A stretch of DNA of 46,760 nucleotides from a virus. The stretch is taken from IMG/VR virus record IMGVR_UViG_3300025782_000022; one strand, given 5' to 3'. A model generated the notes under the pieces. The model ran no database searches. It saw nothing but the letters and a program-made list of their open reading frames with translations, and was not told the origin of the DNA. This document shows positions 1 through 46,760 of this stretch, piece after piece. Position numbers and translations under genes: made by a program. Positions within the stretch are counted from its first letter, which is position 1; every line of letters begins with the position of its first letter.

Positions 1-127
1 AATTGCGCAATTTATTCCTGGCGGATTGTTGCCGATTACTGTTTTGACTGAAATGTTTGATATTCCAGGAATTGAAGAAGGTCAATTTTTTGCGCATTAC
101 AAGCCTTTGCCTGGAAGCACATTAGCA
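1..127. repeat. Terminal closure overlap; bases 1-127 match 46634-46760
   Basis: Compared by eye base by base: aattgcgcaatttattcctggcgg...ctggaagcacattagca occurs at both ends. This implies a circular or circularly permuted contig of 46633 bp. Confidence 0.95.
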
Positions 128-544
128 GATTGGCAGGTAGCTGAATATCCATTTTTTAGTTTGCAGATGGCGGCTAATGCGGTTGTTCAAATGCCTTTAA
201 AAGTTAGTATGCTGATGGTTTGCCCTGCGCAAAATGATGGCGGTTATTTAATCAAGCAAGCTATTTTGACCGCTTTACAAACAGAAATTCAAACGCACAT
301 ATCCCAAGGCGGTACATTTACGGTTATCACCCCTGCTTACACCTACACCAATTGCCTTTTAACAGGCATCAGGGACGTTAGTAGCGCAGGTGACAAGCAA
401 GTACAACTGATGTATCAATGGGACTTTGTACAACCTTTAATTACCGTTACTGGGGCATTGCAGGTTTTGGGGTCGCTATTGCAGAACATTGGTGCAGGTA
501 ATCCAGTACCTACTAATATAACTTCTACTATATCAAGTTGGTAA
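1..544 (+). CDS. 3' part of the same wrap-around gene (hypothetical tail/baseplate protein)
   Basis: The frame of ORF 26..544 is open from position 2 and in phase with the ATG at 46566. It lies between the tape measure and the baseplate genes. Confidence 0.8.
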   Translation, partial: IAQFIPGGLLPITVLTEMFDIPGIEEGQFFAHYKPLPGSTLADWQVAEYPFFSLQMAANAVVQMPLKVSMLMVCPAQNDGGYLIKQAILTALQTEIQTHISQGGTFTVITPAYTYTNCLLTGIRDVSSAGDKQVQLMYQWDFVQPLITVTGALQVLGSLLQNIGAGNPVPTNITSTISSW

Positions 545-545
545 T

Positions 546-818
546 ATGACTACATTCGTTGCATTTAACCCATCGCCAAATCAGCCGTTTCAATTTAATC
601 CTACTTTGGATGGTCAAACGTACATTGCAACTTGTACTTGGAATGTTTATGGGCAAAGGTATTGCGTCAATATTTATAACAATTTTAGGACTTTAATCGT
701 TAGCAGACCAATTATTTCATCTCCTGATGATTATGATATTAATCTGGTGTTTGGTTATTTCACTACTTCATCTTTGGTTTACAGAGCAAGTAGTGGAAAC
801 TTTGAGATTAATCCATAA
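546..818 (+). CDS. Hypothetical tail/baseplate-module protein (90 aa)
   Basis: ORF tightly packed between neighbouring structural genes (1-nt gaps). Confidence 0.7.
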   Translation: MTTFVAFNPSPNQPFQFNPTLDGQTYIATCTWNVYGQRYCVNIYNNFRTLIVSRPIISSPDDYDINLVFGYFTTSSLVYRASSGNFEINP

Positions 819-1820
819 ATGCGTTTTTACAACATTGTCATAAGCCCAGGATCGCAAAGTCAAACGGCTTTTCTACCTATAACCTATTCTTCAATGGTTA
901 TACCTGGTATTGTGCCAACTGGATTAGACAATACATCAGCACTCAGAGTCGATTTAGATATTTTTCAAACTTGGTATCATCAGCCGTCACAAATTGGAAC
1001 GGTCAGGATTTATGGCGTTTCATTCCAAGATTTAAACCAATCTGCTAATTTTAACGGCGCAAAAATTCAAATTTCTGTTGGAATGTCTGCGGGGTTGCCT
1101 TTTGCAGATCAATTTCAAGCAGGATTAATTATTGATGGAACAGTAATTCAGGCGTTCGGAAATTGGCAAGGAACTCAAGTTGTTCTTAATTTGCAAGTCG
1201 CCCCCGCAACCTATAACCCAAGTGCTAATGCCAACATCATTTTGGATTGGAAAATGGGTCAACCATTACAGTCAGCCGTTGAAAGTTCTTTGTCAATATC
1301 TTATCCAGGCGTTCCAGTTTATGGAGAATTTAGCCCAAATCTTGTATATACAGAAAATGTAACTGGTTACTATCCTAATTTGGAATCATTTTGCAAATGG
1401 GTTAACGACACTAGCAAAAATATTATTAAATTACCAAATTACATTGGCGCAAGTGTGGCTAATTCTGCCATTGGCTTTGTTTTGACGGACGGAACAACAC
1501 CTGCAACTGAATCAGCGGCTATCAATTATTGGGATTTAATTGGTAATATTACTTGGATTGATGTTGCTACCGTTCAAGCAAAATTGGTTATGAGGGCGGA
1601 TTTGAATATTGGAGATAGCATTATCTTTCCTGCGGGAAGCCCAATTACAAATACAGTTGCAAGTTTTTCTCAATATAGAAATCTTGTTTCCTTTGATGGC
1701 ATTTTTACAATAACGCAGATACGTCATGTTGGAAATAGTCGCCAAGCAGATGCAAACAGTTGGGTAACTATTATTGATTGCGTTATTCCTGGCGTGCCTT
1801 TAACATTGGATGAATTATGA
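819..1820 (+). CDS. Putative baseplate hub-like / tail protein (333 aa)
   Basis: Sits upstream of the spike-like gene and overlaps the next start by 4 nt. The function is guessed from synteny only. Confidence 0.6.
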   Translation: MRFYNIVISPGSQSQTAFLPITYSSMVIPGIVPTGLDNTSALRVDLDIFQTWYHQPSQIGTVRIYGVSFQDLNQSANFNGAKIQISVGMSAGLPFADQFQAGLIIDGTVIQAFGNWQGTQVVLNLQVAPATYNPSANANIILDWKMGQPLQSAVESSLSISYPGVPVYGEFSPNLVYTENVTGYYPNLESFCKWVNDTSKNIIKLPNYIGASVANSAIGFVLTDGTTPATESAAINYWDLIGNITWIDVATVQAKLVMRADLNIGDSIIFPAGSPITNTVASFSQYRNLVSFDGIFTITQIRHVGNSRQADANSWVTIIDCVIPGVPLTLDEL

Positions 1821-2461
1821 GCCAGGCACAAAAAACACCGTTTGCGAGGACGATGAATGATTTTTCTCAACAAAAGATTGAGAATAATATTAATTCGCTT
1901 GGGAAAGTATTACCTTGTTCGGTCGTTTCTGTTGAAGGGGCAATTGTTACGGTCAATTTTGAGGTTTACAGTACATTAAATACCCCATTACCCCCAGTAA
2001 CTTGCGCAACTATTGGAAGCCAATATATTCGTACCCCCATACAAGTAGGTGATTTGGGAATTTGTATTTCGGCAGATGTTCGACTTGGTGGAATTAATGG
2101 ATTGGGAGCAGGTTTAGCCCCCTTAGATTCACCTGCAAGCAATTTGGGTGCTTTGGTATTTGTTCCAATTGGAAGTTCTTTGTGGGAAGAAGTAAACCCC
2201 TTGGCGGTAGTTATTCAAGCACCAGATGGGGCAAGTCTTGCAGATACCGCAGGTGATAATTCTATTGTGGTTACAAATACTGGAATTCAAGTATCTAGTT
2301 CAACAAGCCTTACTTTATCGGTCGGTTCTAATACAATCTCAATAACATCATCTGGAATAAGTATTACTGGTACTTTGACCATAAACGGCAAACCATTCTT
2401 GGCGCACCAACATACTGGAGTTACCACAGGAAGCGGTGTTTCAGGGGGAGTATCACCATGA
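1817..2461 (+). CDS. Baseplate assembly protein V-like / central spike
   Basis: C-terminal beta-helix-like repeats (SLTLSVGSNTISITSSGISITGTLTING) are followed by AHQHTGVTTGSGVSGGV, the HxH...G.T tail typical of gpV/Mu gp45-type spikes. Position fits the baseplate operon. Confidence 0.6.
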   Translation: MSQAQKTPFARTMNDFSQQKIENNINSLGKVLPCSVVSVEGAIVTVNFEVYSTLNTPLPPVTCATIGSQYIRTPIQVGDLGICISADVRLGGINGLGAGLAPLDSPASNLGALVFVPIGSSLWEEVNPLAVVIQAPDGASLADTAGDNSIVVTNTGIQVSSSTSLTLSVGSNTISITSSGISITGTLTINGKPFLAHQHTGVTTGSGVSGGVSP

Positions 2462-2778
2462 GAAGCTACGGACAAGATCAAAACGGAAATTGGGTAGAAA
2501 TTACCGAAACTTCTTATATTTGGTTGGCAACATTGATTCAAACTTTGCGCTTAACCCAAGGGGAAAGCCCAGTTTATGGAAATTACGGCATACCAGGGCA
2601 AAACTCTGTTATGACCCAAATTGCGCCTGATGTTGCCTTAAATAGAACACAATCCCAGTTCGCACCTTATTTTGCAAGTTTAACAATTCTTAGACAACAA
2701 AACGCAACGCAACCAACTTACAATATTAAGGCGGTTTTCCAAAATGGGACGACAATCCAAACTACGGTAGTGAGTTAA
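2458..2778 (+). CDS. Small baseplate protein (106 aa; gpW/gp25-position)
   Basis: ATGA overlap with the upstream gene. It occupies the slot between the spike and the J-like wedge protein. Assignment is by synteny only. Confidence 0.5.
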   Translation: MRSYGQDQNGNWVEITETSYIWLATLIQTLRLTQGESPVYGNYGIPGQNSVMTQIAPDVALNRTQSQFAPYFASLTILRQQNATQPTYNIKAVFQNGTTIQTTVVS

Positions 2779-2781
2779 AAA

Positions 2782-4407
2782 ATGGCACAACTAACAACGG
2801 CAGGTGCAGTACCAACTAGCCCAACGGATTTATTAAACGCAGAAATAGCGGCGGCAACCGCATTATCCCCAGGATTGACCGCAAATTTGCCTGGTTCACT
2901 TGTCGAAGATATGGCATCAACCGCAGTCGGTGCGGTAGTTATTCAAGATCAAGCATTTGTTGACTTGGTTAATTCGATTTCCCCCTATACCGCTAACCCA
3001 TTTATTCTTTACGAATTGGGTGCGGTTTACGGCGTTACGCAAGGCGTAGGCAATAATACATCGGTTTATGTAACTTTTATTGGTACGCCTGGGTTTGTAA
3101 TTAGTGCAGGATTTGTTGTTTCTGATGGAACGCATCAATACACAGTACAAGACGGTGGAATTGTTTCTGCAAGTGGTCAAAGTGCCGCCCTTTACTGTTT
3201 GGCAAATAATGCAGGTTCTTGGGCAGTTCCAATTGGTACAGTCACAACTATCGTTACTTCCATACCATCAGGAGTTACCCTAACTTGCACAAATGAATCG
3301 GCAGGTGTTCCAGGCGCAACTGCTCAAACAATTCAAAGCTATCAGGCGCAAGTAATTCAGGCGGGACAAGCAATTGCCACAGGTATGCCAACATTCCTGA
3401 AAACTCAACTTCAAAAAGTATCGGGAGTTCAGCCAAATTTAATTTCTGTACGTCAACCAACATCTGGTACGGCTTGGGAAGTTATTGTTGGCGGTGGAGA
3501 CCCTTACGAAGTGGCAAATGCCATTTATACAGGATTGTTTGATATTTCTAATCTGGTTGGTTCTACTTTTCAAGTAACCAACATTACAAACGCATACCCC
3601 GCCGTTGTGACGATTAATCTGAATCATGGCTACACAACTGGTCAAGTTGTTCAAATTACTGGCGAAACTGGAATGTCAAACGTCAATGGCAATAATTTTG
3701 TTGCTATCGTTATTGATGAAAAAACTTTTAGCCTTAATGTAAAAATTTCAACCATAACTTGGTCAGGTGGTACGGTTACAGTTACAACAGCTTCCCCTCA
3801 TGGATTGCCAACTGGAACAACTTCGGGAACGATTTACGGATGTACCCCAAGTGCTTACAACGGTTCTTACACATTCACAAGAACAGGCGCAAGCACCTTT
3901 ACTTATCCTTTGGCATCAAACCCTGGAACTGCTACGGTTTTGGGTTATACGCCCTTTGATTCGGCTTCTCAAGGGGCTTGGACAAGCGGGGGTGTGGTAA
4001 CTCCTAACTTTAGGAATGTAACGGTATCAATCAATAATTACCCCGATACTTACAACATTACTTTTGTAAACCCTCCTCCTCAAACGGTGACGGTTACATT
4101 GCTTTGGAATACCATTGCGGTTAACTATGTATCAACAACTGCAATTGCTTCTACTGGCATACCTGCAATTGTTGCTTATATCAATTCAATTCCAGTAGGT
4201 CAGCCAATTAGTATTTTTGATTTACAAATGGCATTTACGACTGCGGTAGCTTCGTTATTAAATGTTAGCCTAATTTCAGAAATGCAATTTACAATAACAA
4301 TCAATGGGATAACAACTTCACCATCAAGTGGTCAGGGAGTAATTTATGGAGACCCTGAAAGTTATTTTGAAACGACTAATGGTTTGGTAACTATTACACA
4401 AGTATGA
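2782..4407 (+). CDS. Baseplate J-like wedge protein with two inserted small beta domains
   Basis: 541 aa with a J-like N-terminal region. It carries an insert ...ITNAYPAVVTINLNHGYTTGQVVQITG...FVAIVIDEKTFSL and a second insert, ITWSGGTVTVTTASPHGLPTG...YNGSYTFT, that is shared with two other virion proteins. Confidence 0.6.
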   Translation: MAQLTTAGAVPTSPTDLLNAEIAAATALSPGLTANLPGSLVEDMASTAVGAVVIQDQAFVDLVNSISPYTANPFILYELGAVYGVTQGVGNNTSVYVTFIGTPGFVISAGFVVSDGTHQYTVQDGGIVSASGQSAALYCLANNAGSWAVPIGTVTTIVTSIPSGVTLTCTNESAGVPGATAQTIQSYQAQVIQAGQAIATGMPTFLKTQLQKVSGVQPNLISVRQPTSGTAWEVIVGGGDPYEVANAIYTGLFDISNLVGSTFQVTNITNAYPAVVTINLNHGYTTGQVVQITGETGMSNVNGNNFVAIVIDEKTFSLNVKISTITWSGGTVTVTTASPHGLPTGTTSGTIYGCTPSAYNGSYTFTRTGASTFTYPLASNPGTATVLGYTPFDSASQGAWTSGGVVTPNFRNVTVSINNYPDTYNITFVNPPPQTVTVTLLWNTIAVNYVSTTAIASTGIPAIVAYINSIPVGQPISIFDLQMAFTTAVASLLNVSLISEMQFTITINGITTSPSSGQGVIYGDPESYFETTNGLVTITQV

Positions 4408-5333
4408 TTTCCCAAATACTACCTGCTTATCTTTACCAACAATACCAGGGTGGTACTGCGCCCCCTGCTTTTACAAATGGTCAATCAGCGATTGCGGGAT
4501 TTGGTATTGCAGGAGAAGCTATTGCAGGTGCAAGTTCATTAACTCAGCCAGTTCCTTATGTTGAATCATTCTTTGATGCTTATAACGCAACTGCACAAAG
4601 TTACTTAGATCAAATTAATTCACTTAATTTGCCAATCTATACAAAATTAAGTTATCCATTATTAGATTGGGTTGGAAATTCTTTGTACGGTCAGCCTCGT
4701 CCTACTTTGACGTTGAACAATATTCAATTGGTCGGCGGTACTTACAACGCTGATTTGTACGATACCCAGGTTTATGACGGCGTAAAGATTCAAATTAATG
4801 GTATTGCAATTACTGCTATTAGTTGGACAAATGGAATTGTTACGGTCACAACTTCTGCATCTATCGCAGTTCCAACAGGCGTACAGTTTGTTGGATACAT
4901 TTACGGATGTACTCCTAATGCGTATAACGGTTTATATCAATGTACTCAAACTGGAACTTATACCTTTACCTATAATTTATTAAATAATCCAGGTAGTGAA
5001 ACAGTTCTAGGAATTGTTCAATTATCTGCCGAAACTGTAAGTGATGACATTTACCAAAGATGTATTACTTGGAATTTCTATAAAGGCGATGGATTTCAAT
5101 TTAATATTAATTGGCTAAAAAGAAGAATAATTAGATTCTTAACAGGCGCAAATGGCGTTGCACCTGAGATTGATAACACCTACAATGTCAGCGTAACTTT
5201 TCAATCTGGAAACAATGTTCTAATCACGATTCCAAATACTTTTGAATCTTCGGTGGCTATTTATTTAGCATCGGCTTTGAATTCAGGAGTATTACAACTG
5301 CCGTTCCAGTACATTTTTACAATTGCTTATTAA
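4404..5333 (+). CDS. Baseplate / fibre-adaptor protein (309 aa)
   Basis: ATGA overlap with the J-like gene. It contains the shared domain ISWTNGIVTVTTSASIAVPTG...YNGLYQCTQTGTYTFTY. Confidence 0.6.
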   Translation: MISQILPAYLYQQYQGGTAPPAFTNGQSAIAGFGIAGEAIAGASSLTQPVPYVESFFDAYNATAQSYLDQINSLNLPIYTKLSYPLLDWVGNSLYGQPRPTLTLNNIQLVGGTYNADLYDTQVYDGVKIQINGIAITAISWTNGIVTVTTSASIAVPTGVQFVGYIYGCTPNAYNGLYQCTQTGTYTFTYNLLNNPGSETVLGIVQLSAETVSDDIYQRCITWNFYKGDGFQFNINWLKRRIIRFLTGANGVAPEIDNTYNVSVTFQSGNNVLITIPNTFESSVAIYLASALNSGVLQLPFQYIFTIAY

Positions 5334-5342
5334 AGGGTTAGT

Positions 5343-6569
5343 ATGTCTGTTTTAATATTTGCTAACAACGCTAAAACAACCCTTTCAAGTGCGTTGACCA
5401 GTTCTGCTACGACTGTAAATGTGGCATCAGGAACAGGCTCATTGTTCCCCAATCCATCTGGAACACAATATTTCATTTTGACTTTGGTCGATGCGGCAAC
5501 TGGTTTGCTTAATGAAATCATGTGGTGTACTGCTAGATCAGGCGATTCTTTAACAGTCGTTCGTGGTCAAGAAGGCACTACTGCAAAATCCTGGTTGCTT
5601 GGTGATTATGTAAATTGTTTTCCAACTGCGGGAACGCAAGCTACTTTTGTTCAGCCTGACCAAGTTCAAAAAGGGACTTATGGTTTTGCAACTGCCGCAG
5701 GAACTGTAAACGCATTAACTGCATCTGTTGCATCTGATTTGAGTTCAATGCCTGACGGTATGCCCATGATTGTTGAGGCAACTGGTGCAAATACTGGGGC
5801 GGTTACTCTTAATTTGACGATGGGAAGCACAATTACTGGAGTTTTCCCAGTAGTTAAAGGAAGCAATAGTGCTTTGGTTGCAGGTGATATACCGATTGCA
5901 GGTTATCCAATTCAATTAAATTGGTCGTTAACTCTCAATTCTTGGGTTATTCAAAATCCTGCATTGGGTATTGATACGATTCCCACAGGCGTAATTTTCA
6001 CATTTCCTTGTACAACTGCACCCGCAGGATATTTAATTGCTGAAGGACAATTGGTTTCAAGAACTACTTATGCAAAACTTTGGGCATTTGCTCAGAGTTC
6101 TGGAAATATTGCGGCAAGTGATGGCGCATGGGTTCAAGGTCAATTTAGCCCTGGCGATGGTTCTACTACTTTTAGGCTTCCACAATTAGGTGGATATTTT
6201 ATTAGGGTTTTAGATAACGGCAATGGAATAGACCCAGGTCGTTCAATTGGAACGGTGCAAGGCGGTCAAAACGTATCCCATACGCATACTGCTTCAGTAA
6301 CTGACCCTGGTCATACTCATGCCGTAAATTTTAATGACCCAGGCCACCATCACACATACGGGTTAAGTGGAAATCAAAATCAAACTTTATCTGGTGGGCC
6401 AAGTCTAGCAAATTTAGGTGTTACAACAACTAACACAAGTACAGAATTTACTAATATTTCAGTATCAAACGCAACCAATACAACAAGCATTTCAGTCACA
6501 AACTCATCTCAAGGGGGGTCTGAAACAAGACCTATTAACATTGCTTATTTATATTGCATCAAGTATTAA
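5343..6569 (+). CDS. Tail fibre protein with phage tail-collar domain and HxH metal-site repeats
   Basis: Collar-domain pattern GVIFTFPCTTAPAGYLIAEGQLVSRTTYAKLWAF...TTFRLPQLGGYFIRV, followed by SHTHTASVTDPGHTHAVNFNDPGHHHTY. The N-terminal roughly 95 aa is paralogous to the 6857 fibre. Confidence 0.8.
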   Translation: MSVLIFANNAKTTLSSALTSSATTVNVASGTGSLFPNPSGTQYFILTLVDAATGLLNEIMWCTARSGDSLTVVRGQEGTTAKSWLLGDYVNCFPTAGTQATFVQPDQVQKGTYGFATAAGTVNALTASVASDLSSMPDGMPMIVEATGANTGAVTLNLTMGSTITGVFPVVKGSNSALVAGDIPIAGYPIQLNWSLTLNSWVIQNPALGIDTIPTGVIFTFPCTTAPAGYLIAEGQLVSRTTYAKLWAFAQSSGNIAASDGAWVQGQFSPGDGSTTFRLPQLGGYFIRVLDNGNGIDPGRSIGTVQGGQNVSHTHTASVTDPGHTHAVNFNDPGHHHTYGLSGNQNQTLSGGPSLANLGVTTTNTSTEFTNISVSNATNTTSISVTNSSQGGSETRPINIAYLYCIKY

Positions 6570-6578
6570 GGAGTTATC

Positions 6579-6857
6579 ATGTCAACATTAAATTATGGAA
6601 GCCCAATTACAGGCACGTTAGCGACAACAACTGCCGTTGCAACAATTCCTAATACACCCTTTCCTTTGACTATTGTTTTAAATTCTGCCGCAGGTGGTAG
6701 AGCAATTCAATTGTCAGTTGACAATGGTGCAACTTATTATTCAGCAGTAACACCAACTGCGACACAAACAGGACAAATTTATTACGTTTTGACTTTCCCA
6801 GTTACCAATATTAAATTTACTGGTGCGGCTAACGACACTTATTCAATTTTGTCTTAA
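6579..6857 (+). CDS. Hypothetical protein between fibre genes (92 aa)
   Basis: SD aaggag upstream and a TAATG overlap with the next gene. Confidence 0.6.
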   Translation: MSTLNYGSPITGTLATTTAVATIPNTPFPLTIVLNSAAGGRAIQLSVDNGATYYSAVTPTATQTGQIYYVLTFPVTNIKFTGAANDTYSILS

Positions 6858-9800
6858 TGTATAACTTAACCCTTTTATTTGCAAATCAGGCGCAAACAAC
6901 GCTTGCGTTGCCAGTTTCCAGTACGGCTACGACTATTCAGGTCGCAAGTGGTACAGGTTCTTTTTTTCCTGCGCCTGGTGCAAATCAAGGGTTATTGTTA
7001 ACCTTAGTTAATGCGACAAATCAATTAATTGTTGAAATTGTTCTTTGCACAAATATAACAGGCGATGTTTTAACTGTTCAAAGAGCGCAAGAAAGTACGG
7101 TCGCACAATCTTGGAGTAGGGGTGATTTTGTCATCAACATGATGACTTCAGGAACTGCAAACACTTTTCCTCAATTGTATGGATTGGAAAACCAACTTTA
7201 TAGCGCATCTTTTATCAGCATGGCAACCGAAACTGGTCAGGTTACTACCTTGCCAGTTAACGCCAATGATTTGGCAAACAAACAATATGTTGATTCGGTC
7301 AGCGGTGCGGCGGCTTCTAAATATGAGTGCCAATGCGCAACAACTGCAAATATCACCCTTTCAGGCTTGCAAACGCTTGATGGATACACAACTTTAGCCA
7401 ACGATAGGGTATTGGTCAAAAACCAAAACAACAATGCTTATAACGGTATTTGGGTTGCTAGTACGACTGCTTGGATTAGATCAAGCGATATGGATAATTG
7501 GTCGCAAGTTCCAGGTGCTACTACTTTTGTGCAAAATGGCACGTTGTATGCTAATACTGGTTGGGTGGCTATTACTTCAGAAACTGGTACGATTAATACA
7601 ACGCCTATTATTTGGAGTCAGTTTAGTGGTCAAGGAACATATACCGCAGGAACAGGGCTTACCCTCACAGGAACACAATTTAGCATTACAAATACTGGTG
7701 TTACCCCTGGTTCTTACGGTGTGGCTAGTTCTGTTCCTACTTTGGTTATTAATTCGCAAGGACAAGTAACAGGCGCATCTAATACGCTGATTAGCATTTC
7801 TGCGGGACAGATTAACTCAGCAATTCCAAATTCTGGACTTGCCAACAGTTCGATCACAATTGGGTCAACTTCGGTTTCTTTGGGTGGTACGCTGACAACC
7901 CTTGCAGGTACGTCTATTAGTGGTTCTACTAATACGTTGACCAACATACCCAATTCAGCCTTGGTTAATAGTTCTATCACCATCAACGGCAACAATGTAT
8001 CGCTTGGCGGTAGTACAACGGTGACGGCGGTTAATCCTTATGCTTTAACCATTGGCTCTGGTTTGACTGGCACAAGCTACAACGGTTCAGCGGCGGTCAC
8101 AATTGCCCTGGCAAATGTCGGAACGGCAGGAACATACGGTTCAGCAGGTTCTACGGCGGTTATTACGACCAATGCTTATGGTCAGGTCAGTTCAGCAACT
8201 ACAACAAGCATCAGCATTTCACCTGCTCAGATTAACGCAACAATTCCAAATTCAGGGCTTACTTATTCAAGCATTACGATTAATGGCGATGCGGTCAGCC
8301 TTGGCGGTTCAATTACTGTTACTGCTGATGTACCCTATTCGCTGACTGCGGGAACAGGATTGTCGGGAGGTTCTTTTAACGGCTCTGCACCAGTTACATT
8401 TGCCATCGCTAATACTGCGGTTACGGCGGGGTCATACGGTTCTGCAAGCAATACTTTGGAAGCAACGGTTAACGCCCAGGGACAATTAACGGCTTTGTCA
8501 GCGGTATCAATCAGCATCGCCCCAAGTCAAATTAATGCGACTATACCCAATTCAGGACTGACGAATTCATCCATCACCATCAATGGAAACAACGTCAGTT
8601 TAGGCGGTAGCACGACCGTAACTGCTGATACACCCAATAGCCTCACTTTTAATAATGGTGGCTCTGGTGCGGCATCTGGCACGACCTTTAACGGTTCTTC
8701 TGCTCAAACTATTTCATATAACACCATCGGTGCTTCACCTTTGGCGGGTTCGACCAGTTTAACGACTGTTGGCACAATCACAACTGGAACTTGGAATGGA
8801 AGCGCAATTGCCAATTCCTACCTTGCAAATTCATCTGTTACCTACAACGGCGTTAATGTTGCTCTAGGTGCTTCAGGAACGATTACCGCTAATACTACAA
8901 ACGCATTAACGATTGGAACTGGTCTTAGCGGAACATCTTTTAACGGTTCTGCGCCAGTAACGATTGCGATTGCAAATTCAGGCGTAACGGCGGGTTCTTA
9001 CGGTTCAAGTGCGGTAATACCAGTTATTACGGTCAATTCGCAGGGGCAAATCACAAGTATTAGCACTCAGGCAACAAATGCACCCACTTATCAGGGCACT
9101 TGGAACGCATCAACAAACAACCCAACTTTAACTTCTAGCGTTGGAACTCAAGGGTATTATTACGTTGTTAGCGTTGCAGGTACAACCACTTTAAACGGTG
9201 TATCTGATTGGAACGTGGGTGATTGGGCAATATTTAGCGGTGGTGTTTGGGAGAAAGTACCAGGTTCTAATACTGAATCCTTTACAAATCTCACGACAAC
9301 CAATTTGGCGGTTACTGGTCTTACTGGCTATATGTATGCCAATAATACAAGTGGTAACGTAACTGCAAGCACAACGATTCCTACAACGGCTTTGTCGGGC
9401 ACAATCACAAATGCTCAACTTGCCAACTCAACCATTTCAGGCGTGTCCCTTGGTTCTAATCTTAATGCGCTGACCATTGGAACTGGACTTTCGGGAACTT
9501 CTTACAACGGTTCTGGTGCAGTTACGGTTTCAATTACAAATACTGCGGTTAGCGCAGGTTCATACGGTTCAGCATCAGCAGTTGGAACTTTTACGGTAAA
9601 CGCACAAGGTCAATTGACTGCGGCAGGTAGTACCACTATTTCGATTGCGCCAAGTCAAATTAACGCTACGATTCCAAATAGCGGTTTGACTTATTCAAGT
9701 ATTACTATCAATGGTAATTCTGTTAGCTTGGGTGGTTCAACCACAATTACGGCAGATATTCCAAATAGTTTGACGTTCAACAATAGTGGAACAGGCGCAT

Positions 9801-11416
9801 CTTCTGGTACATCGTTTAACGGCGCAACCGCAACAACTGTTTCATATAACACGATTGGCGCAAGCCCATTAGCAGGTAGCACAAGCCTAACAACCCTGGG
9901 AACGATTGCAACAGGCACTTGGAATGGCACAACCATCGGCATCGGTTATGGTGGCACAGGATTGTCCTCAACGCCTACAAACGGACAATTATTGATTGGA
10001 AATGGAAGCGGGTATTCTCTTTCGACCATTACTGCGGGAACTGGTATTTCTGTTACCAATTCATCTGGCGGTATTACGATTGCGGTTAATGGTACTGGCG
10101 AAGTTACAAGTTTCCAAACTTCTTTGTCAGGATTAACACCAAGTACGGCTACTGGCGGTGCGGTGACTTTGGCGGGTACTTTAGGGATTGCTTCTGGCGG
10201 TACAGGTTTAACTTCATTTGGAACTGGCGTTGCAACTGCTTTAGGAAATAATACTAATAGCGCAAGCGGGTTTGCGGTTTTTGATGCCAATAAAAACTTA
10301 ACAGTTAATTGTTTATTTGAAGGTTTTACATCTCAGGCGGCAAGTGGAACGCAAATAACATTGGTTGCAAGTTCCGTACAAAACTGGTTGATTACTGGTT
10401 CTGGCGGTCAAACTATTCAAGTACCAGATGCAACAACCTTGCCAAATGGCGCATTGTTTACTTTTAACAATAATCAAAGTTCAGGAACGATTGTTGTCAA
10501 AAATAATTCAGGAACTACGATTTGCACAATTCAATCGGGTGGCTATATTGAAGTTATTCTTCAAAATAATTCAATTGCGGCGGGAACTTGGGATTACCAC
10601 AACTTAGTACCTGCAAACGCTTCCTGGTCAGCAAATACACTATCTTGGGTGGGTTCATATACTGGTGGCACTTGGAACGGTAATGCGGTCGGTATTTTAT
10701 ACGGCGGTACAGGCGCAACAACGGCAAGCGGTGCTTTGTCCAACCTTGGCGGTGCGCCATTAGCTTCGCCTACATTCACAGGCACAGTAACGCTTCCAAC
10801 TGGCACAACAAGCGCAGAACCCTTGCTTTTTGTGGCAGGAAGTAACCTTACTTCGCCAGTACAGGGGGCGCAAGAATATGACGGTAATTCGCTTTATATT
10901 ACTGGCAATACTTCTACTGGTAGCGGTCGGCAACTTATCCAAGCCTCACAAATTGCACAGTTGGCAACTTCAGCTTCCGTCAGTTCAGGCGGTCAATTCT
11001 TTACAAGTACGGTCAGACCTGAATTAATTTCAGGTCATTTTTACAAAATTGAATACAATTTAATTTTCACTTCGTATAGTTCTGCTCAAACGGTATTGTT
11101 TGGCTTTACCAATTCAGCATCGGCAAACTTTACAACCCTAAACGCAAACTATACTTTGATTCAGCAAGGATACGGAACGACTGCGGTAAGTAATATTTAT
11201 GCAAGCGGTGCGACAACCACAACTTCTCAAGCAAGCCAACCATTACAAATTTCAACAGGTTATGTGGTCAGGCTTGAAGGTTATGTCATACCATCGGCAA
11301 ATATGCGTTTACAGTTAATCGTGACCACAAGCACAGGAACTATTACTTCTCAATTGGGTAGTAATTTTGTCATCACAGACCTTGGAAACCAAAATACAAT
11401 CGGCAACATAGGATAA
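6857..11416 (+). CDS. Large tail fibre protein (1519 aa) built from repeated modules of about 95-155 aa
   Basis: N-terminal anchor domain shared with 5343..6569. It has at least 5 modules of the type [12 protein letters not shown](Y/F)NGS..VT..I.N..V.AGSYGS....TVN.QGQ(L/I)T plus SI(A/S)P(S/A)[18 protein letters not shown]..VSLGG, and three GGTG motifs. Confidence 0.85.
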   Translation: [1519 protein letters not shown]

Positions 11417-11422
11417 CCAAAA

Positions 11423-13252
11423 ATGAGCAGTATTACATTTGTAGATTACCAAACCATCATACCTGCATCATGGTTAAATGATGTAAATAACATGGTGTAT
11501 AACGGCGTTGTCCCTGCGACAACCCTATCGCCAACGAATTTATCCGTCAGTACAAATGCGAGTATTGCGAACATTACCAATAACGTAGTGTTTACTTCTA
11601 CTGGCGCAATTACTTTGCCAAATGGTACAACTGCGCAAGAACCTGGTACGCCAAGTGCAGGTATGATTCGTTTTAATTCAACAAAAACCCAATTTGAAGG
11701 ATACAACGGTTCAGCTTGGTCTTCTTTTGGAATTGTTGGTGGTTCAAACGCACAAGTTCAATACAACAGTTCTGGTGCATTAGCAGGTTCTTCAAATTTA
11801 ACATTTGATGGAACAACTCTAACGGTAAATGGTTTAATTACAGGTTCAGCTTTTAGCACTTACTTAGCAAGCCCTCCTGCGATTGGTGGAACAACGGCTT
11901 CTTCAGGTAAATTCACAACTTTGACAAGCACAAGCGATGCTACGCTACACGGACTAACAGTAGGTTTAGGTGGGGGTTCTGTTGCAAGTAATACCGCTTT
12001 AGGAGTTAATGCTTTAATTAATTCAACTAATAGCAGTTATGGAGTTACAGGATTTGGCTATTCTGCTTTAAATTCTAATACTTCGGGTAATTCTATTGTT
12101 GCTGTTGGCGCAAATGCGCTTTTGTCAAATACAACTGGTTCATCTTCCGTTGCGGTAGGGCATGAGGCTTTAAAACTAAACACCACAGCATCTAACAATA
12201 CAGCAGTAGGGTATCAAGCAGGGTATACAAACACTACGGGAGAAAGAAACGTAGCCGTTGGAGGAGGTGCTTTATATACAAACTCTACTGGGGTTCGTAA
12301 CGTAGCAGTTGGATTTAATTCGTTAAATCAAAATACTGCTTCATACAATACCGCAGTTGGAGAAGATTCTTTATCTAATAATTCAAGTGGTACTTATAAT
12401 ACAGCCATGGGTTATTTGGCCCTTTACTCCAACACCACAGCATCTAACAACACCGCTGTGGGGTATCAAGCCTTAAATGCTAATACAGCATCTAACAATA
12501 CAGCCGTTGGGTATCAGTCACTTAGTGCAATAACTAGCGGGACTTATAATACGGCAATAGGATTTGAAGCGGGTAACACACCAAGCACAGCTAGTTATAA
12601 CACTTTTGTTGGCTCTAGAATTACACAAGGTGCTGGTTCTGCGTTAACAGGAGGCAATAATACTTGTGTTGGAGATTATTCAGGATATTCTTTGGCTGGA
12701 TCTGCTACCTATAATACTCTTTTAGGTCAATCAGCTGGTTCTAATATCACTACAGGATCTAACAATACTTTAGTTGGTTATAATTCGCTACCATCATCCG
12801 CAACAGATACTTATGAAATTGTTATTGTTGCAAGTAATGGTGGAGGTACAGGAAAAGGTAGTTCTACAGGATTTATTTCTCCTAATGGTGGAAATATGTA
12901 TCAAGGTAGCAACACCACATTATGGTCTGTTTCTTCTGATGAACGATTAAAGAAAAATATTGTTGATAACACTGTTGGTTTAACTGCTATCAACGGCATT
13001 AAAGTCCGTAACTTTGAATATCGTTTGCCTGATGAAATTACAGATTTAGACAAGTCAAATGCTGTAGAAATTACAGGAACACAACTTGGTGTTATCGCTC
13101 AAGAACTTCAGCAAGTGTTACCTGATTGTGTAAAAACAGAATCTACTGGCGTTTTGTCCGTAGATTCTAGTGATGTTCTATGGCATCTTGTTACGGCAGT
13201 TCAGCAACTCAGCGCACAAGTTACTGCATTACAAGCTAAGGTGGGCGCATGA
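11423..13252 (+). CDS. Tail fibre/spike with C-terminal S74-type intramolecular chaperone domain
   Basis: NTAVGYQAL-type beta-helix repeats, then SSDERLKKNI...INGIKVRNFEY...LGVIAQELQQVLPDCV, the hallmark of the peptidase S74 auto-cleaving chaperone. Confidence 0.8.
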   Translation: MSSITFVDYQTIIPASWLNDVNNMVYNGVVPATTLSPTNLSVSTNASIANITNNVVFTSTGAITLPNGTTAQEPGTPSAGMIRFNSTKTQFEGYNGSAWSSFGIVGGSNAQVQYNSSGALAGSSNLTFDGTTLTVNGLITGSAFSTYLASPPAIGGTTASSGKFTTLTSTSDATLHGLTVGLGGGSVASNTALGVNALINSTNSSYGVTGFGYSALNSNTSGNSIVAVGANALLSNTTGSSSVAVGHEALKLNTTASNNTAVGYQAGYTNTTGERNVAVGGGALYTNSTGVRNVAVGFNSLNQNTASYNTAVGEDSLSNNSSGTYNTAMGYLALYSNTTASNNTAVGYQALNANTASNNTAVGYQSLSAITSGTYNTAIGFEAGNTPSTASYNTFVGSRITQGAGSALTGGNNTCVGDYSGYSLAGSATYNTLLGQSAGSNITTGSNNTLVGYNSLPSSATDTYEIVIVASNGGGTGKGSSTGFISPNGGNMYQGSNTTLWSVSSDERLKKNIVDNTVGLTAINGIKVRNFEYRLPDEITDLDKSNAVEITGTQLGVIAQELQQVLPDCVKTESTGVLSVDSSDVLWHLVTAVQQLSAQVTALQAKVGA

Positions 13253-13434
13253 ACACACTTATCACAACCTTAAAATCAAAGCAGGTTATTTGGGCAATCG
13301 TTATTGCCATACTCTCAGTATTGCAGGGCTTCGTCATGGAGCTATCCCTAACTCCTATCCATCAAATGATAGTGGGTTGTATAATTTCTGTGGTCGTAGT
13401 GTTACTGCGATTTATTGAAACACCAAGTTCATAA
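13249..13434 (+). CDS. Small two-TM membrane protein (61 aa; holin-like or fibre-associated)
   Basis: ATGA overlap with the fibre gene. Two hydrophobic helices: VIWAIVIAILSVLQGFV and MIVGCIISVVVVLL. Confidence 0.6.
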   Translation: MNTLITTLKSKQVIWAIVIAILSVLQGFVMELSLTPIHQMIVGCIISVVVVLLRFIETPSS

Positions 13435-13473
13435 TATAATAATCTTGGCAATTTCGCCGTAAATTAGGAAATA

Positions 13474-13695
13474 GTGATGCTAACACCTGACCAAATCTTT
13501 AAAGACCAACCTATTACCGTACCTGCAAGCATGGTTCATGCTATCTGGACTTATATTAGTTCTAAGCCAAGTGCTGAAACCGCATGGTTAGTTGTTCCAT
13601 TTCAACAAATGGTAGGACAACAAATGAAAGCATTGGAAGATGCCGCCAACGCATCAGCACCTGCTGAGACAACAGAAGCCCCAACGGTTCAATAA
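13474..13695 (+). CDS. Hypothetical protein (72-73 aa)
   Basis: SD aggaaa, then GTG 13474 / ATG 13477. TAATG overlap with the next gene. Confidence 0.6.
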   Translation: MMLTPDQIFKDQPITVPASMVHAIWTYISSKPSAETAWLVVPFQQMVGQQMKALEDAANASAPAETTEAPTVQ

Positions 13696-13883
13696 TGGCA
13701 ACCCTCGCAGATGTCAGCAACAAAATAGATACGCACGTTGACGTTTGCGAGATTCGTTATCAGGCTATTGCCGAACAAACCAGAGGCGTAAATGCCAGGT
13801 TAAAACGCCTTGAAGGAATACTTATCGGGGGAGGTGGCGCAATTATTTTGCTTTTGCTTGAGTTGGTATTAAACAAGCATTAG
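13695..13883 (+). CDS. Small tail-anchored membrane protein (62 aa)
   Basis: C-terminal hydrophobic helix ILIGGGGAIILLLLELVL. Translationally coupled. Confidence 0.6.
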   Translation: MATLADVSNKIDTHVDVCEIRYQAIAEQTRGVNARLKRLEGILIGGGGAIILLLLELVLNKH

Positions 13884-13913
13884 GAGAGCATCATCGACCC
13901 TTTTACCCTTGCA

Positions 13914-14387
13914 ATGATGGCTATTGGCGCAGTTAAATCTGGCGTTGCAATGTACAAGGAAGCCAAATCAGTTGGTAAAGAAGCTATTGGGGTTATTACT
14001 GAGATTTCTGAAGGTCTTGGTTCTTTTTTTGAACACCAAGAAAAAGCGATTGAATATGCTAAAGAAGCTGAAAAAAACCCGCCTAAAGGGAAAAGCCTAC
14101 AAGCTATTGCTCTTGATAACGTCCTCAGAAGAAAAAAACTTGAACAAGCCGAAGCAGATTTGCGCACTATGCTTACCTGGGAAGCCCCGCCAGAACTTGG
14201 AGCATTGTGGACAGACTTCCAAGCTGAACGAGCCAAATTAATGGCGGATAAAGATAAGTTTGACAAGGCGCAAAAAAAAAGGATGAACGAGAAAAGATAC
14301 AACTTAAAGCTGATAGAGAAAAATTCCAGTTTAAACTTGCAATCTGTATTGCAGTCTTGGTCTTCTCCCTTACTTGCATTGGATTAA
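13914..14387 (+). CDS. Hypothetical coiled-coil protein as read in frame 0 (157 aa). Probably continues in the -1 frame after the A9 run.
   Basis: ORF track. After the A9 run at 14272-14280 the frame-0 sequence looks poor, whereas the -1 frame looks protein-like (see next feature). Confidence 0.55.
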   Translation: MMAIGAVKSGVAMYKEAKSVGKEAIGVITEISEGLGSFFEHQEKAIEYAKEAEKNPPKGKSLQAIALDNVLRRKKLEQAEADLRTMLTWEAPPELGALWTDFQAERAKLMADKDKFDKAQKKRMNEKRYNLKLIEKNSSLNLQSVLQSWSSPLLALD

Positions 14388-14536
14388 TGTATTACATCCG
14401 AATGGATTATTTGGAAAGTTTGAAAGGTGATCGAGGACACATTGAATTCAAAAAGAAATTTCACGATAATTCGGTTGAAATTGAATGTTTAAAGATTTTC
14501 CAGGAAACTGGATATTTGCCTAAATACTGCCCATGA
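14273..14536 (+). CDS. -1-frame continuation after the A9 run, encoding a coiled-coil plus TM helix. The alternative is a separate 49-aa ORF at 14387..14536.
   Basis: Hand translation gives KKKDEREKIQLKADREKFQFKLAICIAVLVFSLTCIGLMYYIRMDYLESLKGDRGHIEFKKKFHDNSVEIECLKIFQETGYLPKYCP*. It ends in an ATGA overlap with the 14533 gene and fills an otherwise empty 145-bp gap. Confidence 0.5.
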   Translation, partial: KKKDEREKIQLKADREKFQFKLAICIAVLVFSLTCIGLMYYIRMDYLESLKGDRGHIEFKKKFHDNSVEIECLKIFQETGYLPKYCP

Positions 14537-14913
14537 AACACAACGAACATTGGTTTTTTAAGTCTTGGCGACCTTACTTGGCTTGGCAGTATGGGTTTAT
14601 TTGTCTTTGTGATTTTGTACTTTTGCCCTGCCTTTATTTTTGGGTTCAGCAGTTTGAAACCCAAGCGGTTAATGATGCGTACAGGGAATGGAAACCCTTA
14701 ACAACACAAAACGGCGGGTTGTTTCACATGGCGCACATGGCTATTGTTGGCGTATCAGCTTATGGTCGTAGCCAGGAAAAAATTGGAATGATGCCAAGCG
14801 GTATGCCACAAGGCAGAATGACCGAAACTATTACTGAAACCGAAACTATCAAAACTCCCTTGCGTTCCTCAATGGGTGATGGAGCAAGGGCAAAACCCCC
14901 ACAGGATGATTAA
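14533..14913 (+). CDS. Putative holin (3TM / GTA-holin-like)
   Basis: KSWRPYLAWQYGFICLCDFVLLPCLYFWV plus a second hydrophobic segment. It lies immediately upstream of the spanins and endolysin. Confidence 0.55.
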   Translation: MKHNEHWFFKSWRPYLAWQYGFICLCDFVLLPCLYFWVQQFETQAVNDAYREWKPLTTQNGGLFHMAHMAIVGVSAYGRSQEKIGMMPSGMPQGRMTETITETETIKTPLRSSMGDGARAKPPQDD

Positions 14914-15419
14914 TGAAAGCAATTATCGTTGAACTATTACTCCTGATTGTGACTGCACTTGGGTGTACTTTTATTGGACATTATTACGGCGAACAAGACG
15001 TACAAGCCAAATGGGATGCACAAAAAATTGTGGATGCTGAAGCTACTGCCAAGGCAATTAAGGAATCCAATGATAAAGTTCGTGCAATTGAACAGGCGGC
15101 GAATTCAAGGGTTTACCAGGTTTCCGCTAACTATGAAGCTAAATTAAGGAAGAAAGACAATGAAAAAACTACTTTTATTAATAAGTCTCGGACTGACGGC
15201 TTGTGGGTCGATGCCATCTGCCCCAAAGTTTCTTCAAACCAGTTGTCCAATGATTCCTCCCCCTCCGCAAAACCTGATGGTAGCTCAACCGTCAGACTTT
15301 CTAATGAAACTACCATCAACCTTATCAACTACGCCGCCCATGCCAACCAAGTAGCAGAGCAGTTGAGGGGATTGCAAGAATACGTTAAAAAGATTCAGGA
15401 AATGCAAAATGCAAAATAA
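14913..15419 (+). CDS. i-spanin (Rz-like)
   Basis: N-terminal TM helix IIVELLLLIVTALGCTFIG and a charged coiled-coil periplasmic part. It contains an embedded lipoprotein ORF and lies next to the endolysin. Confidence 0.8.
   Translation: MKAIIVELLLLIVTALGCTFIGHYYGEQDVQAKWDAQKIVDAEATAKAIKESNDKVRAIEQAANSRVYQVSANYEAKLRKKDNEKTTFINKSRTDGLWVDAICPKVSSNQLSNDSSPSAKPDGSSTVRLSNETTINLINYAAHANQVAEQLRGLQEYVKKIQEMQNAK
15160..15354 (+). CDS. o-spanin (Rz1-like), fully embedded in the i-spanin gene in another frame
   Basis: MKKLLLLISLGLTAC has a lipobox (LTAC, Cys15). The mature part of about 49 aa is proline-rich (PMIPPPPQ...TPPMPTK). Confidence 0.8.
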   Translation: MKKLLLLISLGLTACGSMPSAPKFLQTSCPMIPPPPQNLMVAQPSDFLMKLPSTLSTTPPMPTK

Positions 15420-15924
15420 CTTTGAATATTGCTTGGATAAACTTCTTGCCCCAAGCAGGGAAGGCGGCTTCGTAAATGACCCACAAGACCCAGGCGGAAT
15501 TACAAATCATGGCGTAACCATGAAAGTTTGGGAAGAATGGGTTGGCAGACCATCAAGCGAGGAAGAAATGCGTAATCTGACGATTGATGATGTTGCGCCC
15601 CTTTACAAAGCCAGATATTGGGACGTTGTAAGCGGTGATGAACTTCCTGGGGGGGTAGATCACGTTGTGTTTGATTGTGCGGTTAACGGTGGCGTTAAAC
15701 GTGCGGGAAAGCTATTACAGGCTTGTATGGGCATGGAGCAGGACGGCGTAATTGGTCAGGAAACCATAATCGGTACTGAACAAGTCGAACCGCAAGATTT
15801 GATTAGTGAATTCTCACAAAGACGTTTGCAGTATTTACAAGCATTACCCACTTTTGGTCATTTTGGCAAAGGTTGGACTAGGCGAGTTAATGAAGTGGAA
15901 GAAGAAGCTAAACAAATAGCATAA
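15409..15924 (+). CDS. Endolysin, GH108-type N-terminal domain plus PG_binding_3-type C-terminal domain
   Basis: EGGFVNDPQDPGGITNHGVT motif, then YWD...LPGGVDHVVFDCAVNGG...DGVIGQET. Confidence 0.85.
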   Translation: MQNNFEYCLDKLLAPSREGGFVNDPQDPGGITNHGVTMKVWEEWVGRPSSEEEMRNLTIDDVAPLYKARYWDVVSGDELPGGVDHVVFDCAVNGGVKRAGKLLQACMGMEQDGVIGQETIIGTEQVEPQDLISEFSQRRLQYLQALPTFGHFGKGWTRRVNEVEEEAKQIA

Positions 15925-16136
15925 TGACGGATTTTTACGATAAAGCATCAGACGTAGAAGCGCAACATCGGGAAGATGCCCTGCAAAATGTATTGCGGCG
16001 CAAAAAACCAGAATTTACTGGCTATTGTTGCGTTTGTAATGATGTTTCAATGCCTAATAGTCGGTTTTGCTCACCAGATTGCAGAGAGCAAGAAGAATTA
16101 ATGGCAAAAATAAAAAGAATTAACGGCAAATTATAA
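15924..16136 (+). CDS. Small C4 zinc-finger protein (TraR/DksA-like, tentative)
   Basis: TAATG coupling. CCVC...CSPDC cysteine pairs follow an acidic/Arg-rich N-terminal helix. Confidence 0.5.
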   Translation: MTDFYDKASDVEAQHREDALQNVLRRKKPEFTGYCCVCNDVSMPNSRFCSPDCREQEELMAKIKRINGKL

Positions 16137-16160
16137 GTATTATTTGCTTTTTACTAAGTA

Positions 16161-16388
16161 TTATCTGACCCGAACGACCTTATTTTTCTTTAATAATGCT
16201 TCGTATTCTTGTTTTCCAAGGTCATCTAACTTGCGCATAGGCAATTCTTGGTAATATTTAAACTTATCCTGGTATTCTTTTAACTCGCTTGGTGCTTGCC
16301 AACCATGTATGATTTTCCATCTTTCGGTAATGCAAGTTCCAACTGGCGTATAGATGTAATCATTTTTTTTAATTGTGACCATCTTCAT
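16161..16388 (-). CDS. Hypothetical protein (about 74-76 aa)
   Basis: The ORF-track ORF 16161..16457 is trimmed to the ATGs that follow SD aggaggg (MKMVTIKKND...). Confidence 0.55.
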   Translation of the reverse strand: MKMVTIKKNDYIYTPVGTCITERWKIIHGWQAPSELKEYQDKFKYYQELPMRKLDDLGKQEYEALLKKNKVVRVR

Positions 16389-16477
16389 CCCTCCTGGTGA
16401 ATTTCTCCAATGATAAGGCAAAAATGGCAACAATCGCCAAAGTGACTGCGCCCCCAAATGCTAAGAATAAAAACAAA

Positions 16478-16753
16478 TCAATTATTTCGTCCATCTAATA
16501 TCTCCGCTAAATCTAAAAGAACCCCTCTGATTTCATCAGGCACAACAATAACTTCCGTTGAGGAAATATTTGACCATCCCGAACTTTGTCCAATATTTGA
16601 TTGGCTTGCTTTTTGGTAATTTGTAATTCTTTTTTTGAGAGTTGTAAGTTCATTAAGTCGATATTTATTCTCTGAATAATATTTGCTTTTAAATTCTCCA
16701 TGAAGTTCTTTTCTTCTATCTTGAATGATTCGTAATACATCATTAATATCCAT
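16478..16753 (-). CDS. Hypothetical protein (91 aa)
   Basis: ORF with its start overlapping the upstream gene stop. Confidence 0.55.
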   Translation of the reverse strand: MDINDVLRIIQDRRKELHGEFKSKYYSENKYRLNELTTLKKRITNYQKASQSNIGQSSGWSNISSTEVIVVPDEIRGVLLDLAEILDGRNN

Positions 16754-17261
16754 TCTTTTCCTTTAATTTAGCTTCTATTGCTTTAGCAAATCCAATCATG
16801 TCTGGAATACTACAATCTTCACTTACCCAAGATTCACTTAATCCTAAAACACCTTTGATTTCATACTCATTTAAACTTATCCATTCTTTAGTTTGTGGTT
16901 TGGTGTAGAGAGGTATTTTTGGCAAATTAACTACTGTTGAAGTTTCCCAAGATGTGTATTTAGCCCATTCAAGTTTGCGTTGTTCAACATTAATATATGC
17001 CACAGGCTCATCTTGCTCTGGAGGCTCCCAAAACTCACATTCACATACATATCTATCTTCACTATGACTAGCATTACGAACAAACCCATGAGGGGCATCT
17101 GGGTGTGTTTTACATTTAGGCTCACCCTGCTCTTGGTTTGATTTTTCTTCAATAACCTTATAGTGACCAACTAAGCACCCTTCAATACCATCAGGACAAG
17201 GTATTCTTTCCGCTTTTTTACCGCCAATCTTATTGTTCCAGTTCATTGCTTCTTTAGTCAT
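16743..17261 (-). CDS. Paralog-array member 4 (172 aa; Cys/His-rich N-terminal part, EQDEPV linker, PLYTKP, C-terminal FAKAIEAKLKEKNGY)
   Basis: Shares linker and C-terminal motifs with 17265..17699 and 17703..17969. Confidence 0.7.
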   Translation of the reverse strand: MTKEAMNWNNKIGGKKAERIPCPDGIEGCLVGHYKVIEEKSNQEQGEPKCKTHPDAPHGFVRNASHSEDRYVCECEFWEPPEQDEPVAYINVEQRKLEWAKYTSWETSTVVNLPKIPLYTKPQTKEWISLNEYEIKGVLGLSESWVSEDCSIPDMIGFAKAIEAKLKEKNGY

Positions 17262-17291
17262 GTGTTACTCCTTTATGCCGTGGGCGGATTC
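17253..17291. repeat. 39-bp gene-junction repeat, copy A
   Basis: tttagtcatgtgttactcctttatgccgtgGgcggattc. Identical to 17691..17729 except for one base. Confidence 0.9.
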
Positions 17292-17699
17292 AGCGTAGCG
17301 AACACCTTGAATAAAGGAATATTGATAAGCTCCACTAACCATATGATGTTGAAATTTTCTAATTTCCTCATCCGTCAAAGGCTTGCGTTTTGGTGGTTTT
17401 GTGTAAAGTTTTGCGCCAATAAGTGATTCAGCATCAATGCCTTTTCGTAACATTCCTTCAATAATCCCACCAATTTTTATTTTAGTAACTAACACTATGG
17501 GCTCATCCTGCTCTTGCTTTAATGCTTCTTCTAGGTATTCAACAACTGATTGCAAATGGTCTGATAATGAGTCTTTGCCACAAAAACATCTGTTGTATTC
17601 GCCTTCATCATGGAGAAAACAATTGTCTCCGTGTGGTCGCAAATTGTCTTGTGCGATTTTCATCGCCTCAATCGCTTGTTTCAATACTTTTTTAGTCAT
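17265..17699 (-). CDS. Paralog-array member 3 (144 aa; ...EQDEPI...LYTKPPKRKPLTDEEI...AESAHGIKE)
   Basis: N-terminus MTKKVLKQAIEAM and C-terminus ESAHGIKE are shared with the neighbour. A 39-bp DNA repeat spans its 3' junction. Confidence 0.7.
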   Translation of the reverse strand: MTKKVLKQAIEAMKIAQDNLRPHGDNCFLHDEGEYNRCFCGKDSLSDHLQSVVEYLEEALKQEQDEPIVLVTKIKIGGIIEGMLRKGIDAESLIGAKLYTKPPKRKPLTDEEIRKFQHHMVSGAYQYSFIQGVRYAESAHGIKE

Positions 17700-17729
17700 G
17701 TGTTACTCCTTTATGCCGTGTGCGGATTC
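17691..17729. repeat. 39-bp gene-junction repeat, copy B
   Basis: tttagtcatgtgttactcctttatgccgtgTgcggattc. Confidence 0.9.
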
Positions 17730-17969
17730 TATAGCTCTGGCAAATGCGTAAAGTTGGTTGTATTGACGGTCTATATCTAAAGTTGAATCAAAATAAATCT
17801 CATCTATTTGCTGATTCGTTAAAGGCTTACTTTGCTTTAGTGCTTCTATTAAAGATTCAATTGCCAAATCATTGACTACATCTTTTTTTTCTAAAGGGTT
17901 TCCCTGATTATCATAATATGTGCAATTTGTTAATGCTTTAAGGGCTTGTTTCATTACTTCTTTATTCAT
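17703..17969 (-). CDS. Paralog-array member 2 (88 aa; MNKEVMKQALKAL...FARAIESAHGIKE)
   Basis: Motifs shared with 17265..17699. Confidence 0.7.
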   Translation of the reverse strand: MNKEVMKQALKALTNCTYYDNQGNPLEKKDVVNDLAIESLIEALKQSKPLTNQQIDEIYFDSTLDIDRQYNQLYAFARAIESAHGIKE

Positions 17970-18172
17970 AGCTCAACTCCAAAATGTTTCTTAATATGAT
18001 AACTGGGCCATTCAACTTTCATAGTCACCTGAGCCATGCCTTCATCAGCGGCCTTTATACATTCTTTAACAATCAACTCGGCAAACTTATGAAGCAATTT
18101 AGATTCGTTGGTGTGAATTCCAGACTCAATAGCAAGTTCTTTAATTCGTTTGTTTATTACTTCTTTAGTCAT
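17966..18172 (-). CDS. Paralog-array member 1 (68 aa; MTKEVINKRIKEL...FAELIVKEC)
   Basis: ATGA coupling and a shared N-terminal MTKEV motif. Confidence 0.65.
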   Translation of the reverse strand: MTKEVINKRIKELAIESGIHTNESKLLHKFAELIVKECIKAADEGMAQVTMKVEWPSYHIKKHFGVEL

Positions 18173-18354
18173 AGGTTTTCACACAAAGTTTTAGCCAAAG
18201 CCATCATCGCTTTTTTAAAATCTTCGTCAGTTTCTATTTTGCGCAATTCCCAAAACAAAGTTCCATCTGGTTCAATCCGAAAAACTTCTTTTCCAAACTC
18301 GCTTGTAATTTTGAAATAGTGTTCTTCTTGTAATTTAAGTGGTTCAAGCATCAT
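18169..18354 (-). CDS. Hypothetical protein (61 aa)
   Basis: Coupled ORF in the early operon. Confidence 0.55.
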   Translation of the reverse strand: MMLEPLKLQEEHYFKITSEFGKEVFRIEPDGTLFWELRKIETDEDFKKAMMALAKTLCENL

Positions 18355-18583
18355 ATTCTTCCTTTATTTCTGTTAGTTTTTCAATAATTAATTCAAAATC
18401 TTCATCATCAAATAATTTGGTTACATCGTTATTTTCAAACCAAATTGCATTAATTTGATATTCATCTGGAGTATCTGGTTCGTTTAACTGACCCCATTTG
18501 TCCTTACTTCCCTCGCATCCAGGCTCAAAGCTAAACTCTACGTCTATGCTTCCATTCTTCCATTCGACTGTTTTTGTAATCAT
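18344..18583 (-). CDS. Strongly acidic small early protein (about 79 aa; the ORF-track start at 18628 is also possible)
   Basis: The ATG at 18583 follows SD aaggaaa at good spacing. I counted 22 D/E in 79 aa, with a C-terminal DDEDFELIIEKLTEIKEEYDA. Confidence 0.55.
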   Translation of the reverse strand: MITKTVEWKNGSIDVEFSFEPGCEGSKDKWGQLNEPDTPDEYQINAIWFENNDVTKLFDDEDFELIIEKLTEIKEEYDA

Positions 18584-18716
18584 GCGTTCTTTCCTTGCGA
18601 TAGCGTTTGCAATTATCTTTTTTTTCATAAATCATCTTTAATACTAGCCAACTAATCATTATGCAGAAAAAATAAGGAAATGATTCATAAGCCAATATTA
18701 AGAGTAATTTATTCAT
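18531..18716 (-). CDS. Small membrane protein candidate (61 aa)
   Basis: The ATG at 18716 forms an ATGA overlap with the stop of 18713..18997. Hydrophobic LLLILAYESFPYFFCIMISWLVL. It overlaps the next gene by about 50 nt. Confidence 0.4.
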   Translation of the reverse strand: MNKLLLILAYESFPYFFCIMISWLVLKMIYEKKDNCKRYRKERTHDYKNSRMEEWKHRRRV

Positions 18717-18997
18717 TCTTTTGACCAAATGGTTTCACATTCAGTTTTAGCAATTCCCCAACCCTCACATTCTTTTAGATATTTTTCTCTTAATGGGTTT
18801 TGCTTTTCTGGTTCAATTACCGTTTGACTGATAATTTCTTCTTTAGGTTCTGCGGTTTTGACGGCGGGTTGATGGGTCAATATCACATACACGACCACAA
18901 CACCTGCAACCATGAGTAATTGCCGCCAAAACACCATAACCAACAATGCCAAGGCTACTGCACCGTAATCAAAGTATTGGTTCACAATACACCCCAA
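18713..18997 (-). CDS. Membrane protein (start uncertain; TTG 18997 or ATG 18937)
   Basis: Hydrophobic AVALALLVMVFWRQLLMVAGVVVVYVIL followed by a soluble C-terminus. Confidence 0.55.
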   Translation of the reverse strand: MGCIVNQYFDYGAVALALLVMVFWRQLLMVAGVVVVYVILTHQPAVKTAEPKEEIISQTVIEPEKQNPLREKYLKECEGWGIAKTECETIWSKE

Positions 18998-19226
18998 CTG
19001 GTACTAATACTTTGCCCTGCTCGGTATGAACACTCAAATAATTTATATTTGGGTGCATCTTGGCGTAAATACATTGTTTAGACTGCTGAACCACTTCGTT
19101 GTTATCCATCGCTTCTACCCCCTTAAAATTAAGCAATGGATACACTTTTGGCGGCGGTGTTTCTTGTTTGACCTGGCTTGCACAACCAGTCATTAAAATA
19201 AATGCTAATAATATTAATTTTTTCAT
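18969..19226 (-). CDS. Small lipoprotein (85 aa)
   Basis: Signal peptide with lipobox MKKLILLAFILMTGCASQ. Confidence 0.7.
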   Translation of the reverse strand: MKKLILLAFILMTGCASQVKQETPPPKVYPLLNFKGVEAMDNNEVVQQSKQCIYAKMHPNINYLSVHTEQGKVLVPVGVYCEPIL

Positions 19227-19390
19227 TTGTTTTCCTTTTCTTTCATCATTGCATCTGCCATTTGGTATGCGGCCTTAGCTGTTTGTTCTGGAGTAACCCC
19301 CTCATAAACAATTCCTTCCATAGCCAACCCCGCAAACCAATCCCTTAAAGTTGGTTCTTCATTTGGACTTTCAATTTCAAATATTTTCAT
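19223..19390 (-). CDS. Small protein (55 aa) missed by the ORF track
   Basis: Hand translation gives MKIFEIESPNEEPTLRDWFAGLAMEGIVYEGVTPEQTAKAAYQMADAMMKEKENK. It has ATGA overlaps at both ends (19387-19390 and 19223-19226). Confidence 0.7.
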   Translation of the reverse strand: MKIFEIESPNEEPTLRDWFAGLAMEGIVYEGVTPEQTAKAAYQMADAMMKEKENK

Positions 19391-19674
19391 TTGTTTTCCT
19401 TTGTTTCGTATGTAAGTGATTGCAAATTAGCAATTGAATTATCAATTTGTTTTATTTTTGCCCAATAATCCTCTTGAATTTTTTTCTTTTCTTTATTAAG
19501 TATTTCAATTTGTCTTGCAGTTGGGTCAAAATTATCAGGAATTTCAACATCAAATTCATGTTTCATAACAATTACTCGATATTGAGTTTCCATTTCAAAC
19601 GGGAAAAAATCATATTGAGGATCACCAATATGACCTAAATCTTGATGTATAAATCCTTTCATTGTTACTTTCAT
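19387..19674 (-). CDS. Hypothetical protein (95 aa)
   Basis: ORF with SD aaaggaaatgaa upstream. Confidence 0.6.
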   Translation of the reverse strand: MKVTMKGFIHQDLGHIGDPQYDFFPFEMETQYRVIVMKHEFDVEIPDNFDPTARQIEILNKEKKKIQEDYWAKIKQIDNSIANLQSLTYETKENK

Positions 19675-19698
19675 TTCATTTCCTTTAAAGTTAATATA

Positions 19699-19971
19699 TT
19701 AAAACGGATTATCAGATTCCATATCGCCAAAACCGCTTCGATCAATTTTGGGTTTTTGATCTTCTTTTGGTCTTGTTTTGTCAAATGGGTCATTTAAATA
19801 GCACCAACCATCCCAACCGCCTCTAACAACAGGTATGTTGTCAATCTTAATCATGTCGCCATATTTGGTTTCTATCAGCCGTCCAACGGTTCGATAGACA
19901 TTCTTTTCTTGTCCATTTGCATCGGTGTATTTTTCAATTACTGCAACCAATTCTTTTTTTGTTTTTGACAT
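19699..19971 (-). CDS. Small protein with SSB-like acidic C-terminal tip (putative ssDNA-binding/recombination accessory)
   Basis: Ends ...GFGDMESDNPF, resembling the D-D-D-I-P-F tip of bacterial SSB. Sits two genes downstream of Bet/Exo. Confidence 0.4.
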   Translation of the reverse strand: MSKTKKELVAVIEKYTDANGQEKNVYRTVGRLIETKYGDMIKIDNIPVVRGGWDGWCYLNDPFDKTRPKEDQKPKIDRSGFGDMESDNPF

Positions 19972-19982
19972 TTTTGTATCCT

Positions 19983-20345
19983 TTATAAAAATCTAACTAC
20001 TTCAACACCCCGATCAATAATCCTGGTCGCATACGTTCCTTTGCCCCAATTGGTCGAACACCAAGCACTCAAGGAACTTTGCAAGTGTTCAGGCTCAAAT
20101 TCGCCATTTGGGATTAATACAGAATTACCTATTCCAATATCTTTAACGTATGGAAAATAATAGTTTTTAAGCGTACCCATTGCATATTTCAAGGGTCGTT
20201 TTTTACTATCGTTAACTTCCAAATTACCCATTTTTTTACCATTTGGAGTAATAATTGCAAATTGGCATTTCATGTTTTGCAAAATTTGAACTGCTTTGTT
20301 AATTGCTACATCTTCAATGGTGCTAATTTCGGTCAATAAATCCAT
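19983..20345 (-). CDS. Hypothetical protein (120 aa) in the recombination operon
   Basis: ORF in tight spacing after the exonuclease gene. Confidence 0.6.
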   Translation of the reverse strand: MDLLTEISTIEDVAINKAVQILQNMKCQFAIITPNGKKMGNLEVNDSKKRPLKYAMGTLKNYYFPYVKDIGIGNSVLIPNGEFEPEHLQSSLSAWCSTNWGKGTYATRIIDRGVEVVRFL

Positions 20346-20347
20346 GA

Positions 20348-20992
20348 TTATTTCGCCTTCTCTAAAATTTGTTGTTCCAATAAATCCACTTCAGTTAAAA
20401 ATTGATCTAACGCTTTTTCGTATGCCGCCAACTCATCCTTGGTCGGCACAAATCTAAATACAAACAACTTCAGCTTTTCGGGCATATCTTCGTTGTAACT
20501 AATAAAGTCGCAATATTCAGCACCAGTAGTCAATATGTTGTGAATAACTTGTGCGTAATAGTTTGGTGGCACTCGATTTTCTTCAATATATTCGTAGTGA
20601 ATTGCAGGTATTGGGCATTTGATTTCAATGATTCCCTTACGGTTATCCACAAATCCATCAACAGAACAACCGTATTGTTTACCATCCTGGTAACAAAAAC
20701 CTGCTTCTTCGATCATGTTGCCAGATTGAATTTCATAAGCCATACGAGCAAACTTCTCAAGTTCGTTACCCCTTTCGATGTGTTTGTTGGTAAAGTTTTC
20801 CTCTGAAATTTTCTTTGTAATGCGTTGGAGGGACAATTGAAAACGGTAATTGCGGCGGGTAGTCGCTTCAGAACCTTTTGTACGCCCTTGGGCGATGACT
20901 GCTGATGCGTTACTACCAGTTGCCTTGCCCAAACGATCTACGAACCATTCTGGCGTTCCCTGCTCATTTGCGGAAATGATTAAGTTACTCAT
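20348..20992 (-). CDS. YqaJ/lambda-Exo-like recombination exonuclease
   Basis: N-terminal GTPEWFVDRLGKATGSNASAVIA (YqaJ signature) and a PD-(D/E)XK-like ...DGFVD...IIEIKCP. Confidence 0.8.
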   Translation of the reverse strand: MSNLIISANEQGTPEWFVDRLGKATGSNASAVIAQGRTKGSEATTRRNYRFQLSLQRITKKISEENFTNKHIERGNELEKFARMAYEIQSGNMIEEAGFCYQDGKQYGCSVDGFVDNRKGIIEIKCPIPAIHYEYIEENRVPPNYYAQVIHNILTTGAEYCDFISYNEDMPEKLKLFVFRFVPTKDELAAYEKALDQFLTEVDLLEQQILEKAK

Positions 20993-21806
20993 TGTTTTCC
21001 TTTGGTTCTACGTCCGTAATAGTTTTTTCTTTTTCCAATTTTTCAAGGTAAGCCCTGCGCTCTTTGACCGCATCCTTAAAATCCTTGTTATTGGTCTTGT
21101 TGTCCAAAAATGCTTTATTGCCCTCTTGCCAAACTGAAGCCAACGCATCAAGGTTTTCTGACGTTTTAGCCGCTTCAATCCAATCTGCAATTTGCGAATC
21201 GTTCATTTGCACTATGGGTAGTGGTTTAACGTCCTGGGCTTCTTTAATTCGCTGATATTCATCTTCGTCAAAGATTCCAACGTAACCAAATGCAAGCCTG
21301 GCGCATTGAATCAATGCTTTGTGCCGCAACATCCTTTTGGTATGAGTTTGCCAAGCACCAGTCACCGTAGAACCGTATTTGCTTGTAAATTGTGCTCTGT
21401 AAGTTTCGTCCAAGTATTCACGAACCCGAATAGGCTTTTCCCTATCTTTGCGGCTTATGATGCACTCAATCCATTCAGGACAAGGTTTAGCACCTTCCAT
21501 CGTGACCATCACATCAGACTGCGCAAACTCGATGCCGTCCAAAGTTTTGTTTTCGTTAATGATTCGTGACCAACCATCAATTCCCACAACTGGGACGATG
21601 CCGTTGTTTTTGTCAGGAAAAGCGTAAATCTCTTTGGTAAAGGGATTCAAACCATACTGATTGGCAACAATTAAAAGGGCGGTTAACTGCGCTTCGGTAG
21701 CTTCGCCCTTAAATGCGGTTTGTTTAAGTGTTTGAACCAAGTTTGCATCTGAACCCATTCCAAAACGGTCAGCAAGCGTATTGCTAAGTGTAATTAATCC
21801 TGACAT
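20985..21806 (-). CDS. Bet/RecT-family single-strand annealing protein
   Basis: LNPFTKEIYAFPDKNNGIVPVVGIDGWSRIINE motif. Start set at ATG 21806 after SD ggagga (the ORF-track start 21833 is upstream). Confidence 0.8.
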   Translation of the reverse strand: MSGLITLSNTLADRFGMGSDANLVQTLKQTAFKGEATEAQLTALLIVANQYGLNPFTKEIYAFPDKNNGIVPVVGIDGWSRIINENKTLDGIEFAQSDVMVTMEGAKPCPEWIECIISRKDREKPIRVREYLDETYRAQFTSKYGSTVTGAWQTHTKRMLRHKALIQCARLAFGYVGIFDEDEYQRIKEAQDVKPLPIVQMNDSQIADWIEAAKTSENLDALASVWQEGNKAFLDNKTNNKDFKDAVKERRAYLEKLEKEKTITDVEPKENNE

Positions 21807-21807
21807 T

Positions 21808-21927
21808 TCAATTCCTCCAAACAAATGAATCAAGTACCATAACTATGATGGCAAAGGTATATGCAACCACAAATAATGCGGTTTCAACTTTTAAAAATAG
21901 GGGGGATTTTTCGATGGGTGTTTTCAT
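21808..21927 (-). CDS. Small TM protein candidate (39 aa)
   Basis: Hand translation gives MKTPIEKSPLFLKVETALFVVAYTFAIIVMVLDSFVWRN. SD aaaggaaaaaaaatg upstream. Its stop abuts the Bet start. Confidence 0.45.
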   Translation of the reverse strand: MKTPIEKSPLFLKVETALFVVAYTFAIIVMVLDSFVWRN

Positions 21928-21940
21928 TTTTTTTCCTTTA

Positions 21941-22186
21941 TTAACGTGCAACGTCACCAACTAATTGACCGTCCATAATTTTGAACAGAACTGCTTTTGC
22001 TATGTTTAGGGTTTGTCTTGCAGATTCAGGGCAGTCGTTTGCAATAAATTCTTGGGCATCGCTTATAAGCCCCGCAACTATCATGTTTGCTCCAGTTGTT
22101 TTATATGTAAAACTGGTTTTAATACTGCGTTCAATATAAAGATCAATATCAGGTATGCCGTACATTTCGCTTTGATTGTTTTTCAT
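21941..22186 (-). CDS. Hypothetical early protein (81 aa)
   Basis: ORF with an SD. Confidence 0.6.
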   Translation of the reverse strand: MKNNQSEMYGIPDIDLYIERSIKTSFTYKTTGANMIVAGLISDAQEFIANDCPESARQTLNIAKAVLFKIMDGQLVGDVAR

Positions 22187-22248
22187 TTAATTTCCTTTTT
22201 AATTTACTTTTGAATTTAATTTATGGGGAATTTCACCCCATCCAATCA

Positions 22249-22644
22249 TTAAAACGTAAAATCGTAATATTTTTCCATTTGTCCGATTCTTAATCCCCCA
22301 GTACCTTTTACCCATCTATTGGTTTCGGGATTTCTGTAAACCCTTGTCCAATAACCAGTAGCATCTTGGCGGTAATAGCTGATGTTGCCGCCATCGGCGT
22401 AAGGTAAGTATTCATAACTTTGAGATTCTGTAAGACCACCGCTATCGGTTCTGATGGCGTTCATTTCTTCAACCGCTATTGCAGTTAATTTGCCAATCAT
22501 AAAAACTTCAGTAATCCTGCCAGGATAGCGGTCAGTCCAACCAAGCATTGTTACGCCCATGCCTACTTCTGGGTTTGGTTGACCATTTGTGCTACGAGCA
22601 TAAATGTTGTTGATGAGGCTTGCAGTTTGTGTTCCGATTTTCAT
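22249..22644 (-). CDS. Hypothetical early protein (131 aa), first gene of the leftward operon
   Basis: ORF with SD aaaaggaaaaaaaatg. Confidence 0.65.
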   Translation of the reverse strand: MKIGTQTASLINNIYARSTNGQPNPEVGMGVTMLGWTDRYPGRITEVFMIGKLTAIAVEEMNAIRTDSGGLTESQSYEYLPYADGGNISYYRQDATGYWTRVYRNPETNRWVKGTGGLRIGQMEKYYDFTF

Positions 22645-22714
22645 TTTTTTTCCTTTTTAAGTTTTTATTAAAAACATCAGTTTCTGTCCTGATGCTTCTT
22701 ATTGTCTACGAAAT

Positions 22715-22743
22715 TTGACAAAATAAACAAAAAACCCGATAAA
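22715..22743 (+). promoter_or_regulatory. Candidate rightward sigma70-type promoter (TTGACA-17 nt-GATAAA)
   Basis: Perfect -35 TTGACA at 22715-22720 with a 17-nt spacer. The -10 is weak (gataaa/taaata). Confidence 0.45.
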
Positions 22744-22764
22744 TATTTCAATGTGTTGTTTTTT

Positions 22765-22782
22765 TATCAACATTTGTTGATA
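22765..22782. promoter_or_regulatory. Operator-like palindrome TATCAAC-attt-GTTGATA
   Basis: Perfect 7-bp arms, 11 nt upstream of the Cro-like gene. It lies between a TTGTTT -35-like box and a TACAAT -10-like box. There is a third tgttg half-site at 22754-22758. Confidence 0.55.
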
Positions 22783-22792
22783 CAATTACAAC

Positions 22793-22954
22793 ATGGACAT
22801 TCAAAAAGCAATAGAACTAGCAGGAAGTCAAAGCAAATTAGCCCGAATATTAGGAGTATCTAGGGCGGTTGTCCATTCTTGGACAAAAAGAAGTTTGCCT
22901 GAAATGCGAATTTGGCAATTAAAAGTATTGCGACCTGAATGGTTTAAGTTATAA
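22793..22954 (+). CDS. Cro/YdaS-like HTH regulator (53 aa), below the ORF-track cutoff
   Basis: Hand translation gives MDIQKAIELAGSQSKLARILGVSRAVVHSWTKRSLPEMRIWQLKVLRPEWFKL. This is the classic ...GSQSKLARILGVSRAVVHSW HTH. Confidence 0.75.
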   Translation: MDIQKAIELAGSQSKLARILGVSRAVVHSWTKRSLPEMRIWQLKVLRPEWFKL

Positions 22955-23053
22955 TTTTTTTCAAATACGGCTAGGGTAGCTCCCGAAAAGACGATTCGTT
23001 ACCGTCCTGCCGACATTGTTTTAGTAACGGCAACCAATTAACGTAAGGTTTAA

Positions 23054-23287
23054 ATGGCAACATTAACTCTCAAAAAAGCCAAACCTATTGGCGAAATTTC
23101 TCTCCCCAATCTTGATGGCAAATTTGTCGTTATGCGACAGTCTCGCCATGTCAAATCATTTAGATTTACCTGTTACATGGATACGCATGAACAAGCCATG
23201 CGTGAAGCTAATAGGTTAACAAAAGCTAACCAAACAGAGCGTTATCTTGTGCTTCAAGTACAAGGTTCCGCTGATTGGGAGGCTTAA
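23054..23287 (+). CDS. Hypothetical protein (77 aa)
   Basis: ORF with SD taaggt. TAATG coupling to the next gene. Confidence 0.6.
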   Translation: MATLTLKKAKPIGEISLPNLDGKFVVMRQSRHVKSFRFTCYMDTHEQAMREANRLTKANQTERYLVLQVQGSADWEA

Positions 23288-24051
23288 TGCACTATTACAA
23301 ATTTAATATTGCCGATTATCGGAAAGATACGGGGCATTTAAATACTATCGAGCATGGCATTTATCGTCAGCTTATTGATTGGTATTATTTGGATGAAAAA
23401 CCAATCCCACATGAAACCCAAGTGGTTATCAGGCGGTTACGTTTGGGTTCTGACGAGGAAAAATATTTAGAAATAATCCTTAAAGAATTCTTTAAAAATA
23501 CGTCCAAAGGATATGTACATACAAGAATTGAAGTTGATATTCATGGTTATCAAGAAAATTCTGATAAAAATAGAGCCAATGGAAAGCTAGGTGGCAGACC
23601 AAAGAAAACCCAGTCGGTTATTTCTGGGTTATTAAATGAAACCGAATCAAAAGGCAACCATAAACCATTAACCATTAACCAAGAACCATTAACCAATATA
23701 AATACTATACAGGCGGGAAACAAGTTTCCCCCTTGTCCTAGTCAGCAGATTTTAGAATTATGGAAAAAGCATTTGCCACATTTAACGCAACCCAGAACCT
23801 GGGAAGGCAATCGGCAGTCAAACCTTAAAAACCGTTGGATACAGGCAAGCAAGCACTCCGATTACTCTGACGGCTACACAAACTTAGAAGAAGGCATCCA
23901 TTGGTGGGATTCCTTTTTTGAGTACATCGCAAAAGACACAAAACTGGCAAGCGGTTTCGAGAGCAAGGATAGAACCTGGAAGCCAGATTTGGAGTGGGTG
24001 GTAAATGCAAGCAATTTTCAAAAAATTATTGATGGGAAGTACAACAAATGA
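23287..24051 (+). CDS. DUF1376 (YdaU)-family replication-associated protein
   Basis: MHYYKFNIADYRKDTGHLNTIEHGIYRQLIDWYYLDEKPIP matches the DUF1376 N-terminal signature. Start moved to ATG 23287 after SD gggagg. Confidence 0.7.
   Translation: MHYYKFNIADYRKDTGHLNTIEHGIYRQLIDWYYLDEKPIPHETQVVIRRLRLGSDEEKYLEIILKEFFKNTSKGYVHTRIEVDIHGYQENSDKNRANGKLGGRPKKTQSVISGLLNETESKGNHKPLTINQEPLTNINTIQAGNKFPPCPSQQILELWKKHLPHLTQPRTWEGNRQSNLKNRWIQASKHSDYSDGYTNLEEGIHWWDSFFEYIAKDTKLASGFESKDRTWKPDLEWVVNASNFQKIIDGKYNK
23655..23697. repeat. Iteron-like direct repeats (AACCAT(T/A)A x4) inside the DUF1376 gene
   Basis: caaccataaaccattaaccattaaccaagaaccattaaccaa, followed by an AT-rich stretch and a perfect 7-bp inverted repeat gggaaac-aa-gtttccc (23715-23730). 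Confidence 0.5.
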
Positions 24052-24350
24052 GTTTTAAAAAATCAACAACGCAAGAATCAGAAGTTGACGATTCAAAGTA
24101 TTATTGTTCTGTATCAGGATGCGGGGCAAGATGGTCAATCAACCTTGGGATACCAAAATGTTCGTATCACCAATGGAACAGGGATACGCATAGTGGATAC
24201 GAAAATATTTACATGAAGTTGGAAACCCCAATTAATGACGGCAGGGATTGGGCACGATTGATACTTCAAAAATATCAGATGGGTTATAAAGTCAGACCTA
24301 TCAGCTTAAAATTTGCTAAAGAAGCATTAAGGATTACAGTTGAAACTTGA
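24048..24350 (+). CDS. Hypothetical Cys/His-containing protein (100 aa)
   Basis: ATGA coupling; YYCSVSGCGARW...PKCSYHQW. Confidence 0.6.
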   Translation: MSFKKSTTQESEVDDSKYYCSVSGCGARWSINLGIPKCSYHQWNRDTHSGYENIYMKLETPINDGRDWARLILQKYQMGYKVRPISLKFAKEALRITVET

Positions 24351-24522
24351 GCAAATGACCTGGAATGAATTTGAGGAAGAACTATTACAGTTTTATGCTC
24401 AATTGGCAAATTCAAAAGGTTGGATTGATGAAGCAAGGCGGGCGGTCAGGCAAGTTGAAAAGTTATTTCCTGGTTTTGGTCAAAAAGTAGCTAAACGAAT
24501 GAAAGAATTAAAAAATGAATGA
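24340..24522 (+). CDS. Hypothetical protein (60 aa, TTG start)
   Basis: SD aagga lies 7 nt before the TTG. Confidence 0.5.
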   Translation: MKLEQMTWNEFEEELLQFYAQLANSKGWIDEARRAVRQVEKLFPGFGQKVAKRMKELKNE

Positions 24523-24769
24523 TGAAATACGCAAAAAAATAGTACATATCAATGCTGATATGGCTAAAAAAACGCAAACAATAACCATGTCAGTTGATGA
24601 ATGGTTTATGGAATATTCTGAAAGACTAGCAAAAGAAATATTAGAACATTGCATAAAAATCGTGACTGAAGAAGAATTCAAGATATTCAAAACAATTGCG
24701 CATCCAGAAGTTGGAACGTTTACGCCGTACATTGCAATGGAACTTAAAAACCAATTGGGGGAATTATGA
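24515..24769 (+). CDS. Hypothetical protein (84 aa)
   Basis: Coupled ORF. Confidence 0.6.
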   Translation: MNDEIRKKIVHINADMAKKTQTITMSVDEWFMEYSERLAKEILEHCIKIVTEEEFKIFKTIAHPEVGTFTPYIAMELKNQLGEL

Positions 24770-24936
24770 AAGTATTATCAACGCCATCAGAATACATTTC
24801 TCAGAAGATGATGATGAACTATTATTTGTTTCTTGCTGAAAATGAATTTATTGAAGGTAATGACCAAACAAGTTGGGAATGGTTATTTAAATATGCTCAA
24901 TACAGATACAGTATTGACCAAATGGTGTTTGATTAA
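24766..24936 (+). CDS. Small protein (56 aa) missed by the ORF track
   Basis: MKVLSTPSEYISQKMMMNYYLFLAENEFIEGNDQTSWEWLFKYAQYRYSIDQMVFD. ATGA overlap upstream and TAATG overlap downstream. It exactly fills the gap. Confidence 0.65.
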   Translation: MKVLSTPSEYISQKMMMNYYLFLAENEFIEGNDQTSWEWLFKYAQYRYSIDQMVFD

Positions 24937-25223
24937 TGCGCAGGGCGGCTAGGCGGGACGAAAATGAGCCAGATATTATTAAAGCACTCAGACAAGTTGG
25001 AGCATGTGTTTATCCAATGGATGAACCATGCGATTTATTGGTTGGATTCCGTAACCAAACAATTTTGATGGAAATTAAAAATCCAAAAAATAATTACGGT
25101 AAAAAAGGGTTTAACAAAAATCAACGTGAATTTTTTGAAAGTTGGCGAGGCGGTATTTATTTCGCAGTTGATTCAGTTGATGCCGCACTCAGGGTTTTAA
25201 ATGTAATAAAGGAAATTAAATGA
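24936..25223 (+). CDS. VRR-NUC / PD-(D/E)XK-type nuclease (possible junction resolvase)
   Basis: ...EPDIIKALRQ...PCDLLVGF...ILMEIKNP...NQREFFESW pattern (D...ExK plus Q..W). Confidence 0.6.
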   Translation: MRRAARRDENEPDIIKALRQVGACVYPMDEPCDLLVGFRNQTILMEIKNPKNNYGKKGFNKNQREFFESWRGGIYFAVDSVDAALRVLNVIKEIK

Positions 25224-25420
25224 CAAAAGTTGAAGCAGTTGTATTACTAACCGAACATTTTAGCGAAGGATTAGTTAGAACTATTATTGATGCAATAGTT
25301 GAAGATGAACGTGAGGAATGTGCAAAGGTGTGTGATGCTATGGATAGCATAAGCGATTACTACACATTAAGGGTTGAGTTAGTTTGTGCTCAAGCTATTC
25401 GTGCAAGGGGACAAGAATGA
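25220..25420 (+). CDS. Hypothetical protein (66 aa)
   Basis: Coupled ORF. Confidence 0.55.
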   Translation: MTKVEAVVLLTEHFSEGLVRTIIDAIVEDEREECAKVCDAMDSISDYYTLRVELVCAQAIRARGQE

Positions 25421-25752
25421 GTGAAGCACCACATAAAGCCGTTGATTTCATTAGGGATAACGCCGCCGCATTTGGTAAAGCTAAATCCAACAGGGTATTT
25501 TTGGAAGAATTTAGGAAATCCAAAAAAGCATTACTTATGAAAGATGCGCTTTTAAAAGGGATTGAAGCCGCCAACGCCCAAGAACGTGAAGCATACGCAG
25601 ACCCTGAATACGAAAAACTGCTAAAAGGGCTTGCAGAAGCCATCGAAACCGAAGAAACGCTAAAGTGGCAAATGACCGCCGCAAGCCTGAAAGTTGAGAT
25701 TTGGCGAACCGAAGAAGCTACAAACAGGGTTCAAGACAGGGCGCACCAATGA
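25417..25752 (+). CDS. Hypothetical helical protein (111 aa)
   Basis: Start moved to ATG 25417 (ATGA overlap, SD aagggga). Confidence 0.6.
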   Translation: MSEAPHKAVDFIRDNAAAFGKAKSNRVFLEEFRKSKKALLMKDALLKGIEAANAQEREAYADPEYEKLLKGLAEAIETEETLKWQMTAASLKVEIWRTEEATNRVQDRAHQ

Positions 25753-26021
25753 ACTCCAAGCTAACCCAAGCGGACAGGGATTATTTGTTTCATGTGAAAC
25801 AATTACCCTGCGGAGTATGCGAAGCACCCCCGCCATCGTCCGCACATCACATTAAACAGGGGCTACACCATACCTGCATACCCCTTTGCGCCGATTGTCA
25901 CCAGGGCGGTTTTAACGGCATACATGGACAAAGGCGCATCTGGAACATAAAGAAACTGGATGAACTAATAGTTCTCAACAACACCATCAAAAAGCTATTT
26001 CAGAAGTATGATATTATTTAA
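25749..26021 (+). CDS. HNH-type nuclease (Ref/DUF968-like) upstream of terminase
   Basis: CGVCEAPPPSSAHHIKQG...IPLCADCHQGGFNGIH. Start at ATG 25749 (ATGA overlap). Confidence 0.65.
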   Translation: MNSKLTQADRDYLFHVKQLPCGVCEAPPPSSAHHIKQGLHHTCIPLCADCHQGGFNGIHGQRRIWNIKKLDELIVLNNTIKKLFQKYDII

Positions 26022-26045
26022 AAATAATATATTAGGGGGTATCCA

Positions 26046-26282
26046 ATGGCATCATTCAACGCAGTTCAAAAGGTAGAAAAGTTTTTATTAACAAACCCTG
26101 GCAAGAAAACCCTTGCAGAAATCAGGGATGGTAGCGAAGCGTTAAGATCACAGGACGTAAGCATGGCACTCAATTACCTGCTACGCAAGGAAAGGGTAAC
26201 AAGGGAAGTCGTTAAAAACACAAACCCAAACGGTCGCAAAACAGTATTCTTGTACACCTACAAAGAACCAGTAACACAATAA
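26046..26282 (+). CDS. Small winged-helix-like protein (78 aa)
   Basis: ORF with SD aggggg. The fold assignment is tentative. Confidence 0.5.
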   Translation: MASFNAVQKVEKFLLTNPGKKTLAEIRDGSEALRSQDVSMALNYLLRKERVTREVVKNTNPNGRKTVFLYTYKEPVTQ

Positions 26283-26286
26283 TATT

Positions 26287-26838
26287 ATGGGCAGAAAAAG
26301 CAAGCTATCACCCGAACAATGGGAAGAAATTAAGAGAAGGCACATTGTCCTTGGGGAATCTGTTAACTCGCTTGCCAAGATGTATGGTGTTAACGAAAAA
26401 ACCATTCGGATATATTTAGGACAAAATAAAACTCCGAAGCAGTCCGAAACTCCGAACTCGGAACAAAAAACCATTAAGGAAGCCATTCAGGATGCTTCAA
26501 TAACGGTCATAGAAGCCCTCAAGTCAACAGGATTGCCCGAAGATGACCAAAGGATAGCCCTTGAACTTGCAAACACTCTGACAAGCGTTAAAAGCAAGCT
26601 GAGTGAGACTGCAAACAATAATCTAATCGTAGCCCTTGAGTTGTCCAAAATATCCAGGGAAGGCGTAAAGCATATAAAAAGTGAAACAGGCGTTGATGTT
26701 GATATGCTCAAGCAATTACAAGTATTAGGAAACGTCACAAACAATTTTGCGTTCCTGGGCAATGAAGTTAACAAGTCAGCCAAAGCCAAAATCGAAGTTG
26801 ATAACGACCTGCTGATCGAAGGCGGATTACCTTTGTGA
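26287..26838 (+). CDS. terS: Terminase small subunit (putative)
   Basis: N-terminal HTH-like KLSPEQWEEIKRRHIVLGESVNSLAKMYGVNEKTIRIYL. It lies directly upstream of, and overlaps, the large-subunit gene. Confidence 0.6.
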   Translation: MGRKSKLSPEQWEEIKRRHIVLGESVNSLAKMYGVNEKTIRIYLGQNKTPKQSETPNSEQKTIKEAIQDASITVIEALKSTGLPEDDQRIALELANTLTSVKSKLSETANNNLIVALELSKISREGVKHIKSETGVDVDMLKQLQVLGNVTNNFAFLGNEVNKSAKAKIEVDNDLLIEGGLPL

Positions 26839-28121
26839 AAATAATACTACCAACCCTGCACAGTGGTCAGGTCGATATATTTAAACAACGTACCAGGGCG
26901 AATATTGTCAGGTGCGGTCGGCGATGGGGAAAGACTAAGCTACTGGAAACAATCGCTTGTAATTCGGCGGCGTTTGGCGAATCGGTAGGAATATTTGCCC
27001 CTGAATACAGGCAGTTGCAAGAACCTTGGGATCATATTAAGGAAATCCTGCAACCTATTATTATTTCATCCTCCAGGAGTGAGGGAACAATTAAGGTTAG
27101 GTCAGCCAACGGAAAACAAGGCAAAGTTGATTTTTGGATACTGAATGACAATGAATTAGCAGGTCGAGGGCGGGAATATAACAAAACTTTGGTGGATGAG
27201 GCGGCGTTTACGAAGTCACCCCAAATGCTCGATATTTGGCGCAAGTCGATTAAGCCCACAATGTTGACCACTAAAGGCACTTCATGGGTATTTAGTACGC
27301 CCAACGGTATAGATGCCGAAAACTTCTTTTATGAGGCTTGCAACAACCCCGAAATGGGTTTTACGGAGTTTCATGCCCCAACCAGTACAAATCCTTATGT
27401 ACCCGCAGATGAACTCGAAAAAGAACGCCTGGTCAATCATCCCCTGGTATTTAAGCAGGAGTTTTTAGCCGAATTTGTAGATTGGTCAGGAGTTGCGTTT
27501 TTTTCGATGGACAAAATGCTTGTGGATGGCAAGCCAGTACCCTACCCTCAAAAATGCGATGGTGTTTATGCGGTGATTGATACTGCGGTGAAATCAGGCA
27601 AAGAACACGATGGAACTGCAATTATTTATATCGCAATGAATAAGTATTATGGTCATCCCCTAGTAATACTTGACTGGGATATTGTGCAAATTGACGGTGC
27701 AATGCTTGAAAATTGGATGCCAAGCGTTTTCAGCAGACTAGAAGAATTGTCCAAGGCAACCAGTTGCAAGCTAGGTGTAGTTGGCAGTTTTATTGAGGAT
27801 GCGGCGGCAGGTTCAATACTACTTCAGCAGGGGCGAACCAGGGGATGGAATACTCATGCAATAGATAGTAAACTCACTTCAGTTGGAAAAGATGAACGTG
27901 CAATTAGCGTTTCTGGTCATTTTCACCAAGAAAAGATTAAAATCAGCGATTATGCGTTCGATAAGGTCGTTAATTTTAAAGGCGCAAGCAGAAATCACTT
28001 GATTACTCAGGTCACAGGCTTTAGGATTGGCGATAAAGATGCGCACAAAAGAGCAGACGATTTGCTTGACGTTTTCACTTATGGGATAGCAATTGGAGTT
28101 GGTGATAAATATGGCTACTAA
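26835..28121 (+). CDS. terL: Terminase large subunit
   Basis: Walker A-like CGRRWGKTK, Walker B KTLVDEAAF, and a C-terminal nuclease-like region. It sits before the portal gene. Confidence 0.8.
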   Translation: MKIILPTLHSGQVDIFKQRTRANIVRCGRRWGKTKLLETIACNSAAFGESVGIFAPEYRQLQEPWDHIKEILQPIIISSSRSEGTIKVRSANGKQGKVDFWILNDNELAGRGREYNKTLVDEAAFTKSPQMLDIWRKSIKPTMLTTKGTSWVFSTPNGIDAENFFYEACNNPEMGFTEFHAPTSTNPYVPADELEKERLVNHPLVFKQEFLAEFVDWSGVAFFSMDKMLVDGKPVPYPQKCDGVYAVIDTAVKSGKEHDGTAIIYIAMNKYYGHPLVILDWDIVQIDGAMLENWMPSVFSRLEELSKATSCKLGVVGSFIEDAAAGSILLQQGRTRGWNTHAIDSKLTSVGKDERAISVSGHFHQEKIKISDYAFDKVVNFKGASRNHLITQVTGFRIGDKDAHKRADDLLDVFTYGIAIGVGDKYGY

Positions 28122-28130
28122 AGGATAAAT

Positions 28131-29543
28131 ATGTCATACGTTACAGTAAGTAATACTGCCGTTAATTCGGAATTGATGCAGATTTTAGAAGCCAATGAAA
28201 TCCAACCAGGTTCAGATTTAGGCTATCAGCTATGTAAGTTATTGTGGGAATTTCACCCACTTGGCGGGAAATTGGTTGAAAAGCCAATCAAATTAGCCCT
28301 ATCTAAGCCCCGAATCATTGCGGTGGATGCCGAACCCAAAGATATGCTTGTTGATGCGTTTAACAGGGAATGGGAAAGTCTTGGCGCAACGGCGCACATT
28401 CGTGACACCATGTTTCTGAAAAGGGTTTACGGTGCATCAGCTATCGTTTACGGCGCACCCAATATTCCAACAACAGAGCCAATTGACCCTTGGAAACTTT
28501 CCGAACTTAATTTGTATTTCAACCAATTAGACCCGCTGAACTTGGCGGGTTCTATCGTTACCAACCAGAACCCCAATGCTCCAGATTTTCAAAAGCCATT
28601 ACCTTACACAACTGCCGCAGGTCAACCTTATCATCCAAGCCGTTCAGTTGTGCTATTTAATGGCACTCCTATTTATTTAAGTTTCCAATCGTCAGGATTT
28701 GGTTTTACTGGTCGTTCAGTATTCCAAAGGGCTTTATACCCAATGAAGTCGTTTGTTCAGTCGATGGTGACTGATGACCTAGTGACGTTCAAGGCGGGAT
28801 TGTTAATTGCCAAGCAAAAACCCGCAGGTTCAATTGTTAATCGTTTGATGCAGACTGCCGCAGGTATCAAGCGCACCTATTTGCAGGAAGGCGTATCTGG
28901 CAATGTATTATCAATTGATATTGACGAAGCCATTGAAGCGTTAAATTTGACCAATACTGATACGGCGATGACAACGGCAAGAAATAATATTATTGCTAAT
29001 ATTGCCGCCGCCTCAGATGTTCCCGCTTTACTGTTAAAGGACGAAGCGTTCACCCAAGGATTTGGAGAAGGTACAGAAGATGCAAAAGCAATCGTCCAAT
29101 ACATTGATGGAATTAGGGAGGAAATGCACTCTCTTTATAAATTCTTTGACAAAATCGTTCAACATAGAGCATGGAATAAAGATTTCTTTGAAGCCGTTAA
29201 AAACAAATATCCTGAAACGTATGACAACAAAACGTATGAAGAAGCGTTCTATCATTGGCAGGAAAAATTCGATGCTTCATGGGAATCCCTCATGGAAGAA
29301 CCCGAATCAGAGAAGGTCAAAGTTTCGGATATTAAATTAAAAGGTATGACCGAAATACTGCGCACGATGTTGCCAGTTATTGACCCAATGAACAGGGCAA
29401 AATTGATGGAATGGGCGCAAGATAATATCAATGAAATGCCTGATATGTTCCAAAGCCACTTGGATTTGGATATTGAAAATCTAATGGATTATGAGCCGCC
29501 TACCCCAATGCCTGAACCTAAAGAACCTGCGGCAAAGGATTAA
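28131..29543 (+). CDS. Portal protein
   Basis: 470 aa, immediately after terL, with an acidic C-terminus. The family assignment (DUF1073-like) is tentative. Confidence 0.7.
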   Translation: MSYVTVSNTAVNSELMQILEANEIQPGSDLGYQLCKLLWEFHPLGGKLVEKPIKLALSKPRIIAVDAEPKDMLVDAFNREWESLGATAHIRDTMFLKRVYGASAIVYGAPNIPTTEPIDPWKLSELNLYFNQLDPLNLAGSIVTNQNPNAPDFQKPLPYTTAAGQPYHPSRSVVLFNGTPIYLSFQSSGFGFTGRSVFQRALYPMKSFVQSMVTDDLVTFKAGLLIAKQKPAGSIVNRLMQTAAGIKRTYLQEGVSGNVLSIDIDEAIEALNLTNTDTAMTTARNNIIANIAAASDVPALLLKDEAFTQGFGEGTEDAKAIVQYIDGIREEMHSLYKFFDKIVQHRAWNKDFFEAVKNKYPETYDNKTYEEAFYHWQEKFDASWESLMEEPESEKVKVSDIKLKGMTEILRTMLPVIDPMNRAKLMEWAQDNINEMPDMFQSHLDLDIENLMDYEPPTPMPEPKEPAAKD

Positions 29544-29545
29544 TT

Positions 29546-30214
29546 GTGCTATTTAAAAACTTAATAAATAATACATTTGTTGTTGCAATTGATGGATTGG
29601 AACAAGATTATTTGCGAGATAAAAATTATCGAATAGCTAGGGATTCTGATTTTAAAGAATCGGAACATCCAAGAGATGCTGACGGTAAATTTGCATCATC
29701 TGGAAACACCAAAAGCCAAGAAGGTACTTTGGAAAGAATGAAAAAAGAAGTTCCAGAATCAGTTGAGAATGAAATATTTGGTGAAACTGGATATATATAT
29801 TACACACCCCATAGACCAATTGAAAATTCTCAAGAAAAAATGTTAGGCACAAAAATTAAACCTTTACATGAAAGAGTTTTTGTATCTGATAAACCATTAA
29901 GTTCTGATAAATTAAATGACATTGAAGCAATACCAATTTCTCAAGAATCAAAGCATCAATTTGCTAAAGAATTAGCCGATTCGGGAGTTGTTGGGATGAT
30001 GAACAAAGATGGTAAAAGATTTTCTTTTGTTCATAAAAGCACAAAACACGATGGAAAAATACAAATAACCTATTATGATAAAAGTGGTGCAATTCTTGAT
30101 AGTCAACATAATGATAGAGCATCGGCTATTGAAGAATTAATTGAAGGTGGATTTATGAAAATTTTGCCTGAAGAAAAAGTAGGTTCATTGATTCAAAAAG
30201 TTATGGTGGGTTAA
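29546..30214 (+). CDS. EHPRD-xx-GKF leader protein 1 (222 aa, unknown C-terminal domain)
   Basis: GTG start. DFKESEHPRDADGKFASSG at 29663..29692. The N-terminal roughly 55 aa is paralogous to the next gene. Confidence 0.7.
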   Translation: MLFKNLINNTFVVAIDGLEQDYLRDKNYRIARDSDFKESEHPRDADGKFASSGNTKSQEGTLERMKKEVPESVENEIFGETGYIYYTPHRPIENSQEKMLGTKIKPLHERVFVSDKPLSSDKLNDIEAIPISQESKHQFAKELADSGVVGMMNKDGKRFSFVHKSTKHDGKIQITYYDKSGAILDSQHNDRASAIEELIEGGFMKILPEEKVGSLIQKVMVG

Positions 30215-31387
30215 ATGAAATTTAAAAATATTAAAACAGGCAATATTATTAATCTTCATGAACGGCTTATGCCGCTTTTTAAGTTTGTAATTCGTTCAGA
30301 CGAATATGTTTTTGTAAACGATGATTTTAAAGAACATGAACACCCAAGAGACCCAAGCGGAAAATTTACTTCTGGCGGTGGTGGTGGGGGCGCATCAGTT
30401 GAGCCTACCAAGACAGAAAAGCCAAGTTTGGAATTGTTAAAAGCGTATAACAAAGGCTTGAAAGAAATGCCAGGTTCGCCTAAGCAAAAGGAAACTTTGC
30501 AAGAAATCGAAAAGCTAAGAAGTTCTGAACCTGCACCAACTGAAAAACCCGCAGAAAAAAAAGGCAGAGGATTTGAAAAAGGCGGCGTTGATAAGCATGG
30601 ATTTGAAAGATCACCAGGACTAACCCCAAAACAAAGGCGAGTTGAAGGAACTTTTTACAACGCCATCAGAACCAATCAGCAACAATTGATTTCTGATTAT
30701 TGGCAAGCAATGAAGAAAGAAAAGTTTTTCAATACTATTGATGCTGACCAGGTTAAGAAATTAAGCCCTGCGTTCAGAAAAGATATGTCGATGGTTGGCG
30801 CAGTCCATGAGCCAAGTTCTCATTTGTCAAAAGTCATTTACAAACAAGCGTTAGAGAAAAAAGCCAGAGAAAACGATAAAAGCCCAACAATGTTTACAGC
30901 AGGTGGAAGCGGTTCAGGAAAGTCGGCTACTTCCCCCCTTGCGGCATCTATGTTTGGATTGAAGGACGATAACCTGGTTTACGATTCGGTTATGTCAACA
31001 TTCAAATCGTCCAAGCGCAAAGTTGACGAAGCACTTGATATGACCGAAGGTGATGCGGTGATTGTTTACACCAATACGCCTATTGAAAGGGCTTTAAAGT
31101 TCAACGCAATGCGTTCTAGGTCTGTATCTATTGACGTTCTAATTGAAGCGCATATGGGCGCATCTAAGACGGTGCATGAGATGCACGAACATTACAAAGA
31201 CAATCCGAGAGTTAAGATGCAAATTATCAATAATTTTGACGAACCGCATAATGTGCATTTGGGTACATTAAAAGGCGTATTTAAATACGACCCCGCAGTT
31301 ACCAGGCAAAAATTGGAACGCCAAGCTAAAGAAATGTTTGCTAAAGGCGAAATAGGTAAGGACAAGTTAAAAACACTTCTAGGGTAG
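30215..31387 (+). CDS. EHPRD-xx-GKF leader protein 2 with C-terminal zeta-toxin-like P-loop kinase domain
   Basis: DFKEHEHPRDPSGKFTSGGGGGG (30338..30367). ...VHEPSSHLSKVIY... is followed by the Walker A TAGGSGSGKS (30902..30925). Confidence 0.65.
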   Translation: MKFKNIKTGNIINLHERLMPLFKFVIRSDEYVFVNDDFKEHEHPRDPSGKFTSGGGGGGASVEPTKTEKPSLELLKAYNKGLKEMPGSPKQKETLQEIEKLRSSEPAPTEKPAEKKGRGFEKGGVDKHGFERSPGLTPKQRRVEGTFYNAIRTNQQQLISDYWQAMKKEKFFNTIDADQVKKLSPAFRKDMSMVGAVHEPSSHLSKVIYKQALEKKARENDKSPTMFTAGGSGSGKSATSPLAASMFGLKDDNLVYDSVMSTFKSSKRKVDEALDMTEGDAVIVYTNTPIERALKFNAMRSRSVSIDVLIEAHMGASKTVHEMHEHYKDNPRVKMQIINNFDEPHNVHLGTLKGVFKYDPAVTRQKLERQAKEMFAKGEIGKDKLKTLLG

Positions 31388-31440
31388 ATGTATTATAATA
31401 ATAGACAAGGTGATTCAGTTCACCAGAAAGAGAGTATCTT

Positions 31441-31620
31441 ATGAGTATTGATTTTGAAAAAGCTAAAACAGAATGGTTAAAAACTCTCAACGGTAAAAGT
31501 TTGGAGCAATACAAAGCCGAAAATGACCAACGCATTTTGCTTGCGATGGAGAAAATCGGCAACGAACCCAAAAATAAAAAGCTATGGGACGAAGCTGAAA
31601 GCATGGAAGATTCTGAATAG
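31441..31620 (+). CDS. Small protein (59 aa) missed by the ORF track
   Basis: MSIDFEKAKTEWLKTLNGKSLEQYKAENDQRILLAMEKIGNEPKNKKLWDEAESMEDSE, followed by a strong terminator. Confidence 0.55.
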   Translation: MSIDFEKAKTEWLKTLNGKSLEQYKAENDQRILLAMEKIGNEPKNKKLWDEAESMEDSE

Positions 31621-31644
31621 TTTAGAAAACAAAAGACCACAAAT

Positions 31645-31677
31645 AACCCCCTTTAGAAATATTGGGGGTTTTTTTTC
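31645..31677 (+). terminator. Intrinsic terminator
   Basis: aaccccc-12 nt loop-gggggtt followed by a T8 run. Confidence 0.8.
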
Positions 31678-31690
31678 GACCAAAAAGCAA

Positions 31691-31749
31691 CAAATTGCAA
31701 ATAAATAATACTTATCCTATTGTGTTTATGCTTAATAGGTATAAAATAA
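31691..31749 (+). promoter_or_regulatory. Island element E1 (inverted repeat plus GGTATAAAATAA box)
   Basis: caaattgcaaataaataatacTTATCCTATTgtgtttatgcttAATAGGtATAAaataac. The box lies 46 nt before the next ATG. Confidence 0.6.
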
Positions 31750-31785
31750 CAATTGTGGTGGTTAAGAAGTTAAAGGAGAAAAATC

Positions 31786-31935
31786 ATGGAACTAGCAAGA
31801 TACGGTTACTTGGTGATTCATGGAATTACGGAAGTTCGGGCGATATACCTGGCGGCAAAAATCAAAAGGCATTACGGTCGTGCGAGAGCCGCTTTAACGA
31901 TGATTAGAAGATACGAAGCCACAGGTCATTTTTAA
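31786..31935 (+). CDS. Small basic protein (49 aa), first gene after E1
   Basis: SD aaaggagaaaaatc ATG. MELARYGYLVIHGITEVRAIYLAAKIKRHYGRARAALTMIRRYEATGHF. Confidence 0.55.
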   Translation: MELARYGYLVIHGITEVRAIYLAAKIKRHYGRARAALTMIRRYEATGHF

Positions 31936-31954
31936 CACTTTGAAAGGAAATCAA

Positions 31955-32311
31955 ATGAAAGTTGCAGAAAAAATCAATTACCTTGGAATTTACATGGAAG
32001 CTACTCGTGCAGGTTGTGCGGCAGTCAATGGCATGGACGTTACGCCCGCAATTTTTACAAATGATGGCAAAGAATTCTTTTACGTTGCTGATGGTGCTTG
32101 CGGATTTGCATGGGTTGTCATTCGTGACATAAAGTTTGCAAACTTCCTGAAAAAAATGGGTGTCGGTCGCAAAAGATACAACGGCGGTTATTTGATCTGG
32201 GTATTTGATTACAACCAGAGTATGCAGAAAAAAGAAGCATACGCCGAAGCGTTTGCGCAGGTTCTAATAGATAACGGCATTAATGCTTATGCTGAGAGAA
32301 AATTAGATTAA
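31955..32311 (+). CDS. Hypothetical protein (118 aa)
   Basis: Start set at the ATG after gaaaggaaatcaa. The ORF-track TTG start reads through the SD. Contains GACGFAWV...GGYLIW...QSMQKKEAYAEAFAQVL. Confidence 0.7.
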   Translation: MKVAEKINYLGIYMEATRAGCAAVNGMDVTPAIFTNDGKEFFYVADGACGFAWVVIRDIKFANFLKKMGVGRKRYNGGYLIWVFDYNQSMQKKEAYAEAFAQVLIDNGINAYAERKLD

Positions 32312-32316
32312 TCAAT

Positions 32317-32334
32317 GCCCCTGCGGGGGCTTTT
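32317..32334 (+). terminator. Short GC hairpin plus T4 (weak terminator/attenuator or processing site)
   Basis: gcccc-tgcg-ggggc-tttt between two island genes. Confidence 0.4.
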
Positions 32335-32347
32335 AAAAGGAAATCAA

Positions 32348-32506
32348 ATGACGTACGAACAAGCAAAAAAAATAGTGGGAAGACAACCCAAATGGGCAAT
32401 TAAAAATATGCTCAAAGCCCTGCAAATGCTCCCTTGGTTAAATACTGATGAAGACAACGAAAGATTACTGGCTTGCAAAATTTACTTGAAAGGAAATAAA
32501 GAATGA
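32348..32506 (+). CDS. Small protein (52 aa)
   Basis: ATG after aaaaggaaatcaa; [52 protein letters not shown]. Confidence 0.6.
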
Positions 32507-32721
32507 AATTTACCAAAGCAAAAAATATTTGGCAAATGACCAAAGATGAAATGGCAAAGTTGCCAAAAGGTCAATGGGTTTATGCAGGTGAAAAATCAAG
32601 TTTAGGCAGGTTTTACGGAGTTCGGAAAAGTGGAGTTGTAGTTGTTGCTTGGAAGGACAACGCAAAAAATAACGATTACTTCGATTACTGCAAAAAACTT
32701 TACCAATATTCTTTAAATTAA
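32503..32721 (+). CDS. Small protein (72 aa)
   Basis: ATGA coupling; SD gaaaggaaataaaga. Confidence 0.65.
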
Positions 32722-32778
32722 TTTGTTGCAATTATGCCTAATCAGTATATTTATATGCCAATTAGGTATAAAATAAAG
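32718..32778 (+). promoter_or_regulatory. Island element E2
   Basis: ttaatttgttgcaaTTATGCCTAATcagtatatttatatgccaATTAGGTATAAaataaagg. The box lies 44 nt before the next ATG. Confidence 0.6.
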
Positions 32779-32810
32779 GCTTAGAAGGTAATAAAAAAAG
32801 GAAATTAATC

Positions 32811-33077
32811 ATGTATGTAGTTTATGAACCAAATATCCAATTAAATGCAAAAAATCAAAAAGTTATTGAAATTTGTAGAAATGGTGGATACGTTAAATAT
32901 CAATTGGAAAAAAACTATTTCGGTCAAGAAAAATTTCAAATTCGTGTTTATGATTTAAATGGTGATGTAGTGAAAGGGTTTGGGTATAAAGCAATTTATA
33001 ACGCAATTGCAAGTGGTATTTTGGTTAAAAAAGAAATTCCAAATACAAGTGCTTATGCAACTATTTGGGCAATTTAA
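32811..33077 (+). CDS. Small protein (88 aa)
   Basis: SD aaaaggaaattaatc ATG. Confidence 0.65.
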   Translation: MYVVYEPNIQLNAKNQKVIEICRNGGYVKYQLEKNYFGQEKFQIRVYDLNGDVVKGFGYKAIYNAIASGILVKKEIPNTSAYATIWAI

Positions 33078-33099
33078 TTAATTATTGAAAGGAAATCAA

Positions 33100-33285
33100 A
33101 TGGAAACAATTTTTGAACACTTCCCAATAACAAACAGCCAAGTAATCGGTATCGCCCCTGACGGAACAACATTAAGAACCTGGAACGAAGGCGAAAGAAC
33201 TTTCATGGAGACTTACGGTTACACCCCTCCAATTGGCGAATTCGGTATCAGATATGGTTTAGTAATTGTGGTTGAAACAACTTAA
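33100..33285 (+). CDS. Small protein (61 aa)
   Basis: ATG after gaaaggaaatcaa; METIFEHFPITNSQ... Confidence 0.6.
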   Translation: METIFEHFPITNSQVIGIAPDGTTLRTWNEGERTFMETYGYTPPIGEFGIRYGLVIVVETT

Positions 33286-33297
33286 AAAGGAAATCAA

Positions 33298-33456
33298 ATG
33301 GAACTCCAACAAAATCAATTTTGGCAAACCAGAGCAAGGGGAACAAACGACCAGGAATATCAAATTTACCTGGCTTGTGCTGATGACGGTAACGGTGGTG
33401 ACATTGGCAGAAATGGTGAACCGCTTTTAACTTATGAGGAGTGGTTAGCAAACTAA
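33298..33456 (+). CDS. Small protein (52 aa) missed by the ORF track
   Basis: ATG after aaaaggaaatcaa; MELQQNQFWQTRARGTNDQEYQIYLACADDGNGGDIGRNGEPLLTYEEWLAN. Confidence 0.55.
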   Translation: MELQQNQFWQTRARGTNDQEYQIYLACADDGNGGDIGRNGEPLLTYEEWLAN

Positions 33457-33458
33457 AA

Positions 33459-33518
33459 ATAATTTGTTGTAAATATACCAAACTAGAATAAACAATGCTA
33501 ATTTGGTATAAAATAAAG
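33459..33518 (+). promoter_or_regulatory. Island element E3
   Basis: ataatttgttgtaaaTATACCAAActagaataaacaatgctaaTTTGGTATAaaataaagt. The box lies 52 nt before the next ATG and has an extended -10-like TGgTATAAA. Confidence 0.6.
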
Positions 33519-33558
33519 TCTGAGTTAGGAAATTAAACAAACAAACAAAGGAAATAAA

Positions 33559-34056
33559 ATGAAAAGAACACCAAGTATCCCCGCCCAAGCCGCTACGATG
33601 ATTAGAAATTATCTAAAAGCAAACAACATTGCAGGTAGCGTAAAAAGTGAAATTTATAGCATGGGCAGTAGCGTTAATGTTTACGTTACTGACATAGAGC
33701 CAGAAGTATTAGACAAATTAAGAACCTTTGCTAATCAATTCCAATACGGTCGTTTTGACGGTATGCAAGACCTTTACGAATACACAAATAGTAGAGATGA
33801 CCTGCCCCAAGTCAAATACGTTTTTGTTAACAACACACTTAGCCCTGAACTTAGTCAAGAGATTTGGAACTTTGCCAGAAACTATTACGCAGGAATGGAA
33901 GATGCGCCAGAAGATCAAGCCCTGGCAAGCAAGTTTTATAACCCACAAATGAATGAATACGGCAACACCATTATTTGGATGTTGTTCGATGGTAAATACA
34001 TGAGGGATGGTTACTGGAATTTTGCGAAAGGTATTGAGGAAGTTTTAGAGGCTTAA
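33559..34056 (+). CDS. Hypothetical protein (165 aa), possibly an LPD-type (polyvalent-protein-associated) domain
   Basis: ...IAGSVKSEIYSMGSSVNVYVTD...QYGRFDGMQDLYEYTN...PQVKYVFVN. From memory this resembles a domain seen in conjugative-element and phage polyvalent proteins. Unverified. Confidence 0.6.
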   Translation: MKRTPSIPAQAATMIRNYLKANNIAGSVKSEIYSMGSSVNVYVTDIEPEVLDKLRTFANQFQYGRFDGMQDLYEYTNSRDDLPQVKYVFVNNTLSPELSQEIWNFARNYYAGMEDAPEDQALASKFYNPQMNEYGNTIIWMLFDGKYMRDGYWNFAKGIEEVLEA

Positions 34057-34073
34057 TTTTTAACAATCAACCT

Positions 34074-34096
34074 GCCCCCCAAGTGGGGGCTTTTTA
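34074..34096 (+). terminator. Intrinsic terminator closing the island
   Basis: gccccc-caagt-gggggc followed by ttttt. Confidence 0.75.
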
Positions 34097-34098
34097 TT

Positions 34099-34320
34099 AT
34101 GGAAACAAAAACACGAAACAGGGGCGCATTTGGATACGTTCCAAATCCTAGCGAAATAATACTTGCCAGGGGTAATTTATCTCAAGCCAAATGCGCTTCT
34201 TTAATTTATACTACCCAAGTTCGTTGGAGCAATTACGAAAACGGCAAAAGTCGAATACATCCTGCGATGTGGGAATTATTTCTTGAAAAACGAAAAAGGC
34301 TAAGTAATGACGTTTTATGA
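34099..34320 (+). CDS. Small HTH (XRE-like) DNA-binding protein (73 aa)
   Basis: LSQAKCASLIYTTQVRWSNYENGKSRIHPAMWELF is a helix-turn-helix-like pattern. It overlaps the MuF-like gene start. Confidence 0.55.
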   Translation: METKTRNRGAFGYVPNPSEIILARGNLSQAKCASLIYTTQVRWSNYENGKSRIHPAMWELFLEKRKRLSNDVL

Positions 34321-35110
34321 AGTTTTGACCGAAGCAATTAACGACATAATGGAATATGGGTTCGATTCTGAAAAAAGACTTCAGGATTGGATGGAAACAA
34401 TTAAAATTGCCGCTTACAACAGTTTAATCCCTGAATCGCAGGTCGAGCAGGAAATGATTAAAGCAATGACCGCCGCATATACCAGATTGGTCGTAAAGGG
34501 CGGATTGGTCAGAAAAAACGTCACCAAATACGATGTTGAACGGCTTAAGCCAAAATTAAGAAACGAACTAGACCGCAGAATTTCAACTGCGGCTAACCTT
34601 ATTAAATTAAACCGCCAAGAAGCCATTAGCAACACCCTGCGAAGGTTTCAAGGATGGGCAACGTCCATACCCCCAGGCGGTAGCAAAGTAACGGACAGGA
34701 ACAAAACTAAGAAGGATATTAGAAAATCCTTGAGTGCTATTACTTTTGAACAACGCAGGGTTGTAATAGATCAAACCCATAAATTGGTTTCAAATATTAA
34801 TGATATTGTTGCGGTTGATAACGGCGCAATTGCGGCGAAGTGGCATAGTCATTGGCGGCAGGTAAACTATGATTACAGAAAAGATCATAAAGAACGTGAC
34901 GATAAGATATATATTATTCGCAACTCATGGGCGGACGAAAAGGGATATTTAAAGCATCCCAATGGTTATACCGATGAAATAACGCAACCAGGCGAAGAAG
35001 TATTTTGTAGGTGCAATTACCAATACATCTACAATTTAAGTTCGGTAAAAGAATTGTTGACAACAAAGGGCGAAAAAGCACTACAATCTGCCAAAATTAC
35101 TTTTAAATAA
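34307..35110 (+). CDS. Head morphogenesis protein, SPP1 gp7 / Mu F-like
   Basis: C-terminal ...WHSHWRQVNYDYRKDHKERDDKIYII...PGEEVFCRCNYQYIY (H...PG..CRC signature). Confidence 0.7.
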   Translation: MTFYEVLTEAINDIMEYGFDSEKRLQDWMETIKIAAYNSLIPESQVEQEMIKAMTAAYTRLVVKGGLVRKNVTKYDVERLKPKLRNELDRRISTAANLIKLNRQEAISNTLRRFQGWATSIPPGGSKVTDRNKTKKDIRKSLSAITFEQRRVVIDQTHKLVSNINDIVAVDNGAIAAKWHSHWRQVNYDYRKDHKERDDKIYIIRNSWADEKGYLKHPNGYTDEITQPGEEVFCRCNYQYIYNLSSVKELLTTKGEKALQSAKITFK

Positions 35111-35113
35111 TTT

Positions 35114-37561
35114 ATGCCATTTGAATCGGAAGCCCAAAGAAAAGCTATGTATGCCGCCGCAAGCGGTCATGGCAATATTGGCATCCCTAAAGAAGTGGCA
35201 AAGAAATTTATTAAACACTCAGAAGACGGCGATATTCCTGAAGAATCTACGCCCCTTGCAACTCCCGAATTTAAAGAAGATGATGCTGACCCTTGTTGGG
35301 AAGGTTACAAACAATTAGGAATGAAGCAAAAAGGCGGCAAAGAAGTGCCCAATTGCGTTCCAGAGGATGATTCTGAGGCTTGGGAGACCAAGGAAGGTAA
35401 GAATAAAAAAGGCGGTTTAAATGCCAAAGGCAGGGCTTCTTACAACAAAGAGCATGGCGCACATTTAAAAGCCCCTCAACCTGAAGGCGGGTCAAGGAAA
35501 GAATCATTTTGCGCCCGAATGTCAGGCATGAAAGAAAAGCTAACTTCTGACAAAACAAAACACGACCCAAATTCCAGGATTAATTTAGCATTAAAAAAAT
35601 GGAAGTGCGATGCTGATTGGGATAGTTCCAAAGTTCAATCAGAATTAAAAGGCTTGTCAGCCAAATTAGCAGAAATTACTAAAAGTATTACAACTTTAAA
35701 AGCTGATGATTTAGCCGTTGAAAGAATTGCAACTGGTTCAAAATCTGATGCTATGCCAATTGACAAAGATGCAGGGGCATTAGGTCGTGCCGCAGGAATA
35801 ATGTTTTTGACCAATGACGGCAAAGTATTATTGATTCGCAGGGGAGATGGTGGCGATTATCCTCAAACTTGGGCAGTACCAGGCGGTCATCAAAATAAAG
35901 AAGATGCAAACTTAGAAGAAGCGGCTAGGCGTGAATGTTTTGAAGAAACAGGTATCAAGTACGAAGGCAAGTTGGAAGTATTATTTGATGACGGTCAATT
36001 TTGTACTTATATTGCCAGAAATTTTGAGCAAGTTCCAGTAACTTTGAACCATGAATCAACTGGATTTGATTGGTGTCATGTTGATAATCCCCCAATGCCT
36101 TTGCACCCAGGACAAAATATTTGTTTCAAAATTGCAAGTGCAAAAACAGAATTCGATTATGCTGAATTAATTAGGCAAGATTTATTGCCAAGCCCTCAAA
36201 TGTATGCTAATGTTATGCTATTAGCTATTCGCATTACAGGAACAGGGTTAGCTTATCGTTCAAGTATTGGTGAGCACGTTTGGCGTGATTCCAGTTTATA
36301 TTTGAATGATGACTTTTTAAAGCGTTGTAATGGGTTGATTGTGATAATGGATCACCCTGAAACTGCGGTTTTGACTTCCAAGGAATTCAAGGACAGAGCA
36401 GTTGGAAGTATTATTCTGCCTTATATTAAGGGAGATGAAGTTTGGGGTATTGCGAAAATCTACGACCAAGATGCGGTAAACACCATTTTGACCGAAGAAG
36501 TTAGCACTAGCCCATCTGTTGTTTTTGACCAAACAGCAGGTAACACGACACTAACGACTGAGAATGGAGAGCCACTCTTGATCGAAGGTGTACCATTTCT
36601 TTTAGATCATATTGCTATCGTAACTGAAGCAAGGGGTTCTAAAGGAGTATGGGACAAGGGTGGCGAACCCGCAGGAGTATTATTAACTAACCAAGAGGTA
36701 TCTGAAATGACAGACAACAAAGTAGAGCCGAAAGCAGATGCTCAAGGCGATAAACTAGATGCCATTCTTTCGGCTCTCAGCTCCATGAGTGTGAGAATTG
36801 ATGAGATGGAAAAAAATCTTCCCGCCCCTCCACTCGTTACTGCCGCTGATAAAAAGCGCAAAGACGAAGATGCGAAAATGGACGATGATGATGAGGAATC
36901 AGAATCAGAAGCCAAACACTTCATGGAACGCAAAATGGATTCCAAAAAGCGTAAAGATGAAGATATGGAAGAAAAGCACATGGAATCAAGAAAAGCAGAT
37001 AAGCATCGTAAAGATGATGATGACGAAGATGACATGAAAAAAGCCAAGAAAGATGCCGAAGGCTCTGACATGGGCGAAGAAAAAATGCCCTCAGGTGAAA
37101 TGAAGCCTGATGACGATGATGCCAAGAAGGATGAAGAAGCTATGAAGATGGACGAAGCCGCCGCAGAATACGCAGATGCACAAGCAAAATGCGATTCAGT
37201 TTTAGCCGCTTTTGGTAAGTCAGCTTCCCGCCCACTACAAGGCGAATCATTGATGGCTTATAGGAAACGTCTTCTCAGAGGATTGCAAGCGTATTCTGAT
37301 AGCTACAAGGATATTAACCTTGCAACTATAAAAGATGCAAAATTACTCGAATTAGCTGAAAAGCAAATTATGAATGATGCAATGACTGCCGCAAGAACAT
37401 CTAGTCATGTTCCTGGAGATCAATTGATTGCTATTCAATCAAGAGATTCAAGCGGTCGTACAATCACTAAGTATCGTGGTTCAATGGAAGCATGGCTTGG
37501 CGATTTCAAAGTTCCTCCACAAAGAGCAACTACTTTCCATACACCTAACAACCAACGCTAA
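35114..37561 (+). CDS. Multidomain head protein (815 aa): N-terminal small motifs, Nudix hydrolase domain, prohead protease/scaffold-like (DUF2213-like) region, K/D/E-rich low-complexity segment, C-terminal scaffold-like tail
   Basis: Nudix box GGHQNKEDANLEEAARRECFEETGI (aa 257-281). ...LIVIMDHPE...VGSIILPYIKGDEVWGIAKIYD. Charged repeat region at aa 578-685. It lies between the MuF-like and capsid genes. Confidence 0.75.
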   Translation: MPFESEAQRKAMYAAASGHGNIGIPKEVAKKFIKHSEDGDIPEESTPLATPEFKEDDADPCWEGYKQLGMKQKGGKEVPNCVPEDDSEAWETKEGKNKKGGLNAKGRASYNKEHGAHLKAPQPEGGSRKESFCARMSGMKEKLTSDKTKHDPNSRINLALKKWKCDADWDSSKVQSELKGLSAKLAEITKSITTLKADDLAVERIATGSKSDAMPIDKDAGALGRAAGIMFLTNDGKVLLIRRGDGGDYPQTWAVPGGHQNKEDANLEEAARRECFEETGIKYEGKLEVLFDDGQFCTYIARNFEQVPVTLNHESTGFDWCHVDNPPMPLHPGQNICFKIASAKTEFDYAELIRQDLLPSPQMYANVMLLAIRITGTGLAYRSSIGEHVWRDSSLYLNDDFLKRCNGLIVIMDHPETAVLTSKEFKDRAVGSIILPYIKGDEVWGIAKIYDQDAVNTILTEEVSTSPSVVFDQTAGNTTLTTENGEPLLIEGVPFLLDHIAIVTEARGSKGVWDKGGEPAGVLLTNQEVSEMTDNKVEPKADAQGDKLDAILSALSSMSVRIDEMEKNLPAPPLVTAADKKRKDEDAKMDDDDEESESEAKHFMERKMDSKKRKDEDMEEKHMESRKADKHRKDDDDEDDMKKAKKDAEGSDMGEEKMPSGEMKPDDDDAKKDEEAMKMDEAAAEYADAQAKCDSVLAAFGKSASRPLQGESLMAYRKRLLRGLQAYSDSYKDINLATIKDAKLLELAEKQIMNDAMTAARTSSHVPGDQLIAIQSRDSSGRTITKYRGSMEAWLGDFKVPPQRATTFHTPNNQR

Positions 37562-37573
37562 GAGGACTAAATT

Positions 37574-38194
37574 ATGTCAAGTTCAATTGCTCTCAGCCCA
37601 ATGCTGACCACAAATGCGCAAGGTTTATTTAACGTAAATTCCCAGGGTTATACCCAGGGCGATGCGCTAGATGACCCCGCAGTCAAGTTTGCTTTAGCAG
37701 GTGGCGTTTATTCAGCCGCCGCAACTAGCCCAATTTGGGGTGGTATTCCAATTCAAGAATTTAGTCCTGGGGCTTCTGGTCAGCCAGGTACTAATACCCT
37801 TGGAAGCACAATTTCTGCCGCAACAGGAAGTGCCGCACCAACAGGTATCTTGGTTTACAACCAGGCTTACCAAGGAATTACAACTCCACAGTCAACTGCG
37901 CCGTTGTTTACTCCTGGTATGTCAGTTAACTACTACCGTTTTGGTTCTGGCGCAAGGATTCCTTTGGTTATTGAACCCGCTTCACTAACAATCGAAGGTC
38001 AATTGATTAGCACAACAGTTTATTATGATTACACTAATAACTGGGTTACTGTTACTCAGCCTGGCACTCAACCTGCACTTCCAGTAAAAGTTTTGAATGT
38101 AAGTACAACTGGTAATAAGACTGTTAGCTATTCAAGCGGAACAGGCTTTGCCAATTGGATTTATACCCAAAACGTGGCGTTGTGCCTAATCTAA
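37574..38194 (+). CDS. Hypothetical head structural protein (206 aa)
   Basis: Lies between the scaffold-like gene and the major capsid gene. SD aggact. Confidence 0.6.
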   Translation: MSSSIALSPMLTTNAQGLFNVNSQGYTQGDALDDPAVKFALAGGVYSAAATSPIWGGIPIQEFSPGASGQPGTNTLGSTISAATGSAAPTGILVYNQAYQGITTPQSTAPLFTPGMSVNYYRFGSGARIPLVIEPASLTIEGQLISTTVYYDYTNNWVTVTQPGTQPALPVKVLNVSTTGNKTVSYSSGTGFANWIYTQNVALCLI

Positions 38195-38209
38195 TCAAGG
38201 AGAATTAAT

Positions 38210-39235
38210 ATGTCAGGATTTGCACCGTCATTCGTCACAGTTAACCCCCACTTTATGTTGCCTGAGTTAATCATGCAATATAGCTTGGCTTCTGGCGCAT
38301 TTACAACACTAGCAACTGAAAACCCAATGCCCCGCCTTGGTGAAGCAGACTTGTACGTTTATGCTAAGAAAATCCAGTTAACTTCACAAGTTCAGTCTAA
38401 TCAATCACAGTTTAATCAATTGCCTAGCGCATCGGTTATCCCATCAATGATTAGCACCGCAACTTACCGTATGTCAACTCGTGCTCAGTACGATAACTTT
38501 GATGAAGCCGCAACTGGCGTTTGGGGCTATGCGCTTCCAGAAGCTATGCGTTTAGGCGCAAGACAAGGTATCGCACAACAAATGCGTAATGCGTTGTTAT
38601 ACGGTTTCAACCCTGCAAACGGCGAAGGCTTGATTAATACATCAGGCGCAACCGCAGTTAATTTGGGTTCTGATACAAACGGTAACACAGGTTATTCCAC
38701 TTGGGATAGTGGTCAACTTGCTCAGTATATGCTGAACATGATTGGCGCACTCAAGGTTCGTACCCTGCAAATCGGTCAACCTTTGCGTTTAGTATTCTTA
38801 GCACCACAAAGATTCATCAGCCAAATTTCATATTCTGGCGTTGTTTCTTTAACCCAGTTCCAACGAATTGGCGCAGGTGTAGAGACTGCCGCAGGTTTGA
38901 TTGAGACTGTTGCAAAGTGGGCAGGTGGTGATGATGTAGTTTTCGCCGCTGATGACACTTTAATTGGTCAAGGTTCTGGCGGTACAGATGCGATCATTTT
39001 GATTGCTCCTGAACTCAAGATTCCTAAAGCCAACAACAAGATCAACACCAACGTATTTGCTACATTGACACCTAATATCACCGCAACTTCTTTAATGTTG
39101 ACAGATGTTAGCGCACCAACAGAAATACCTACCCCCATCGCTGATGGCGGTATTACAACTCTGTACACAATGCGTTCAACTTCTGGTTGGGGTATTCGTC
39201 CTGAAGCATTGACAATCCTTTCTGCCGCATATTAA
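38210..39235 (+). CDS. Major capsid protein (putative)
   Basis: 341 aa with a strong SD (aaggaga) and a terminator hairpin downstream. Synteny fits. The family (DUF2184-like) is a guess. Confidence 0.7.
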   Translation: MSGFAPSFVTVNPHFMLPELIMQYSLASGAFTTLATENPMPRLGEADLYVYAKKIQLTSQVQSNQSQFNQLPSASVIPSMISTATYRMSTRAQYDNFDEAATGVWGYALPEAMRLGARQGIAQQMRNALLYGFNPANGEGLINTSGATAVNLGSDTNGNTGYSTWDSGQLAQYMLNMIGALKVRTLQIGQPLRLVFLAPQRFISQISYSGVVSLTQFQRIGAGVETAAGLIETVAKWAGGDDVVFAADDTLIGQGSGGTDAIILIAPELKIPKANNKINTNVFATLTPNITATSLMLTDVSAPTEIPTPIADGGITTLYTMRSTSGWGIRPEALTILSAAY

Positions 39236-39257
39236 GCGGTAAGGGATAATCAAGTGG

Positions 39258-39290
39258 AAACCCTGGCTCAAAAGGTCGGGGTTTTCTTAC
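39258..39290 (+). terminator. Hairpin terminator after the capsid gene
   Basis: aaaccctggc-7 nt-ggtcggggttt (includes two G-U pairs) followed by a T-rich tail. Confidence 0.5.
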
Positions 39291-39308
39291 TTTAACTTGG
39301 AGAAAATT

Positions 39309-39548
39309 ATGTCTTTATTTGGTTCACTCGAAGAAGAAATCGTTTCTTTCATGGGCGAAGTTCGTTCTTTTATGGCTTCTTTTAACAACACAACTACTGC
39401 GGTAACTGATTCTGCACCTGCGGCAAGTGCAAGTCAGGTTACAGTTACTGCTACTGATGCCGCAAGCGCACCAACAGTAGTTACAACAACTGACGTTGCA
39501 GTTCCTGACCAATCGGTTGCAACCGTAACAACGCCAGTTAGCCAGTAA
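39309..39548 (+). CDS. Small Ala/Thr/Val-rich protein (79 aa)
   Basis: ATG after SD ggagaaaatt. The ORF-track TTG start reads through the SD. Confidence 0.55.
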   Translation: MSLFGSLEEEIVSFMGEVRSFMASFNNTTTAVTDSAPAASASQVTVTATDAASAPTVVTTTDVAVPDQSVATVTTPVSQ

Positions 39549-39577
39549 AATCAGTTATCTTGTGTGATGCCAAGATT

Positions 39578-39606
39578 TTGACGTTTTGAGGGGGCAGGGT
39601 TATAAA
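39578..39606 (+). promoter_or_regulatory. Candidate internal sigma70-type promoter (TTGACG-17 nt-TATAAA)
   Basis: Exact 17-nt spacer, in a 119-bp intergenic gap upstream of 39668. Confidence 0.55.
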
Positions 39607-39667
39607 AGATTTCTTTGAGTTTTCTTTTGTAGCCGCATCATCTGCCTCCTCATCCCATCGGAGTTTA

Positions 39668-40180
39668 ATGATGAAACTTTATGTAGCTAACTGTTCTAAA
39701 CAAGAATTTCACTTCACCTATATGTTGCCCGAAAACCCAAGACCGTTTTCGCATCATATTCGTGCAGGTTCACAAATTGAAATCCCTGGTGCTAAAGAAG
39801 ATATTGACTTTATCATCAAGCAACATTCAATTTACGGCATGAGAAAAATTGAAGAAATTGGCAAAGGCTTTACCAATTTGGCGTATCGCATTGACAAACC
39901 TATTAGTATTAGCGCAATCGAGCAAGGATTAAGTCAATCCGAGCAAGAAATGATTGACAGGGCTTTAGAAGCGAGGAAAATAACTGCGGTAGCATCCGAT
40001 AAGATTATTGCCGATAAAGCCCAGGAGATGGGTTTAAAGATCAAATCGGGGCTAGAAGTAGAGATTACCGAAGAAAAGAAAAACTTGGCGGATACTGATG
40101 CCAAATTCGAGCAAACAATTGAGGTCGTCAAAGAGAATACTACGCCAATCAAGGGTAGAGGAAGACCCCGCAAATCTTGA
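39668..40180 (+). CDS. Hypothetical protein (170 aa) with C-terminal AT-hook-like GRGRPRK
   Basis: ORF with SD ggag. C-terminus ...PIKGRGRPRKS. Confidence 0.65.
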   Translation: MMKLYVANCSKQEFHFTYMLPENPRPFSHHIRAGSQIEIPGAKEDIDFIIKQHSIYGMRKIEEIGKGFTNLAYRIDKPISISAIEQGLSQSEQEMIDRALEARKITAVASDKIIADKAQEMGLKIKSGLEVEITEEKKNLADTDAKFEQTIEVVKENTTPIKGRGRPRKS

Positions 40181-40192
40181 TAAAATAAAATT

Positions 40193-40651
40193 ATGAGTGA
40201 CCCCATTACAAACCCGCCATCCCTTACAGGTTTCGTTGCTTGGTCGCAAGCAGTAATGGGGCTTACTTCAGCCGTAATTAGCCCAACAGACCCAGGTTAT
40301 GCGTATGCGTACCAAATTGCCTTGGATATTGTTCCTCAAGATTTTTTAGTTCAAGTTCCAGATATTTATACGTTAACGGTTTACAACTGGGCGGGTTCAC
40401 AACTTCTTCAGTTCCAACAGGATTACGCAGGTCAAAACTTTTTTGCGAACGCAAGACAAGGCTACGGAATCAATAATTTCACCGCAGGAGTGATTAGTTC
40501 AGCTTCTGACGTATCAACAAGCGAATCCATAACTATCGGCAAGGGATTGCAAAACCTGCAACTGATGGATTTACAAAGAATTAAAGACCCATACGGTAGG
40601 ACTGCATTAGGATTTATGCAATCCATCGGAACATTGTGGGGCTTAACTTGA
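40193..40651 (+). CDS. Putative head-tail connector/neck protein (152 aa)
   Basis: Assignment by synteny only. Confidence 0.55.
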   Translation: MSDPITNPPSLTGFVAWSQAVMGLTSAVISPTDPGYAYAYQIALDIVPQDFLVQVPDIYTLTVYNWAGSQLLQFQQDYAGQNFFANARQGYGINNFTAGVISSASDVSTSESITIGKGLQNLQLMDLQRIKDPYGRTALGFMQSIGTLWGLT

Positions 40652-41061
40652 AACTGAACATCGGCGTTTTAGAAGTTCCAGAATTGGATTCGGACAAAAC
40701 AAGCTACGATGTTGCCGTAATTCTTGAAGAAAAATACGGTTTGTTTTCGGTTTATGCCGATCAATATGCCGAAGTAATGGCTCAACACATTAGCGAAGAT
40801 GTGGCGGGTTCGATGGAAACTTTTTTAATGACAGGTCGATTTCCTGCTGAACCGTTGCCGCAAGCCGCTGATGCAATTGGAAAAGATTTTCAGAAGTTTA
40901 TTTACACCAGGGAAGTCGAATCGGTTGGAATACCAGGCGTACCAACTCAAGCGGCTTTGATGGGCGTAAACAAGCGATTAAAGACAAAAAAGGGTGCAAG
41001 AAGACCGTCTTTCATAGATTCAGGAATCTTGGAATCCTCATTAAAAGCGTGGTTTGAATAA
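40636..41061 (+). CDS. Putative neck/head-completion protein (141 aa; start uncertain)
   Basis: Assignment by synteny. GTG or TTG start; TAATG coupling downstream. Confidence 0.55.
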   Translation: MGLNLKLNIGVLEVPELDSDKTSYDVAVILEEKYGLFSVYADQYAEVMAQHISEDVAGSMETFLMTGRFPAEPLPQAADAIGKDFQKFIYTREVESVGIPGVPTQAALMGVNKRLKTKKGARRPSFIDSGILESSLKAWFE

Positions 41062-42050
41062 TGGCAACAGTAGCTGAAACAATTACCGCAAAGACCCAAT
41101 TGGGTTCTGGTTTGCAAGATGGGGTTAATACTTTATCGGGCAATGAAACGGTTACTTTTACACTTTATGTAAAACTAATACTTCCATTGGACGGTTACGT
41201 TTTTTGGGTCAATGCAAGTCTTTTGAACGATTCAGCAATTTATAACGCCCTGACTTATGGGTTCGCTGAGTTTGACAATAAGGGTTCTACCCTACCCGCC
41301 AGGCAGTTAAACGTGAAAGGTTCATTTCACTTTAATACTGATATGCACCAAAGGGATGATAGATTTACGGCTTATAACCATATTCTGTTTACTTCCATGC
41401 AGATTATTCAGGACTTTAACCTGACAAGCCCAAATCTGATTTATGTGGCTACTTACGAAGGCGTTCAGTTTGCCTTTAGTCGCAAAGACAACTATTACAA
41501 ACAAGCCGATTTGTACCATTACAGGGGTGATGCGCTTTACTCCATCATGGATACGCAGTTAATCAATTCAATGACTGGATTTGATACGACAAGCGTTATT
41601 GTTAGTAATAGTTTGCCAATTTGGTTAACCTTGAATCAATTTTTCCCAATGTATCCAAGCTATTTGGTGGGGCAAAACTTAGCACCCCCTTATGCTTCTA
41701 TTGATATTGACCCAAGACAAACAACGGCAATTCAGCAATTTCCTTTGATTAATTCTGAATCCAATCCAAGTCAATTGGTTCACGATACGGTAAAAATTAC
41801 TATTTATGGTTTGCGCAATCACGATGCTTTGAATTTCGCAAATTATGTGTTCCAATATAGTCAAAATACTGATAATATCGGTATTATGAATATGCCAGTT
41901 ATTCAGGATGAAAAAGAAACTCAACCTGAATTTGGCATTATTGCGATGAAAAAATCAATCACTTTTGAAGTGAGTTATTACCAATCAACTGTTAATAATA
42001 TTGCTCAAAAAGCCATTGAAAGTGCATTTATGTCAGTTACGGTTAATTAA
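41061..42050 (+). CDS. Hypothetical structural protein (329 aa)
   Basis: Assignment by synteny. Confidence 0.6.
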   Translation: MATVAETITAKTQLGSGLQDGVNTLSGNETVTFTLYVKLILPLDGYVFWVNASLLNDSAIYNALTYGFAEFDNKGSTLPARQLNVKGSFHFNTDMHQRDDRFTAYNHILFTSMQIIQDFNLTSPNLIYVATYEGVQFAFSRKDNYYKQADLYHYRGDALYSIMDTQLINSMTGFDTTSVIVSNSLPIWLTLNQFFPMYPSYLVGQNLAPPYASIDIDPRQTTAIQQFPLINSESNPSQLVHDTVKITIYGLRNHDALNFANYVFQYSQNTDNIGIMNMPVIQDEKETQPEFGIIAMKKSITFEVSYYQSTVNNIAQKAIESAFMSVTVN

Positions 42051-42067
42051 TTTAAAGGAGAATCAAA

Positions 42068-42397
42068 ATGGCAGTAGGACAAGGACAACCATCAGTAATT
42101 AATGGTGCAACAATCACAGGCAGAGGAATTAAAAACGTCCTCAACATTTCAACAAACACATTGGTAAAAGGCTCACAAGGTCGCATCGCTAACGTAAACG
42201 TAACTACCGCAGGTTCTGGCGCAGGTGCAGTTTATGATGCCGCTTCTGTTGCAAGTATTACTACTGCAACTGCCGCTTCTAAATTGGTTGCAGTCATTCC
42301 AAACACAATTGGCGCATACTCAATTGATTTCCCATGCCTTACAGGTATCGTAGTTGAGCCTGGAACTGGTCAAGTTGTTTCTGTAAGCTACAACTAA
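42068..42397 (+). CDS. Hypothetical structural protein (109 aa)
   Basis: Strong SD aaaggagaatcaaa ATG. Confidence 0.6.
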   Translation: MAVGQGQPSVINGATITGRGIKNVLNISTNTLVKGSQGRIANVNVTTAGSGAGAVYDAASVASITTATAASKLVAVIPNTIGAYSIDFPCLTGIVVEPGTGQVVSVSYN

Positions 42398-42410
42398 TTA
42401 AGGAGGCATT

Positions 42411-43709
42411 ATGCCTAATATTGTTAATGTTTCGGTCACTCAGCAGGTTGCGAGTGCGCCATCAACTTTGCAAAGAACAGGTGCAATTGTTAGCCAAGGC
42501 GGTACAACCTTGGCTTCAGGTACTACTCAATTATTGACTTCAGTTAGCGGTTTAAATAGCATTTTAAGTGGTGCTATTACTCTTTCCGCTATGACTTGGA
42601 GTGCAAACGTAGTATCAGCAACAACTGCAACTCCTCATGGTATTCCAAACGGTCAAATAGTATCTGCAATAATTACTGGCGTAACTCCATCGGGTTACAA
42701 CGGCACTTATCAAATTACTTCAACTGGTGCTAATACATTTACTTATGCTTTAAGCGTTAACCCTGGTAGCTCAACTGTTCAGGGTGCGGTTACTTTGTCC
42801 GATGTTTCAGAATTGGTTGCACAAGTTACAACTTATTTTGCACAAGGCACAGGAAATGCGGTTTATGTACTAGAACTTGGAACTGGTTCACCTGCGGCGG
42901 GTGTAACGGCTTTAGAAGCCTACATTGCTAACCCAACGGTTAAGTTTTATAGTTACTTGTTACCTTTGCAGTGGGATGTAGAAACAACTGCGCCAACAAT
43001 GGCTAGGTTGTATGTCAGCACGACTTCTGAGTTATATTTCTATGTAACCACAACAACTGCTACTTACACCAATTGGACAGGTATCAAATCAGTATTTGCA
43101 ACACTTCAAACCCCAACTGCTCCAGTTACAGAATTTGATGCGGCGGCGATGTTTGCCATTACTTTGGGATACAACCCAGGTAGTTCCAACCTGGCTTCAC
43201 CGCTTGAGTACACATTCTTATATGGCGTAACTCCTTATTCAACTCTAACAAATGCGCAACAAACTTCTTTGAGTGCGGTAGGTGTAAACTGGGTTGGAAC
43301 AGGCGCACAAGGTCAAATTAGCAATACTTTGATTCAAACTGGTAGTTTCATGGATTTAAACCCATTTAACTATTGGTATTGCGTTGATTGGTTATCAATA
43401 AATGTCTCAATAGCACTTGCGGCGGCAATTATCAACGGTAGCAATACACCAACAAATCCTTTGTATTACAACCAAGCAGGTATAAATACCCTGCAAAAAG
43501 TTGCACAAGCTACGGTTAATAGTGGTATTTCTTTTGGTTTAATACTTTCACCCGCAACGGTCAATGCAGTATCATTCCAAACGTATATTACTCAAAACCC
43601 AAGCAATTATGCGGCAGGTATTTATAACGGTCTAAGTTGCACATTTGTGCCACTCAGAGGATTTACATCTATTACCATTTACTTGACTGCAAGTAATATT
43701 CCAGTTTAA
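42411..43709 (+). CDS. Tail sheath protein (putative) with inserted small beta domain
   Basis: 432 aa, directly upstream of the tube, chaperone and tape-measure genes. SD aaggagg. The insert MTWSANVVSATTATPHGIPNG...YNGTYQITSTGANTFTY is shared with baseplate proteins. Confidence 0.65.
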   Translation: MPNIVNVSVTQQVASAPSTLQRTGAIVSQGGTTLASGTTQLLTSVSGLNSILSGAITLSAMTWSANVVSATTATPHGIPNGQIVSAIITGVTPSGYNGTYQITSTGANTFTYALSVNPGSSTVQGAVTLSDVSELVAQVTTYFAQGTGNAVYVLELGTGSPAAGVTALEAYIANPTVKFYSYLLPLQWDVETTAPTMARLYVSTTSELYFYVTTTTATYTNWTGIKSVFATLQTPTAPVTEFDAAAMFAITLGYNPGSSNLASPLEYTFLYGVTPYSTLTNAQQTSLSAVGVNWVGTGAQGQISNTLIQTGSFMDLNPFNYWYCVDWLSINVSIALAAAIINGSNTPTNPLYYNQAGINTLQKVAQATVNSGISFGLILSPATVNAVSFQTYITQNPSNYAAGIYNGLSCTFVPLRGFTSITIYLTASNIPV

Positions 43710-43719
43710 GGAGCAATAA

Positions 43720-44163
43720 ATGTCAAATCCACAAGTCGTACAAGGTACACTAAATAGACTACTTGCAAGCGTAGTATTTGCCAACTTTACCAACCTAAAC
43801 GTAACTTCTGCTTACCTTGCAAAAGAAGCGATTAGCCTTGGTTTTGATGGCGACACTTCCCAGTTGATTGGCACTTTAACAGGTGCGGTTACAAGCCCAG
43901 AGCCTTACATTTACGGCACAGTAACCATGCACTTGTTAAGAACCCAAGCACTTGGAAACGCATACAAGCAACAAATTGAAACAAACACAACAATGGGTTC
44001 AGTTACTGTAATACCTGATTCTGTTGCTTTGAGTTCGTTCCAGTTGAACAATTGTGTTTTATCAAGTATTCAAGAAGTAGCTTTTGACGGTACACAAGCG
44101 GGTTTAATCGTTCGTTTGCGTGGCGTTTATAGTATCAACTCAAGTTTATTTGCAATCGGTTAA
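43720..44163 (+). CDS. Tail tube protein (putative)
   Basis: 147 aa, between the sheath and chaperone genes. Confidence 0.6.
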   Translation: MSNPQVVQGTLNRLLASVVFANFTNLNVTSAYLAKEAISLGFDGDTSQLIGTLTGAVTSPEPYIYGTVTMHLLRTQALGNAYKQQIETNTTMGSVTVIPDSVALSSFQLNNCVLSSIQEVAFDGTQAGLIVRLRGVYSINSSLFAIG

Positions 44164-44175
44164 AAAGGATAAATT

Positions 44176-44760
44176 GTGAAAATCGACAGAAATCTGAACC
44201 TAGTGATGCAAGTTCAGACTGGTCGAAACGGATTGGTTTATATTCATTCCGCTTCAATTAGTCGATCTGTATTTGAGCAGTTTTACCTTGAATTGGGCAA
44301 AGTATTTAGTCAATGCTTTGATTCAATTAACCAGGCGCATTTGGCTTTATCTGCTCCCCAACTTGCTTATCCTGCCTTGAAGTCTTTGGCTATAAAGGCG
44401 GGTAATTGGGATGGAAATGGTGGCGTTAAGTTTGGTTTGATTAATGAAATAGTCAGATTAACCAACGTCATTATGAGTACAGAAAAAGGATGGGAAACAA
44501 TTCCTTTTGACGTAGCGGTGAAAAGAGAAATCTTAGATGAAGATGAAGAAGCCGAAACTCTTTCATCCTTGGTTTTTTTTACTGCAATCTCCAAGGTTGC
44601 TCCGAAGGATTTGAAAAATTCTTTCTTGGAGATGGCAGGAGCGTTACGAAATTGGGAAATTTCATCCTTGGACTGTACGGCGTTTCAGAATGGCTTGCCG
44701 ATACAGACAAAGCCAGAAACTATTGGCAAGAAGGTGAAGGAATCATCCATCATTGCTTAG
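44176..44760 (+). CDS. Tail assembly chaperone, frame-0 product (G-like)
   Basis: GTG start after SD aaggat. It lies immediately upstream of the tape measure and contains the T8 slippery run. Confidence 0.7.
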   Translation: MKIDRNLNLVMQVQTGRNGLVYIHSASISRSVFEQFYLELGKVFSQCFDSINQAHLALSAPQLAYPALKSLAIKAGNWDGNGGVKFGLINEIVRLTNVIMSTEKGWETIPFDVAVKREILDEDEEAETLSSLVFFTAISKVAPKDLKNSFLEMAGALRNWEISSLDCTAFQNGLPIQTKPETIGKKVKESSIIA

Positions 44761-44882
44761 AAAAATTAAGTAATGCCTGGTTTGGTGAATTTATCAAGGA
44801 AAGTGGCGGCAAATGGACGGATGCTAATGAATACAGGAATCGTCATTTAATAAAAGCAATCAGTAATAGATCACTTTTTTAA
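44176..44882 (+). CDS. Tail assembly chaperone, -1 frameshift product (GT-like, about 235 aa)
   Basis: The -1 frame is open from 44547 to 44882. Slip at T TTT TTT (44574-44580), then YCNLQGCSEGFEKFFLGDGRSVTKLGNFILGLYGVSEW... Confidence 0.6.
44574..44580 (+). other. Slippery heptamer T_TTT_TTT for programmed -1 frameshifting
   Basis: Frame-0 codons GTT TTT TTT ACT (LVFFT). The X_XXY_YYZ pattern is in the correct phase. Confidence 0.6.
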
Positions 44883-44893
44883 AAGAGAGAAAA

Positions 44894-46558
44894 ATGGCAA
44901 CCAAAAGTGTTATTCAGATTGACGTTTTAGACGAATCTTTTAAGAAATTTCAACAAGCATTTGATAAATATCAAGCCGCACTTAAAAAAATGCCTGGTGA
45001 TTGGCAAAAGGTCAATCAGGCATCAGCAGGTGGCGCACAAGCGTTAAACAAGCACCTAGAAAAATCTTTAAAGAATCTGCAAGACTTTGATAAGAAAGTC
45101 AAAGATGCAAACAAAGATTTAAAAGAAACCGAAAAATCCACAAGTAATATTGCCCAAAACTTGGCTAATAGCGTTGTTTCGCTTGCCAGGTGGGTTACGC
45201 TAGGTTCAATTGGCGGTGGCTTTGGATTGGGCGCATTAGGCGCAAGCGCAAGCGATTACCGCAGACAAGCGCAAGGATTGGGTATTTCTACTGGCGGATT
45301 AAGAGCCGCAAACGTCAATTTGGGGCGTTATATCAACCCAGGACAGGTTTTAGGCAACATTGCTGATATACAGAATGACCTATCAAGAAGTCCGATTCTG
45401 AGCCGTTTAGGGCTTGTTGCAGGGCAAAATGCGGAACAAGCATTGCCAACAATTATCACCAATGCCATCAAGCTATTTAATCAGGGAGGAAAAACAAGCC
45501 AATTTGCTCAAGCAATGGGATTAACCCAAGTTTTCAGCTTAGAAGAATTGCGCCGTTTGTCTTCACTCAGCCAAAAAGAATTACAAGAAACTTTCAAAAG
45601 ATTAAAGCAAGACAGGGATACATTGTCGGTTGACGATGAGACAAGTCGCAAATGGCAGGATTTTTGGGTTCAACTCAAACGATCTGGTAATGATCTTGAA
45701 ACCAAATTAATTGACAAACTGGTTGCCCTTGCACCTGCTTTTGAAAAAGTATCCGAAGGAATTACAAAATTCATAACAAGTTTGCTTGATAGTCCAGATT
45801 TAAAAAAATGGATTGAAAACTTGGGTGAAAATATTGGTAAATTTGGCGAATATCTAACATCGCCTGAATTTAAGCAAGATGTTGCAGAATTTTACAATTC
45901 CATAAAAAGTTTTGGAATTACGGTGATGAACGCCGTCAATTTCATTCAGGATTTGCTTAAAACGCCTGAACAAAGAAATGCAGAATTAAAAGCAAAAGGA
46001 AAATTAACTCCTGAAACAATGAGTTATTCCATGTCAACAAGATTTGCTCAATTTTTGTACGAACATGGTCTTTATGCAAGCGGTCAACAAGATAGCCCTG
46101 AAATGGCTAGATTTAAACAGGAAATGGCAAAAACTTCGCCTACTGTCGGTTCAATAGCTGAAAGGTTTATGAATCCTGGTAATTTGAGAGTTCCTGGAAG
46201 TGCAACACAATTTCAAAAATTTTCTTCAAATGAGGAAGGATTAAGGGCAATGGCTAAACAATTATTACGCTACGAACGGCGTGATAATTTAGATACCGTT
46301 GAAGGTATTGTCAGCAAATATGCGCCATCTTCCGAAAATAATACTCAAGCCTATATTAAAAGTGTTTTGGCTAGAACTGGATTTGCGCCTGGTCAGCACT
46401 TAAACTTAGAAAATCCTGCGGTTCTTTCTAATTTAATGTCAGCTATGACAAAACAAGAAAACTCAAGAAGCAACTTTACCGCAAGTGATATTCAAAGAAT
46501 TTTAATTCAAGATTTTACTGGTGGTAATATAATTATAACAACCAATGGAATGAAGTGA
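44894..46558 (+). CDS. Tape measure protein
   Basis: 554 aa. Helical, K/E/Q-rich N-terminal half with a glycine/hydrophobic segment LGSIGGGFGLGALGASA. Position follows the chaperone pair. Confidence 0.7.
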   Translation: MATKSVIQIDVLDESFKKFQQAFDKYQAALKKMPGDWQKVNQASAGGAQALNKHLEKSLKNLQDFDKKVKDANKDLKETEKSTSNIAQNLANSVVSLARWVTLGSIGGGFGLGALGASASDYRRQAQGLGISTGGLRAANVNLGRYINPGQVLGNIADIQNDLSRSPILSRLGLVAGQNAEQALPTIITNAIKLFNQGGKTSQFAQAMGLTQVFSLEELRRLSSLSQKELQETFKRLKQDRDTLSVDDETSRKWQDFWVQLKRSGNDLETKLIDKLVALAPAFEKVSEGITKFITSLLDSPDLKKWIENLGENIGKFGEYLTSPEFKQDVAEFYNSIKSFGITVMNAVNFIQDLLKTPEQRNAELKAKGKLTPETMSYSMSTRFAQFLYEHGLYASGQQDSPEMARFKQEMAKTSPTVGSIAERFMNPGNLRVPGSATQFQKFSSNEEGLRAMAKQLLRYERRDNLDTVEGIVSKYAPSSENNTQAYIKSVLARTGFAPGQHLNLENPAVLSNLMSAMTKQENSRSNFTASDIQRILIQDFTGGNIIITTNGMK

Positions 46559-46565
46559 GGATTGT

Positions 46566-46760
46566 ATGAGTTCTTTTGGTCAAACCGCATTTCAAGCCGC
46601 ATACGAAATATCGCCCATTATTTTGCAAAATGGAATTGCGCAATTTATTCCTGGCGGATTGTTGCCGATTACTGTTTTGACTGAAATGTTTGATATTCCA
46701 GGAATTGAAGAAGGTCAATTTTTTGCGCATTACAAGCCTTTGCCTGGAAGCACATTAGCA
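46566..46760 (+). CDS. 5' part of a wrap-around tail/baseplate-module gene (continues at 1..544; about 203 aa once the overlap is collapsed)
   Basis: ATG at 46566 follows SD-like tgaggattgt, directly after the tape-measure stop. The frame runs open to the window end and is in phase with ORF 26..544 (46634 = position 1). Confidence 0.8.
   Translation, partial: MSSFGQTAFQAAYEISPIILQNGIAQFIPGGLLPITVLTEMFDIPGIEEGQFFAHYKPLPGSTLA
46634..46760. repeat. Second copy of the 127-bp closure overlap
   Basis: Same 127 bases as 1-127. Confidence 0.95.

Follow-up and report, generated by a model that had tools for sequence, protein, structure and literature searches.

A variable island between portal and MuF-like genes appears to pair capsid-loaded, host-delivered enzymes with repressor-controlled candidate anti-immunity genes

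The window analysed here is a stretch of viral DNA of 46,760 nucleotides, in which positions 29546-34320 separate a portal gene from a MuF-like head morphogenesis gene (Table). This interval contains 12 well-supported ORFs on the + strand, each with a Shine-Dalgarno sequence; the initial annotation had counted 13, and the thirteenth was not found there. It had also described the island as splitting a normally adjacent gene pair, and this was confirmed, since portal and MuF-like genes are adjacent in every isolated relative inspected and lie 0-60 nt apart in about 20 IMG/VR relatives, in agreement with the norm reported by Jamet 2017 (PMC5576092). The portal is 44-99% identical across 80 IMG/VR loci. 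The product of the MuF-like gene had no Pfam match and is 49% identical to gp45 of Actinobacillus phage pPE4, whose gene directly follows the portal gene. The GC content of the island is 36%, versus 42% in the flanking head genes. Two modules can be distinguished, the left one comprising E1, E2 and o59 (29546-31620) and the right one the small ORFs and hth73 (31700-34320). The island proteins are all free of transmembrane segments, and a PADLOC search with them gave no match. The phage backbone is lambdoid-like, with RecT/YqaJ, a divergent early region and Rz/GH108 lysis genes; a non-exhaustive search of the window identified no integrase or attachment site.

Table. Coordinates of the genes and putative regulatory elements of the island and its flanks
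Feature	Position	Strand	Description
Portal gene	28131..29543	+	left conserved flank; 470 aa; DUF1073-type; PF06381 Phage_portal_3 at 1.4e-15
E1	29546..30214	+	222 aa; leader B aa 1-34; junction motif DFKESEHPRDADGKF nt 29648-29692; cargo aa about 60-222
E2	30215..31387	+	390 aa; leader A aa 1-37; junction motif DFKEHEHPRDPSGKF nt 30323-30367; Gly6 linker; predicted zeta-toxin-family P-loop kinase cargo
o59	31441..31620	+	59 aa; pI 4.8; may neutralise E2 kinase (as antitoxin or immunity protein)
T1	31641..31681	+	intrinsic terminator, end of portal-E1-E2-o59 unit; hairpin dG -13.5 kcal/mol, then T8
P1	31700..31760	+	promoter-like; palindromic box ATGCTTAATAGGTAT 31728-31742, overlaps TATAAA 31740-31745
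o49	31786..31935	+	49 aa; basic; Shine-Dalgarno + ATG; 66% identical ORF in L011 and L059 islands
o118	31955..32311	+	118 aa; phrog_22149 (unknown function) at 9e-7
Internal hairpin	32317..32334	+	hairpin + T-run GCCCCTGCGGGGGCTTTT between o118 and o52b; dG -11.7 kcal/mol
o52b	32348..32506	+	52 aa; RBS block AAAGGAAATCAAATG; L011-island homologue, family F23
o72	32503..32721	+	72 aa; basic; phrog_21585 at 1.1e-20
P2	32723..32772	+	promoter-like; TTGTTG-17-TATATT, then TATAAA; palindromic boxes 32734-32748 and 32755-32769
o88	32811..33077	+	88 aa; 66% identical ORF in L011, family F22
o61	33100..33285	+	61 aa; acidic; 80% identical ORF in L011 and L059
o52	33298..33456	+	52 aa; pI 4.1; RBS block
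P3	33464..33512	+	promoter-like; TTGTTG-17-AATAAA, then TGG-TATAAA; inverted repeat 33474-33489 / 33495-33510
o165	33559..34056	+	165 aa; acidic; solo LPD29-family; first gene of hth73-ended unit; PF18847 24.1 bits, cut-off 27
T2	34074..34096	+	intrinsic terminator; 6 GC pairs + T-run; dG -12.9 kcal/mol
hth73	34099..34320	+	73 aa; Aca10-family HTH regulator by homology; 3' end overlaps MuF start
MuF-like gene	34307..35110	+	head morphogenesis, right conserved flank; phrog_324 'head morphogenesis' at 2e-26

Comparison with relatives supports the earlier prediction of an accessory, hypervariable island between conserved flanks. The portal-MuF gap spans 0 to about 5 kb in 57 related loci and, rather than the same genes in conserved order, the fetched loci contain 168 island ORFs of approximately 48 families in shuffled order. 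Loci L074, L084 and L004 have flanks 94-97% identical to the window, yet their cassettes differ; in L074, flanks of 96% nucleotide identity enclose a different insert of 2.4 kb. Relative to these three loci, the breakpoints fall at nt 30325 (the end of the E2 leader), at 29559 and 30215 (two leader starts) and at the MuF start, nt 34306, exactly where homology to L074 and L084 picks up again. The E1 cassette is missing from L004 and present in L084. The position inside the head module could suggest that the ORFs are conserved accessory head-assembly proteins. This idea is contradicted by the comparative data and we judge it highly improbable: about 20 relatives lack the ORFs, as do all isolated relatives, with the portal-MuF-scaffold-capsid order intact, and the contents are swapped wholesale in 96%-identical genomes.

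In the left module, E1 and E2 share the same layout, a leader followed by a [F/W]xExxHPRDxxGKF motif with a Gly linker and then a cargo. Both EHPRD paralogs previously reported are thus real, and besides their two junction motifs the window has no other in any frame. E1 starts 2 nt past the portal stop codon, and no promoter-like element of its own was found for the E1-E2-o59 module. Just five E1 homologues were found; one has leader A instead, and two have a different N-terminus and are encoded inside an SU10-like podophage structural module. In the AF2 model of E1, the pLDDT is below 50 over aa 1-67 and 70-87 in the cargo, and the fold had no match in the PDB. Leader and motif are predicted to be disordered, so that a docking role has no support from the fold. 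The E2 cargo is, judging from sequence, a zeta-toxin-family kinase, as the zeta-like P-loop noted earlier had indicated. Indeed, E2 scored 21.2 bits against PF06414, slightly below the 22.3 cut-off, its L034 homologue scored 29 bits, and the E2 family profile matched the Neisseria Zeta_1 toxin 6EPH at 1.3e-13. The o59 family occurs in nine loci (jackhmmer), all nine with a zeta-like cargo, and in five of them it lies directly downstream of that cargo. Moreover, the two proteins are complementary in charge, o59 being acidic and E2 basic (pI 9.5). We propose that o59 could act as an antitoxin toward the E2 kinase.

Leader A recurs in proteins that differ in cargo (four kinds) and in junction (two types). 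In other phages, the E2 kinase domain is fused in frame to MuF (PF04233; P0009-12, 17, 18, 20, 21, 23), to the portal (P0003, P0019, L026, L108, L115, L166) or to NUDIX (P0014). Among the fusions read, an HPR..G.F..GGG motif marks the junction in P0003, P0014 and P0019, and is degenerate in P0017. The portal extends in frame into an effector domain in L011, L026 and L030 (698-863 aa). In sister phages, the island opens with a gene that extends the portal in frame and carries a Tas1-like (p)ppApp synthetase (6OX6, 4.6e-15), and an Aph1-like HD_4 hydrolase is encoded in the same island; the pairing of a synthetase with an Aph1-type protein has been demonstrated experimentally for MuF toxins (PMC10083569).

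A 41-position profile of the junction motif (threshold E<=1e-3) matched about 3,563 representative proteins (protein clusters), with 2-18 copies per protein situated between domains or modules; neither Pfam nor NCBIfam has a model of this motif. According to a Pfam run, 87 motif-carrying IMG/VR proteins join capsid-interior carriers (Phage_portal_3 in 16, DUF2213 in six, Mu_F in two, portal_2, S78_2 protease) to effector domains (ARTs in 21, TopoIB in seven, NUDIX in six, Zeta in five, 2H in three, Acb1 in two, RelA_SpoT, GNAT, PBECR1). DUF2213 is the counterpart of Pa193 gp24, a putative scaffolding protein that remains bound to the capsid interior (PMC11456595). Stand-alone motif genes neighbour portal, MuF, DUF2213, terminase or prohead-protease genes. 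The motif might serve as a linker, be cleaved by a protease or act as a docking peptide. These sequences point to E1 and E2 as probable capsid-loaded, injected effectors.

As for the regulatory signals, both strong terminators initially described are GC-rich hairpins with T-runs. The three repeated promoter-like elements fared unevenly: their repeat is matched three times, against 0.00 expected from 100 shuffles, and nowhere else in the window, whereas a generic sigma-70 scan left P1-P3 unflagged and detected no promoter-like excess (17 found versus 22.4 expected). The inverted repeat of P3 is 88% complementary. The elements carry the box ATACCTAATAGGTAT, a 15-bp palindrome overlapping the -10 element, which occurs in 13 of 13 HTH-bearing islands, in one to three copies each, with a 14-fold enrichment over flanking DNA. 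It is absent from islands lacking the HTH gene, save one match with three mismatches in an effector ORF (L017/L018/L021/L022 island type). The terminal HTH gene had been likened to aca, and the likeness goes beyond analogy: phmmer identifies hth73 as homologous to Aca10, an anti-CRISPR-associated repressor (PDB 7XI5, E 1.1e-9, aa 14-66 aligned to 5-59, 43% identity). Its family is found in 13 islands, 12 of which also carry the o165 family, and in most relatives the HTH gene is the last of a box-promoter operon opening with an LPD29 gene. In the window, T2 lies between o165 and hth73; late read-through transcripts may therefore be the main source of the HTH protein.

The searches revealed no resemblance between any small ORF and known anti-defence proteins, Acr proteins included. 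Neither o49 nor o61 had a family match, o88 had no family or PDB match, o118 none in PDB or PADLOC, and o52 neither a family match nor a homologue among the fetched loci. Relatives of o72 are hypothetical proteins, 36-48% identical, from 22 isolated Proteobacteria phages. For o165, 54 homologues were found, mostly with a precomputed PF18847 match; its AF2 model (pLDDT 91) matches only other viral LPD29 proteins and nothing in the PDB. An LPD29 gene also adjoins MuF in L085 and L086, two unrelated phages, and since such genes lie beside MuF in HTH-less phages, o165 may go with the head cargo in function. The initial statement that none of the small proteins resembled anything nameable holds for seven small orphans, but the zeta-toxin-family kinase, the LPD29 protein and the Aca10-family regulator can be named. 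By guilt by association, the eight small soluble ORFs (seven orphans and o165) are candidate anti-defence genes.

The proposed likeness to an acr/aca island suits the right module, but not the left one, where E1, E2 and o59 are akin to portal-, MuF- and scaffold-fused effectors or toxins. Were the entire 4.8 kb a single acr/aca-type island, all products, including E1 and E2, would be cytoplasmic after early expression, and the EHPRD leader would be a mere N-terminal domain common to two paralogs. Aca10 homology, promoters bearing boxes, hypervariability and a low GC content over the whole island agree with this. However, E1, E2 and o59 precede T1 as well as the three box promoters, E1 abuts the portal stop with no promoter-like element, and effectors occur without HTH or boxes in L074, L084, L013 and L017. 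Relatives also fuse the same cargos covalently to portal, MuF or scaffold-type proteins, which makes no sense for an early cytoplasmic protein. We consider a single island of this type unlikely. A slightly less probable reading still is that the right module consists of lambdoid 'morons', autonomous promoter-gene-terminator units switched on in the prophage for lysogenic conversion or superinfection exclusion, not for counter-defence during infection. The lambdoid-like backbone, low GC and own promoters and terminators within a late operon are as one would expect of these. Exclusion functions are typically carried out by membrane or secreted proteins, and no such protein is found among the products; the lack of a PADLOC defence match or of an identified integrase or attachment site, within the limits of the search above, also argues against it. 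Furthermore, the regulator family of hth73 has so far been linked to acr operons (PMC9410881).

Alternatively, the whole island could be a polymorphic-toxin locus of the MuF-toxin type, a possibility that we retain as a secondary one. E1 and E2 would then be antibacterial toxins that particles carry, or that are released together with them, to harm competitors or superinfecting kin. The small ORFs would serve as immunity genes, some cognate and some orphan, with their own promoters so as to protect the lysogen, and the HTH protein would simply regulate immunity. Several cargos are of toxin type (zeta kinase, Tas1-like synthetase, ART-like and HExxH-like domains recognized by eye from motifs, ARTs in the motif proteins), a small downstream ORF accompanies each effector type (o59/F20 with zeta, F8 with HExxH, F28 with ART-like, HD_4 with synthetase), and leader-bounded cassette swaps resemble C-terminal toxin displacement. 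Immunity by Aph1 and Tis1 has been demonstrated for a MuF toxin (PMC10083569). Since an HD_4 immunity-type enzyme sits inside an Aca-type operon in relatives, the right module may be partly an immunity locus. On the other hand, there are only two effectors for eight small ORFs, and families F1, F3, F5 and F9 recur with differing effectors, so that most small-ORF families are not tied to a particular toxin. The regulator is homologous to an anti-CRISPR-associated repressor, and the motif-linked cargos also include non-toxic enzymes of counter-defence type (Acb1, NUDIX, 2H, TopoIB).

We favour, with moderate confidence, a scenario in which the portal-MuF junction serves this lambdoid-like lineage as a recombination hotspot where two types of weapons aimed at the host are gathered. 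Module A (29546-31681: E1, E2, o59, T1) would be translated from the late head operon; the leader of roughly 37 aa and the junction would carry the cargo into the procapsid interior, beside portal, MuF and scaffold, and the cargo would exit with the DNA at the next infection. The acidic o59 would restrain the E2 kinase in the cell that produces the phage (or in the lysogen). Module B (31700-34320) would be an aca-type regulated locus, in which the eight small soluble proteins are expressed from three sigma-70-like promoters, each with an overlapping 15-bp palindrome, until, after an early burst, hth73 occupies the palindromes and switches the promoters off. These small proteins would inhibit host defence, and some may instead neutralise injected effectors. 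Cassettes would be swapped by recombination at the conserved leader 5' ends, promoter/RBS blocks and MuF start.

Aca10 binds the palindrome ATACGCTCATTGAGCGTAT overlapping its own promoter (PMC9410881). The box ATACCTAATAGGTAT has the ATAC...GTAT ends in common with this palindrome, but measures 15 bp as against 19 bp for the minimal Aca10 site (PMC9410881), and in hth73 the critical R44 is replaced by Ser, the adjacent Arg being retained, and G49 by Ala. As for the putative effectors, T4 internal proteins and Alt act in the manner proposed for E1 and E2, and MuF- and portal-fused effectors are predicted to do so; E1 and E2 may represent an unfused variant of the MuF/portal polymorphic toxins and polyvalent proteins.

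The window appears to span the complete genome of a lambdoid-like phage, the main features of which are collected in the table. Between the portal gene and the MuF-like gene, the latter being 49% identical to the post-portal gene of Actinobacillus phage pPE4, we found 12 plus-strand ORFs with Shine-Dalgarno sites, one fewer than the initial annotation had counted. Two of them, E1 and E2, consist of a leader, an HPR-type junction motif with a glycine linker, and a cargo. The two terminators and three repeated promoter-like elements also described in that annotation were recovered: the island contains two clear intrinsic terminators together with a third hairpin with a T-run, and the 22-nt promoter-like repeat occurs three times against 0.00 expected, always in the island and nowhere else in the window. 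The GC content of the island is 36%, versus 42% for the flanking head genes. Just 5' of the packaging genes, a 106-aa plus-strand ORF (25701-26021) has the translated Cys/His pattern CGVC...HH...CADCH...NGIHG and resembles, by eye, the HNH endonucleases that often accompany terminases.

Features of the phage genome, with the head module and the island in detail
Feature	Position (nt)	Strand or direction	Remarks
Tail genes	1-13 kb		
Lysis genes	~15 kb		Rz-like and GH108
Early arm		leftward	RecT and YqaJ; DUF1376 replication gene next, then head module
Terminase	26835-28121		first in head module order
Portal	28131-29543		PF06381, 1.4e-15
E1	29546-30214	+	island, left module
E2	30215-31387	+	island, left module
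o59	31441-31620	+	island, left module
Initiation block TTGAAAGGAAATCAAATG	31939-31958, 32332-32351, 32486-32500, 33084-33103, 33282-33301		near-identical copies 5' of five small ORFs
MuF-like gene	34307-35110		phrog_324 'head morphogenesis', 2e-26
815-aa protein	35114-37561	+	DUF6321+NUDIX+DUF2213; directly after MuF
206-aa protein			after the 815-aa protein
Major capsid protein			after the 206-aa protein

A nucleotide search against isolated phages gave no match, and the only relative in genome collections was L084 (CAIWKX010000066.1), a 16.5-kb all-phage contig in an 'uncultured Bacteroidetes' MAG. The assignment to a Bacteroidetes host is doubtful because of the strong Shine-Dalgarno sites, the Rz spanin and the relatives infecting Proteobacteria. 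Isolated relatives, whose portals are about 46% identical, have Klebsiella, Yersinia, Pantoea, Actinobacillus, Shewanella and E. coli as hosts, and portal and MuF are adjacent in all those inspected. IMG/VR yielded 80 related loci, 57 of which, the window included, contain both flanks. The gap between the two genes is 0-60 nt in about 20 of these 57 loci, 290-550 nt in several, about 1.7 kb in several more, 2.4 kb in L074 and 4-5 kb in 14. Clustering grouped 168 island ORFs into about 48 families, and gene order is shuffled among islands. Three near-identical phages, L074, L084 and L004, provide natural variants for comparison with the window. The flanks of L074 are 96% identical at the nucleotide level and enclose only a 715-aa leader-bearing protein and a 71-aa ORF. 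L084 has kept E1 and swapped the cargo of the next gene, homology ending at nt 30325, the last codon of the E2 leader, and restarting at 34306, at the MuF start. In L004, E1 is missing and the portal gene is directly followed by E2. Given the range of gaps, the shuffling of families and these three variants, the accessory nature of the island is established. The initial annotation had proposed an interval that is variable or absent between conserved flanks, and this is what the relatives display, from loci without any island to insertions of about 5 kb with contents exchanged between near-identical phages.

The stop codon of E1 (TAA) is immediately followed by the in-frame ATG of E2 (30212-30217), the two gene starts are alike in DNA (GTGCTATTTAAAAAC and ATGAAATTTAAAAAT), and what L004 lacks is exactly the E1 cassette. 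The similar gene starts and this exact absence suggest that cassettes may be gained and lost through recombination between leader starts. Stop-codon read-through from E1 into E2 was considered and nothing was found in its support; because L004 is devoid of E1, insertion of a cassette between similar leader starts better explains the arrangement. A programmed -1 frameshift from portal into E1, which lies in the -1 frame with an A_AAG just before the portal stop, was also rejected: A_AAG is not conserved in L084 and L004 (~95-96% nucleotide identity), and the same stop-NN-start layout precedes MuF in relatives without an island. Among the small ORFs, the translation-initiation blocks listed in the table have related counterparts in sister islands (CACGAAAGGA..ATG and ATTGAAAGGA..ATG), and such blocks may provide micro-homology for cassette shuffling. 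Three CATCATATTTCCTTTCG repeats in L035 (10105-10541), also present in the corresponding region of L034, read as an RBS-plus-ATG block on the opposite strand; these islands therefore have three opposite-strand small genes, between the effector and the box-promoter units, a trio of which the window has no trace.

We then considered the cargo genes. E1 and E2 have in common DFKE-x-EHPRD-xx-GKF followed by a Gly/Ser-rich stretch. Leader A (MKFKNIKTGNII...IRSDEYVFVNDD) was found before four types of cargo, namely the E2 kinase, the ART-like 715-aa protein of L074, HExxH proteins (L013, L017) and the E1 cargo (P0083), and is also joined to HWITLHG...GQHVLING, a second type of junction. Leader B was found in front of E1 and also of a 163-aa protein (L030) and a 166-aa one (L006-L009). 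The ART-like and HExxH-like calls are motifs read by eye, which Pfam did not confirm. The E1 cargo (aa about 60-222) is an orphan with only five homologues, two of which belong to an SU10-like podophage structural module and have a different N-terminus; a fold search with a mediocre model gave no match. Sequence searches of E1, E2, o118, o165 and o88 against known structures returned nothing below E 0.09.

By its family-level sequence match and Walker A motif, the E2 cargo is a zeta-toxin-family P-loop kinase. E2 itself scored 21.2 bits against PF06414, under the 22.3 cut-off, its L034 orthologue scored 29 bits, and 11 of 27 E2 homologues among the matches listed carry a precomputed PF06414 match. 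The E2 family profile retrieved the Neisseria Zeta_1 toxin from the PDB (6EPH, 1.3e-13), and in the Walker A sequence GGSGSGKS the residues G-G-S-G-S-G-K are invariant or nearly so in the family. No epsilon homologue was found as a partner of the kinase. The candidate partner is the o59 family, which occurs in 9 loci, all 9 of which also carry the zeta cargo, and usually lies directly 3' of the kinase; o59 is acidic and the E2 kinase basic. In L085, which is not related to this phage and whose portal is of the PF04860 type, a MuF-zeta kinase fusion, an LPD29 gene and an o59-like 59-aa ORF come one after the other (8152-10734); kinase, LPD29 and o59 therefore move as a set between head-module types. 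A pure toxin-immunity locus, the strongest rival to the scheme that we propose below, would explain why each effector is paired with a small ORF. However, it leaves unexplained the number of small ORFs, eight against two effectors, as well as the presence of an Aca-type regulator, and the small-ORF families follow no single effector.

Homologues of the E2 cargo are fused to MuF (PF04233; P0009-12, 17, 18, 20, 21 and 23), to portal (PF06381; L026, L108, L115 and L166 among others) or to a NUDIX protein. In the sequences that we read, HPR..G.F..GGG lies at the fusion point in P0003, P0014 and P0019 and is degenerate in the MuF fusion P0017. Moreover, the 'first island gene' of many sister phages is an in-frame portal extension, for a total of 698-863 aa. 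One such extension is a Tas1-like (p)ppApp synthetase (PDB 6OX6, 4.6e-15); for family F2, read as RelA/SpoT, Pfam gave no match and the PDB sequence search led to Tas1 (4.6e-15). The portal ORF runs in frame through the HPRD motif into the Tas1-like synthetase in L011, L016, L030, L031 and L046-L052, and an Aph1-like HD_4 hydrolase lies just 5' of the Aca10-like gene in L011, L016, L030 and L031. The portal-linked synthetase with its HD_4 hydrolase is, as judged from these sequences, a portal-borne version of the MuF-toxin Apk2/Aph1 system; the pairing of toxin with enzymatic immunity has been shown experimentally for a MuF toxin (PMC10083569). In the window, E1 and E2 have one cargo domain each and no MuF domain, and MuF is a separate short protein without toxin fusion. 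From the portal, MuF and scaffold fusions seen elsewhere, we infer that E1 and E2 would be packaged in the capsid and injected.

We also asked how far the junction motif extends beyond this lineage. A degenerate DNA pattern for EHPRD..GKF matched at least 117 contigs in IMG/VR, the motif being located near the N-terminus, internally or twice in proteins of 83-2,319 aa. Pfam analysis of 87 non-redundant motif-bearing proteins revealed carriers, namely Phage_portal_3 (16 proteins), DUF2213 (6), Phage_Mu_F (2), a lambda-type portal and an XkdF-type protease, and effectors, namely ADP-ribosyltransferases (21), topoisomerase IB (7), NUDIX (6), Zeta (5), 2H phosphoesterase (3), the anti-CBASS nuclease Acb1 (2), RelA/SpoT, GNATs, PBECR1 and LPD3. 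The DUF2213 family includes Pa193 gp24, a putative scaffolding protein that stays attached to the inside of the capsid in mature virions (PMC11456595), and every carrier is therefore a capsid-interior component. Stand-alone motif genes, where their neighbours could be recognised, lie beside portal, MuF, DUF2213, terminase or prohead-protease genes. In the window, the 815-aa protein has an acidic, Lys-rich tail and a DUF2213 domain of the Pa193 gp24 type, and its aa 406-691 are weakly matched by phrog_2229 'head maturation protease' (3.4e-4). Because this gene, located after MuF, fuses NUDIX to DUF2213, a NUDIX enzyme without the HPR motif is probably also built into the capsid interior of this phage.

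A 41-position profile of the motif, run against 1.84 billion representative proteins, matched 3,563 at E<=1e-3 and 367 at E<=1e-10. The top matches are 232-7,334 aa long with 2-18 copies each, and in their sequences the motif and its Gly linker form a punctuation between modules. Their domain sets (NUDIX+His_Phos+DUF2213; ART-PolyVal+InPase+TopoIB; portal+TopoIB; Zeta+oxidoreductase) are composed of the domains of polyvalent proteins. P0090 (7,334 aa, 18 copies) and P0173 (5,313 aa, 15 copies) look like many-module polyproteins. No Pfam or NCBIfam model covers the motif, 'HPR' has 0 occurrences in the text of the polyvalent-protein paper (PMC5512222), and a literature search for 'EHPRD' returned unrelated papers only, none of them on phages. 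It is possible, although we lean somewhat against it, that [F/W]-x-E-x-x-H-P-R-x-x-x-G-[K/Q/R]-F plus the Gly linker serves generally as a cargo tag or processing site for the capsid interior, one that has not yet been named. Each effector module would then be set off by the motif from its head-interior carrier (portal, MuF, DUF2213 scaffold or short leader), and the modules would be loaded into the capsid, perhaps released by cleavage, and then injected. If so, the ~3,563 motif-bearing protein clusters would be a large hidden catalogue of injected phage effectors, the leader-only design of E1 and E2 would represent the system in its minimal natural form, and eight new candidates for anti-defence would come from the adjacent Aca10-controlled module.

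The right module is of a different nature. The small HTH protein hth73 matched Aca10 of P. citronellolis (PDB 7XI5; phmmer E 1.1e-9, aa 14-66 on 5-59), with 43% identity over a region that spans the HTH and the dimerisation helices; tblastn of hth73 against isolated phages gave no match. Six island HTHs and Aca10 share 19 invariant alignment columns. The equivalents of Aca10 Q22, R34, E52 (dimer), H47-P48 and W51 are kept in hth73; R44 (DNA binding) is replaced by Ser with the adjacent R45 kept, G49 (dimer) by Ala and Q37 by Ser. Aca10 is the dimeric repressor of the acrIC7-acrIC6-aca10 operon and binds ATACGCTCATTGAGCGTAT, which overlaps the promoter (PMC9410881). The three repeats of the window and the analogous repeats of sister islands hold a 15-bp palindrome (consensus ATACCTAATAGGTAT), a candidate operator that overlaps the -10 element. 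This box is present in one to three copies in 13 of 13 HTH-bearing islands, is absent from islands without HTH save for one 3-mismatch chance match inside a coding region, and is 14-fold enriched relative to flanking DNA. We rejected the idea that the inverted repeats of the promoter-like elements P1-P3 form RNA hairpins or covarying stems, each resolving instead into one or two quasi-palindromic 15-bp boxes that lie upstream of the likely transcription start and are conserved as DNA in relatives. In most relatives the LPD29 gene opens the box-promoter operon and the HTH gene closes it; in the window, terminator T2 is found where this operon has its middle gene.

All eight ORFs controlled by P1-P3 encode small, soluble, charged proteins. 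o165 belongs to the LPD29 family, by sequence and by fold: it scored 24.1 bits against PF18847 (cut-off 27), most of its 54 homologues carry PF18847, and its model (pLDDT 91) matched LPD proteins in BFVD with Foldseek (E down to 1e-11), the only matches being other viral LPD29 proteins; the PDB gave no match to this model (best E 0.02, TM 0.3). o72 belongs to phrog_21585, with homologues in 22 isolated phages, and o118 to phrog_22149; the other small ORFs are without recognisable relatives. Upstream of hth73, no known Acr or other anti-defence protein was matched in Pfam, annotated PHROG, PADLOC or the PDB, and PADLOC found no known defence system. The initial annotation had likened the whole island to anti-defence islands of the acr/aca type. 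The Aca10 homologue and the boxes in all HTH-bearing islands support this likeness for the right module, but a single cytoplasmic acr island fails to account for E1 and E2, which have no promoter of their own and whose cargos are covalently fused to head proteins elsewhere. The promoter-like elements and terminators would also suit a set of morons, self-contained promoter-gene-terminator units lodged among late genes and active in the prophage, an explanation that is less likely still, as is the one in which the island genes encode assembly factors.

Building on the observed anatomy, homologies, fusions and co-occurrences, we propose instead that two modules act in succession. The left module would be made late, together with the portal, and the leader and junction would place E1 and E2 in the procapsid interior, from where they would enter the next host with the DNA; o59 would restrain the E2 kinase in the producer cell. 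The right module would fire from strong promoters on entry, before being repressed by hth73 as in acr-aca operons, and its products would disable host defences. Some of them may also switch off the injected effectors, as suggested by the HD_4 hydrolase of relatives. Cleavage at the junction motif is an idea prompted by the likeness of [F/W]-x-E to T4 prohead protease sites. That effectors delivered ready-made share one hotspot with genes expressed as soon as the phage has entered suggests a strategy in which counter-defence proceeds in two stages from a single exchangeable locus.

According to the papers characterising MuF- and portal-linked toxins, their virion carriage, injection and purpose are an open question (PMC10083569). 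This lineage contains natural isogenic variants (fused, unfused with a leader, effector-less), which make the packaging and injection question directly testable. Moreover, the Aca10-family repressor and the conserved operators flag eight small orphans as candidate new anti-defence functions, to which the sister islands of these freshwater phages add about 40 further families. The motif is a simple sequence handle for candidate injected effectors in thousands of phage proteins and might be used for loading foreign cargo into capsids. Both halves of the island have known counterparts, acr-aca loci on the one hand, and MuF- or portal-fused effectors and polyvalent proteins on the other. Several points appear to be new: a cargo that is leader-tagged and unfused where portal meets MuF; a junction motif that acts as a delimiter, is very widespread and apparently has no name; the occurrence of the two modules together in a single exchangeable hotspot; and the orphan candidate set flagged by an Aca10-family gene.

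In Mu-like Pseudomonas phages, JBD30 for example, acr-aca loci sit among the head genes, and the island is likewise located in a late head module. In both cases small unrelated ORFs lie upstream of an HTH gene and the content varies between related phages. The closest likeness is to the acrIC7-acrIC6-aca10 operon of P. citronellolis (PMC9410881), through the small terminal HTH, an Aca10 homologue (E 1.1e-9), and a palindromic operator, here a candidate one, that overlaps the promoter and has the same ATAC...GTAT ends. However, the palindrome is 15 bp instead of 19 bp, and Aca10 R44 and G49 are not conserved in hth73. The island also has three promoter units and eight ORFs where acr-aca loci have a single promoter and one to three acr genes, the HTH gene of the window is cut off from the upstream gene by a terminator, and no upstream ORF is a known Acr.

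The left module resembles the MuF polymorphic toxins (Jamet 2017, PMC5576092) and Apk2-Tis1-Aph1 (PMC10083569) in its toxin-type enzymes (zeta kinase, and in relatives (p)ppApp synthetase and HD hydrolase), in its portal/MuF position, in the small candidate immunity ORFs that follow, and in the swapping of C-terminal domains between related phages. In contrast to MuF toxins, the cargo of the window has a gene of its own and a short leader, the MuF there is of the 'short' kind, and the carrier in the closest relatives is the portal; the parts of Jamet 2017 (PMC5576092) available to us make no mention of the junction motif. With polyvalent proteins (Iyer, Burroughs, Anand, de Souza, Aravind 2017, PMC5512222) the system shares Zeta kinase, RelA/SpoT, ART-PolyVal, InPase, TopoIB, NUDIX, 2H, PBECR, LPD29 and LPD3 domains, as well as the predicted packaging in the head and injection with the DNA. 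The motif punctuates the giant polyvalent proteins 2-18 times, whereas E1 and E2, with one cargo each, are unbundled, 'monovalent' versions of them.

The T4 internal proteins IPI-III and Alt carry an N-terminal capsid-targeting sequence that is removed by the prohead protease, and the P1 Dar proteins are comparable. The T4 protease, gp21, cuts L/I-x-E sites when removing these sequences, and the invariant [F/W]-x-E ahead of HPR is reminiscent of this context. Further common points are short N-terminal leaders on unrelated cargos, genes in or beside the head module and host-modifying enzymes among the cargos; Alt is cited in the polyvalent-protein paper (PMC5512222). Sequence similarity to the T4 proteins is absent, the leader is longer (~37 aa), and the motif is also internal and repeated. 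Finally, the match of E2 to Neisseria Zeta_1, its Walker A sequence and the small acidic candidate partner ORF after the toxin gene recall epsilon/zeta systems, from which the left module differs by the order, toxin before partner, by a partner without epsilon similarity, and by a kinase that bears a phage leader or is fused to a head protein.

Follow-up and report, generated by a model that had tools for sequence, protein, structure and literature searches.

A 14-residue motif precedes a zeta-toxin-type kinase and other cargo in a myovirus island: a candidate tag for head-packaged effectors

Background

Phage proteins that enter the host along with the DNA are prime candidates for first-line counter-defense and host takeover, because they are active before any phage gene is expressed; they are also hard to recognize from sequence. 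Two adjacent genes in a viral contig (IMG/VR record IMGVR_UViG_3300025782_000022; 'the window' denotes the whole stretch of 46,760 nucleotides) raise the question of how such proteins might be marked. A first-pass annotation, made from the letters and a list of open reading frames, noted that these genes follow a portal gene, begin alike and then diverge completely, and suggested that the common N-terminus is a capsid-targeting or processing signal on proteins that are packaged into the head and ejected with the DNA. Here we examine what the common element is, what it carries, and where else it occurs.

Results and discussion

The common element of ORF A and ORF B

Both reading frames are real, and family profiles identify the gene before them as a portal gene, as had been proposed (Table 1). 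Their description as a paralogous pair holds for roughly the first 50 residues and fails for the C-terminal domains, which are unrelated: BLASTP aligns the N-termini alone (E = 3e-7, 32% identity, 116 columns) and nothing past them. Both leaders end in DFKExEHPRDxxGKF, after which the sequences part ways, and the DNA they have in common amounts to 51 nt at 76% identity, with the differences synonymous. A back-translated pattern for the 10-residue core EHPRDxxGKF matches the window twice, at 29663..29692 and 30338..30367, precisely where the first-pass annotation had placed it (the strings quoted there were longer than this core), and in no other frame; the chance expectation from 100 dinucleotide-preserving shuffles of the window is 0.00 matches.

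Table 1. Features of the portal-to-scaffold region, with the coordinates of the window
Feature	Coordinates	Strand	Description	Basis
Portal protein, 470 aa	28131..29543	+	Upstream island boundary	PF06381 Phage_portal_3, E = 1.4e-15; phrog_146, E = 3e-52
ORF A, 222 aa, GTG start	29546..30214	+	Leader, motif, C-terminal domain of unassigned function	ORF list
ORF A leader, aa 1-35	29546..29650	+	Lineage-specific; MLFKNLINNTF...	Leader comparison among relatives
Motif copy 1, ORF A aa 36-49	29651..29692	+	FKESEHPRDADGKF	Pattern match; flanks fit survey consensus
ORF A C-terminal cargo domain, aa ~56-222	29711..30211	+	Alpha/beta	AF2, pLDDT 70-87
ORF B, 390 aa, ATG start	30215..31387	+	Leader, motif, Pro/Lys/Glu-rich linker, zeta-type kinase	
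ORF B leader, aa 1-37	30215..30325	+	Lineage-specific; MKFKNIKTGNIINLH...	Leader comparison among relatives
Motif copy 2, ORF B aa 38-51	30326..30367	+	FKEHEHPRDPSGKF, then GGGGGG	Pattern match
ORF B linker, aa 52-127	30368..30595	+	Low-complexity, Pro/Lys/Glu-rich	Read from sequence
ORF B kinase domain, aa 128-390	30596..31384	+	ng_zeta1-like zeta-toxin-type P-loop kinase	Profile, AF2, Foldseek
D178	30746..30748	+	Predicted catalytic base, aligned to ng_zeta1 Asp56	HMMER alignment
K181	30755..30757	+	Aligned to ng_zeta1 Lys59	HMMER alignment
Walker A, aa 230-237	30902..30925	+	GGSGSGKS; K236 aligned to ng_zeta1 K115	Alignment
R300, R302	31112..31120	+	Aligned to ng_zeta1 Arg175, Arg181 (phosphate-binding patch)	Alignment
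59-aa ORF	31441..31620	+	Acidic, helical; directly 3' of kinase; weak immunity/partner candidate	
Small-ORF cluster	31441..34320	+	Completes island	
LPD29-like protein	33559..34056	+		LPD29, E = 6e-5, under gathering score
HTH-like ORF, 73 aa	34099..34320	+	In small-ORF cluster	
MuF/SPP1 gp7-like head morphogenesis protein, 267 aa	34307..35110	+	Downstream island boundary	phrog_324, E = 2e-26
815-aa protein	35114..37561	+	DUF6321 + NUDIX + DUF2213 (Pa193 gp24-type scaffold)	Pfam

A common leader of about 55 aa had been proposed. The N-termini are indeed similar, and comparison with relatives indicates that the conserved unit is shorter, namely the 14-residue motif [FW]xExEHPRDxxGKF with a Gly/Ser linker, and that the ~36-aa leader upstream of it is specific to one phage lineage. 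Leaders similar to that of ORF A occur only in the relatives L016, L063, L108 and L042. The leader of ORF B also stands on the kinases of L009 and L070, on a 309-aa protein of L011, and at the head of a different 715-aa protein in L001; this last protein has the leader without the motif, and the two elements are therefore separable. In the AlphaFold (AF2) model of ORF A, pLDDT is below 50 both in the leader and in the motif region, which is predicted to be disordered.

Past the motif, ORF A carries a domain that has no family match in Pfam or NCBIfam and nothing useful in PHROGs. Foldseek found no significant fold match for its model in the PDB, and the sole match in BFVD is an uncharacterized homolog. 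Homologs P0028-P0032 bear this domain on differing N-termini, which indicates that it is mobile.

ORF B ends in a zeta-toxin-type kinase domain

The Pro/Lys/Glu-rich linker of ORF B, reported in the first-pass annotation and located here at aa ~52-127, differs in length and content between homologs. The domain behind it had been likened to zeta-toxin kinases, and profile and fold evidence agree, assigning it to the ng_zeta1 subclass of zeta-toxin-type P-loop kinases. A profile of the kinase family matches ng_zeta1 (PDB 6EPH/6EPG/6EPI) with E = 5e-18 over nearly the whole domain. The AF2 model of the domain (pLDDT 93.5) has ng_zeta1 6eph_B as its best PDB match in Foldseek (E = 1e-11, TM 0.77); 6eph, 6epg and 6epi (E ~1e-11, TM 0.75-0.77) rank ahead of all others, followed by zeta (3q8x/1gvn), AvrRxo1 (4z8q), PezT (2p5t) and Pnk. 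The Pfam Zeta_toxin family (PF06414) is itself marginal on ORF B, scoring 21.2 bits on the full protein, under the cutoff of 22.3, and 23.3 bits on the domain alone; it matches 13 of 15 members of the kinase family, with a best E of 1e-8. A tblastn search of phages returned one weak match only, annotated 'thymidylate kinase'. As the profile and fold evidence points to zeta toxins, we rejected a reading as a housekeeping kinase. The family is found in just 11 GTDB contigs, all of them from metagenome-assembled genomes.

The Walker A sequence lies where it had first been read, and the expected catalytic Asp and Walker A Lys are both conserved, D178 and K236 being invariant in 20 homologs. Of the two arginines, the ng_zeta1 counterparts of which bind the phosphates of the UDP-sugar, R302 is invariant and R300 nearly so; K181 likewise belongs to the set of five residues that are invariant or nearly so in these homologs. 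The Asp lies upstream of the P-loop, as in ng_zeta1, and not downstream, as in classical zeta/PezT. Asp56 of ng_zeta1 is the base that acts on the sugar hydroxyl, a role for Lys59 comes from the same study, and the K115A change abolishes toxicity; zeta toxins, ng_zeta1 included, are normally toxin-antitoxin (TA) toxins that cause lysis (PMC5923241). The most likely substrate of ORF B is a UDP-activated sugar, for example a precursor of peptidoglycan. The substrate may nevertheless differ from that of ng_zeta1, because Asn75, which confers UNAM specificity, is not conserved: it falls in an ng_zeta1 insertion relative to the phage family profile, and the phage family has an invariant AVHEPSS of its own at that place.

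Several relatives encode the ORF B-type kinase domain in fusion with other proteins: with the C-termini of portals (P0003, P0016, P0019, L021, L028, L079), with MuF in nine proteins (P0009-P0012, P0017, P0018, P0020, P0021, P0023), and with NUDIX. The motif is present in every stand-alone, NUDIX-fused and portal-fused member (3/3 of those with a recognized portal) and absent from all nine MuF fusions.

A hypervariable island between portal and MuF-like genes

A hypervariable cargo island begins with ORF A and ORF B. Upstream, a large terminase gene precedes the portal gene, whose product is ~46% identical to the portals of cultured myoviruses. Downstream, the island ends at a gene whose product matches phrog_324 ('head morphogenesis') and itself has no Pfam Phage_Mu_F match; orthologs of this gene flank the island in all relatives. 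Cultured relatives have portal directly followed by MuF, with nothing in between, and metagenomic relatives have other tagged cargo at this site, the same leaders carrying a kinase, an ADP-ribosyltransferase (L063, E = 2e-17) or unassigned domains; L001 has its 715-aa protein here. The C-terminus of the 715-aa protein of L001, read by eye as another ADP-ribosyltransferase, was confirmed neither by Pfam nor by BLASTP against a true ART, and this assignment was dropped. The small-ORF cluster is missing from the close relative L001 and from the cultured relatives, and a megablast search of 50,697 phage records found no match to the region.

Homologs of the 59-aa ORF that follows the kinase (31-33% identity) lie directly 3' of the portal-fused kinases in L021, L028 and L080, and none is present 3' of the kinases in L009, L070 and L079; the ORF accompanies the kinase in two of four lineages. 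It has no family match, the neighbors of ORF B match no antitoxin family, and its candidacy as an immunity or partner protein is weak.

Beyond the island, the 815-aa protein is a further case of an enzyme fused to a head-interior protein. Detection in virions has been reported for Pa193 gp24, which binds to the inside of the capsid (PMC11456595). Searches of the 815-aa protein showed no protease domain: the PDB sequence search matched NUDIX only, and the PHROG 'head maturation protease' match is weak (E = 3e-4). The major capsid protein of the phage is encoded further on, at 38210..39235.

The motif precedes many kinds of cargo

The motif gave at least 122 in-frame matches in more than 117 IMG/VR viral contigs, and its profile matched 4,015 protein clusters at E <= 1e-3 among 1.84e9 representatives. 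Among the matches listed, two positions that the search pattern left free are nearly fixed, position -4 being F or W in 100% and position -2 being E in 94%, and the tail after the motif is rich in Gly. All synonymous codons are used at the listed loci, the GC content of which runs from 31% to 74%; this indicates selection on the protein level and led us to reject DNA-level recombination as the source of the conservation.

As anticipated in the first-pass annotation, many other cargo domains carry the motif, which stands after portal, MuF or scaffold domains or at the start of stand-alone genes. Among the matches listed, the Pfam families upstream are portal (22 members, two families), DUF2213 scaffold (8) and MuF (4), and those downstream are Zeta_toxin (10), topoisomerase IB (9), NUDIX (5) and the ADP-ribosyltransferases ADPrib_exo_Tox (8), ART (4) and ART-PolyVal (1); LPD3, PBECR nucleases, Acb1, RelA_SpoT and GNAT also occur downstream. 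Covalent fusions to portal, MuF and scaffold proteins retain the motif too, and in these a targeting tag would seem superfluous. Giant polyvalent proteins, the motif-bearing ones reaching 7,334 aa, contain up to 15 copies confirmed by regular expression (HMMER matches 18 stretches), spaced at a median of 263 aa. Cultured phages that bear the motif include Pseudomonas phage Orimi01, whose gp4 is a portal-motif-ART protein, Burkholderia phiE131 and Faecalibacterium FP_Brigit.

Position within the reading frame indicates that the motif belongs to the downstream module: among the matches listed, no more than 60 aa separate it from the start in 35 of 88 5'-complete ORFs, and in 80 3'-complete ORFs it is always at least 39 aa away from the stop. 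The phages that carry it infect very different hosts and have at least four portal families among them, so that a single conserved docking partner is hard to pin down; and as the motif is disordered in the model and a profile search of PDB sequences found no solved structure that contains it, no binding partner can be named. A search for a gene that always accompanies the motif, made by BLAST clustering of its neighbors, an insensitive method, on short loci, detected MuF genes in only ~36% of motif loci and portal genes in 45%.

A proposed tag for head cargo, and its alternatives

The explanation we favor, and consider probable, is that these are tagged effectors, one with a zeta-type kinase, that are packaged by means of the motif and ejected with the DNA. 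In this ~47-kb myovirus ORF A and ORF B, in the island between the portal and MuF-like genes, each have a constant N-terminal part (~36-aa leader, 14-residue motif, and a linker, flexible and of Gly/Ser or Pro/Lys type), to which a swappable effector domain is joined at the C-terminus. The motif would be a widespread protein-level tag at the N-terminus of effector modules tied to the head interior, docking the module on an internal head component (the MuF-like protein, portal or scaffold) and thereby bringing it into the procapsid; in portal fusions it may also mark a point of proteolytic release. That ORF A and ORF B enter the head is suggested by the domain fusions described above. The cargo would then leave the head together with the DNA. 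Acting on a UDP-sugar, the kinase would weaken or block the synthesis of the cell wall, either in the cell just infected or, late in infection, in the producing cell.

One might instead take the motif for a purely proteolytic processing site with no targeting role, where a prohead or host protease cuts, freeing effectors from portal, MuF or scaffold anchors and chopping giant polyvalent proteins into single domains. The motif does stand exactly at domain boundaries with a flexible linker after it, and recurs up to 15-18 times per giant protein at domain-sized spacing; T4 sets a precedent, in that its prohead protease trims head-internal proteins. The kinase family fits as well, its portal fusions keeping the motif and its MuF fusions lacking it: the portal is a fixed virion component, so cargo fused to it would reach the host only if cut off. 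Yet many stand-alone genes have a strongly conserved motif at their very N-terminus (MKWNESEHPRD, MTFVEEEHPRD), where cleavage would free nothing. Fourteen near-invariant residues, kept across phages with differing portal and protease families, also far exceed what a cleavage site typically needs, and no peptidase domain consistently co-occurs in cis. A processing role to the exclusion of targeting is, in our judgment, unlikely.

A role after ejection or outside the capsid, for example as a handle for a universal host factor (chaperone or protease), in refolding after tail passage, or as a structural hinge, strikes us as quite improbable. The link to head genes would then merely reflect where effectors are encoded. 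In its favor, the diversity of the phages and hosts (GC 31-74%) suits a universal partner better than a phage-specific one, the motif is predicted to be disordered, and some stand-alone tagged genes have no recognizable head gene adjoining. Against this, the proteins fused upstream of the motif belong overwhelmingly to the head interior (portal, scaffold, MuF). Moreover, conjugative-element polyvalent proteins use similar effector domains (PMC5512222), yet tblastn found no match to the motif in 72,556 plasmids, while the same query matched 11 phage records.

Least credible, and to our minds very improbable, is an unpackaged ORF B, a late-expressed zeta-type toxin 'moron' that could either help lysis by blocking the producing cell's peptidoglycan synthesis or form a TA or exclusion module with the 59-aa ORF as antitoxin: the usual role of zeta toxins, ng_zeta1 among them, as lysis-causing TA toxins, the small ORF conserved 3' of the kinase in two lineages and the many small accessory ORFs of the island speak for it, but the kinase is repeatedly in frame with portal and MuF proteins, the small ORF is absent in three relatives and resembles no antitoxin family, and epsilon antitoxin genes normally lie upstream of zeta genes.

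If the motif does tag head-internal cargo, it offers a simple sequence handle by which effectors could be listed across thousands of phages, among them ADP-ribosyltransferases, topoisomerase IB, zeta kinases, NUDIX, Acb1-like and RelA/SpoT-like proteins and many unassigned ones such as ORF A. In giant polyvalent proteins it would serve to delimit the domains, and engineering of protein delivery by phage capsids might become feasible. A bolder form of the idea, in which tailed phages near-universally use the motif as a portable tag for capsid incorporation, recognized by a conserved feature of the procapsid interior, is tentative and rather doubtful; were it true, the motif alone would identify head-packaged, host-injected effector domains in the genome of any phage and could serve for loading capsids with foreign proteins.

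Comparison with known systems

In phage T4, a capsid-targeting sequence, a short N-terminal peptide found on unrelated head-internal proteins including Alt, directs cargo into the prohead, where the prohead protease then removes the peptide; an ADP-ribosyltransferase is among the cargo that is injected along with the DNA. The motif would be analogous to this signal as a short N-terminal peptide common to unrelated cargo; the two have no sequence similarity. The T4 signal is confined to T4-like phages, whereas the motif spans many phage groups and is found at internal positions too, with many copies in a single protein.

Neither head-packaged effectors nor phage zeta kinases are new in themselves. 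Full-text literature searches for the motif strings turned up no account of the motif. Polyvalent proteins and solo head-associated phage effectors (Iyer et al. 2017, PMC5512222; Iyer et al. 2022, PMC9503650) draw on the same repertoire (ART, zeta-like kinase, NUDIX, 2H/LigT, PBECR, LPDs, ParB), are likewise fused to MuF and portal proteins, and are likewise predicted to be packaged in the head and co-injected. Fusions of phage zeta-toxin-like kinases to MuF are explicitly noted in the 2017 study, the text of which contains 0 occurrences of 'hpr', the start of the HPR..G.F delimiter. A polyvalent protein has at least two effector domains; ORF A and ORF B, with one each, are therefore not polyvalent.

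MuF polymorphic toxins (Jamet et al. 2017, PMC5576092, a paper with no mention of the motif or of a zeta kinase) similarly combine a constant N-terminal delivery part with polymorphic C-terminal effectors and are encoded beside portal and terminase genes; the kinase homologs P0009-P0012 have exactly this architecture. ORF A and ORF B differ in having no MuF (PF04233) match, their constant part being a short leader and motif in place of the MuF domain and the MuF-like gene being separate, 3-4 kb downstream; nor do they have a verified immunity gene.

The closest relative of the kinase, by sequence profile and by structure, is ng_zeta1 (Rocker et al. 2018, PMC5923241), a gonococcal toxin that blocks the building of the cell wall; ORF B keeps its Asp upstream of the P-loop and the counterparts of its Lys59, Lys115, Arg175 and Arg181. 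Identity is just ~20%, the ng_zeta1 C-terminal extension of ~130 aa is missing, the UNAM-specificity Asn75 is not kept, and AVHEPSS is peculiar to the phage family. Unlike N. gonorrhoeae epsilon1/zeta1, ORF B has no epsilon-type antitoxin gene upstream: ng_zeta1 sits in a plasmid TA operon, ORF B in a phage head module, behind the putative tag. The kinase extends the ng_zeta1 subclass of zeta toxins by a phage-borne branch, and raises the question of whether phages phosphorylate UDP-sugars at entry or at lysis.

Gene layout and the shared N-terminal motif

ORF A and ORF B follow the portal gene without gaps in the ORF list of the window. The back-translated motif core, EHPRDxxGKF, matches the window at exactly two sites, one in each gene (0.00 matches expected in shuffled window sequence), and none was found in other reading frames of the window. 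BLASTP aligns the two proteins at their N-termini only (E = 3e-7), and their shared DNA is a 51-nt stretch, 76% identical and with synonymous changes. The two exact matches and the N-terminus-only alignment confirm the pair with a common N-terminal motif described in the first-pass annotation; its term 'paralogous' holds for the first ~50 residues and not for the rest. The abutting stop and start sites, together with the single ORF formed by portal and tagged kinase in relatives (protein P0003, loci L021 and L028), suggest that translation is coupled at both junctions and that genes have fused or split there.

Coordinates of features in the window
Feature	Position	Description
Terminase large subunit	26835..28121	
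Portal	28131..29543	PF06381-type
Portal/ORF A junction	29541..29548	2 nt from portal stop to GTG; frames differ
ORF A	29546..30214	222 aa; GTG start after AAGGA Shine-Dalgarno
Motif core, ORF A	29663..29692	
ORF A/ORF B junction	30212..30217	ATG abuts TAA stop; same reading frame
ORF B	30215..31387	390 aa; ATG start
Motif core, ORF B	30338..30367	
Acidic ORF	31441..31620	59 aa; directly after ORF B kinase
LPD29-like protein	33559..34056	165 aa; sub-threshold match; solo gene inside island
NUDIX/DUF2213 protein	35114..37561	815 aa; DUF6321, NUDIX hydrolase, DUF2213 (Pa193 gp24-type scaffold) region
Tail sheath	42411..43709	

The window, with 40% GC, a head module of the PF06381-portal/MuF/DUF2213/PF09950-capsid type and a RecT/YqaJ recombination module (by annotation of the close relative L001), seems to cover a ~47-kb myovirus genome in full or for the most part; GenBank holds no near-identical phage.

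ORF B encodes a zeta-type kinase

A profile built from the C-terminal 263 residues in 15 of the 27 kinase homologs found matched the Neisseria gonorrhoeae zeta toxin ng_zeta1 (6EPH/6EPG/6EPI) over nearly its full length (E = 5e-18). Pfam Zeta_toxin matches 13 of these 15 members; on ORF B alone it stays below threshold and is limited to the P-loop. The AlphaFold2 model of the domain (pLDDT 93.5) likewise has ng_zeta1 as its top PDB match (E = 1e-11, TM 0.77), ahead of classical zeta, AvrRxo1, PezT and polynucleotide kinases. The ng_zeta1 toxin has its catalytic base, Asp56, on the N-terminal side of the P-loop; its Walker A lysine is Lys115, and its contacts to the UDP-sugar come from Lys59, Arg175 and Arg181 (PMC5923241). 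HMMER alignment places D178, K181, R300, R302 and K236 of ORF B at Asp56, Lys59, Arg175, Arg181 and Lys115, respectively, and 20 homologs show little or no variation at these positions. Given the profile and fold matches and the aligned active-site residues, the domain belongs to the ng_zeta1 subclass of zeta-type kinases, in line with the zeta-toxin-like reading of the first-pass annotation, and is very probably active. Unlike ng_zeta1, the phage family does not conserve Asn75, which explains the UNAM preference, and has its own invariant AVHEPSS motif; our best guess for the exact substrate is a UDP-sugar.

The kinase domain stands alone behind a leader and motif of this kind in P0001, P0002, P0004-P0008, P0015 and P0027, follows a portal C-terminus and the motif in P0003, P0016 and P0019 and in loci L021, L028 and L079, and follows a NUDIX domain and the motif in P0014. 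Nine proteins, representing only ~3 related lineages, have a MuF/SPP1-gp7 domain directly before the kinase, without the motif. The homolog P0024 (550 aa) carries GHPFRGNQY twice, at residues ~20 and ~363, in place of EHPRDxxGKF; this may be a related delimiter variant, HP[RF]..G.[FY]. Homologs of the 59-aa ORF (31-33% identity) directly follow the portal-fused kinases of L021, L028 and L080, and none follows the kinases of L009, L070 and L079; the 59-aa product may confer immunity or act as a partner, or the ORF may be no more than a small linked gene.

A variable island between portal and MuF

In the cultured relatives Actinobacillus phage pPE4 and Klebsiella phage Chronis (portals ~46% identical), the gene order is terminase, portal, MuF-like, NUDIX/DUF2213 and capsid, with no genes between portal and MuF. 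Metagenomic relatives keep this backbone and differ in the portal-MuF interval: L022 has nothing there, L063 a single tagged ADP-ribosyltransferase (E = 2e-17), L016 a single small protein with the tag, L021 and L028 a portal-motif-kinase fusion followed by small ORFs, and L042, like the window, ORF A, ORF B and small ORFs. L001 has ORF A and, in the ORF B slot (10670-12817), a 715-aa protein that shares the first ~37 residues of the ORF B leader and then has a different junction, with GKHWVTLHGKDPRTGRGGPGQHVLISGSG where the HPRD motif would stand. Two giant proteins with the HPRD motif, P0035 and P0087, contain similar strings, RWITVHGRAIPI and RFVTIEGRVVFI, and the three strings may represent a second junction motif.

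The ~36-aa leaders were found in this phage lineage only. The ORF A C-terminal domain is also joined to other N-termini, and its model (pLDDT 70-87) gave no informative fold match. LPD29 is a large polyvalent-protein-associated domain; the 165-aa LPD29-like protein has homologs in L011, L100 and L108, and in L108 a similar sequence directly follows leader and motif. The 815-aa protein is a further case of an enzyme joined to a head-interior component; its L001 ortholog (696 aa) lacks the DUF6321 insert.

The motif is widespread and precedes many domains

When IMG/VR was scanned with the back-translated core, the matches listed came from more than 117 stretches, and all 122 listed motif matches lie in frame within long ORFs. 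Among the 99 of 105 unique listed instances with enough flank, positions left free by the pattern are conserved: F or W fills -4 in 100%, E fills -2 in 94% and S fills -1 in 65%, and after the motif comes a tail rich in Gly/Ser. All synonymous codons occur, including both Ser codon families, and the loci range from 31% to 74% GC, so the conservation is at the protein level.

Among the listed matches, Pfam domains upstream are Portal (PF06381, 20; PF05136, 2), DUF2213 (8), MuF (4), NUDIX (3), the 2',5' RNA ligase (2H) superfamily (3) and ART-PolyVal (2). As the first-pass annotation had anticipated, varied cargo domains lie downstream: Zeta_toxin (10), topoisomerase IB (9), the ADP-ribosyltransferases ADPrib_exo_Tox (8), ART (4) and ART-PolyVal (1), NUDIX (5), LPD3 (4), AAA_33 (4), PBECR nucleases (3), and Acb1, RelA_SpoT, GNAT and ParB_N (1 each). 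In 35 of 88 listed 5'-complete ORFs, at most 60 residues separate the start from the motif (for example, MKWNESEHPRD and MTFVEEEHPRD); in 80 listed 3'-complete ORFs it is never within 39 residues of the stop. The motif belongs to the module downstream of it.

A motif profile from 15 windows, searched against 1.84 billion representatives, matched 4,015 clusters (E <= 1e-3). Giant proteins head the list: a regex confirmed as many as 15 copies in one protein, spaced by a median of 263 residues, roughly the length of a domain. Their domain repertoire is the one described above, with portals from at least four families, and most of the intervening domains match nothing in Pfam. P0036 (7,334 aa; 18 HMMER stretches, 15 copies confirmed), P0102 (5,313 aa; 15 HMMER stretches) and other top matches carry many copies of the variant W[DE]E.KHPRGEHG[KR][FW] at domain-sized spacing. 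A short motif query returned 11 phage records annotated 'portal protein' and none among 72,556 plasmids. No entry in Pfam, NCBIfam or PDB covers the motif, and full-text literature searches found no description of it. In the cultured P. syringae phage Orimi01 (L133, PP179326.1), a 703-aa 'hypothetical protein' (2270-4381) comprises portal, acidic linker, SDADFDENKHPRSDDGKFGSNG and an ART-like domain (LYRGM, FLSTS, YEKEVLLP), and is followed by a MuF-like 'putative head protein'; Orimi01 would be a convenient experimental model.

A proposed head-cargo system

The head interior includes the portal crown, MuF-type minor head proteins and scaffolds. The DUF2213 protein gp24 of Pa193 was detected in virions, where it binds the inner capsid surface (PMC11456595). 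The best-supported reading is that the tagged genes form a polymorphic head-cargo system, in which a constant N-terminal tag (lineage leader, universal motif and flexible linker) would be joined to exchangeable effector domains encoded among head genes, and the tagged proteins would be packaged into the capsid and delivered together with the DNA.

Two roles can be proposed for the motif, whose region is predicted to be disordered in the structure model. It may be a tag intrinsic to the cargo module, for docking or targeting and possibly then cleavage, as in the T4 capsid-targeting sequence; its retention at the extreme N-terminus of stand-alone genes and its absence from MuF fusions of the same kinase favor this. 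Alternatively, it may be a release site, favored by its retention at portal junctions, where cargo would need cutting off because it could not otherwise exit the virion, and by its punctuation of giant proteins. The tag and release roles are compatible. BLAST clustering of neighbor genes at motif loci identified no partner.

Comparison with known systems

Comparative genomics has already described head-packaged effectors joined to MuF or portal, polyvalent proteins, MuF polymorphic toxins and MuF-fused zeta-like phage kinases (PMC5512222, PMC9503650, PMC5576092, PMC3482391). Our analysis adds three points: it places the kinase in the ng_zeta1 subclass and maps its active site, it identifies a short delimiter or tag motif of extremely wide distribution, and it describes a version of the system that is split, carries leader tags and occupies a defined variable island.

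Follow-up and report, generated by a model that had tools for sequence, protein, structure and literature searches.

The window analysed here, a stretch of 46,760 nucleotides of viral DNA, covers a circular phage genome of 46.6 kb in which the sequence GGTATAAAATAA occurs exactly at 31738, 32765 and 33505, and at no other site of the whole window with up to one mismatch. Each of the three copies precedes an operon of small genes, which raises the question of what these elements (E1, E2 and E3) are for. A sequence-only reading had pointed out the common box and an inverted repeat in each element, and had argued for selection on an RNA or DNA hairpin rather than on a fixed protein-binding site. 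Box and repeats were both confirmed. Our analysis suggests a different and probable explanation, namely that E1-E3 are host sigma-70-type promoters of accessory operons, each with a putative site for a repressor of the Aca10 family. On this reading the elements represent a switch of a known type, carried by a new phage lineage, rather than a new nucleic-acid structure.

Organization of the island

As part of the same probable explanation, the operons would form an accessory island between portal-side genes and a MuF-like head gene of a temperate-looking myovirus. Just before E1 the portal-side genes are closed by a hairpin resembling an intrinsic terminator (31647..31676, plus strand; CCCCC, 12-nt loop, GGGGG, T8). 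It was read from the sequence; its loop exceeds the limit of the scan tool, and it is hence absent from the tool's terminator list. Operon 1 (31786..32721, plus strand) comprises four small ORFs (31786-31935, 31955-32311, 32348-32506 and 32503-32721) and a weak terminator-like hairpin at 32317-32334. Operon 2 (32811..33456, plus strand) comprises three (32811-33077, 33100-33285 and 33298-33456), the first of which is missing in strain L013. No function is assigned to the ORFs of these two operons. The cargo gene of operon 3 (33559..34056, plus strand) encodes 165 aa with a weak, sub-threshold match to LPD29 (polyvalent-protein), and its homologues stand behind the same kind of promoter in L028-L030. 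A terminator-like hairpin (GCCCCCC-AAGT-GGGGGC plus T-run; 34074..34090, plus strand) abuts the start codon of the regulator gene. In total, nine small ORFs (31786-34056) precede this HTH gene at 34099 on the same strand with the hairpin in between, and the order of small genes followed by the HTH gene is the same in L028-L030. The distance of 44-52 nt noted earlier between the elements and their mini-operons holds from TATAAA to ATG; the small ORFs that come next in a row have strong ribosome-binding sites. Blastn of 29000-36000 against phage records gave short, irrelevant matches only.

A promoter family in related phages

About 80 related contigs carrying the HTH gene contain dozens of promoters of the type TTGACA, 2 nt, ATNCYWAATWRGNAT and a -10 hexamer. 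In 44 non-redundant promoters of relatives, TTGACA, TTGCAT or TTGACT is followed after 2 nt (42 of the 44) by the unit and then by TATACT, TATTAT or TATAGT. The -35 hexamer lies 16-17 nt from the -10 hexamer, and a quasi-palindrome of 15 bp ends on the first base of the latter (in 42 of 44, and in E1, too). E1-E3 are homologues of this large group of canonical sigma-70 promoters. The layout of the relatives explains the shared box: the last base of the predicted operator (AT-N-C-Y-W-A-A-T-W-R-G-N-AT, 15 bp) is the first base of the -10 hexamer TAAAAT, so that GGTATAAAATAA would combine the operator's right half with the -10. The conserved stretch of E1-E3 extends to ATGC-N6-GGTATAAAATAA; a scan of viral contigs for this pattern returned mostly chance matches and two strain variants.

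The -10 hexamer had been placed at TATAAA. Homology and the strain variant TATAGAAT favour TAAAAT instead, located on the plus strand at 31742..31747 in E1, 32769..32774 in E2 and 33509..33514 in E3; its bases at -12, -11 and -7 are T, A and T. The box is not invariant, as had been claimed, but reads GGTATAGAATAA in E1 of strains L013, L014 and L179, where the resulting hexamer TAGAAT retains the key bases. An extended -10 does not apply, since the bases at -15/-14 are G and T and not T and G. The absence of a canonical -35 was correctly observed for E2 and E3, in which no such hexamer was found 15-19 nt upstream of TAAAAT. For E1 the statement has to be modified: in the range of 16-18 nt there is a weak TTGTGT (31720..31725, plus strand; 3/6), which lies 16 nt before the -10 and 2 nt before the operator, the geometry of 42 of 44 family promoters. 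The scan tool called none of the three elements. The suggestion that the elements might be promoters, here of the mini-operons, is supported, and its further assumption of activator-dependence may hold for E2 and E3.

A 12-nt box that is exact at three sites without a clear -35 would also be expected of promoters for a phage-specific sigma factor or RNA polymerase, such as the T4 late promoters with their long invariant box (TATAAATA). We consider this explanation extremely improbable, because in relatives TTGACA keeps a fixed distance of 16-17 nt to the -10, strains differ in the box, and no RNA polymerase or sigma gene is present among the large ORFs annotated. A promoter of the Bacteroidetes type (-7 TAnnTTTG) was rejected, too: the motif is absent, Shine-Dalgarno sites are strong and relatives have TTGACA.

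Predicted operator units in E1, E2 and E3

We scanned the genome with a matrix of the family operator. The top four matches are the proximal units of all three elements plus the upstream one of E2. A match at 1372 (15.0 bits) was treated as chance since it lies inside an ORF of 333 aa. The highest value was reached by the E1 unit ATGCTTAATAGGTAT (31728..31742; 23.7 of 24.0 bits). Upstream of it, E1 contains the box GCAACAAATTGCAA (31687..31700, plus strand), an inverted copy of the E2 box holding a -35-like TTGCAA displaced upstream; relatives have GCAACAAC-N9-GTTGTTGC, which overlaps the -35. The left arm of the E1 repeat, TTATCCTATT (31712..31721, plus strand), is a partial copy of the left half of the operator, complementary to 31734-31744. 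A full second unit was not found there by the scan, and MAFFT of the three elements mis-aligned this arm.

E2 and E3 exhibit two units each. In E2, the box TAATTTGTTGCAA (32719..32731, plus strand), whose TAA is the stop codon of the preceding ORF, contains the -35-like TTGCAA of the upstream unit at 32726-32731 (plus strand). It is followed by this operator-like unit, U1 ATGCCTAATCAGTAT (32734..32748; fourth-best match in the genome, 16.9 bits), by a decayed -10 (TATTTA) and, 21 bp after U1, by the proximal unit U2 ATGCCAATTAGGTAT (32755..32769). In E3, the box TAATTTGTTGTAA (33460..33472, plus strand) with a -35-like TTGTAA at 33467-33472 precedes U1 (33475..33489; ATACCAAACTAGAAT on the plus strand, ATTCTAGTTTGGTAT on the minus strand, 11.3 bits on the latter), a decayed -10 (TAAACA) behind it and, 20 bp after U1, U2 ATGCTAATTTGGTAT (33495..33509). 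The common part of both boxes, TAATTTGTTGYAA, occurs exactly at 32719 and 33460 only. The distance had been stated to be an identical 44 nt; from box start to TATAAA it is 48 nt (gap 35 nt) in E2 and 47 nt (gap 34 nt) in E3. In L029, L030 and L130 the TTGTTGCA box of E2 likewise stands before units, at the 2-3 nt that are canonical. A box nearly identical to the GGTATAAAATAA shared by E1-E3 is found behind a normally placed -35 in L130 (GGTATAAAATGA) and L111 (GGTATAGAATAAC).

The second unit in E2 and E3 apparently arose by a tandem duplication of 20-21 bp of the promoter core, which would have moved the former -35 box (TTGYAA) away by two helical turns. The two arms of the repeat would then be the left half of the upstream unit (in E2 plus TT) and the right half of the proximal unit, and they would be complementary because each unit is a palindrome by descent.

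Folding and covariation

The inverted repeats comprise 31712-31721 / 31734-31744 in E1 (one bulge), 32732-32742 / 32761-32771 in E2 (one G-T pair) and 33474-33482 / 33502-33510 in E3, the latter extendable to 16 nt at 88% complementarity. As RNA, E1, E2 and E3 fold with -8.8, -14.7 and -9.6 kcal/mol and beat shuffled sequences (z = -2.2, -3.1 and -3.1); the values for DNA are -2.7, -5.4 and -7.2 kcal/mol (z = -0.6, -1.3 and -4.1). Compensatory change between the copies had been taken as a sign of a selected structure. Two A/T pair swaps are indeed present, and the cognate combination is the best of the 6 possible left-right assignments, which corresponds to a p of 1/6 at best. The supposed one-base deletion matched on both arms of E3 proved to be a C-A mismatch at the loop end of the stem.

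The palindrome of the homologous elements in related genomes, whose covariation had been named as a test, shows none. Across 36 family sequences, the cells of the palindrome are paired in 84.9% compared to 88.5% in shuffles, the covariation score is 0.148 compared to 0.177, and pair 16/20 is unpaired in 27 of the 36. The palindrome therefore behaves as a fixed protein site. Furthermore, the long-range arm is absent in most relatives (median z -0.77; 75% with z above -2). A few of them (L137, L138, L144 and L128) do have an upstream arm with complementarity to the operator's right half. Pairing of the cognate arms is 10/11 in E2 and 9/11 in E3, whereas pairing with the right halves of 33 relatives has a mean of 7.3 and a maximum of 9. 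Arm complementarity in E2 and E3 is thus slightly better than the operator consensus predicts, and the consensus alone accounts for it in part; the excess could represent a regulatory hairpin in read-through RNA.

These RNA folds, the better fit of cognate arms and the complementary arm of the four relatives would agree with an RNA hairpin acting in read-through transcripts, by processing, stability or protein binding, or with an extruded DNA hairpin for promoter use. Binding of RNA hairpins has been reported for Aca2 and Aca1, and aca10 operons have predicted RNA motifs (PMC13551039). In the case of Aca10, however, the purified protein did not bind the RNA motif predicted for it. Each hairpin of E1-E3 precedes the -10 and inferred start of its own promoter and is therefore absent from its own transcript, and a strong terminator stands before E1. 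In the predicted 5' leaders, which are unstructured, no RNA motif is apparent, DNA hairpins with loops of 12-19 nt are weak, and an Rfam scan of 31300-34400 gave one chance-level match only, outside the elements. Taken together with the missing covariation and the absence of a long-range arm in most relatives, this makes selection on a structure very improbable. It also speaks against RNA processing sites, which had been proposed as well. A quasi-palindrome at a fixed position of the spacer, found throughout the family, is better explained by a protein site.

The regulator gene

The gene at 34099..34320 (plus strand), which at its 3' end runs into the start of the MuF-like head gene, encodes an HTH protein of 73 aa which by homology is an anti-CRISPR-associated regulator of the Aca10 family. 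A profile of this protein and three relatives matched Aca10 (PDB 7XI5) with an E value of 3.8e-14 (55.5 bits), and BLASTP showed 42% identity over 55 aa (E 8e-17). Pfam gave HTH_31 and HTH_19, both sub-threshold only. A single-sequence AlphaFold model was poor (pLDDT 57), a metagenome scan with the HTH protein yielded no additional contig, and a look-up of the exact protein led to near-identical strains in which the arms of the elements are unchanged. The homology to Aca10 bears out the earlier choice of this HTH protein as the candidate acting on the elements, and it is most likely their putative repressor. Its recognition helix IYTTQ(A/V)RWS is near-invariant across the HTH family, matching the invariant operator positions. 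R44, a critical residue of Aca10, aligns with Ser51; the neighbouring Arg is invariant and Q22 is conserved. Sequence comparison indicates that the group is a subfamily with a specificity distinct from that of characterised Aca10. A terminator-like hairpin stands in front of the gene, for which no clear ribosome-binding site is seen.

Of 77 loci with the HTH gene, 64 contain a promoter-plus-unit pattern (163 sites in 686 kb), compared to 21 of 72 related loci in which the gene is missing (26 sites in 828 kb; Fisher p = 1.6e-11). Loci of the latter kind are without the island or have other cargo. This co-occurrence bears on whether the elements are plain constitutive promoters of the "moron" type, repeated by common descent and cassette shuffling and read by no regulator. 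Paralogous promoters share sequence anyway, the island, with terminators on either side, occupies a hot spot of insertion as classic morons do, and cassettes are gained and lost at repeated ribosome-binding sequences. However, the motif tracks the HTH gene, and six positions of the spacer (A1 T2 C4 / G12 A14 T15), outside the bases read by sigma-70, are invariant in 44 diverged promoters while their neighbours vary freely. These positions are symmetric (AT-C / G-AT), too. We regard promoters without a regulator as improbable, if somewhat less so than a selected structure.

Possible modes of control

According to the preferred explanation, repression by the Aca10-like protein, a dimer of the HTH protein most likely binds the 15-bp operators in E1-E3. 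The promoters would fire in an early burst and then be shut off by the regulator, so that one regulator would govern three neighbouring operons. As counterpoints to this repressor model, the missing -35 of E2 and E3 is odd where strong firing in the absence of a factor is expected, the operator and R44 differ from characterised Aca10, the cargo has no known anti-defence likeness, and a hairpin precedes the regulator gene.

An unlikely alternative, which nevertheless deserves more weight than the others, is dual control, in which an Aca-type regulator has turned into a two-step controller. Bound to the upstream unit at about -40, it would replace the -35 of E2 and E3 by contact with sigma; the proximal unit at about -19, once also filled, would block RNA polymerase. 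E1 with its single operator and weak -35 would be repressed only. Relative to the predicted start, the unit centres of E2 and E3 are indeed at about -40/-39 and -19, and the spacing of 20-21 bp sets both sites on one face of the helix. Both upstream units retain all six invariant operator positions, and their layout is kept in all strain variants. The absence of a -35 at 15-19 nt from TAAAAT fits as well. On the other hand, the layout is seen in one lineage only, the start site is inferred, and the upstream units may be mere decaying remnants of the duplication. An activator-dependent promoter could not fire at once on infection, which is the usual rationale of such islands. In the Aca literature consulted here, Aca proteins are described as repressors and activation is not reported; a search for Aca proteins as activators gave nothing relevant. 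If two-step control were true, the island would be a timed cascade rather than a single early burst, with E1 as a simple repressed promoter. The duplicated-operator promoters lacking a -35 are a small testable oddity in the control of the island.

Controller (C) proteins of restriction-modification systems and lambda cI at PRM offer a parallel, as both are small HTH dimers with two adjacent palindromic sites and a poor -35. As in these systems, a distal site near -40 could activate and a proximal one repress, but activation would be hypothetical here, and the regulator gene is the last and not the first of its operon.

Comparison with known Aca systems

Aca10 of Pseudomonas citronellolis binds a palindrome inside its own promoter (PMC9410881), and repression by Aca10, Aca1 and Aca2 has been shown experimentally. 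The island resembles this acrIC7-acrIC6-aca10 locus in several respects. In both cases, a series of small genes in a mobile element ends, on its 3' side, with the gene for a small Xre-type HTH protein (Aca10 is dimeric; 42% identity over the core). The palindromic operator, here a predicted one, lies inside the core promoter and reaches the -10, and another short repeat (ATTTGCAAAT in aca10, ATTGCAAAT in E1) includes a -35 of the TTGCAA type. Of the operators themselves, only the outer bases ATAC...GTAT are shared. In contrast to the Aca10 site (ATACGCTCATTGAGCGTAT, 19-21 bp with a G/C-rich centre), the site proposed here has 15 bp with an A/T-rich centre of 7 nt (AT-N-C-N7-G-N-AT), and R44 is not conserved. 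Further differences are three promoters per regulator, the terminator-like hairpin before the regulator gene, cargo without similarity to AcrIC6 or AcrIC7, and a host which is probably a freshwater betaproteobacterium.

One Aca protein is predicted to govern up to three neighbouring operons (PMC13551039), and the arrangement of up to three motif copies before three adjacent operons, only one of them including the aca gene, is found here, too. Two inverted repeats per promoter are known for Aca1, 2, 4, 5, 9 and 10 (PMC9410906); as in these promoters, a second, similar repeat accompanies the core promoter, up- or downstream in the known cases. Unlike in the known regulons and two-repeat promoters, the second repeat of E2 and E3 replaces the -35 region, and no RNA motif is apparent in the 5' leaders.

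Cargo of the island

The nine cargo ORFs gave no significant match in Pfam, PHROGs, NCBIfam or PDB sequences, and none is similar to known anti-CRISPR or anti-defence proteins; the sole hint is the sub-threshold LPD29 match of the 165-aa ORF. The role of the island is probably anti-defence. By the guilt-by-association logic already applied with Aca1 and Aca2, new anti-defence proteins may reasonably be sought among the approximately nine uncharacterised small genes and the many more that this promoter precedes in relatives. The 15-bp operator combined with an Aca10-like gene may serve as a marker for accessory islands at the portal/MuF junction of a group of uncultured freshwater phages that is widespread.

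Lambdoid morons and the promoter/stem-loop (PeSL) cassettes in the hyperplastic regions of T4-type phages are independent promoter-gene-terminator units or repeated regulatory sequences among small variable genes. The island likewise consists of such units inside a late structural operon, and its repeats can serve as recombination points; unlike in morons and PeSL cassettes, they carry a specific predicted operator tied to a co-encoded regulator. A hint at the host comes from five weak or fragmentary loci in genome contigs, belonging to beta-proteobacterial and Nitrosomonadales MAGs.

Genome context and insertion hot spot

The three repeated elements E1 (31691-31749), E2 (32718-32778) and E3 (33459-33518), each located ahead of an operon of small ORFs, are probably promoter-operators of an Aca10-family regulon, which we propose from sequence comparison to span three operons of accessory genes in a hot spot between structural genes. 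The window, identical in sequence to JGI contig Ga0208742_1000053, is a phage genome closed into a circle of 46,633 bp (exact 127-nt terminal repeat, 1-127 = 46634-46760), with a G+C content of 39.8%. PHROG matches identified the portal (28131-29543), a MuF-like head-morphogenesis protein (34307-35110), the major capsid protein (38210-39235) and the tail sheath (42411-43709) as well as baseplate and fibre genes; RecT-like and RecE-like genes belong to a leftward early operon. Capsid proteins of myoviruses of Pantoea, Escherichia, Actinobacillus, Klebsiella, Yersinia and Shewanella share 47-51% identity with that of the window.

E1-E3 lie within a 2.7-kb small-ORF block (31441-34320), flanked by portal-side genes on one side and the MuF-like gene on the other. 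Viral contigs were scanned with the MuF-like protein and the junctions of the resulting 80 loci compared by local tblastn. In the related loci L026, L027, L031 and L032 the portal is directly followed by MuF (6-27 bp apart), whereas other relatives carry 0.15-4.5 kb of variable, unrelated cargo. The portal/MuF junction (window 29543-34307; loci L015-L045) is an insertion hot spot. Homologues of the 73-aa HTH protein encoded at 34099-34320 (+) were found just upstream of MuF only in some cargo-bearing relatives, and ATGC-N6-GGTATA-type sequences occur in the same ones; the close relatives L015 and L016 have cargo at the junction, but neither HTH nor motif. A second scan with the HTH protein alignment added about 75 loci, mainly from freshwater lake metagenomes.

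A stereotyped ribosome-binding region, TTGAAAGGAAATCAAATG, is repeated 4-5 times between the small genes (window 31939-33301). Strain L013 (3553-3620) lacks ORF 32811-33077, the junction being exactly between two copies of AAAGGAAAT. Repeats of the TTGAAAGGAAATCAAATG type appear to be recombination points for the gain and loss of cassettes.

Promoter family and anatomy of the elements

The box GGTATAAAATAA, which the sequence-only reading had described as common to all three elements, was found exactly at 31738, 32765 and 33505, all other places in the genome having at least 2 mismatches; the conserved stretch is longer, ATGC-N6-GGTATAAAATAA. In homologous promoters of relatives the order is -35 hexamer, 2 nt, 15-nt unit (the quasi-palindromic candidate operator), -10 hexamer, tGTAGT, CACGAAAGGAAA and ATG. 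Among 44 non-redundant promoters, the window's own lineage being left out, the -35 hexamer is TTGACA (17), TTGCAT (12), TTGACT (6) or one of a few others, and the gap to the unit is 2 nt in 42. The unit consensus is A T [G/A] C [T/C] [A/T] A A T [A/T] [G/A] G T A T with positions 1, 2, 4, 12, 14 and 15 invariant, and the hexamer starting at position 15 is TATACT, TATTAT or TATAGT, leaving a spacer of 16 nt. These features mark the family promoter as canonical for sigma-70, and its spacer, a region that sigma-70 does not read, holds a conserved symmetric sequence. By homology, the box of the window would split between GGTA, the unit end, and the -10 hexamer TAAAAT, with the last base of the unit doubling as the first T of the hexamer. 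The E1 strain variant GGTATAGAATAA (retaining TAGAAT) and the promoters of L111 (TTGACA-tc-ATGCCAAATAGGTAT-AGAATAAC) and L130 (TTGCAT-at-ATACCTGATAGGTAT-AAAATGA) agree with this division.

Family leaders carry tGTAGTctt and CACGAAAGGAAA before the start codon, about 10-35 nt past the -10 (e.g. L094 2900-2935); the three leaders of the window lack tGTAGTctt. Many relatives also contain a 9-bp inverted repeat, GCAACAAC-N9-GTTGTTGC, the right arm of which overlaps the -35 hexamer TTGCAT (L029 6170-6200, L130 3950-3985, L030 6000-6030, L115, L121). It recalls the P. citronellolis promoter, whose unbound IR1 covers the -35. The upstream box TAATTTGTTGYAA of the window is the right arm of this repeat, and E1 retains a collapsed copy, GCAACAAATTGC. 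This box is indeed exact only at 32719 and 33460; it lies 48 nt (E2) or 47 nt (E3) from TATAAA instead of at the identical 44 nt claimed before.

A weight matrix built from the relatives' units (maximum possible 24.0 bits) and scanned over the whole genome ranked the E1 unit (31728-31742) first with 23.7 bits, followed jointly by the proximal units of E2 (32755-32769) and E3 (33495-33509) with 18.5 bits each and then by a second unit of E2, ATGCCTAATCAGTAT (32734-32748, 16.9 bits). The second unit of E3 (33475-33489) keeps all six invariant positions. These upstream units lie 2 nt past TTGCAA (E2) or TTGTAA (E3), i.e. the upstream box, and are followed by a decayed -10 (TATTTA and TAAACA, respectively); the proximal units come 21 bp (E2) or 20 bp (E3) later and have a good -10 and no -35. 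The L030 promoter (TTGTTGCA-ttc-ATGCCTAATAGGTAT-atact) all but matches the upstream half of E2, and L029 (TTGTTGCA-tta-ATACCTAATAGGTAT) is similar to the upstream half of E3. Most simply, the layout would reflect a tandem duplication of the promoter core, and the left arm of the proposed hairpin would correspond to the left half of the upstream unit, its right arm to the right half of the proximal one. In E1 there is only one unit, with the weak -35 TTGTGT at a distance of 16 nt and, upstream, a partial left-half copy of 10 nt.

Relative to the inferred start, the unit centres of E2 and E3 are near -40 (upstream) and -19 (proximal), a geometry recalling controller proteins and lambda cI. Together with the missing -35 this would suit dual activation and repression by the Aca10-like protein, which we consider unlikely.

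Structure or protein-binding site

The inverted repeats of E1, E2 and E3 are real, with RNA folds of -8.8, -14.7 and -9.6 kcal/mol (z = -2.2, -3.1 and -3.1); the DNA folds are weak (-2.7, -5.4 and -7.2 kcal/mol), and the E3 stem can be extended to 16 nt with 88% complementarity. The arm covariation reported among the three copies amounts to two A/T pair swaps and no more. Cognate arms pair at 10/11 (E2) and 9/11 (E3) positions; right halves taken from 33 relatives gave a mean of 7.3 and a maximum of 9. Most of this extra pairing can be put down to descent from units that were perfectly palindromic, like those of L029 and L030, and selection on arm complementarity may also contribute in E2 and E3.

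Compensatory change was not found within the unit of homologous promoters in other genomes. Within the unit, 36 family sequences had 84.9% of cells paired versus 88.5% in shuffles (499 of 500 shuffles paired at least as highly), with a covariation score of 0.148 versus 0.177; one of the inner pairs is open in 27 of the 36, and positions 3 and 13 accept nearly any base combination. For these reasons we read the palindrome not as a maintained stem but as a fixed sequence with the symmetry AT-C...G-AT around an A/T centre, as expected for a dimeric HTH protein. Long-range arms like those of the window are missing in most relatives, whose best upstream matches (6-8/11) are at shuffle level and whose fold z-scores have a median of -0.77. 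Exceptions are L137, L138, L144 and L128. The GCAACAAC/GTTGTTGC hairpin across the -35 belongs to a separate group of relatives and is unrelated to these arms. An upstream arm complementary to the right half of the operator lies just before the -35 in L137 (3890-3940; ATCCCTATT ... AATAGGGAT), L138 (3600-3655) and L128 (4370-4415), giving a 12-nt-loop design as in E1; it may be due to chance or represent an auxiliary half-site. Rfam gave no family match for the elements, and the inferred 5' leaders of the three elements showed no RNA structure on folding. Every hairpin is upstream of its own -10 and a strong terminator precedes E1, which counts against a structural role. The hairpin interpretation is not supported, and the repeat is real and functional-looking, but ordinary in kind.

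Probable link to an Aca10-like regulator

The HTH-protein profile matched PDB 7XI5, Aca10 of Pseudomonas citronellolis (E 3.8e-14), to which the protein of the window is 42% identical over 55 residues. Promoters of Aca families, Aca10 among them, frequently carry two similar inverted repeats, and reporters show their repression by the Aca protein (PMC9410906). A 2026 study predicted that most Aca families control neighbouring operons too, with up to three motif copies ahead of three adjacent operons and the aca gene in only one (PMC13551039); the layout of the window is exactly alike. Of 77 loci encoding a close HTH homologue, 64 showed the promoter-plus-unit pattern (163 sites within 686 kb), against 21 of 72 related loci that lack such a homologue, where the 26 sites (828 kb) fall mostly within coding sequence (Fisher p = 1.6e-11). 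As the loci are mutually related, this p-value overstates their independence. Only 1 of 9 loci with distant homologues had the pattern, as expected if specificity diverged. The recognition helix of the close family, IYTTQ(A/V)RWS, hardly varies.

In the stretch 34074-34099, a terminator-like hairpin rich in G+C and followed by a T-run stops 3 nt ahead of the Aca10-like start codon. The Aca10-like gene lacks a clear Shine-Dalgarno site, and its 3' end overlaps the MuF-like start by 14 nt (34307-34320). This arrangement suggests that expression of the regulator would be low, dependent on read-through and coupled to the head gene.

Cargo, host and further observations

Pfam, PHROGs, NCBIfam and PDB sequences yielded nothing significant for the nine small ORFs, apart from a sub-threshold LPD29 match of the 165-aa ORF; from their context we infer an anti-defence function. 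HTH homologues in contigs of beta-proteobacterial and Nitrosomonadales MAGs weakly hint at such a host. The interest of the region is modest and lies chiefly in candidate anti-defence genes and duplicated-operator promoters.

Elsewhere in the genome, 3-4 tandem or near-tandem copies of CCATTAA(C) at 23655-23700 may be iteron-like repeats; they belong to ORF 23287-24051, where the rightward early region starts. Three occurrences of ACAGCATCTAACAA (12185, 12437, 12485) in ORF 11423-13252, which is tail-fibre or tail-spike-like, indicate internal repeats in the encoded protein. The 815-aa protein after MuF (35114-37561) combines DUF6321, NUDIX and Pa193_gp24-like regions; in strain L178 (5016-7450) gene calling gives two ORFs, of 138 and 673 aa, in its place.

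Follow-up and report, generated by a model that had tools for sequence, protein, structure and literature searches.

The locus described here raises the question of why a Nudix hydrolase domain should be encoded inside a phage head-assembly protein. The window, the whole 46,760-nucleotide stretch of viral DNA that was analyzed (IMG/VR record IMGVR_UViG_3300025782_000022), contains in its head module an 815-aa gene in which, judged by sequence and structural model, a Nudix domain is physically linked to an assembly protein of the head interior. We propose, with a probability of about 0.5, that its product is a modular head-assembly protein in which the Nudix domain is fused ahead of a protease-scaffold, loaded into the head, and ejected at the next infection. 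Sequence comparison and modeling established the domain identities, the gene position, and the conservation of an internal start signal.

Gene layout and neighborhood

The gene, its domains, and its neighbors are arranged as follows.

34307–35110, + strand: MuF-like head morphogenesis gene (phrog_324, E 2e-26)
35114–37561, + strand: whole 815-aa gene, encoding in order the N-terminal peptide, DUF6321, Nudix, putative prohead protease (DUF2213), predicted scaffold, and tail
35114–35278, + strand: conserved N-terminal peptide, aa 1–55 (MPFxSExQRKAMYAAA..GIP..V.KKFIKH)
35396–35602, + strand: DUF6321 domain, aa 95–163 (Pfam E 9.5e-21)
35777–36148, + strand: T4 NudE-like Nudix hydrolase domain, aa 222–345 (Pfam NUDIX, PF00293)
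35885–35956, + strand: Nudix box GHQNKEDANLEEAARRECFEETGI, aa 258–281, with the core R273 E274 .. E277 E278. G280 I281
36149–36706, + strand: predicted prohead serine protease domain (DUF2213 core), aa 346–531, from the fold model and conserved residues
36860–37153, + strand: acidic low-complexity spacer, aa 583–680 (42% D+E, 24% K+R)
37154–37558, + strand: C-terminal tail, aa 681–815, delimited by sequence conservation
37574–38194, + strand: 206-aa gene (phrog_6268)
38210–39235, + strand: major capsid protein gene (phrog_6671, E 4e-137; weak PF09950 and phrog_264 matches)

The head module runs in the order terminase, portal, MuF-like gene, 815-aa gene, 206-aa gene, and capsid gene, and cultured relatives are organized alike. 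The initial annotation had placed the 815-aa gene between the MuF-like and capsid genes, in the protease/scaffold slot; the slot stands, but the 206-aa gene intervenes before the capsid gene. This 206-aa gene holds the same position as the virion structural/decoration gene of PB1/Pa193-type head modules, a correspondence that is positional only, since pairwise comparison found the 206-aa and capsid proteins to be dissimilar to the decoration and capsid proteins of PB1. A megablast search with the 26–46-kb part of the window against catalogued phages returned no match. The start ATG of the 815-aa gene has no Shine-Dalgarno sequence and lies 3 nt past the TAA of the MuF-like gene.

Four of the segments had been named in the initial annotation (Nudix, DUF2213, a charged low-complexity region, and a tail downstream), and all four were recovered; the N-terminal peptide and DUF6321 had been overlooked. 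The N-terminal peptide is found in nearly all family members, some Nudix-less ones included, and DUF6321 is optional, being carried by roughly a third to 40% of close homologues. In cyanomyophages, the same domain forms the C terminus of proteins whose genes lie in a virion/packaging cluster. The acidic spacer differs in length between homologues, and the tail presumably binds the capsid shell or directs the protein into it. For the N-terminal peptide, the nested scaffold, and the tail, Pfam searches at permissive thresholds gave no convincing match; the sole hit in the unannotated segments was a weak coiled coil at aa 172–194.

A NudE-like Nudix domain with a variant box

The Nudix assignment was confirmed by a Pfam match to PF00293 at aa 224–325 (E 1.2e-14, 54.9 bits; cut-off, 21.1) and by a PDB sequence search, in which Nudix enzymes were the sole matches. 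The originally noted Nudix signature, at aa 222–335, maps exactly to 35777–36118. A chance hit was rejected on the strength of this E value and the conservation of the box among homologues. BLASTP aligned the domain with T4 NudE (gene e.1) at 32% identity over 104 aa (E 7e-11), with no gap through the box and with the same AARREC.EETG core, and many T4-like nudE genes were matched by tblastn at 33–36%. By these sequence comparisons, the query domain is a member of the T4 NudE-like phage Nudix clade. T4 NudE is a 146-aa stand-alone protein encoded beside the lysozyme gene, whereas the query Nudix is fused to a head protein.

The box itself departs from the canonical form, which is the family consensus (100/123 sequences). 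Its core, R273 E274 C275 F276 E277 E278 T279 G280 I281, is intact, as it is in 121 of 123 homologues over REUXEEXG, so the RE-x2-EE-xG-I reading and the one-residue insertion first reported both hold. The extra residue breaks the strict 23-residue spacing of GX5EX7REUXEEXGU, and the first Glu of GX5E is replaced by Ala (or a shifted Asp). These departures could mean that the domain is decayed or catalytically dead, which we regard as very improbable. The metal-binding REUXEE residues are all present, the variant is common to 21 of the 123 homologues, and the domain as a whole is strongly conserved. T4 NudE, reported as active in PMC9503650, has an identical spacing, one residue longer than canonical, and carries Asp at the same place; therefore, the extra residue is no argument against activity. 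That paper lists ADPR, FAD, and Ap3A as T4 NudE substrates. None of the NCBIfam equivalogs reached its cut-off against the query Nudix, so that the sequence names no substrate.

Predicted prohead protease and predicted nested scaffold start

The DUF2213/Pa193_gp24 family (PF09979) matched aa 388–508 (E 6.4e-07, 30 bits; cut-off, 22), in line with the DUF2213-like segment noted before, and precomputed matches of the segment carry the label Pa193_gp24. A sequence-based PDB profile search found no relative of DUF2213; its profile still contained the Nudix columns, and all its matches were Nudix enzymes. A structural model of aa 346–540 reached a pLDDT of 92.8. A model of aa 346–815, for which the alignment was shallow, scored poorly (pLDDT 45) and was kept out of the fold search. 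With the aa 346–540 model, the best PDB matches were T4 gp21 (probability 0.98) and the herpesvirus assemblins (0.8–0.98), at modest TM-scores of 0.36–0.44, and BFVD yielded 125 hits at E <= 1e-3, most of them prohead proteases (TMq 0.5–0.6). The DUF2213 segment is thus confidently modeled as a prohead serine protease fold, which makes the "protease/scaffold-like" label of the initial annotation appropriate.

The residues and signals that bear on this part of the protein are the following.

36353–36355, 36503–36505, and 36608–36610, + strand: candidate triad His414, Ser464, and His499
36693–36699, + strand: internal Shine-Dalgarno-like AAGAGGT, 8 nt before the Met532 ATG (36707)
36707–37561, + strand: predicted nested scaffold ORF, Met532–Arg815, 284 aa, in frame with the 815-aa gene

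Across 150 diverse clusters, and as far out as PB1 gp22, JD001 gp23, and Bm1, none of His414, Ser464, and His499 varies; nor does Ser466 within the near family. The order of the three, His...Ser...His, is that expected for prohead serine proteases, and they form a candidate catalytic triad. The literature on DUF2213 holds almost nothing functional.

At the boundary between protease and scaffold, all 80 related loci use GAG for the Glu codon within the internal Shine-Dalgarno-like sequence, compared with a background GAG usage of 20%, whereas the codons beside it vary synonymously. The Met532 ATG is conserved, and phages PdC23 and Rac-SA53 have an equivalent internal start signal. The pattern across these loci points to a nested scaffold protein that would be produced from Met532. 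In lambda C/Nu3 and Mu I/Z, a protease carries a C-terminal scaffold, and an in-frame internal start gives the scaffold alone. The likeness lies in the start at the protease/scaffold boundary, represented here by the conserved Shine-Dalgarno sequence and ATG at Met532; in the query, however, the second product is predicted, and an enzymatic cargo additionally precedes the protease.

At the other end of the protease, neither the alignment nor the model revealed a long flexible linker to the Nudix domain: aa 335–365 are conserved, and the first protease helix begins at about aa 347. Release by cleavage is therefore not evident, and Nudix and protease may function together as a unit.

Pa193 gp24, the namesake of DUF2213, and PB1 gp22 share with the query the Pfam family, the conserved His/Ser/His, and the gene position, but they lack Nudix or any other N-terminal cargo, and their core identity is only about 19–20%. 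According to PMC11456595, LC-MS detects gp24 in mature Pa193 virions, its residues 286–326 are bound to the capsid interior, and a helix-turn-helix is bound inside the five-fold vertices; whether gp24 undergoes cleavage, and which of its parts stay, could not be decided by the authors. They call gp24 a scaffolding protein and make no mention of a protease. Our model and alignment suggest that this "scaffolding" family would be a protease-scaffold with a conserved His/Ser/His and a nested start, a reading that bears on the interpretation of Pa193/PB1-type head structures.

Spread of the Nudix module and its possible fate

The closest known proteins (phrog_6216), PdC23 gp04 (Pantoea) and those of Klebsiella phages Chronis, RothC, and RothD and of the Yersinia vB_YenM phages, have the same Nudix, protease, acidic spacer, and tail, with about 40–42% identity over aa 226–814. 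Their genes are placed alike, past the portal and MuF-like genes and before a ~200–290-aa gene and the capsid gene, but the proteins begin at Nudix and lack the region of the N-terminal peptide and DUF6321 (aa 1–221). Those of PdC23 and Chronis already carry the annotation "NUDIX hydrolase." Our literature searches found no functional study of these fusion proteins and no experimental account of any Nudix-prohead-protease fusion; the KlebPhaCol text names neither Nudix nor Chronis. A 2022 survey by Iyer et al. describes NudE-like Nudix domains fused to MuF, portal, or capsid-processing peptidase and proposes, as a computational prediction, that they are packaged and injected (PMC9503650). The query, a NudE-like Nudix fused to a predicted capsid-processing serine peptidase fold, is a further member of this fusion type, which is common in phages and already predicted to be packaged; nor is the anti-defense idea original, having been published for head-fused Nudix in that survey. 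Since the fusion occurs in cultured Klebsiella, Pantoea, and Yersinia phages, the published prediction is directly testable.

The Nudix-protease-scaffold fusion is widespread, with more than 1,000 homologues. Among the 150 best of 786 DUF2213 clusters, about 57% bear Nudix, and about 28–35% have no N-terminal extension. For 26 of the 52 Nudix-less clusters, the nearest neighbor bears Nudix; Rac-SA53, without Nudix, has a core identity of 55% to the query, compared with 44% for PdC23, which has it. In some relatives the same slot is filled by PBECR1 (a toxin-type RNase), a lysozyme-like domain, or DUF5710+Nudix (N-terminal cargo in the 150-sequence alignment was assigned by regular expressions and, on a 10-protein sample, by Pfam). 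These comparisons demonstrate that the Nudix module has been gained and lost and that the cargo is accessory and swappable.

This distribution bears on whether Nudix might be intrinsic to assembly, regulating or assisting the adjacent protease or capsid maturation (for example, by nucleotide-dependent protease activation or by acting on some procapsid ligand) instead of having its target in the host. Nudix directly abuts the protease through a conserved junction, and this protease lineage very often carries the fusion, as such a role would have it. We nevertheless consider it improbable: many close relatives, including the complete cultured phages Rac-SA53 and Actinobacillus pPE4, assemble with a Nudix-less protease-scaffold, unrelated enzymes fill the slot in others, and Nudix of the same clade also occurs on portals and as a separate gene.

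The portal example is gp17 of Burkholderia phage Bcep43, whose C-terminal Nudix is 43% identical to that of the query and shares the motifs EEAARRE..EETG and LN.E.T.FDW..P.PLHP; no literature was found for Bcep781 with Nudix. Both carriers belong to the head interior, the domain being at the portal C terminus there and at the protease N terminus here. In Bm1, Nudix is encoded by a separate gene beside MuF. Head cargo of T4 bears a short N-terminal capsid-targeting sequence that is cut by gp21, whereas the query Nudix is fused to the protease itself. T4 Alt and internal proteins (PMC9503650) and P1 DarA/Hdf (PMC12810830) are enzymes or anti-defense proteins that are built into the head at morphogenesis and delivered with the DNA. 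Packaging and ejection of these effectors have been demonstrated; for the query Nudix, they are predicted.

The reading that we prefer, a head-loaded and ejected Nudix, would proceed as follows. Two products would be made: a smaller amount of the full-length protein, its translation coupled to that of the MuF-like gene, and the 284-aa scaffold from Met532, presumably the more abundant. Their common scaffold and tail would bring both into the assembling procapsid, and Nudix would enter as cargo; the scaffold would then be digested by the protease, and the folded Nudix would stay in the DNA-filled head and exit together with the DNA when the phage next infects. Once inside the new host, and ahead of all phage gene expression, the enzyme would hydrolyze a nucleoside-diphosphate-X compound; if T4 NudE is a guide, ADP-ribose or NAD-derived molecules, or ApnA/FAD, are its likeliest substrates. 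We judge encapsidation quite probable, retention and ejection to have slightly less than an even chance, and the proposed substrate class to be a tentative choice. The comparative evidence strengthens co-packaging, which is plausible; that Nudix might act on NAD/ADPR signals or RNA caps is something that we only infer.

The same enzyme could instead work late, in the cytoplasm of the producing cell and before assembly, clearing, for example, ADPR/NAD-derived or other nucleotide signals late in infection. The fusion would then serve only late, stoichiometric co-expression, and procapsid copies would be degraded or expelled at maturation, with no role in the next infection. The stand-alone, soluble T4 NudE encoded beside lysozyme, the separate Nudix gene of Bm1, and the lack of an evident cleavable linker in the query all fit this account. 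Against head loading, T4 NudE is not known to be a virion protein. In HK97 and lambda, heads usually lose the fragments of prohead protease and scaffold, a point in favor of late action. We hold late action to be doubtful, however, because Nudix of the same clade has independently been attached to the portal, a permanent head component; because the slot also holds PBECR1 and the lysozyme-like domain, typical of injected polyvalent effectors; and because a DUF2213 protein persists in mature Pa193 virions (PMC11456595).

If the head does carry and eject Nudix, the phage would have a ready-made countermeasure that acts ahead of phage transcription, aimed at nucleotide-based host immunity, host NDP-X pools, or RNA caps. 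The protease N terminus also seems well suited to bringing foreign proteins into capsids.

A broader possibility, which we regard as speculative and rather unlikely, is that this lineage loads its heads through a modular platform whose two cargo slots are interchangeable. The first may be the N terminus of the DUF2213 protease, occupied by Nudix here and by PBECR1, lysozyme-like, or DUF5710+Nudix cargo in relatives; the second may be the portal C terminus, with the conserved junction motif [DE]F.E.[DE]HPRD..GKF-polyGly. The N-terminal peptide, DUF6321, and the HPRD..GKF motif may then be loading, cleavage, or ejection signals. If such a platform exists, the virion would deliver a customizable enzyme set, among them a Nudix that would destroy a nucleotide signal of host immunity ahead of phage gene expression.

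We considered whether a programmed frameshift fuses the portal with the 222-aa ORF downstream of it and rejected this, as no slippery site was evident; the two were therefore treated as separate genes. In the query genome, the HPRD..GKF-polyGly motif heads two separate genes, one of which encodes a Zeta-toxin-like P-loop protein.

Genome context and the Nudix domain

About 127 bp are the same at both ends of the window (1–127 and 46634–46760), so that the window represents a whole phage genome of ~46.6 kb, assembled as a closed circle. The genome resembles that of a myovirus and encodes baseplate J, a tail collar fibre, RecT/YqaJ, and Rz. The head genes run in the order putative small terminase, large terminase, portal (PF06381), a 4.7-kb insert, MuF-like (phrog_324), the 815-aa gene, a 206-aa gene (phrog_6268), and capsid (phrog_6671, with a weak PF09950 match). 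The initial annotation had put the 815-aa gene between the MuF-like and capsid genes; this order agrees, except that the 206-aa gene intervenes before the capsid. PdC23, Rac-SA53, PB1, and JD001 share the gene order without the insert, and the small ORFs that make it up are absent from PdC23, Rac-SA53, and PB1. One of these ORFs (33559–34056) encodes a 165-aa protein that matches LPD29 weakly (E = 6e-5, 24.1 bits; cut-off, 27). The PdC23 orthologue of the 206-aa gene is labelled "endosialidase."

The same 815-aa protein is present on a 46,732-bp JGI contig. Conserved blocks were read from an alignment of 123 homologues, and five emerged: an N-terminal peptide, an optional DUF6321 module, the Nudix, the segment aa 346–531, where conservation is very strong, and a C-terminal tail.

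815-aa ORF: 35114–37561, + strand
N-terminal peptide: aa 1–55 (35114–35278), motif MPFxSExQRKAMYAAA..GIP..V.KKFIKH, no Pfam match
DUF6321 module, optional: aa 95–163 (35396–35602), from Pfam
Nudix domain: aa 222–335 (35777–36118)
Nudix box as quoted in the initial annotation: aa 258–281

The N-terminal peptide is found at the start of almost every family member, some Nudix-less proteins among them. DUF6321 (E = 9.5e-21) had been overlooked; in cyanomyophages (S-H25, locus L092) it also forms the C-terminus of proteins whose genes have the small terminase on one side and a virion structural protein on the other. The segments previously described as DUF2213-like and as a charged, low-complexity region with a tail were recovered as Pfam DUF2213 at aa 388–508 (30 bits; cut-off, 22), an acidic spacer at aa 583–680 (42% D+E) whose length varies, and a conserved tail at aa 681–815. 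Orthologues in Yersinia vB_YenM are annotated as "glycosyl transferase" and those in Rac-SA53 and Actinobacillus pPE4 as "TolA protein"; both labels look misleading, the latter probably arising from the charged repeat.

The residues assigned to the Nudix map exactly onto 35777–36118, and the Pfam NUDIX match at aa 224–325 (E = 1.2e-14, 54.9 bits; cut-off, 21.1) confirms the assignment. With the whole protein and the family profile as queries, PDB sequence matches were solely to Nudix enzymes (AtNUDX1, NudG, RenU, MutT, Ap4A hydrolases, Dcp2, and DIPPs). By sequence comparison, the Nudix identity is confirmed far beyond chance.

The catalytic core of the box reads R273-E274-C-F-E277-E278-T-G280-I281. 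The one-residue departure from GX5EX7REUXEEXGU noted in the initial annotation is real: the family consensus, GGHQ-KE-GETLEEAARRE..EETGI, is exactly canonical, and the complete canonical box is found in 100 of the 123 aligned homologues. The longer loop of the query is common to 21 of them and to T4 NudE, which is 32% identical to the query domain over 104 residues (E = 7e-11) and aligns without gaps through the box. The variant is not a sign of decay, and a catalytically dead domain is highly implausible: the REUXEEXG core is kept in 121/123 homologues, and T4 NudE, with the same longer spacing, is reported to use ADPR, FAD, and Ap3A as substrates (PMC9503650). Our analysis shows that a Nudix of the NudE type, its catalytic core intact, is fused ahead of a predicted prohead protease-scaffold.

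Such an architecture is already known. It is annotated in GenBank phages and has its own PHROG (phrog_6216), and a functional reading of these fusions was published in 2022 (PMC9503650); the 815-aa gene is therefore a further member of a known, predicted kind. It is set apart by an extra N-terminal peptide and the DUF6321 extension. The present data add a model-based case for the DUF2213 protease at the level of fold and residues, a conserved nested scaffold start, the pattern of the cargo slot, and a motif at the portal junction.

The DUF2213 core and a predicted nested scaffold

A model of aa 346–815 from a shallow alignment was poor (pLDDT 45), whereas the model of aa 346–540, for which 150 diverse representatives were used, reached a pLDDT of 92.8 and a pTM of 0.87. 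Its best PDB structure match was gp21, the capsid assembly protease of T4 (probability 0.98); the assemblins of EBV, PRV, HSV, HCMV, and KSHV came next, and the TM-scores were modest (0.36–0.44). Predicted viral structures gave 125 matches at E ≤ 1e-3 (TMq 0.5–0.6), mostly "prohead serine protease," HK97 proheadase, COG3740, T4 U9 peptidase, and DUF2213 proteins. The modeled fold upholds the protease/scaffold slot proposed for this protein, and we take DUF2213 to be a prohead serine protease with the HK97/T4/assemblin fold.

Among the residues invariant across 150 clusters were His-414, Thr-465–Ser-466, and Glu-491, with Ser-464 and Asp-498–His-499 nearly invariant. His-414, Ser-464, and His-499 remain invariant in an alignment extending to PB1 gp22, JD001 gp23, and Bm1 (19–28% identity), and in these distant members the serine lies within L-S-x-G-Y. 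The His-Ser-His residues are therefore the probable candidates for the catalytic set. The Pa193/PB1 "putative scaffolding protein" (PB1 gp22, 5172–6569 of locus L090; Pa193 gp24, after which PF09979 is now named) retains them and so is probably a protease-scaffold fusion, which the structural paper on Pa193 does not discuss (PMC11456595).

At the boundary between protease and scaffold, Met-532 and the Glu-Val-Ser just before it are nearly invariant. The DNA at 36693–36709 reads AAGAGGT, 8 nt, ATG (Met-532), and the Glu codon within this ribosome-binding site is GAG in 80/80 related IMG/VR loci (~18 distinct nucleotide haplotypes, in which nearby codons differ synonymously), against a background GAG share of 20% (1094/5487 Glu codons) in the same genes. 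Equivalent signals occur at the same boundary in PdC23 (GAGG, 8 nt, ATG) and Rac-SA53 (AGGTG, then ATG). Together, these features are good evidence for an internal start at Met-532, predicted to yield a 284-aa scaffold. Nested scaffold genes with an internal start are found in lambda (C/Nu3) and Mu (I/Z), and the predicted arrangement resembles them. No Shine-Dalgarno sequence precedes the full-length start, which is only 3 nt past the stop codon of the MuF-like gene; both features fit a low-abundance, translationally coupled product.

Distribution and exchange of the N-terminal cargo

More than 1,085 homologues were found in a large protein database; of the top 120, nearly all combine NUDIX with DUF2213, and about a third have DUF6321 as well. 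The DUF2213 core alone retrieved 786 clusters at 50% identity. The presence or absence of the Nudix, which the initial annotation proposed surveying, varies: among the best 150 of these clusters, a Nudix box lies upstream of DUF2213 in ~57%, ~28–35% have no N-terminal extension, and ~9% have another N-terminal sequence. The cargo state is interspersed, with a Nudix-bearing nearest neighbour for 26/52 Nudix-less clusters and a mixed state in 9/19 clusters at ≥ ~65% core identity; some of the short proteins may, however, be truncated gene calls. The complete, cultured Rac-SA53 and Actinobacillus pPE4 lack the Nudix, yet their cores (55% identity) are closer to the query than that of the Nudix-bearing PdC23 (44%).

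Other domains occupying the slot in relatives are a PBECR1 toxin-type RNase (protein P0206), DUF5710 plus Nudix (P0163), and a lysozyme-like domain (P0259; 26.9 bits, just below cut-off). PBECR1 and lysozyme are among the domains typically seen in polyvalent effectors embedded in virions, where assemblin-like peptidases are always C-terminal (PMC5512222). The same Nudix clade occurs as a separate gene between MuF and protease in Bm1, and, with a canonical box, at the C-terminus of the portal in Burkholderia phage Bcep43 (gp17; L004, 3288–5372), which has the motif LN.E.T.FDW..P.PLHP in common with the query. GenBank labels gp17 [quoted passage not shown] The Nudix module is accessory and exchangeable; that it has a regulatory role intrinsic to assembly is very unlikely.

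Proposed packaging of the Nudix and a possible second slot

Pa193 gp24 was found in mature virions by LC-MS, and its residues 286–326 were built in density at the five-fold vertices, on the inner side of the capsid; the authors could not say whether gp24 undergoes cleavage (PMC11456595). The C-terminal scaffold and tail would bring the full-length protein into the procapsid, and the Nudix would therefore be encapsidated, a reading to which we assign a probability of about 0.8. Once the scaffold has been digested, the Nudix may remain in the head and leave with the DNA, for which the chances are slightly short of even. The alignment and model revealed no flexible linker between Nudix and protease, a weak point for this mechanism. 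A Nudix that instead acts late in the cytoplasm and is lost at maturation seems unlikely. As to the substrate of a packaged Nudix, we tentatively suggest, by analogy, ADPR, NAD-derived, or ApnA/FAD-type nucleotides. Iyer et al. proposed that NudE-like Nudix domains joined to MuF, the portal, or the capsid-processing peptidase are packaged and injected, with a role against NAD/ADPR-derived immune signals (PMC9503650). Our literature search turned up no experiments on any Nudix-protease fusion. With cultured relatives available, the packaging hypothesis can now be tested directly.

The two adjacent ORFs that immediately follow the portal gene, 29546–30214 and 30215–31387, have in common an ~55-aa N-terminal module that ends in DFKE(S/H)EHPRD..GKF (at about 29666 and 30341) and leads into a Gly/Ser linker. 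In related loci (L017, L020, L029, L050, and L066), the HPRD..GKF motif lies either ~41–45 aa into separate proteins or at residue ~491–507 of in-frame portal-downstream domain fusions of 760–1490 aa. The motif may thus mark a cargo junction, which would make the C-terminus of the portal a second cargo slot. The window showed no slippery site that would allow a frameshift between the portal and downstream ORFs. In Pfam, the 390-aa protein encoded by 30215–31387 matches a Zeta-toxin-like P-loop weakly (E = 2e-4, 21.2 bits; cut-off, 22.3), and it is a candidate for a second head-associated enzyme.
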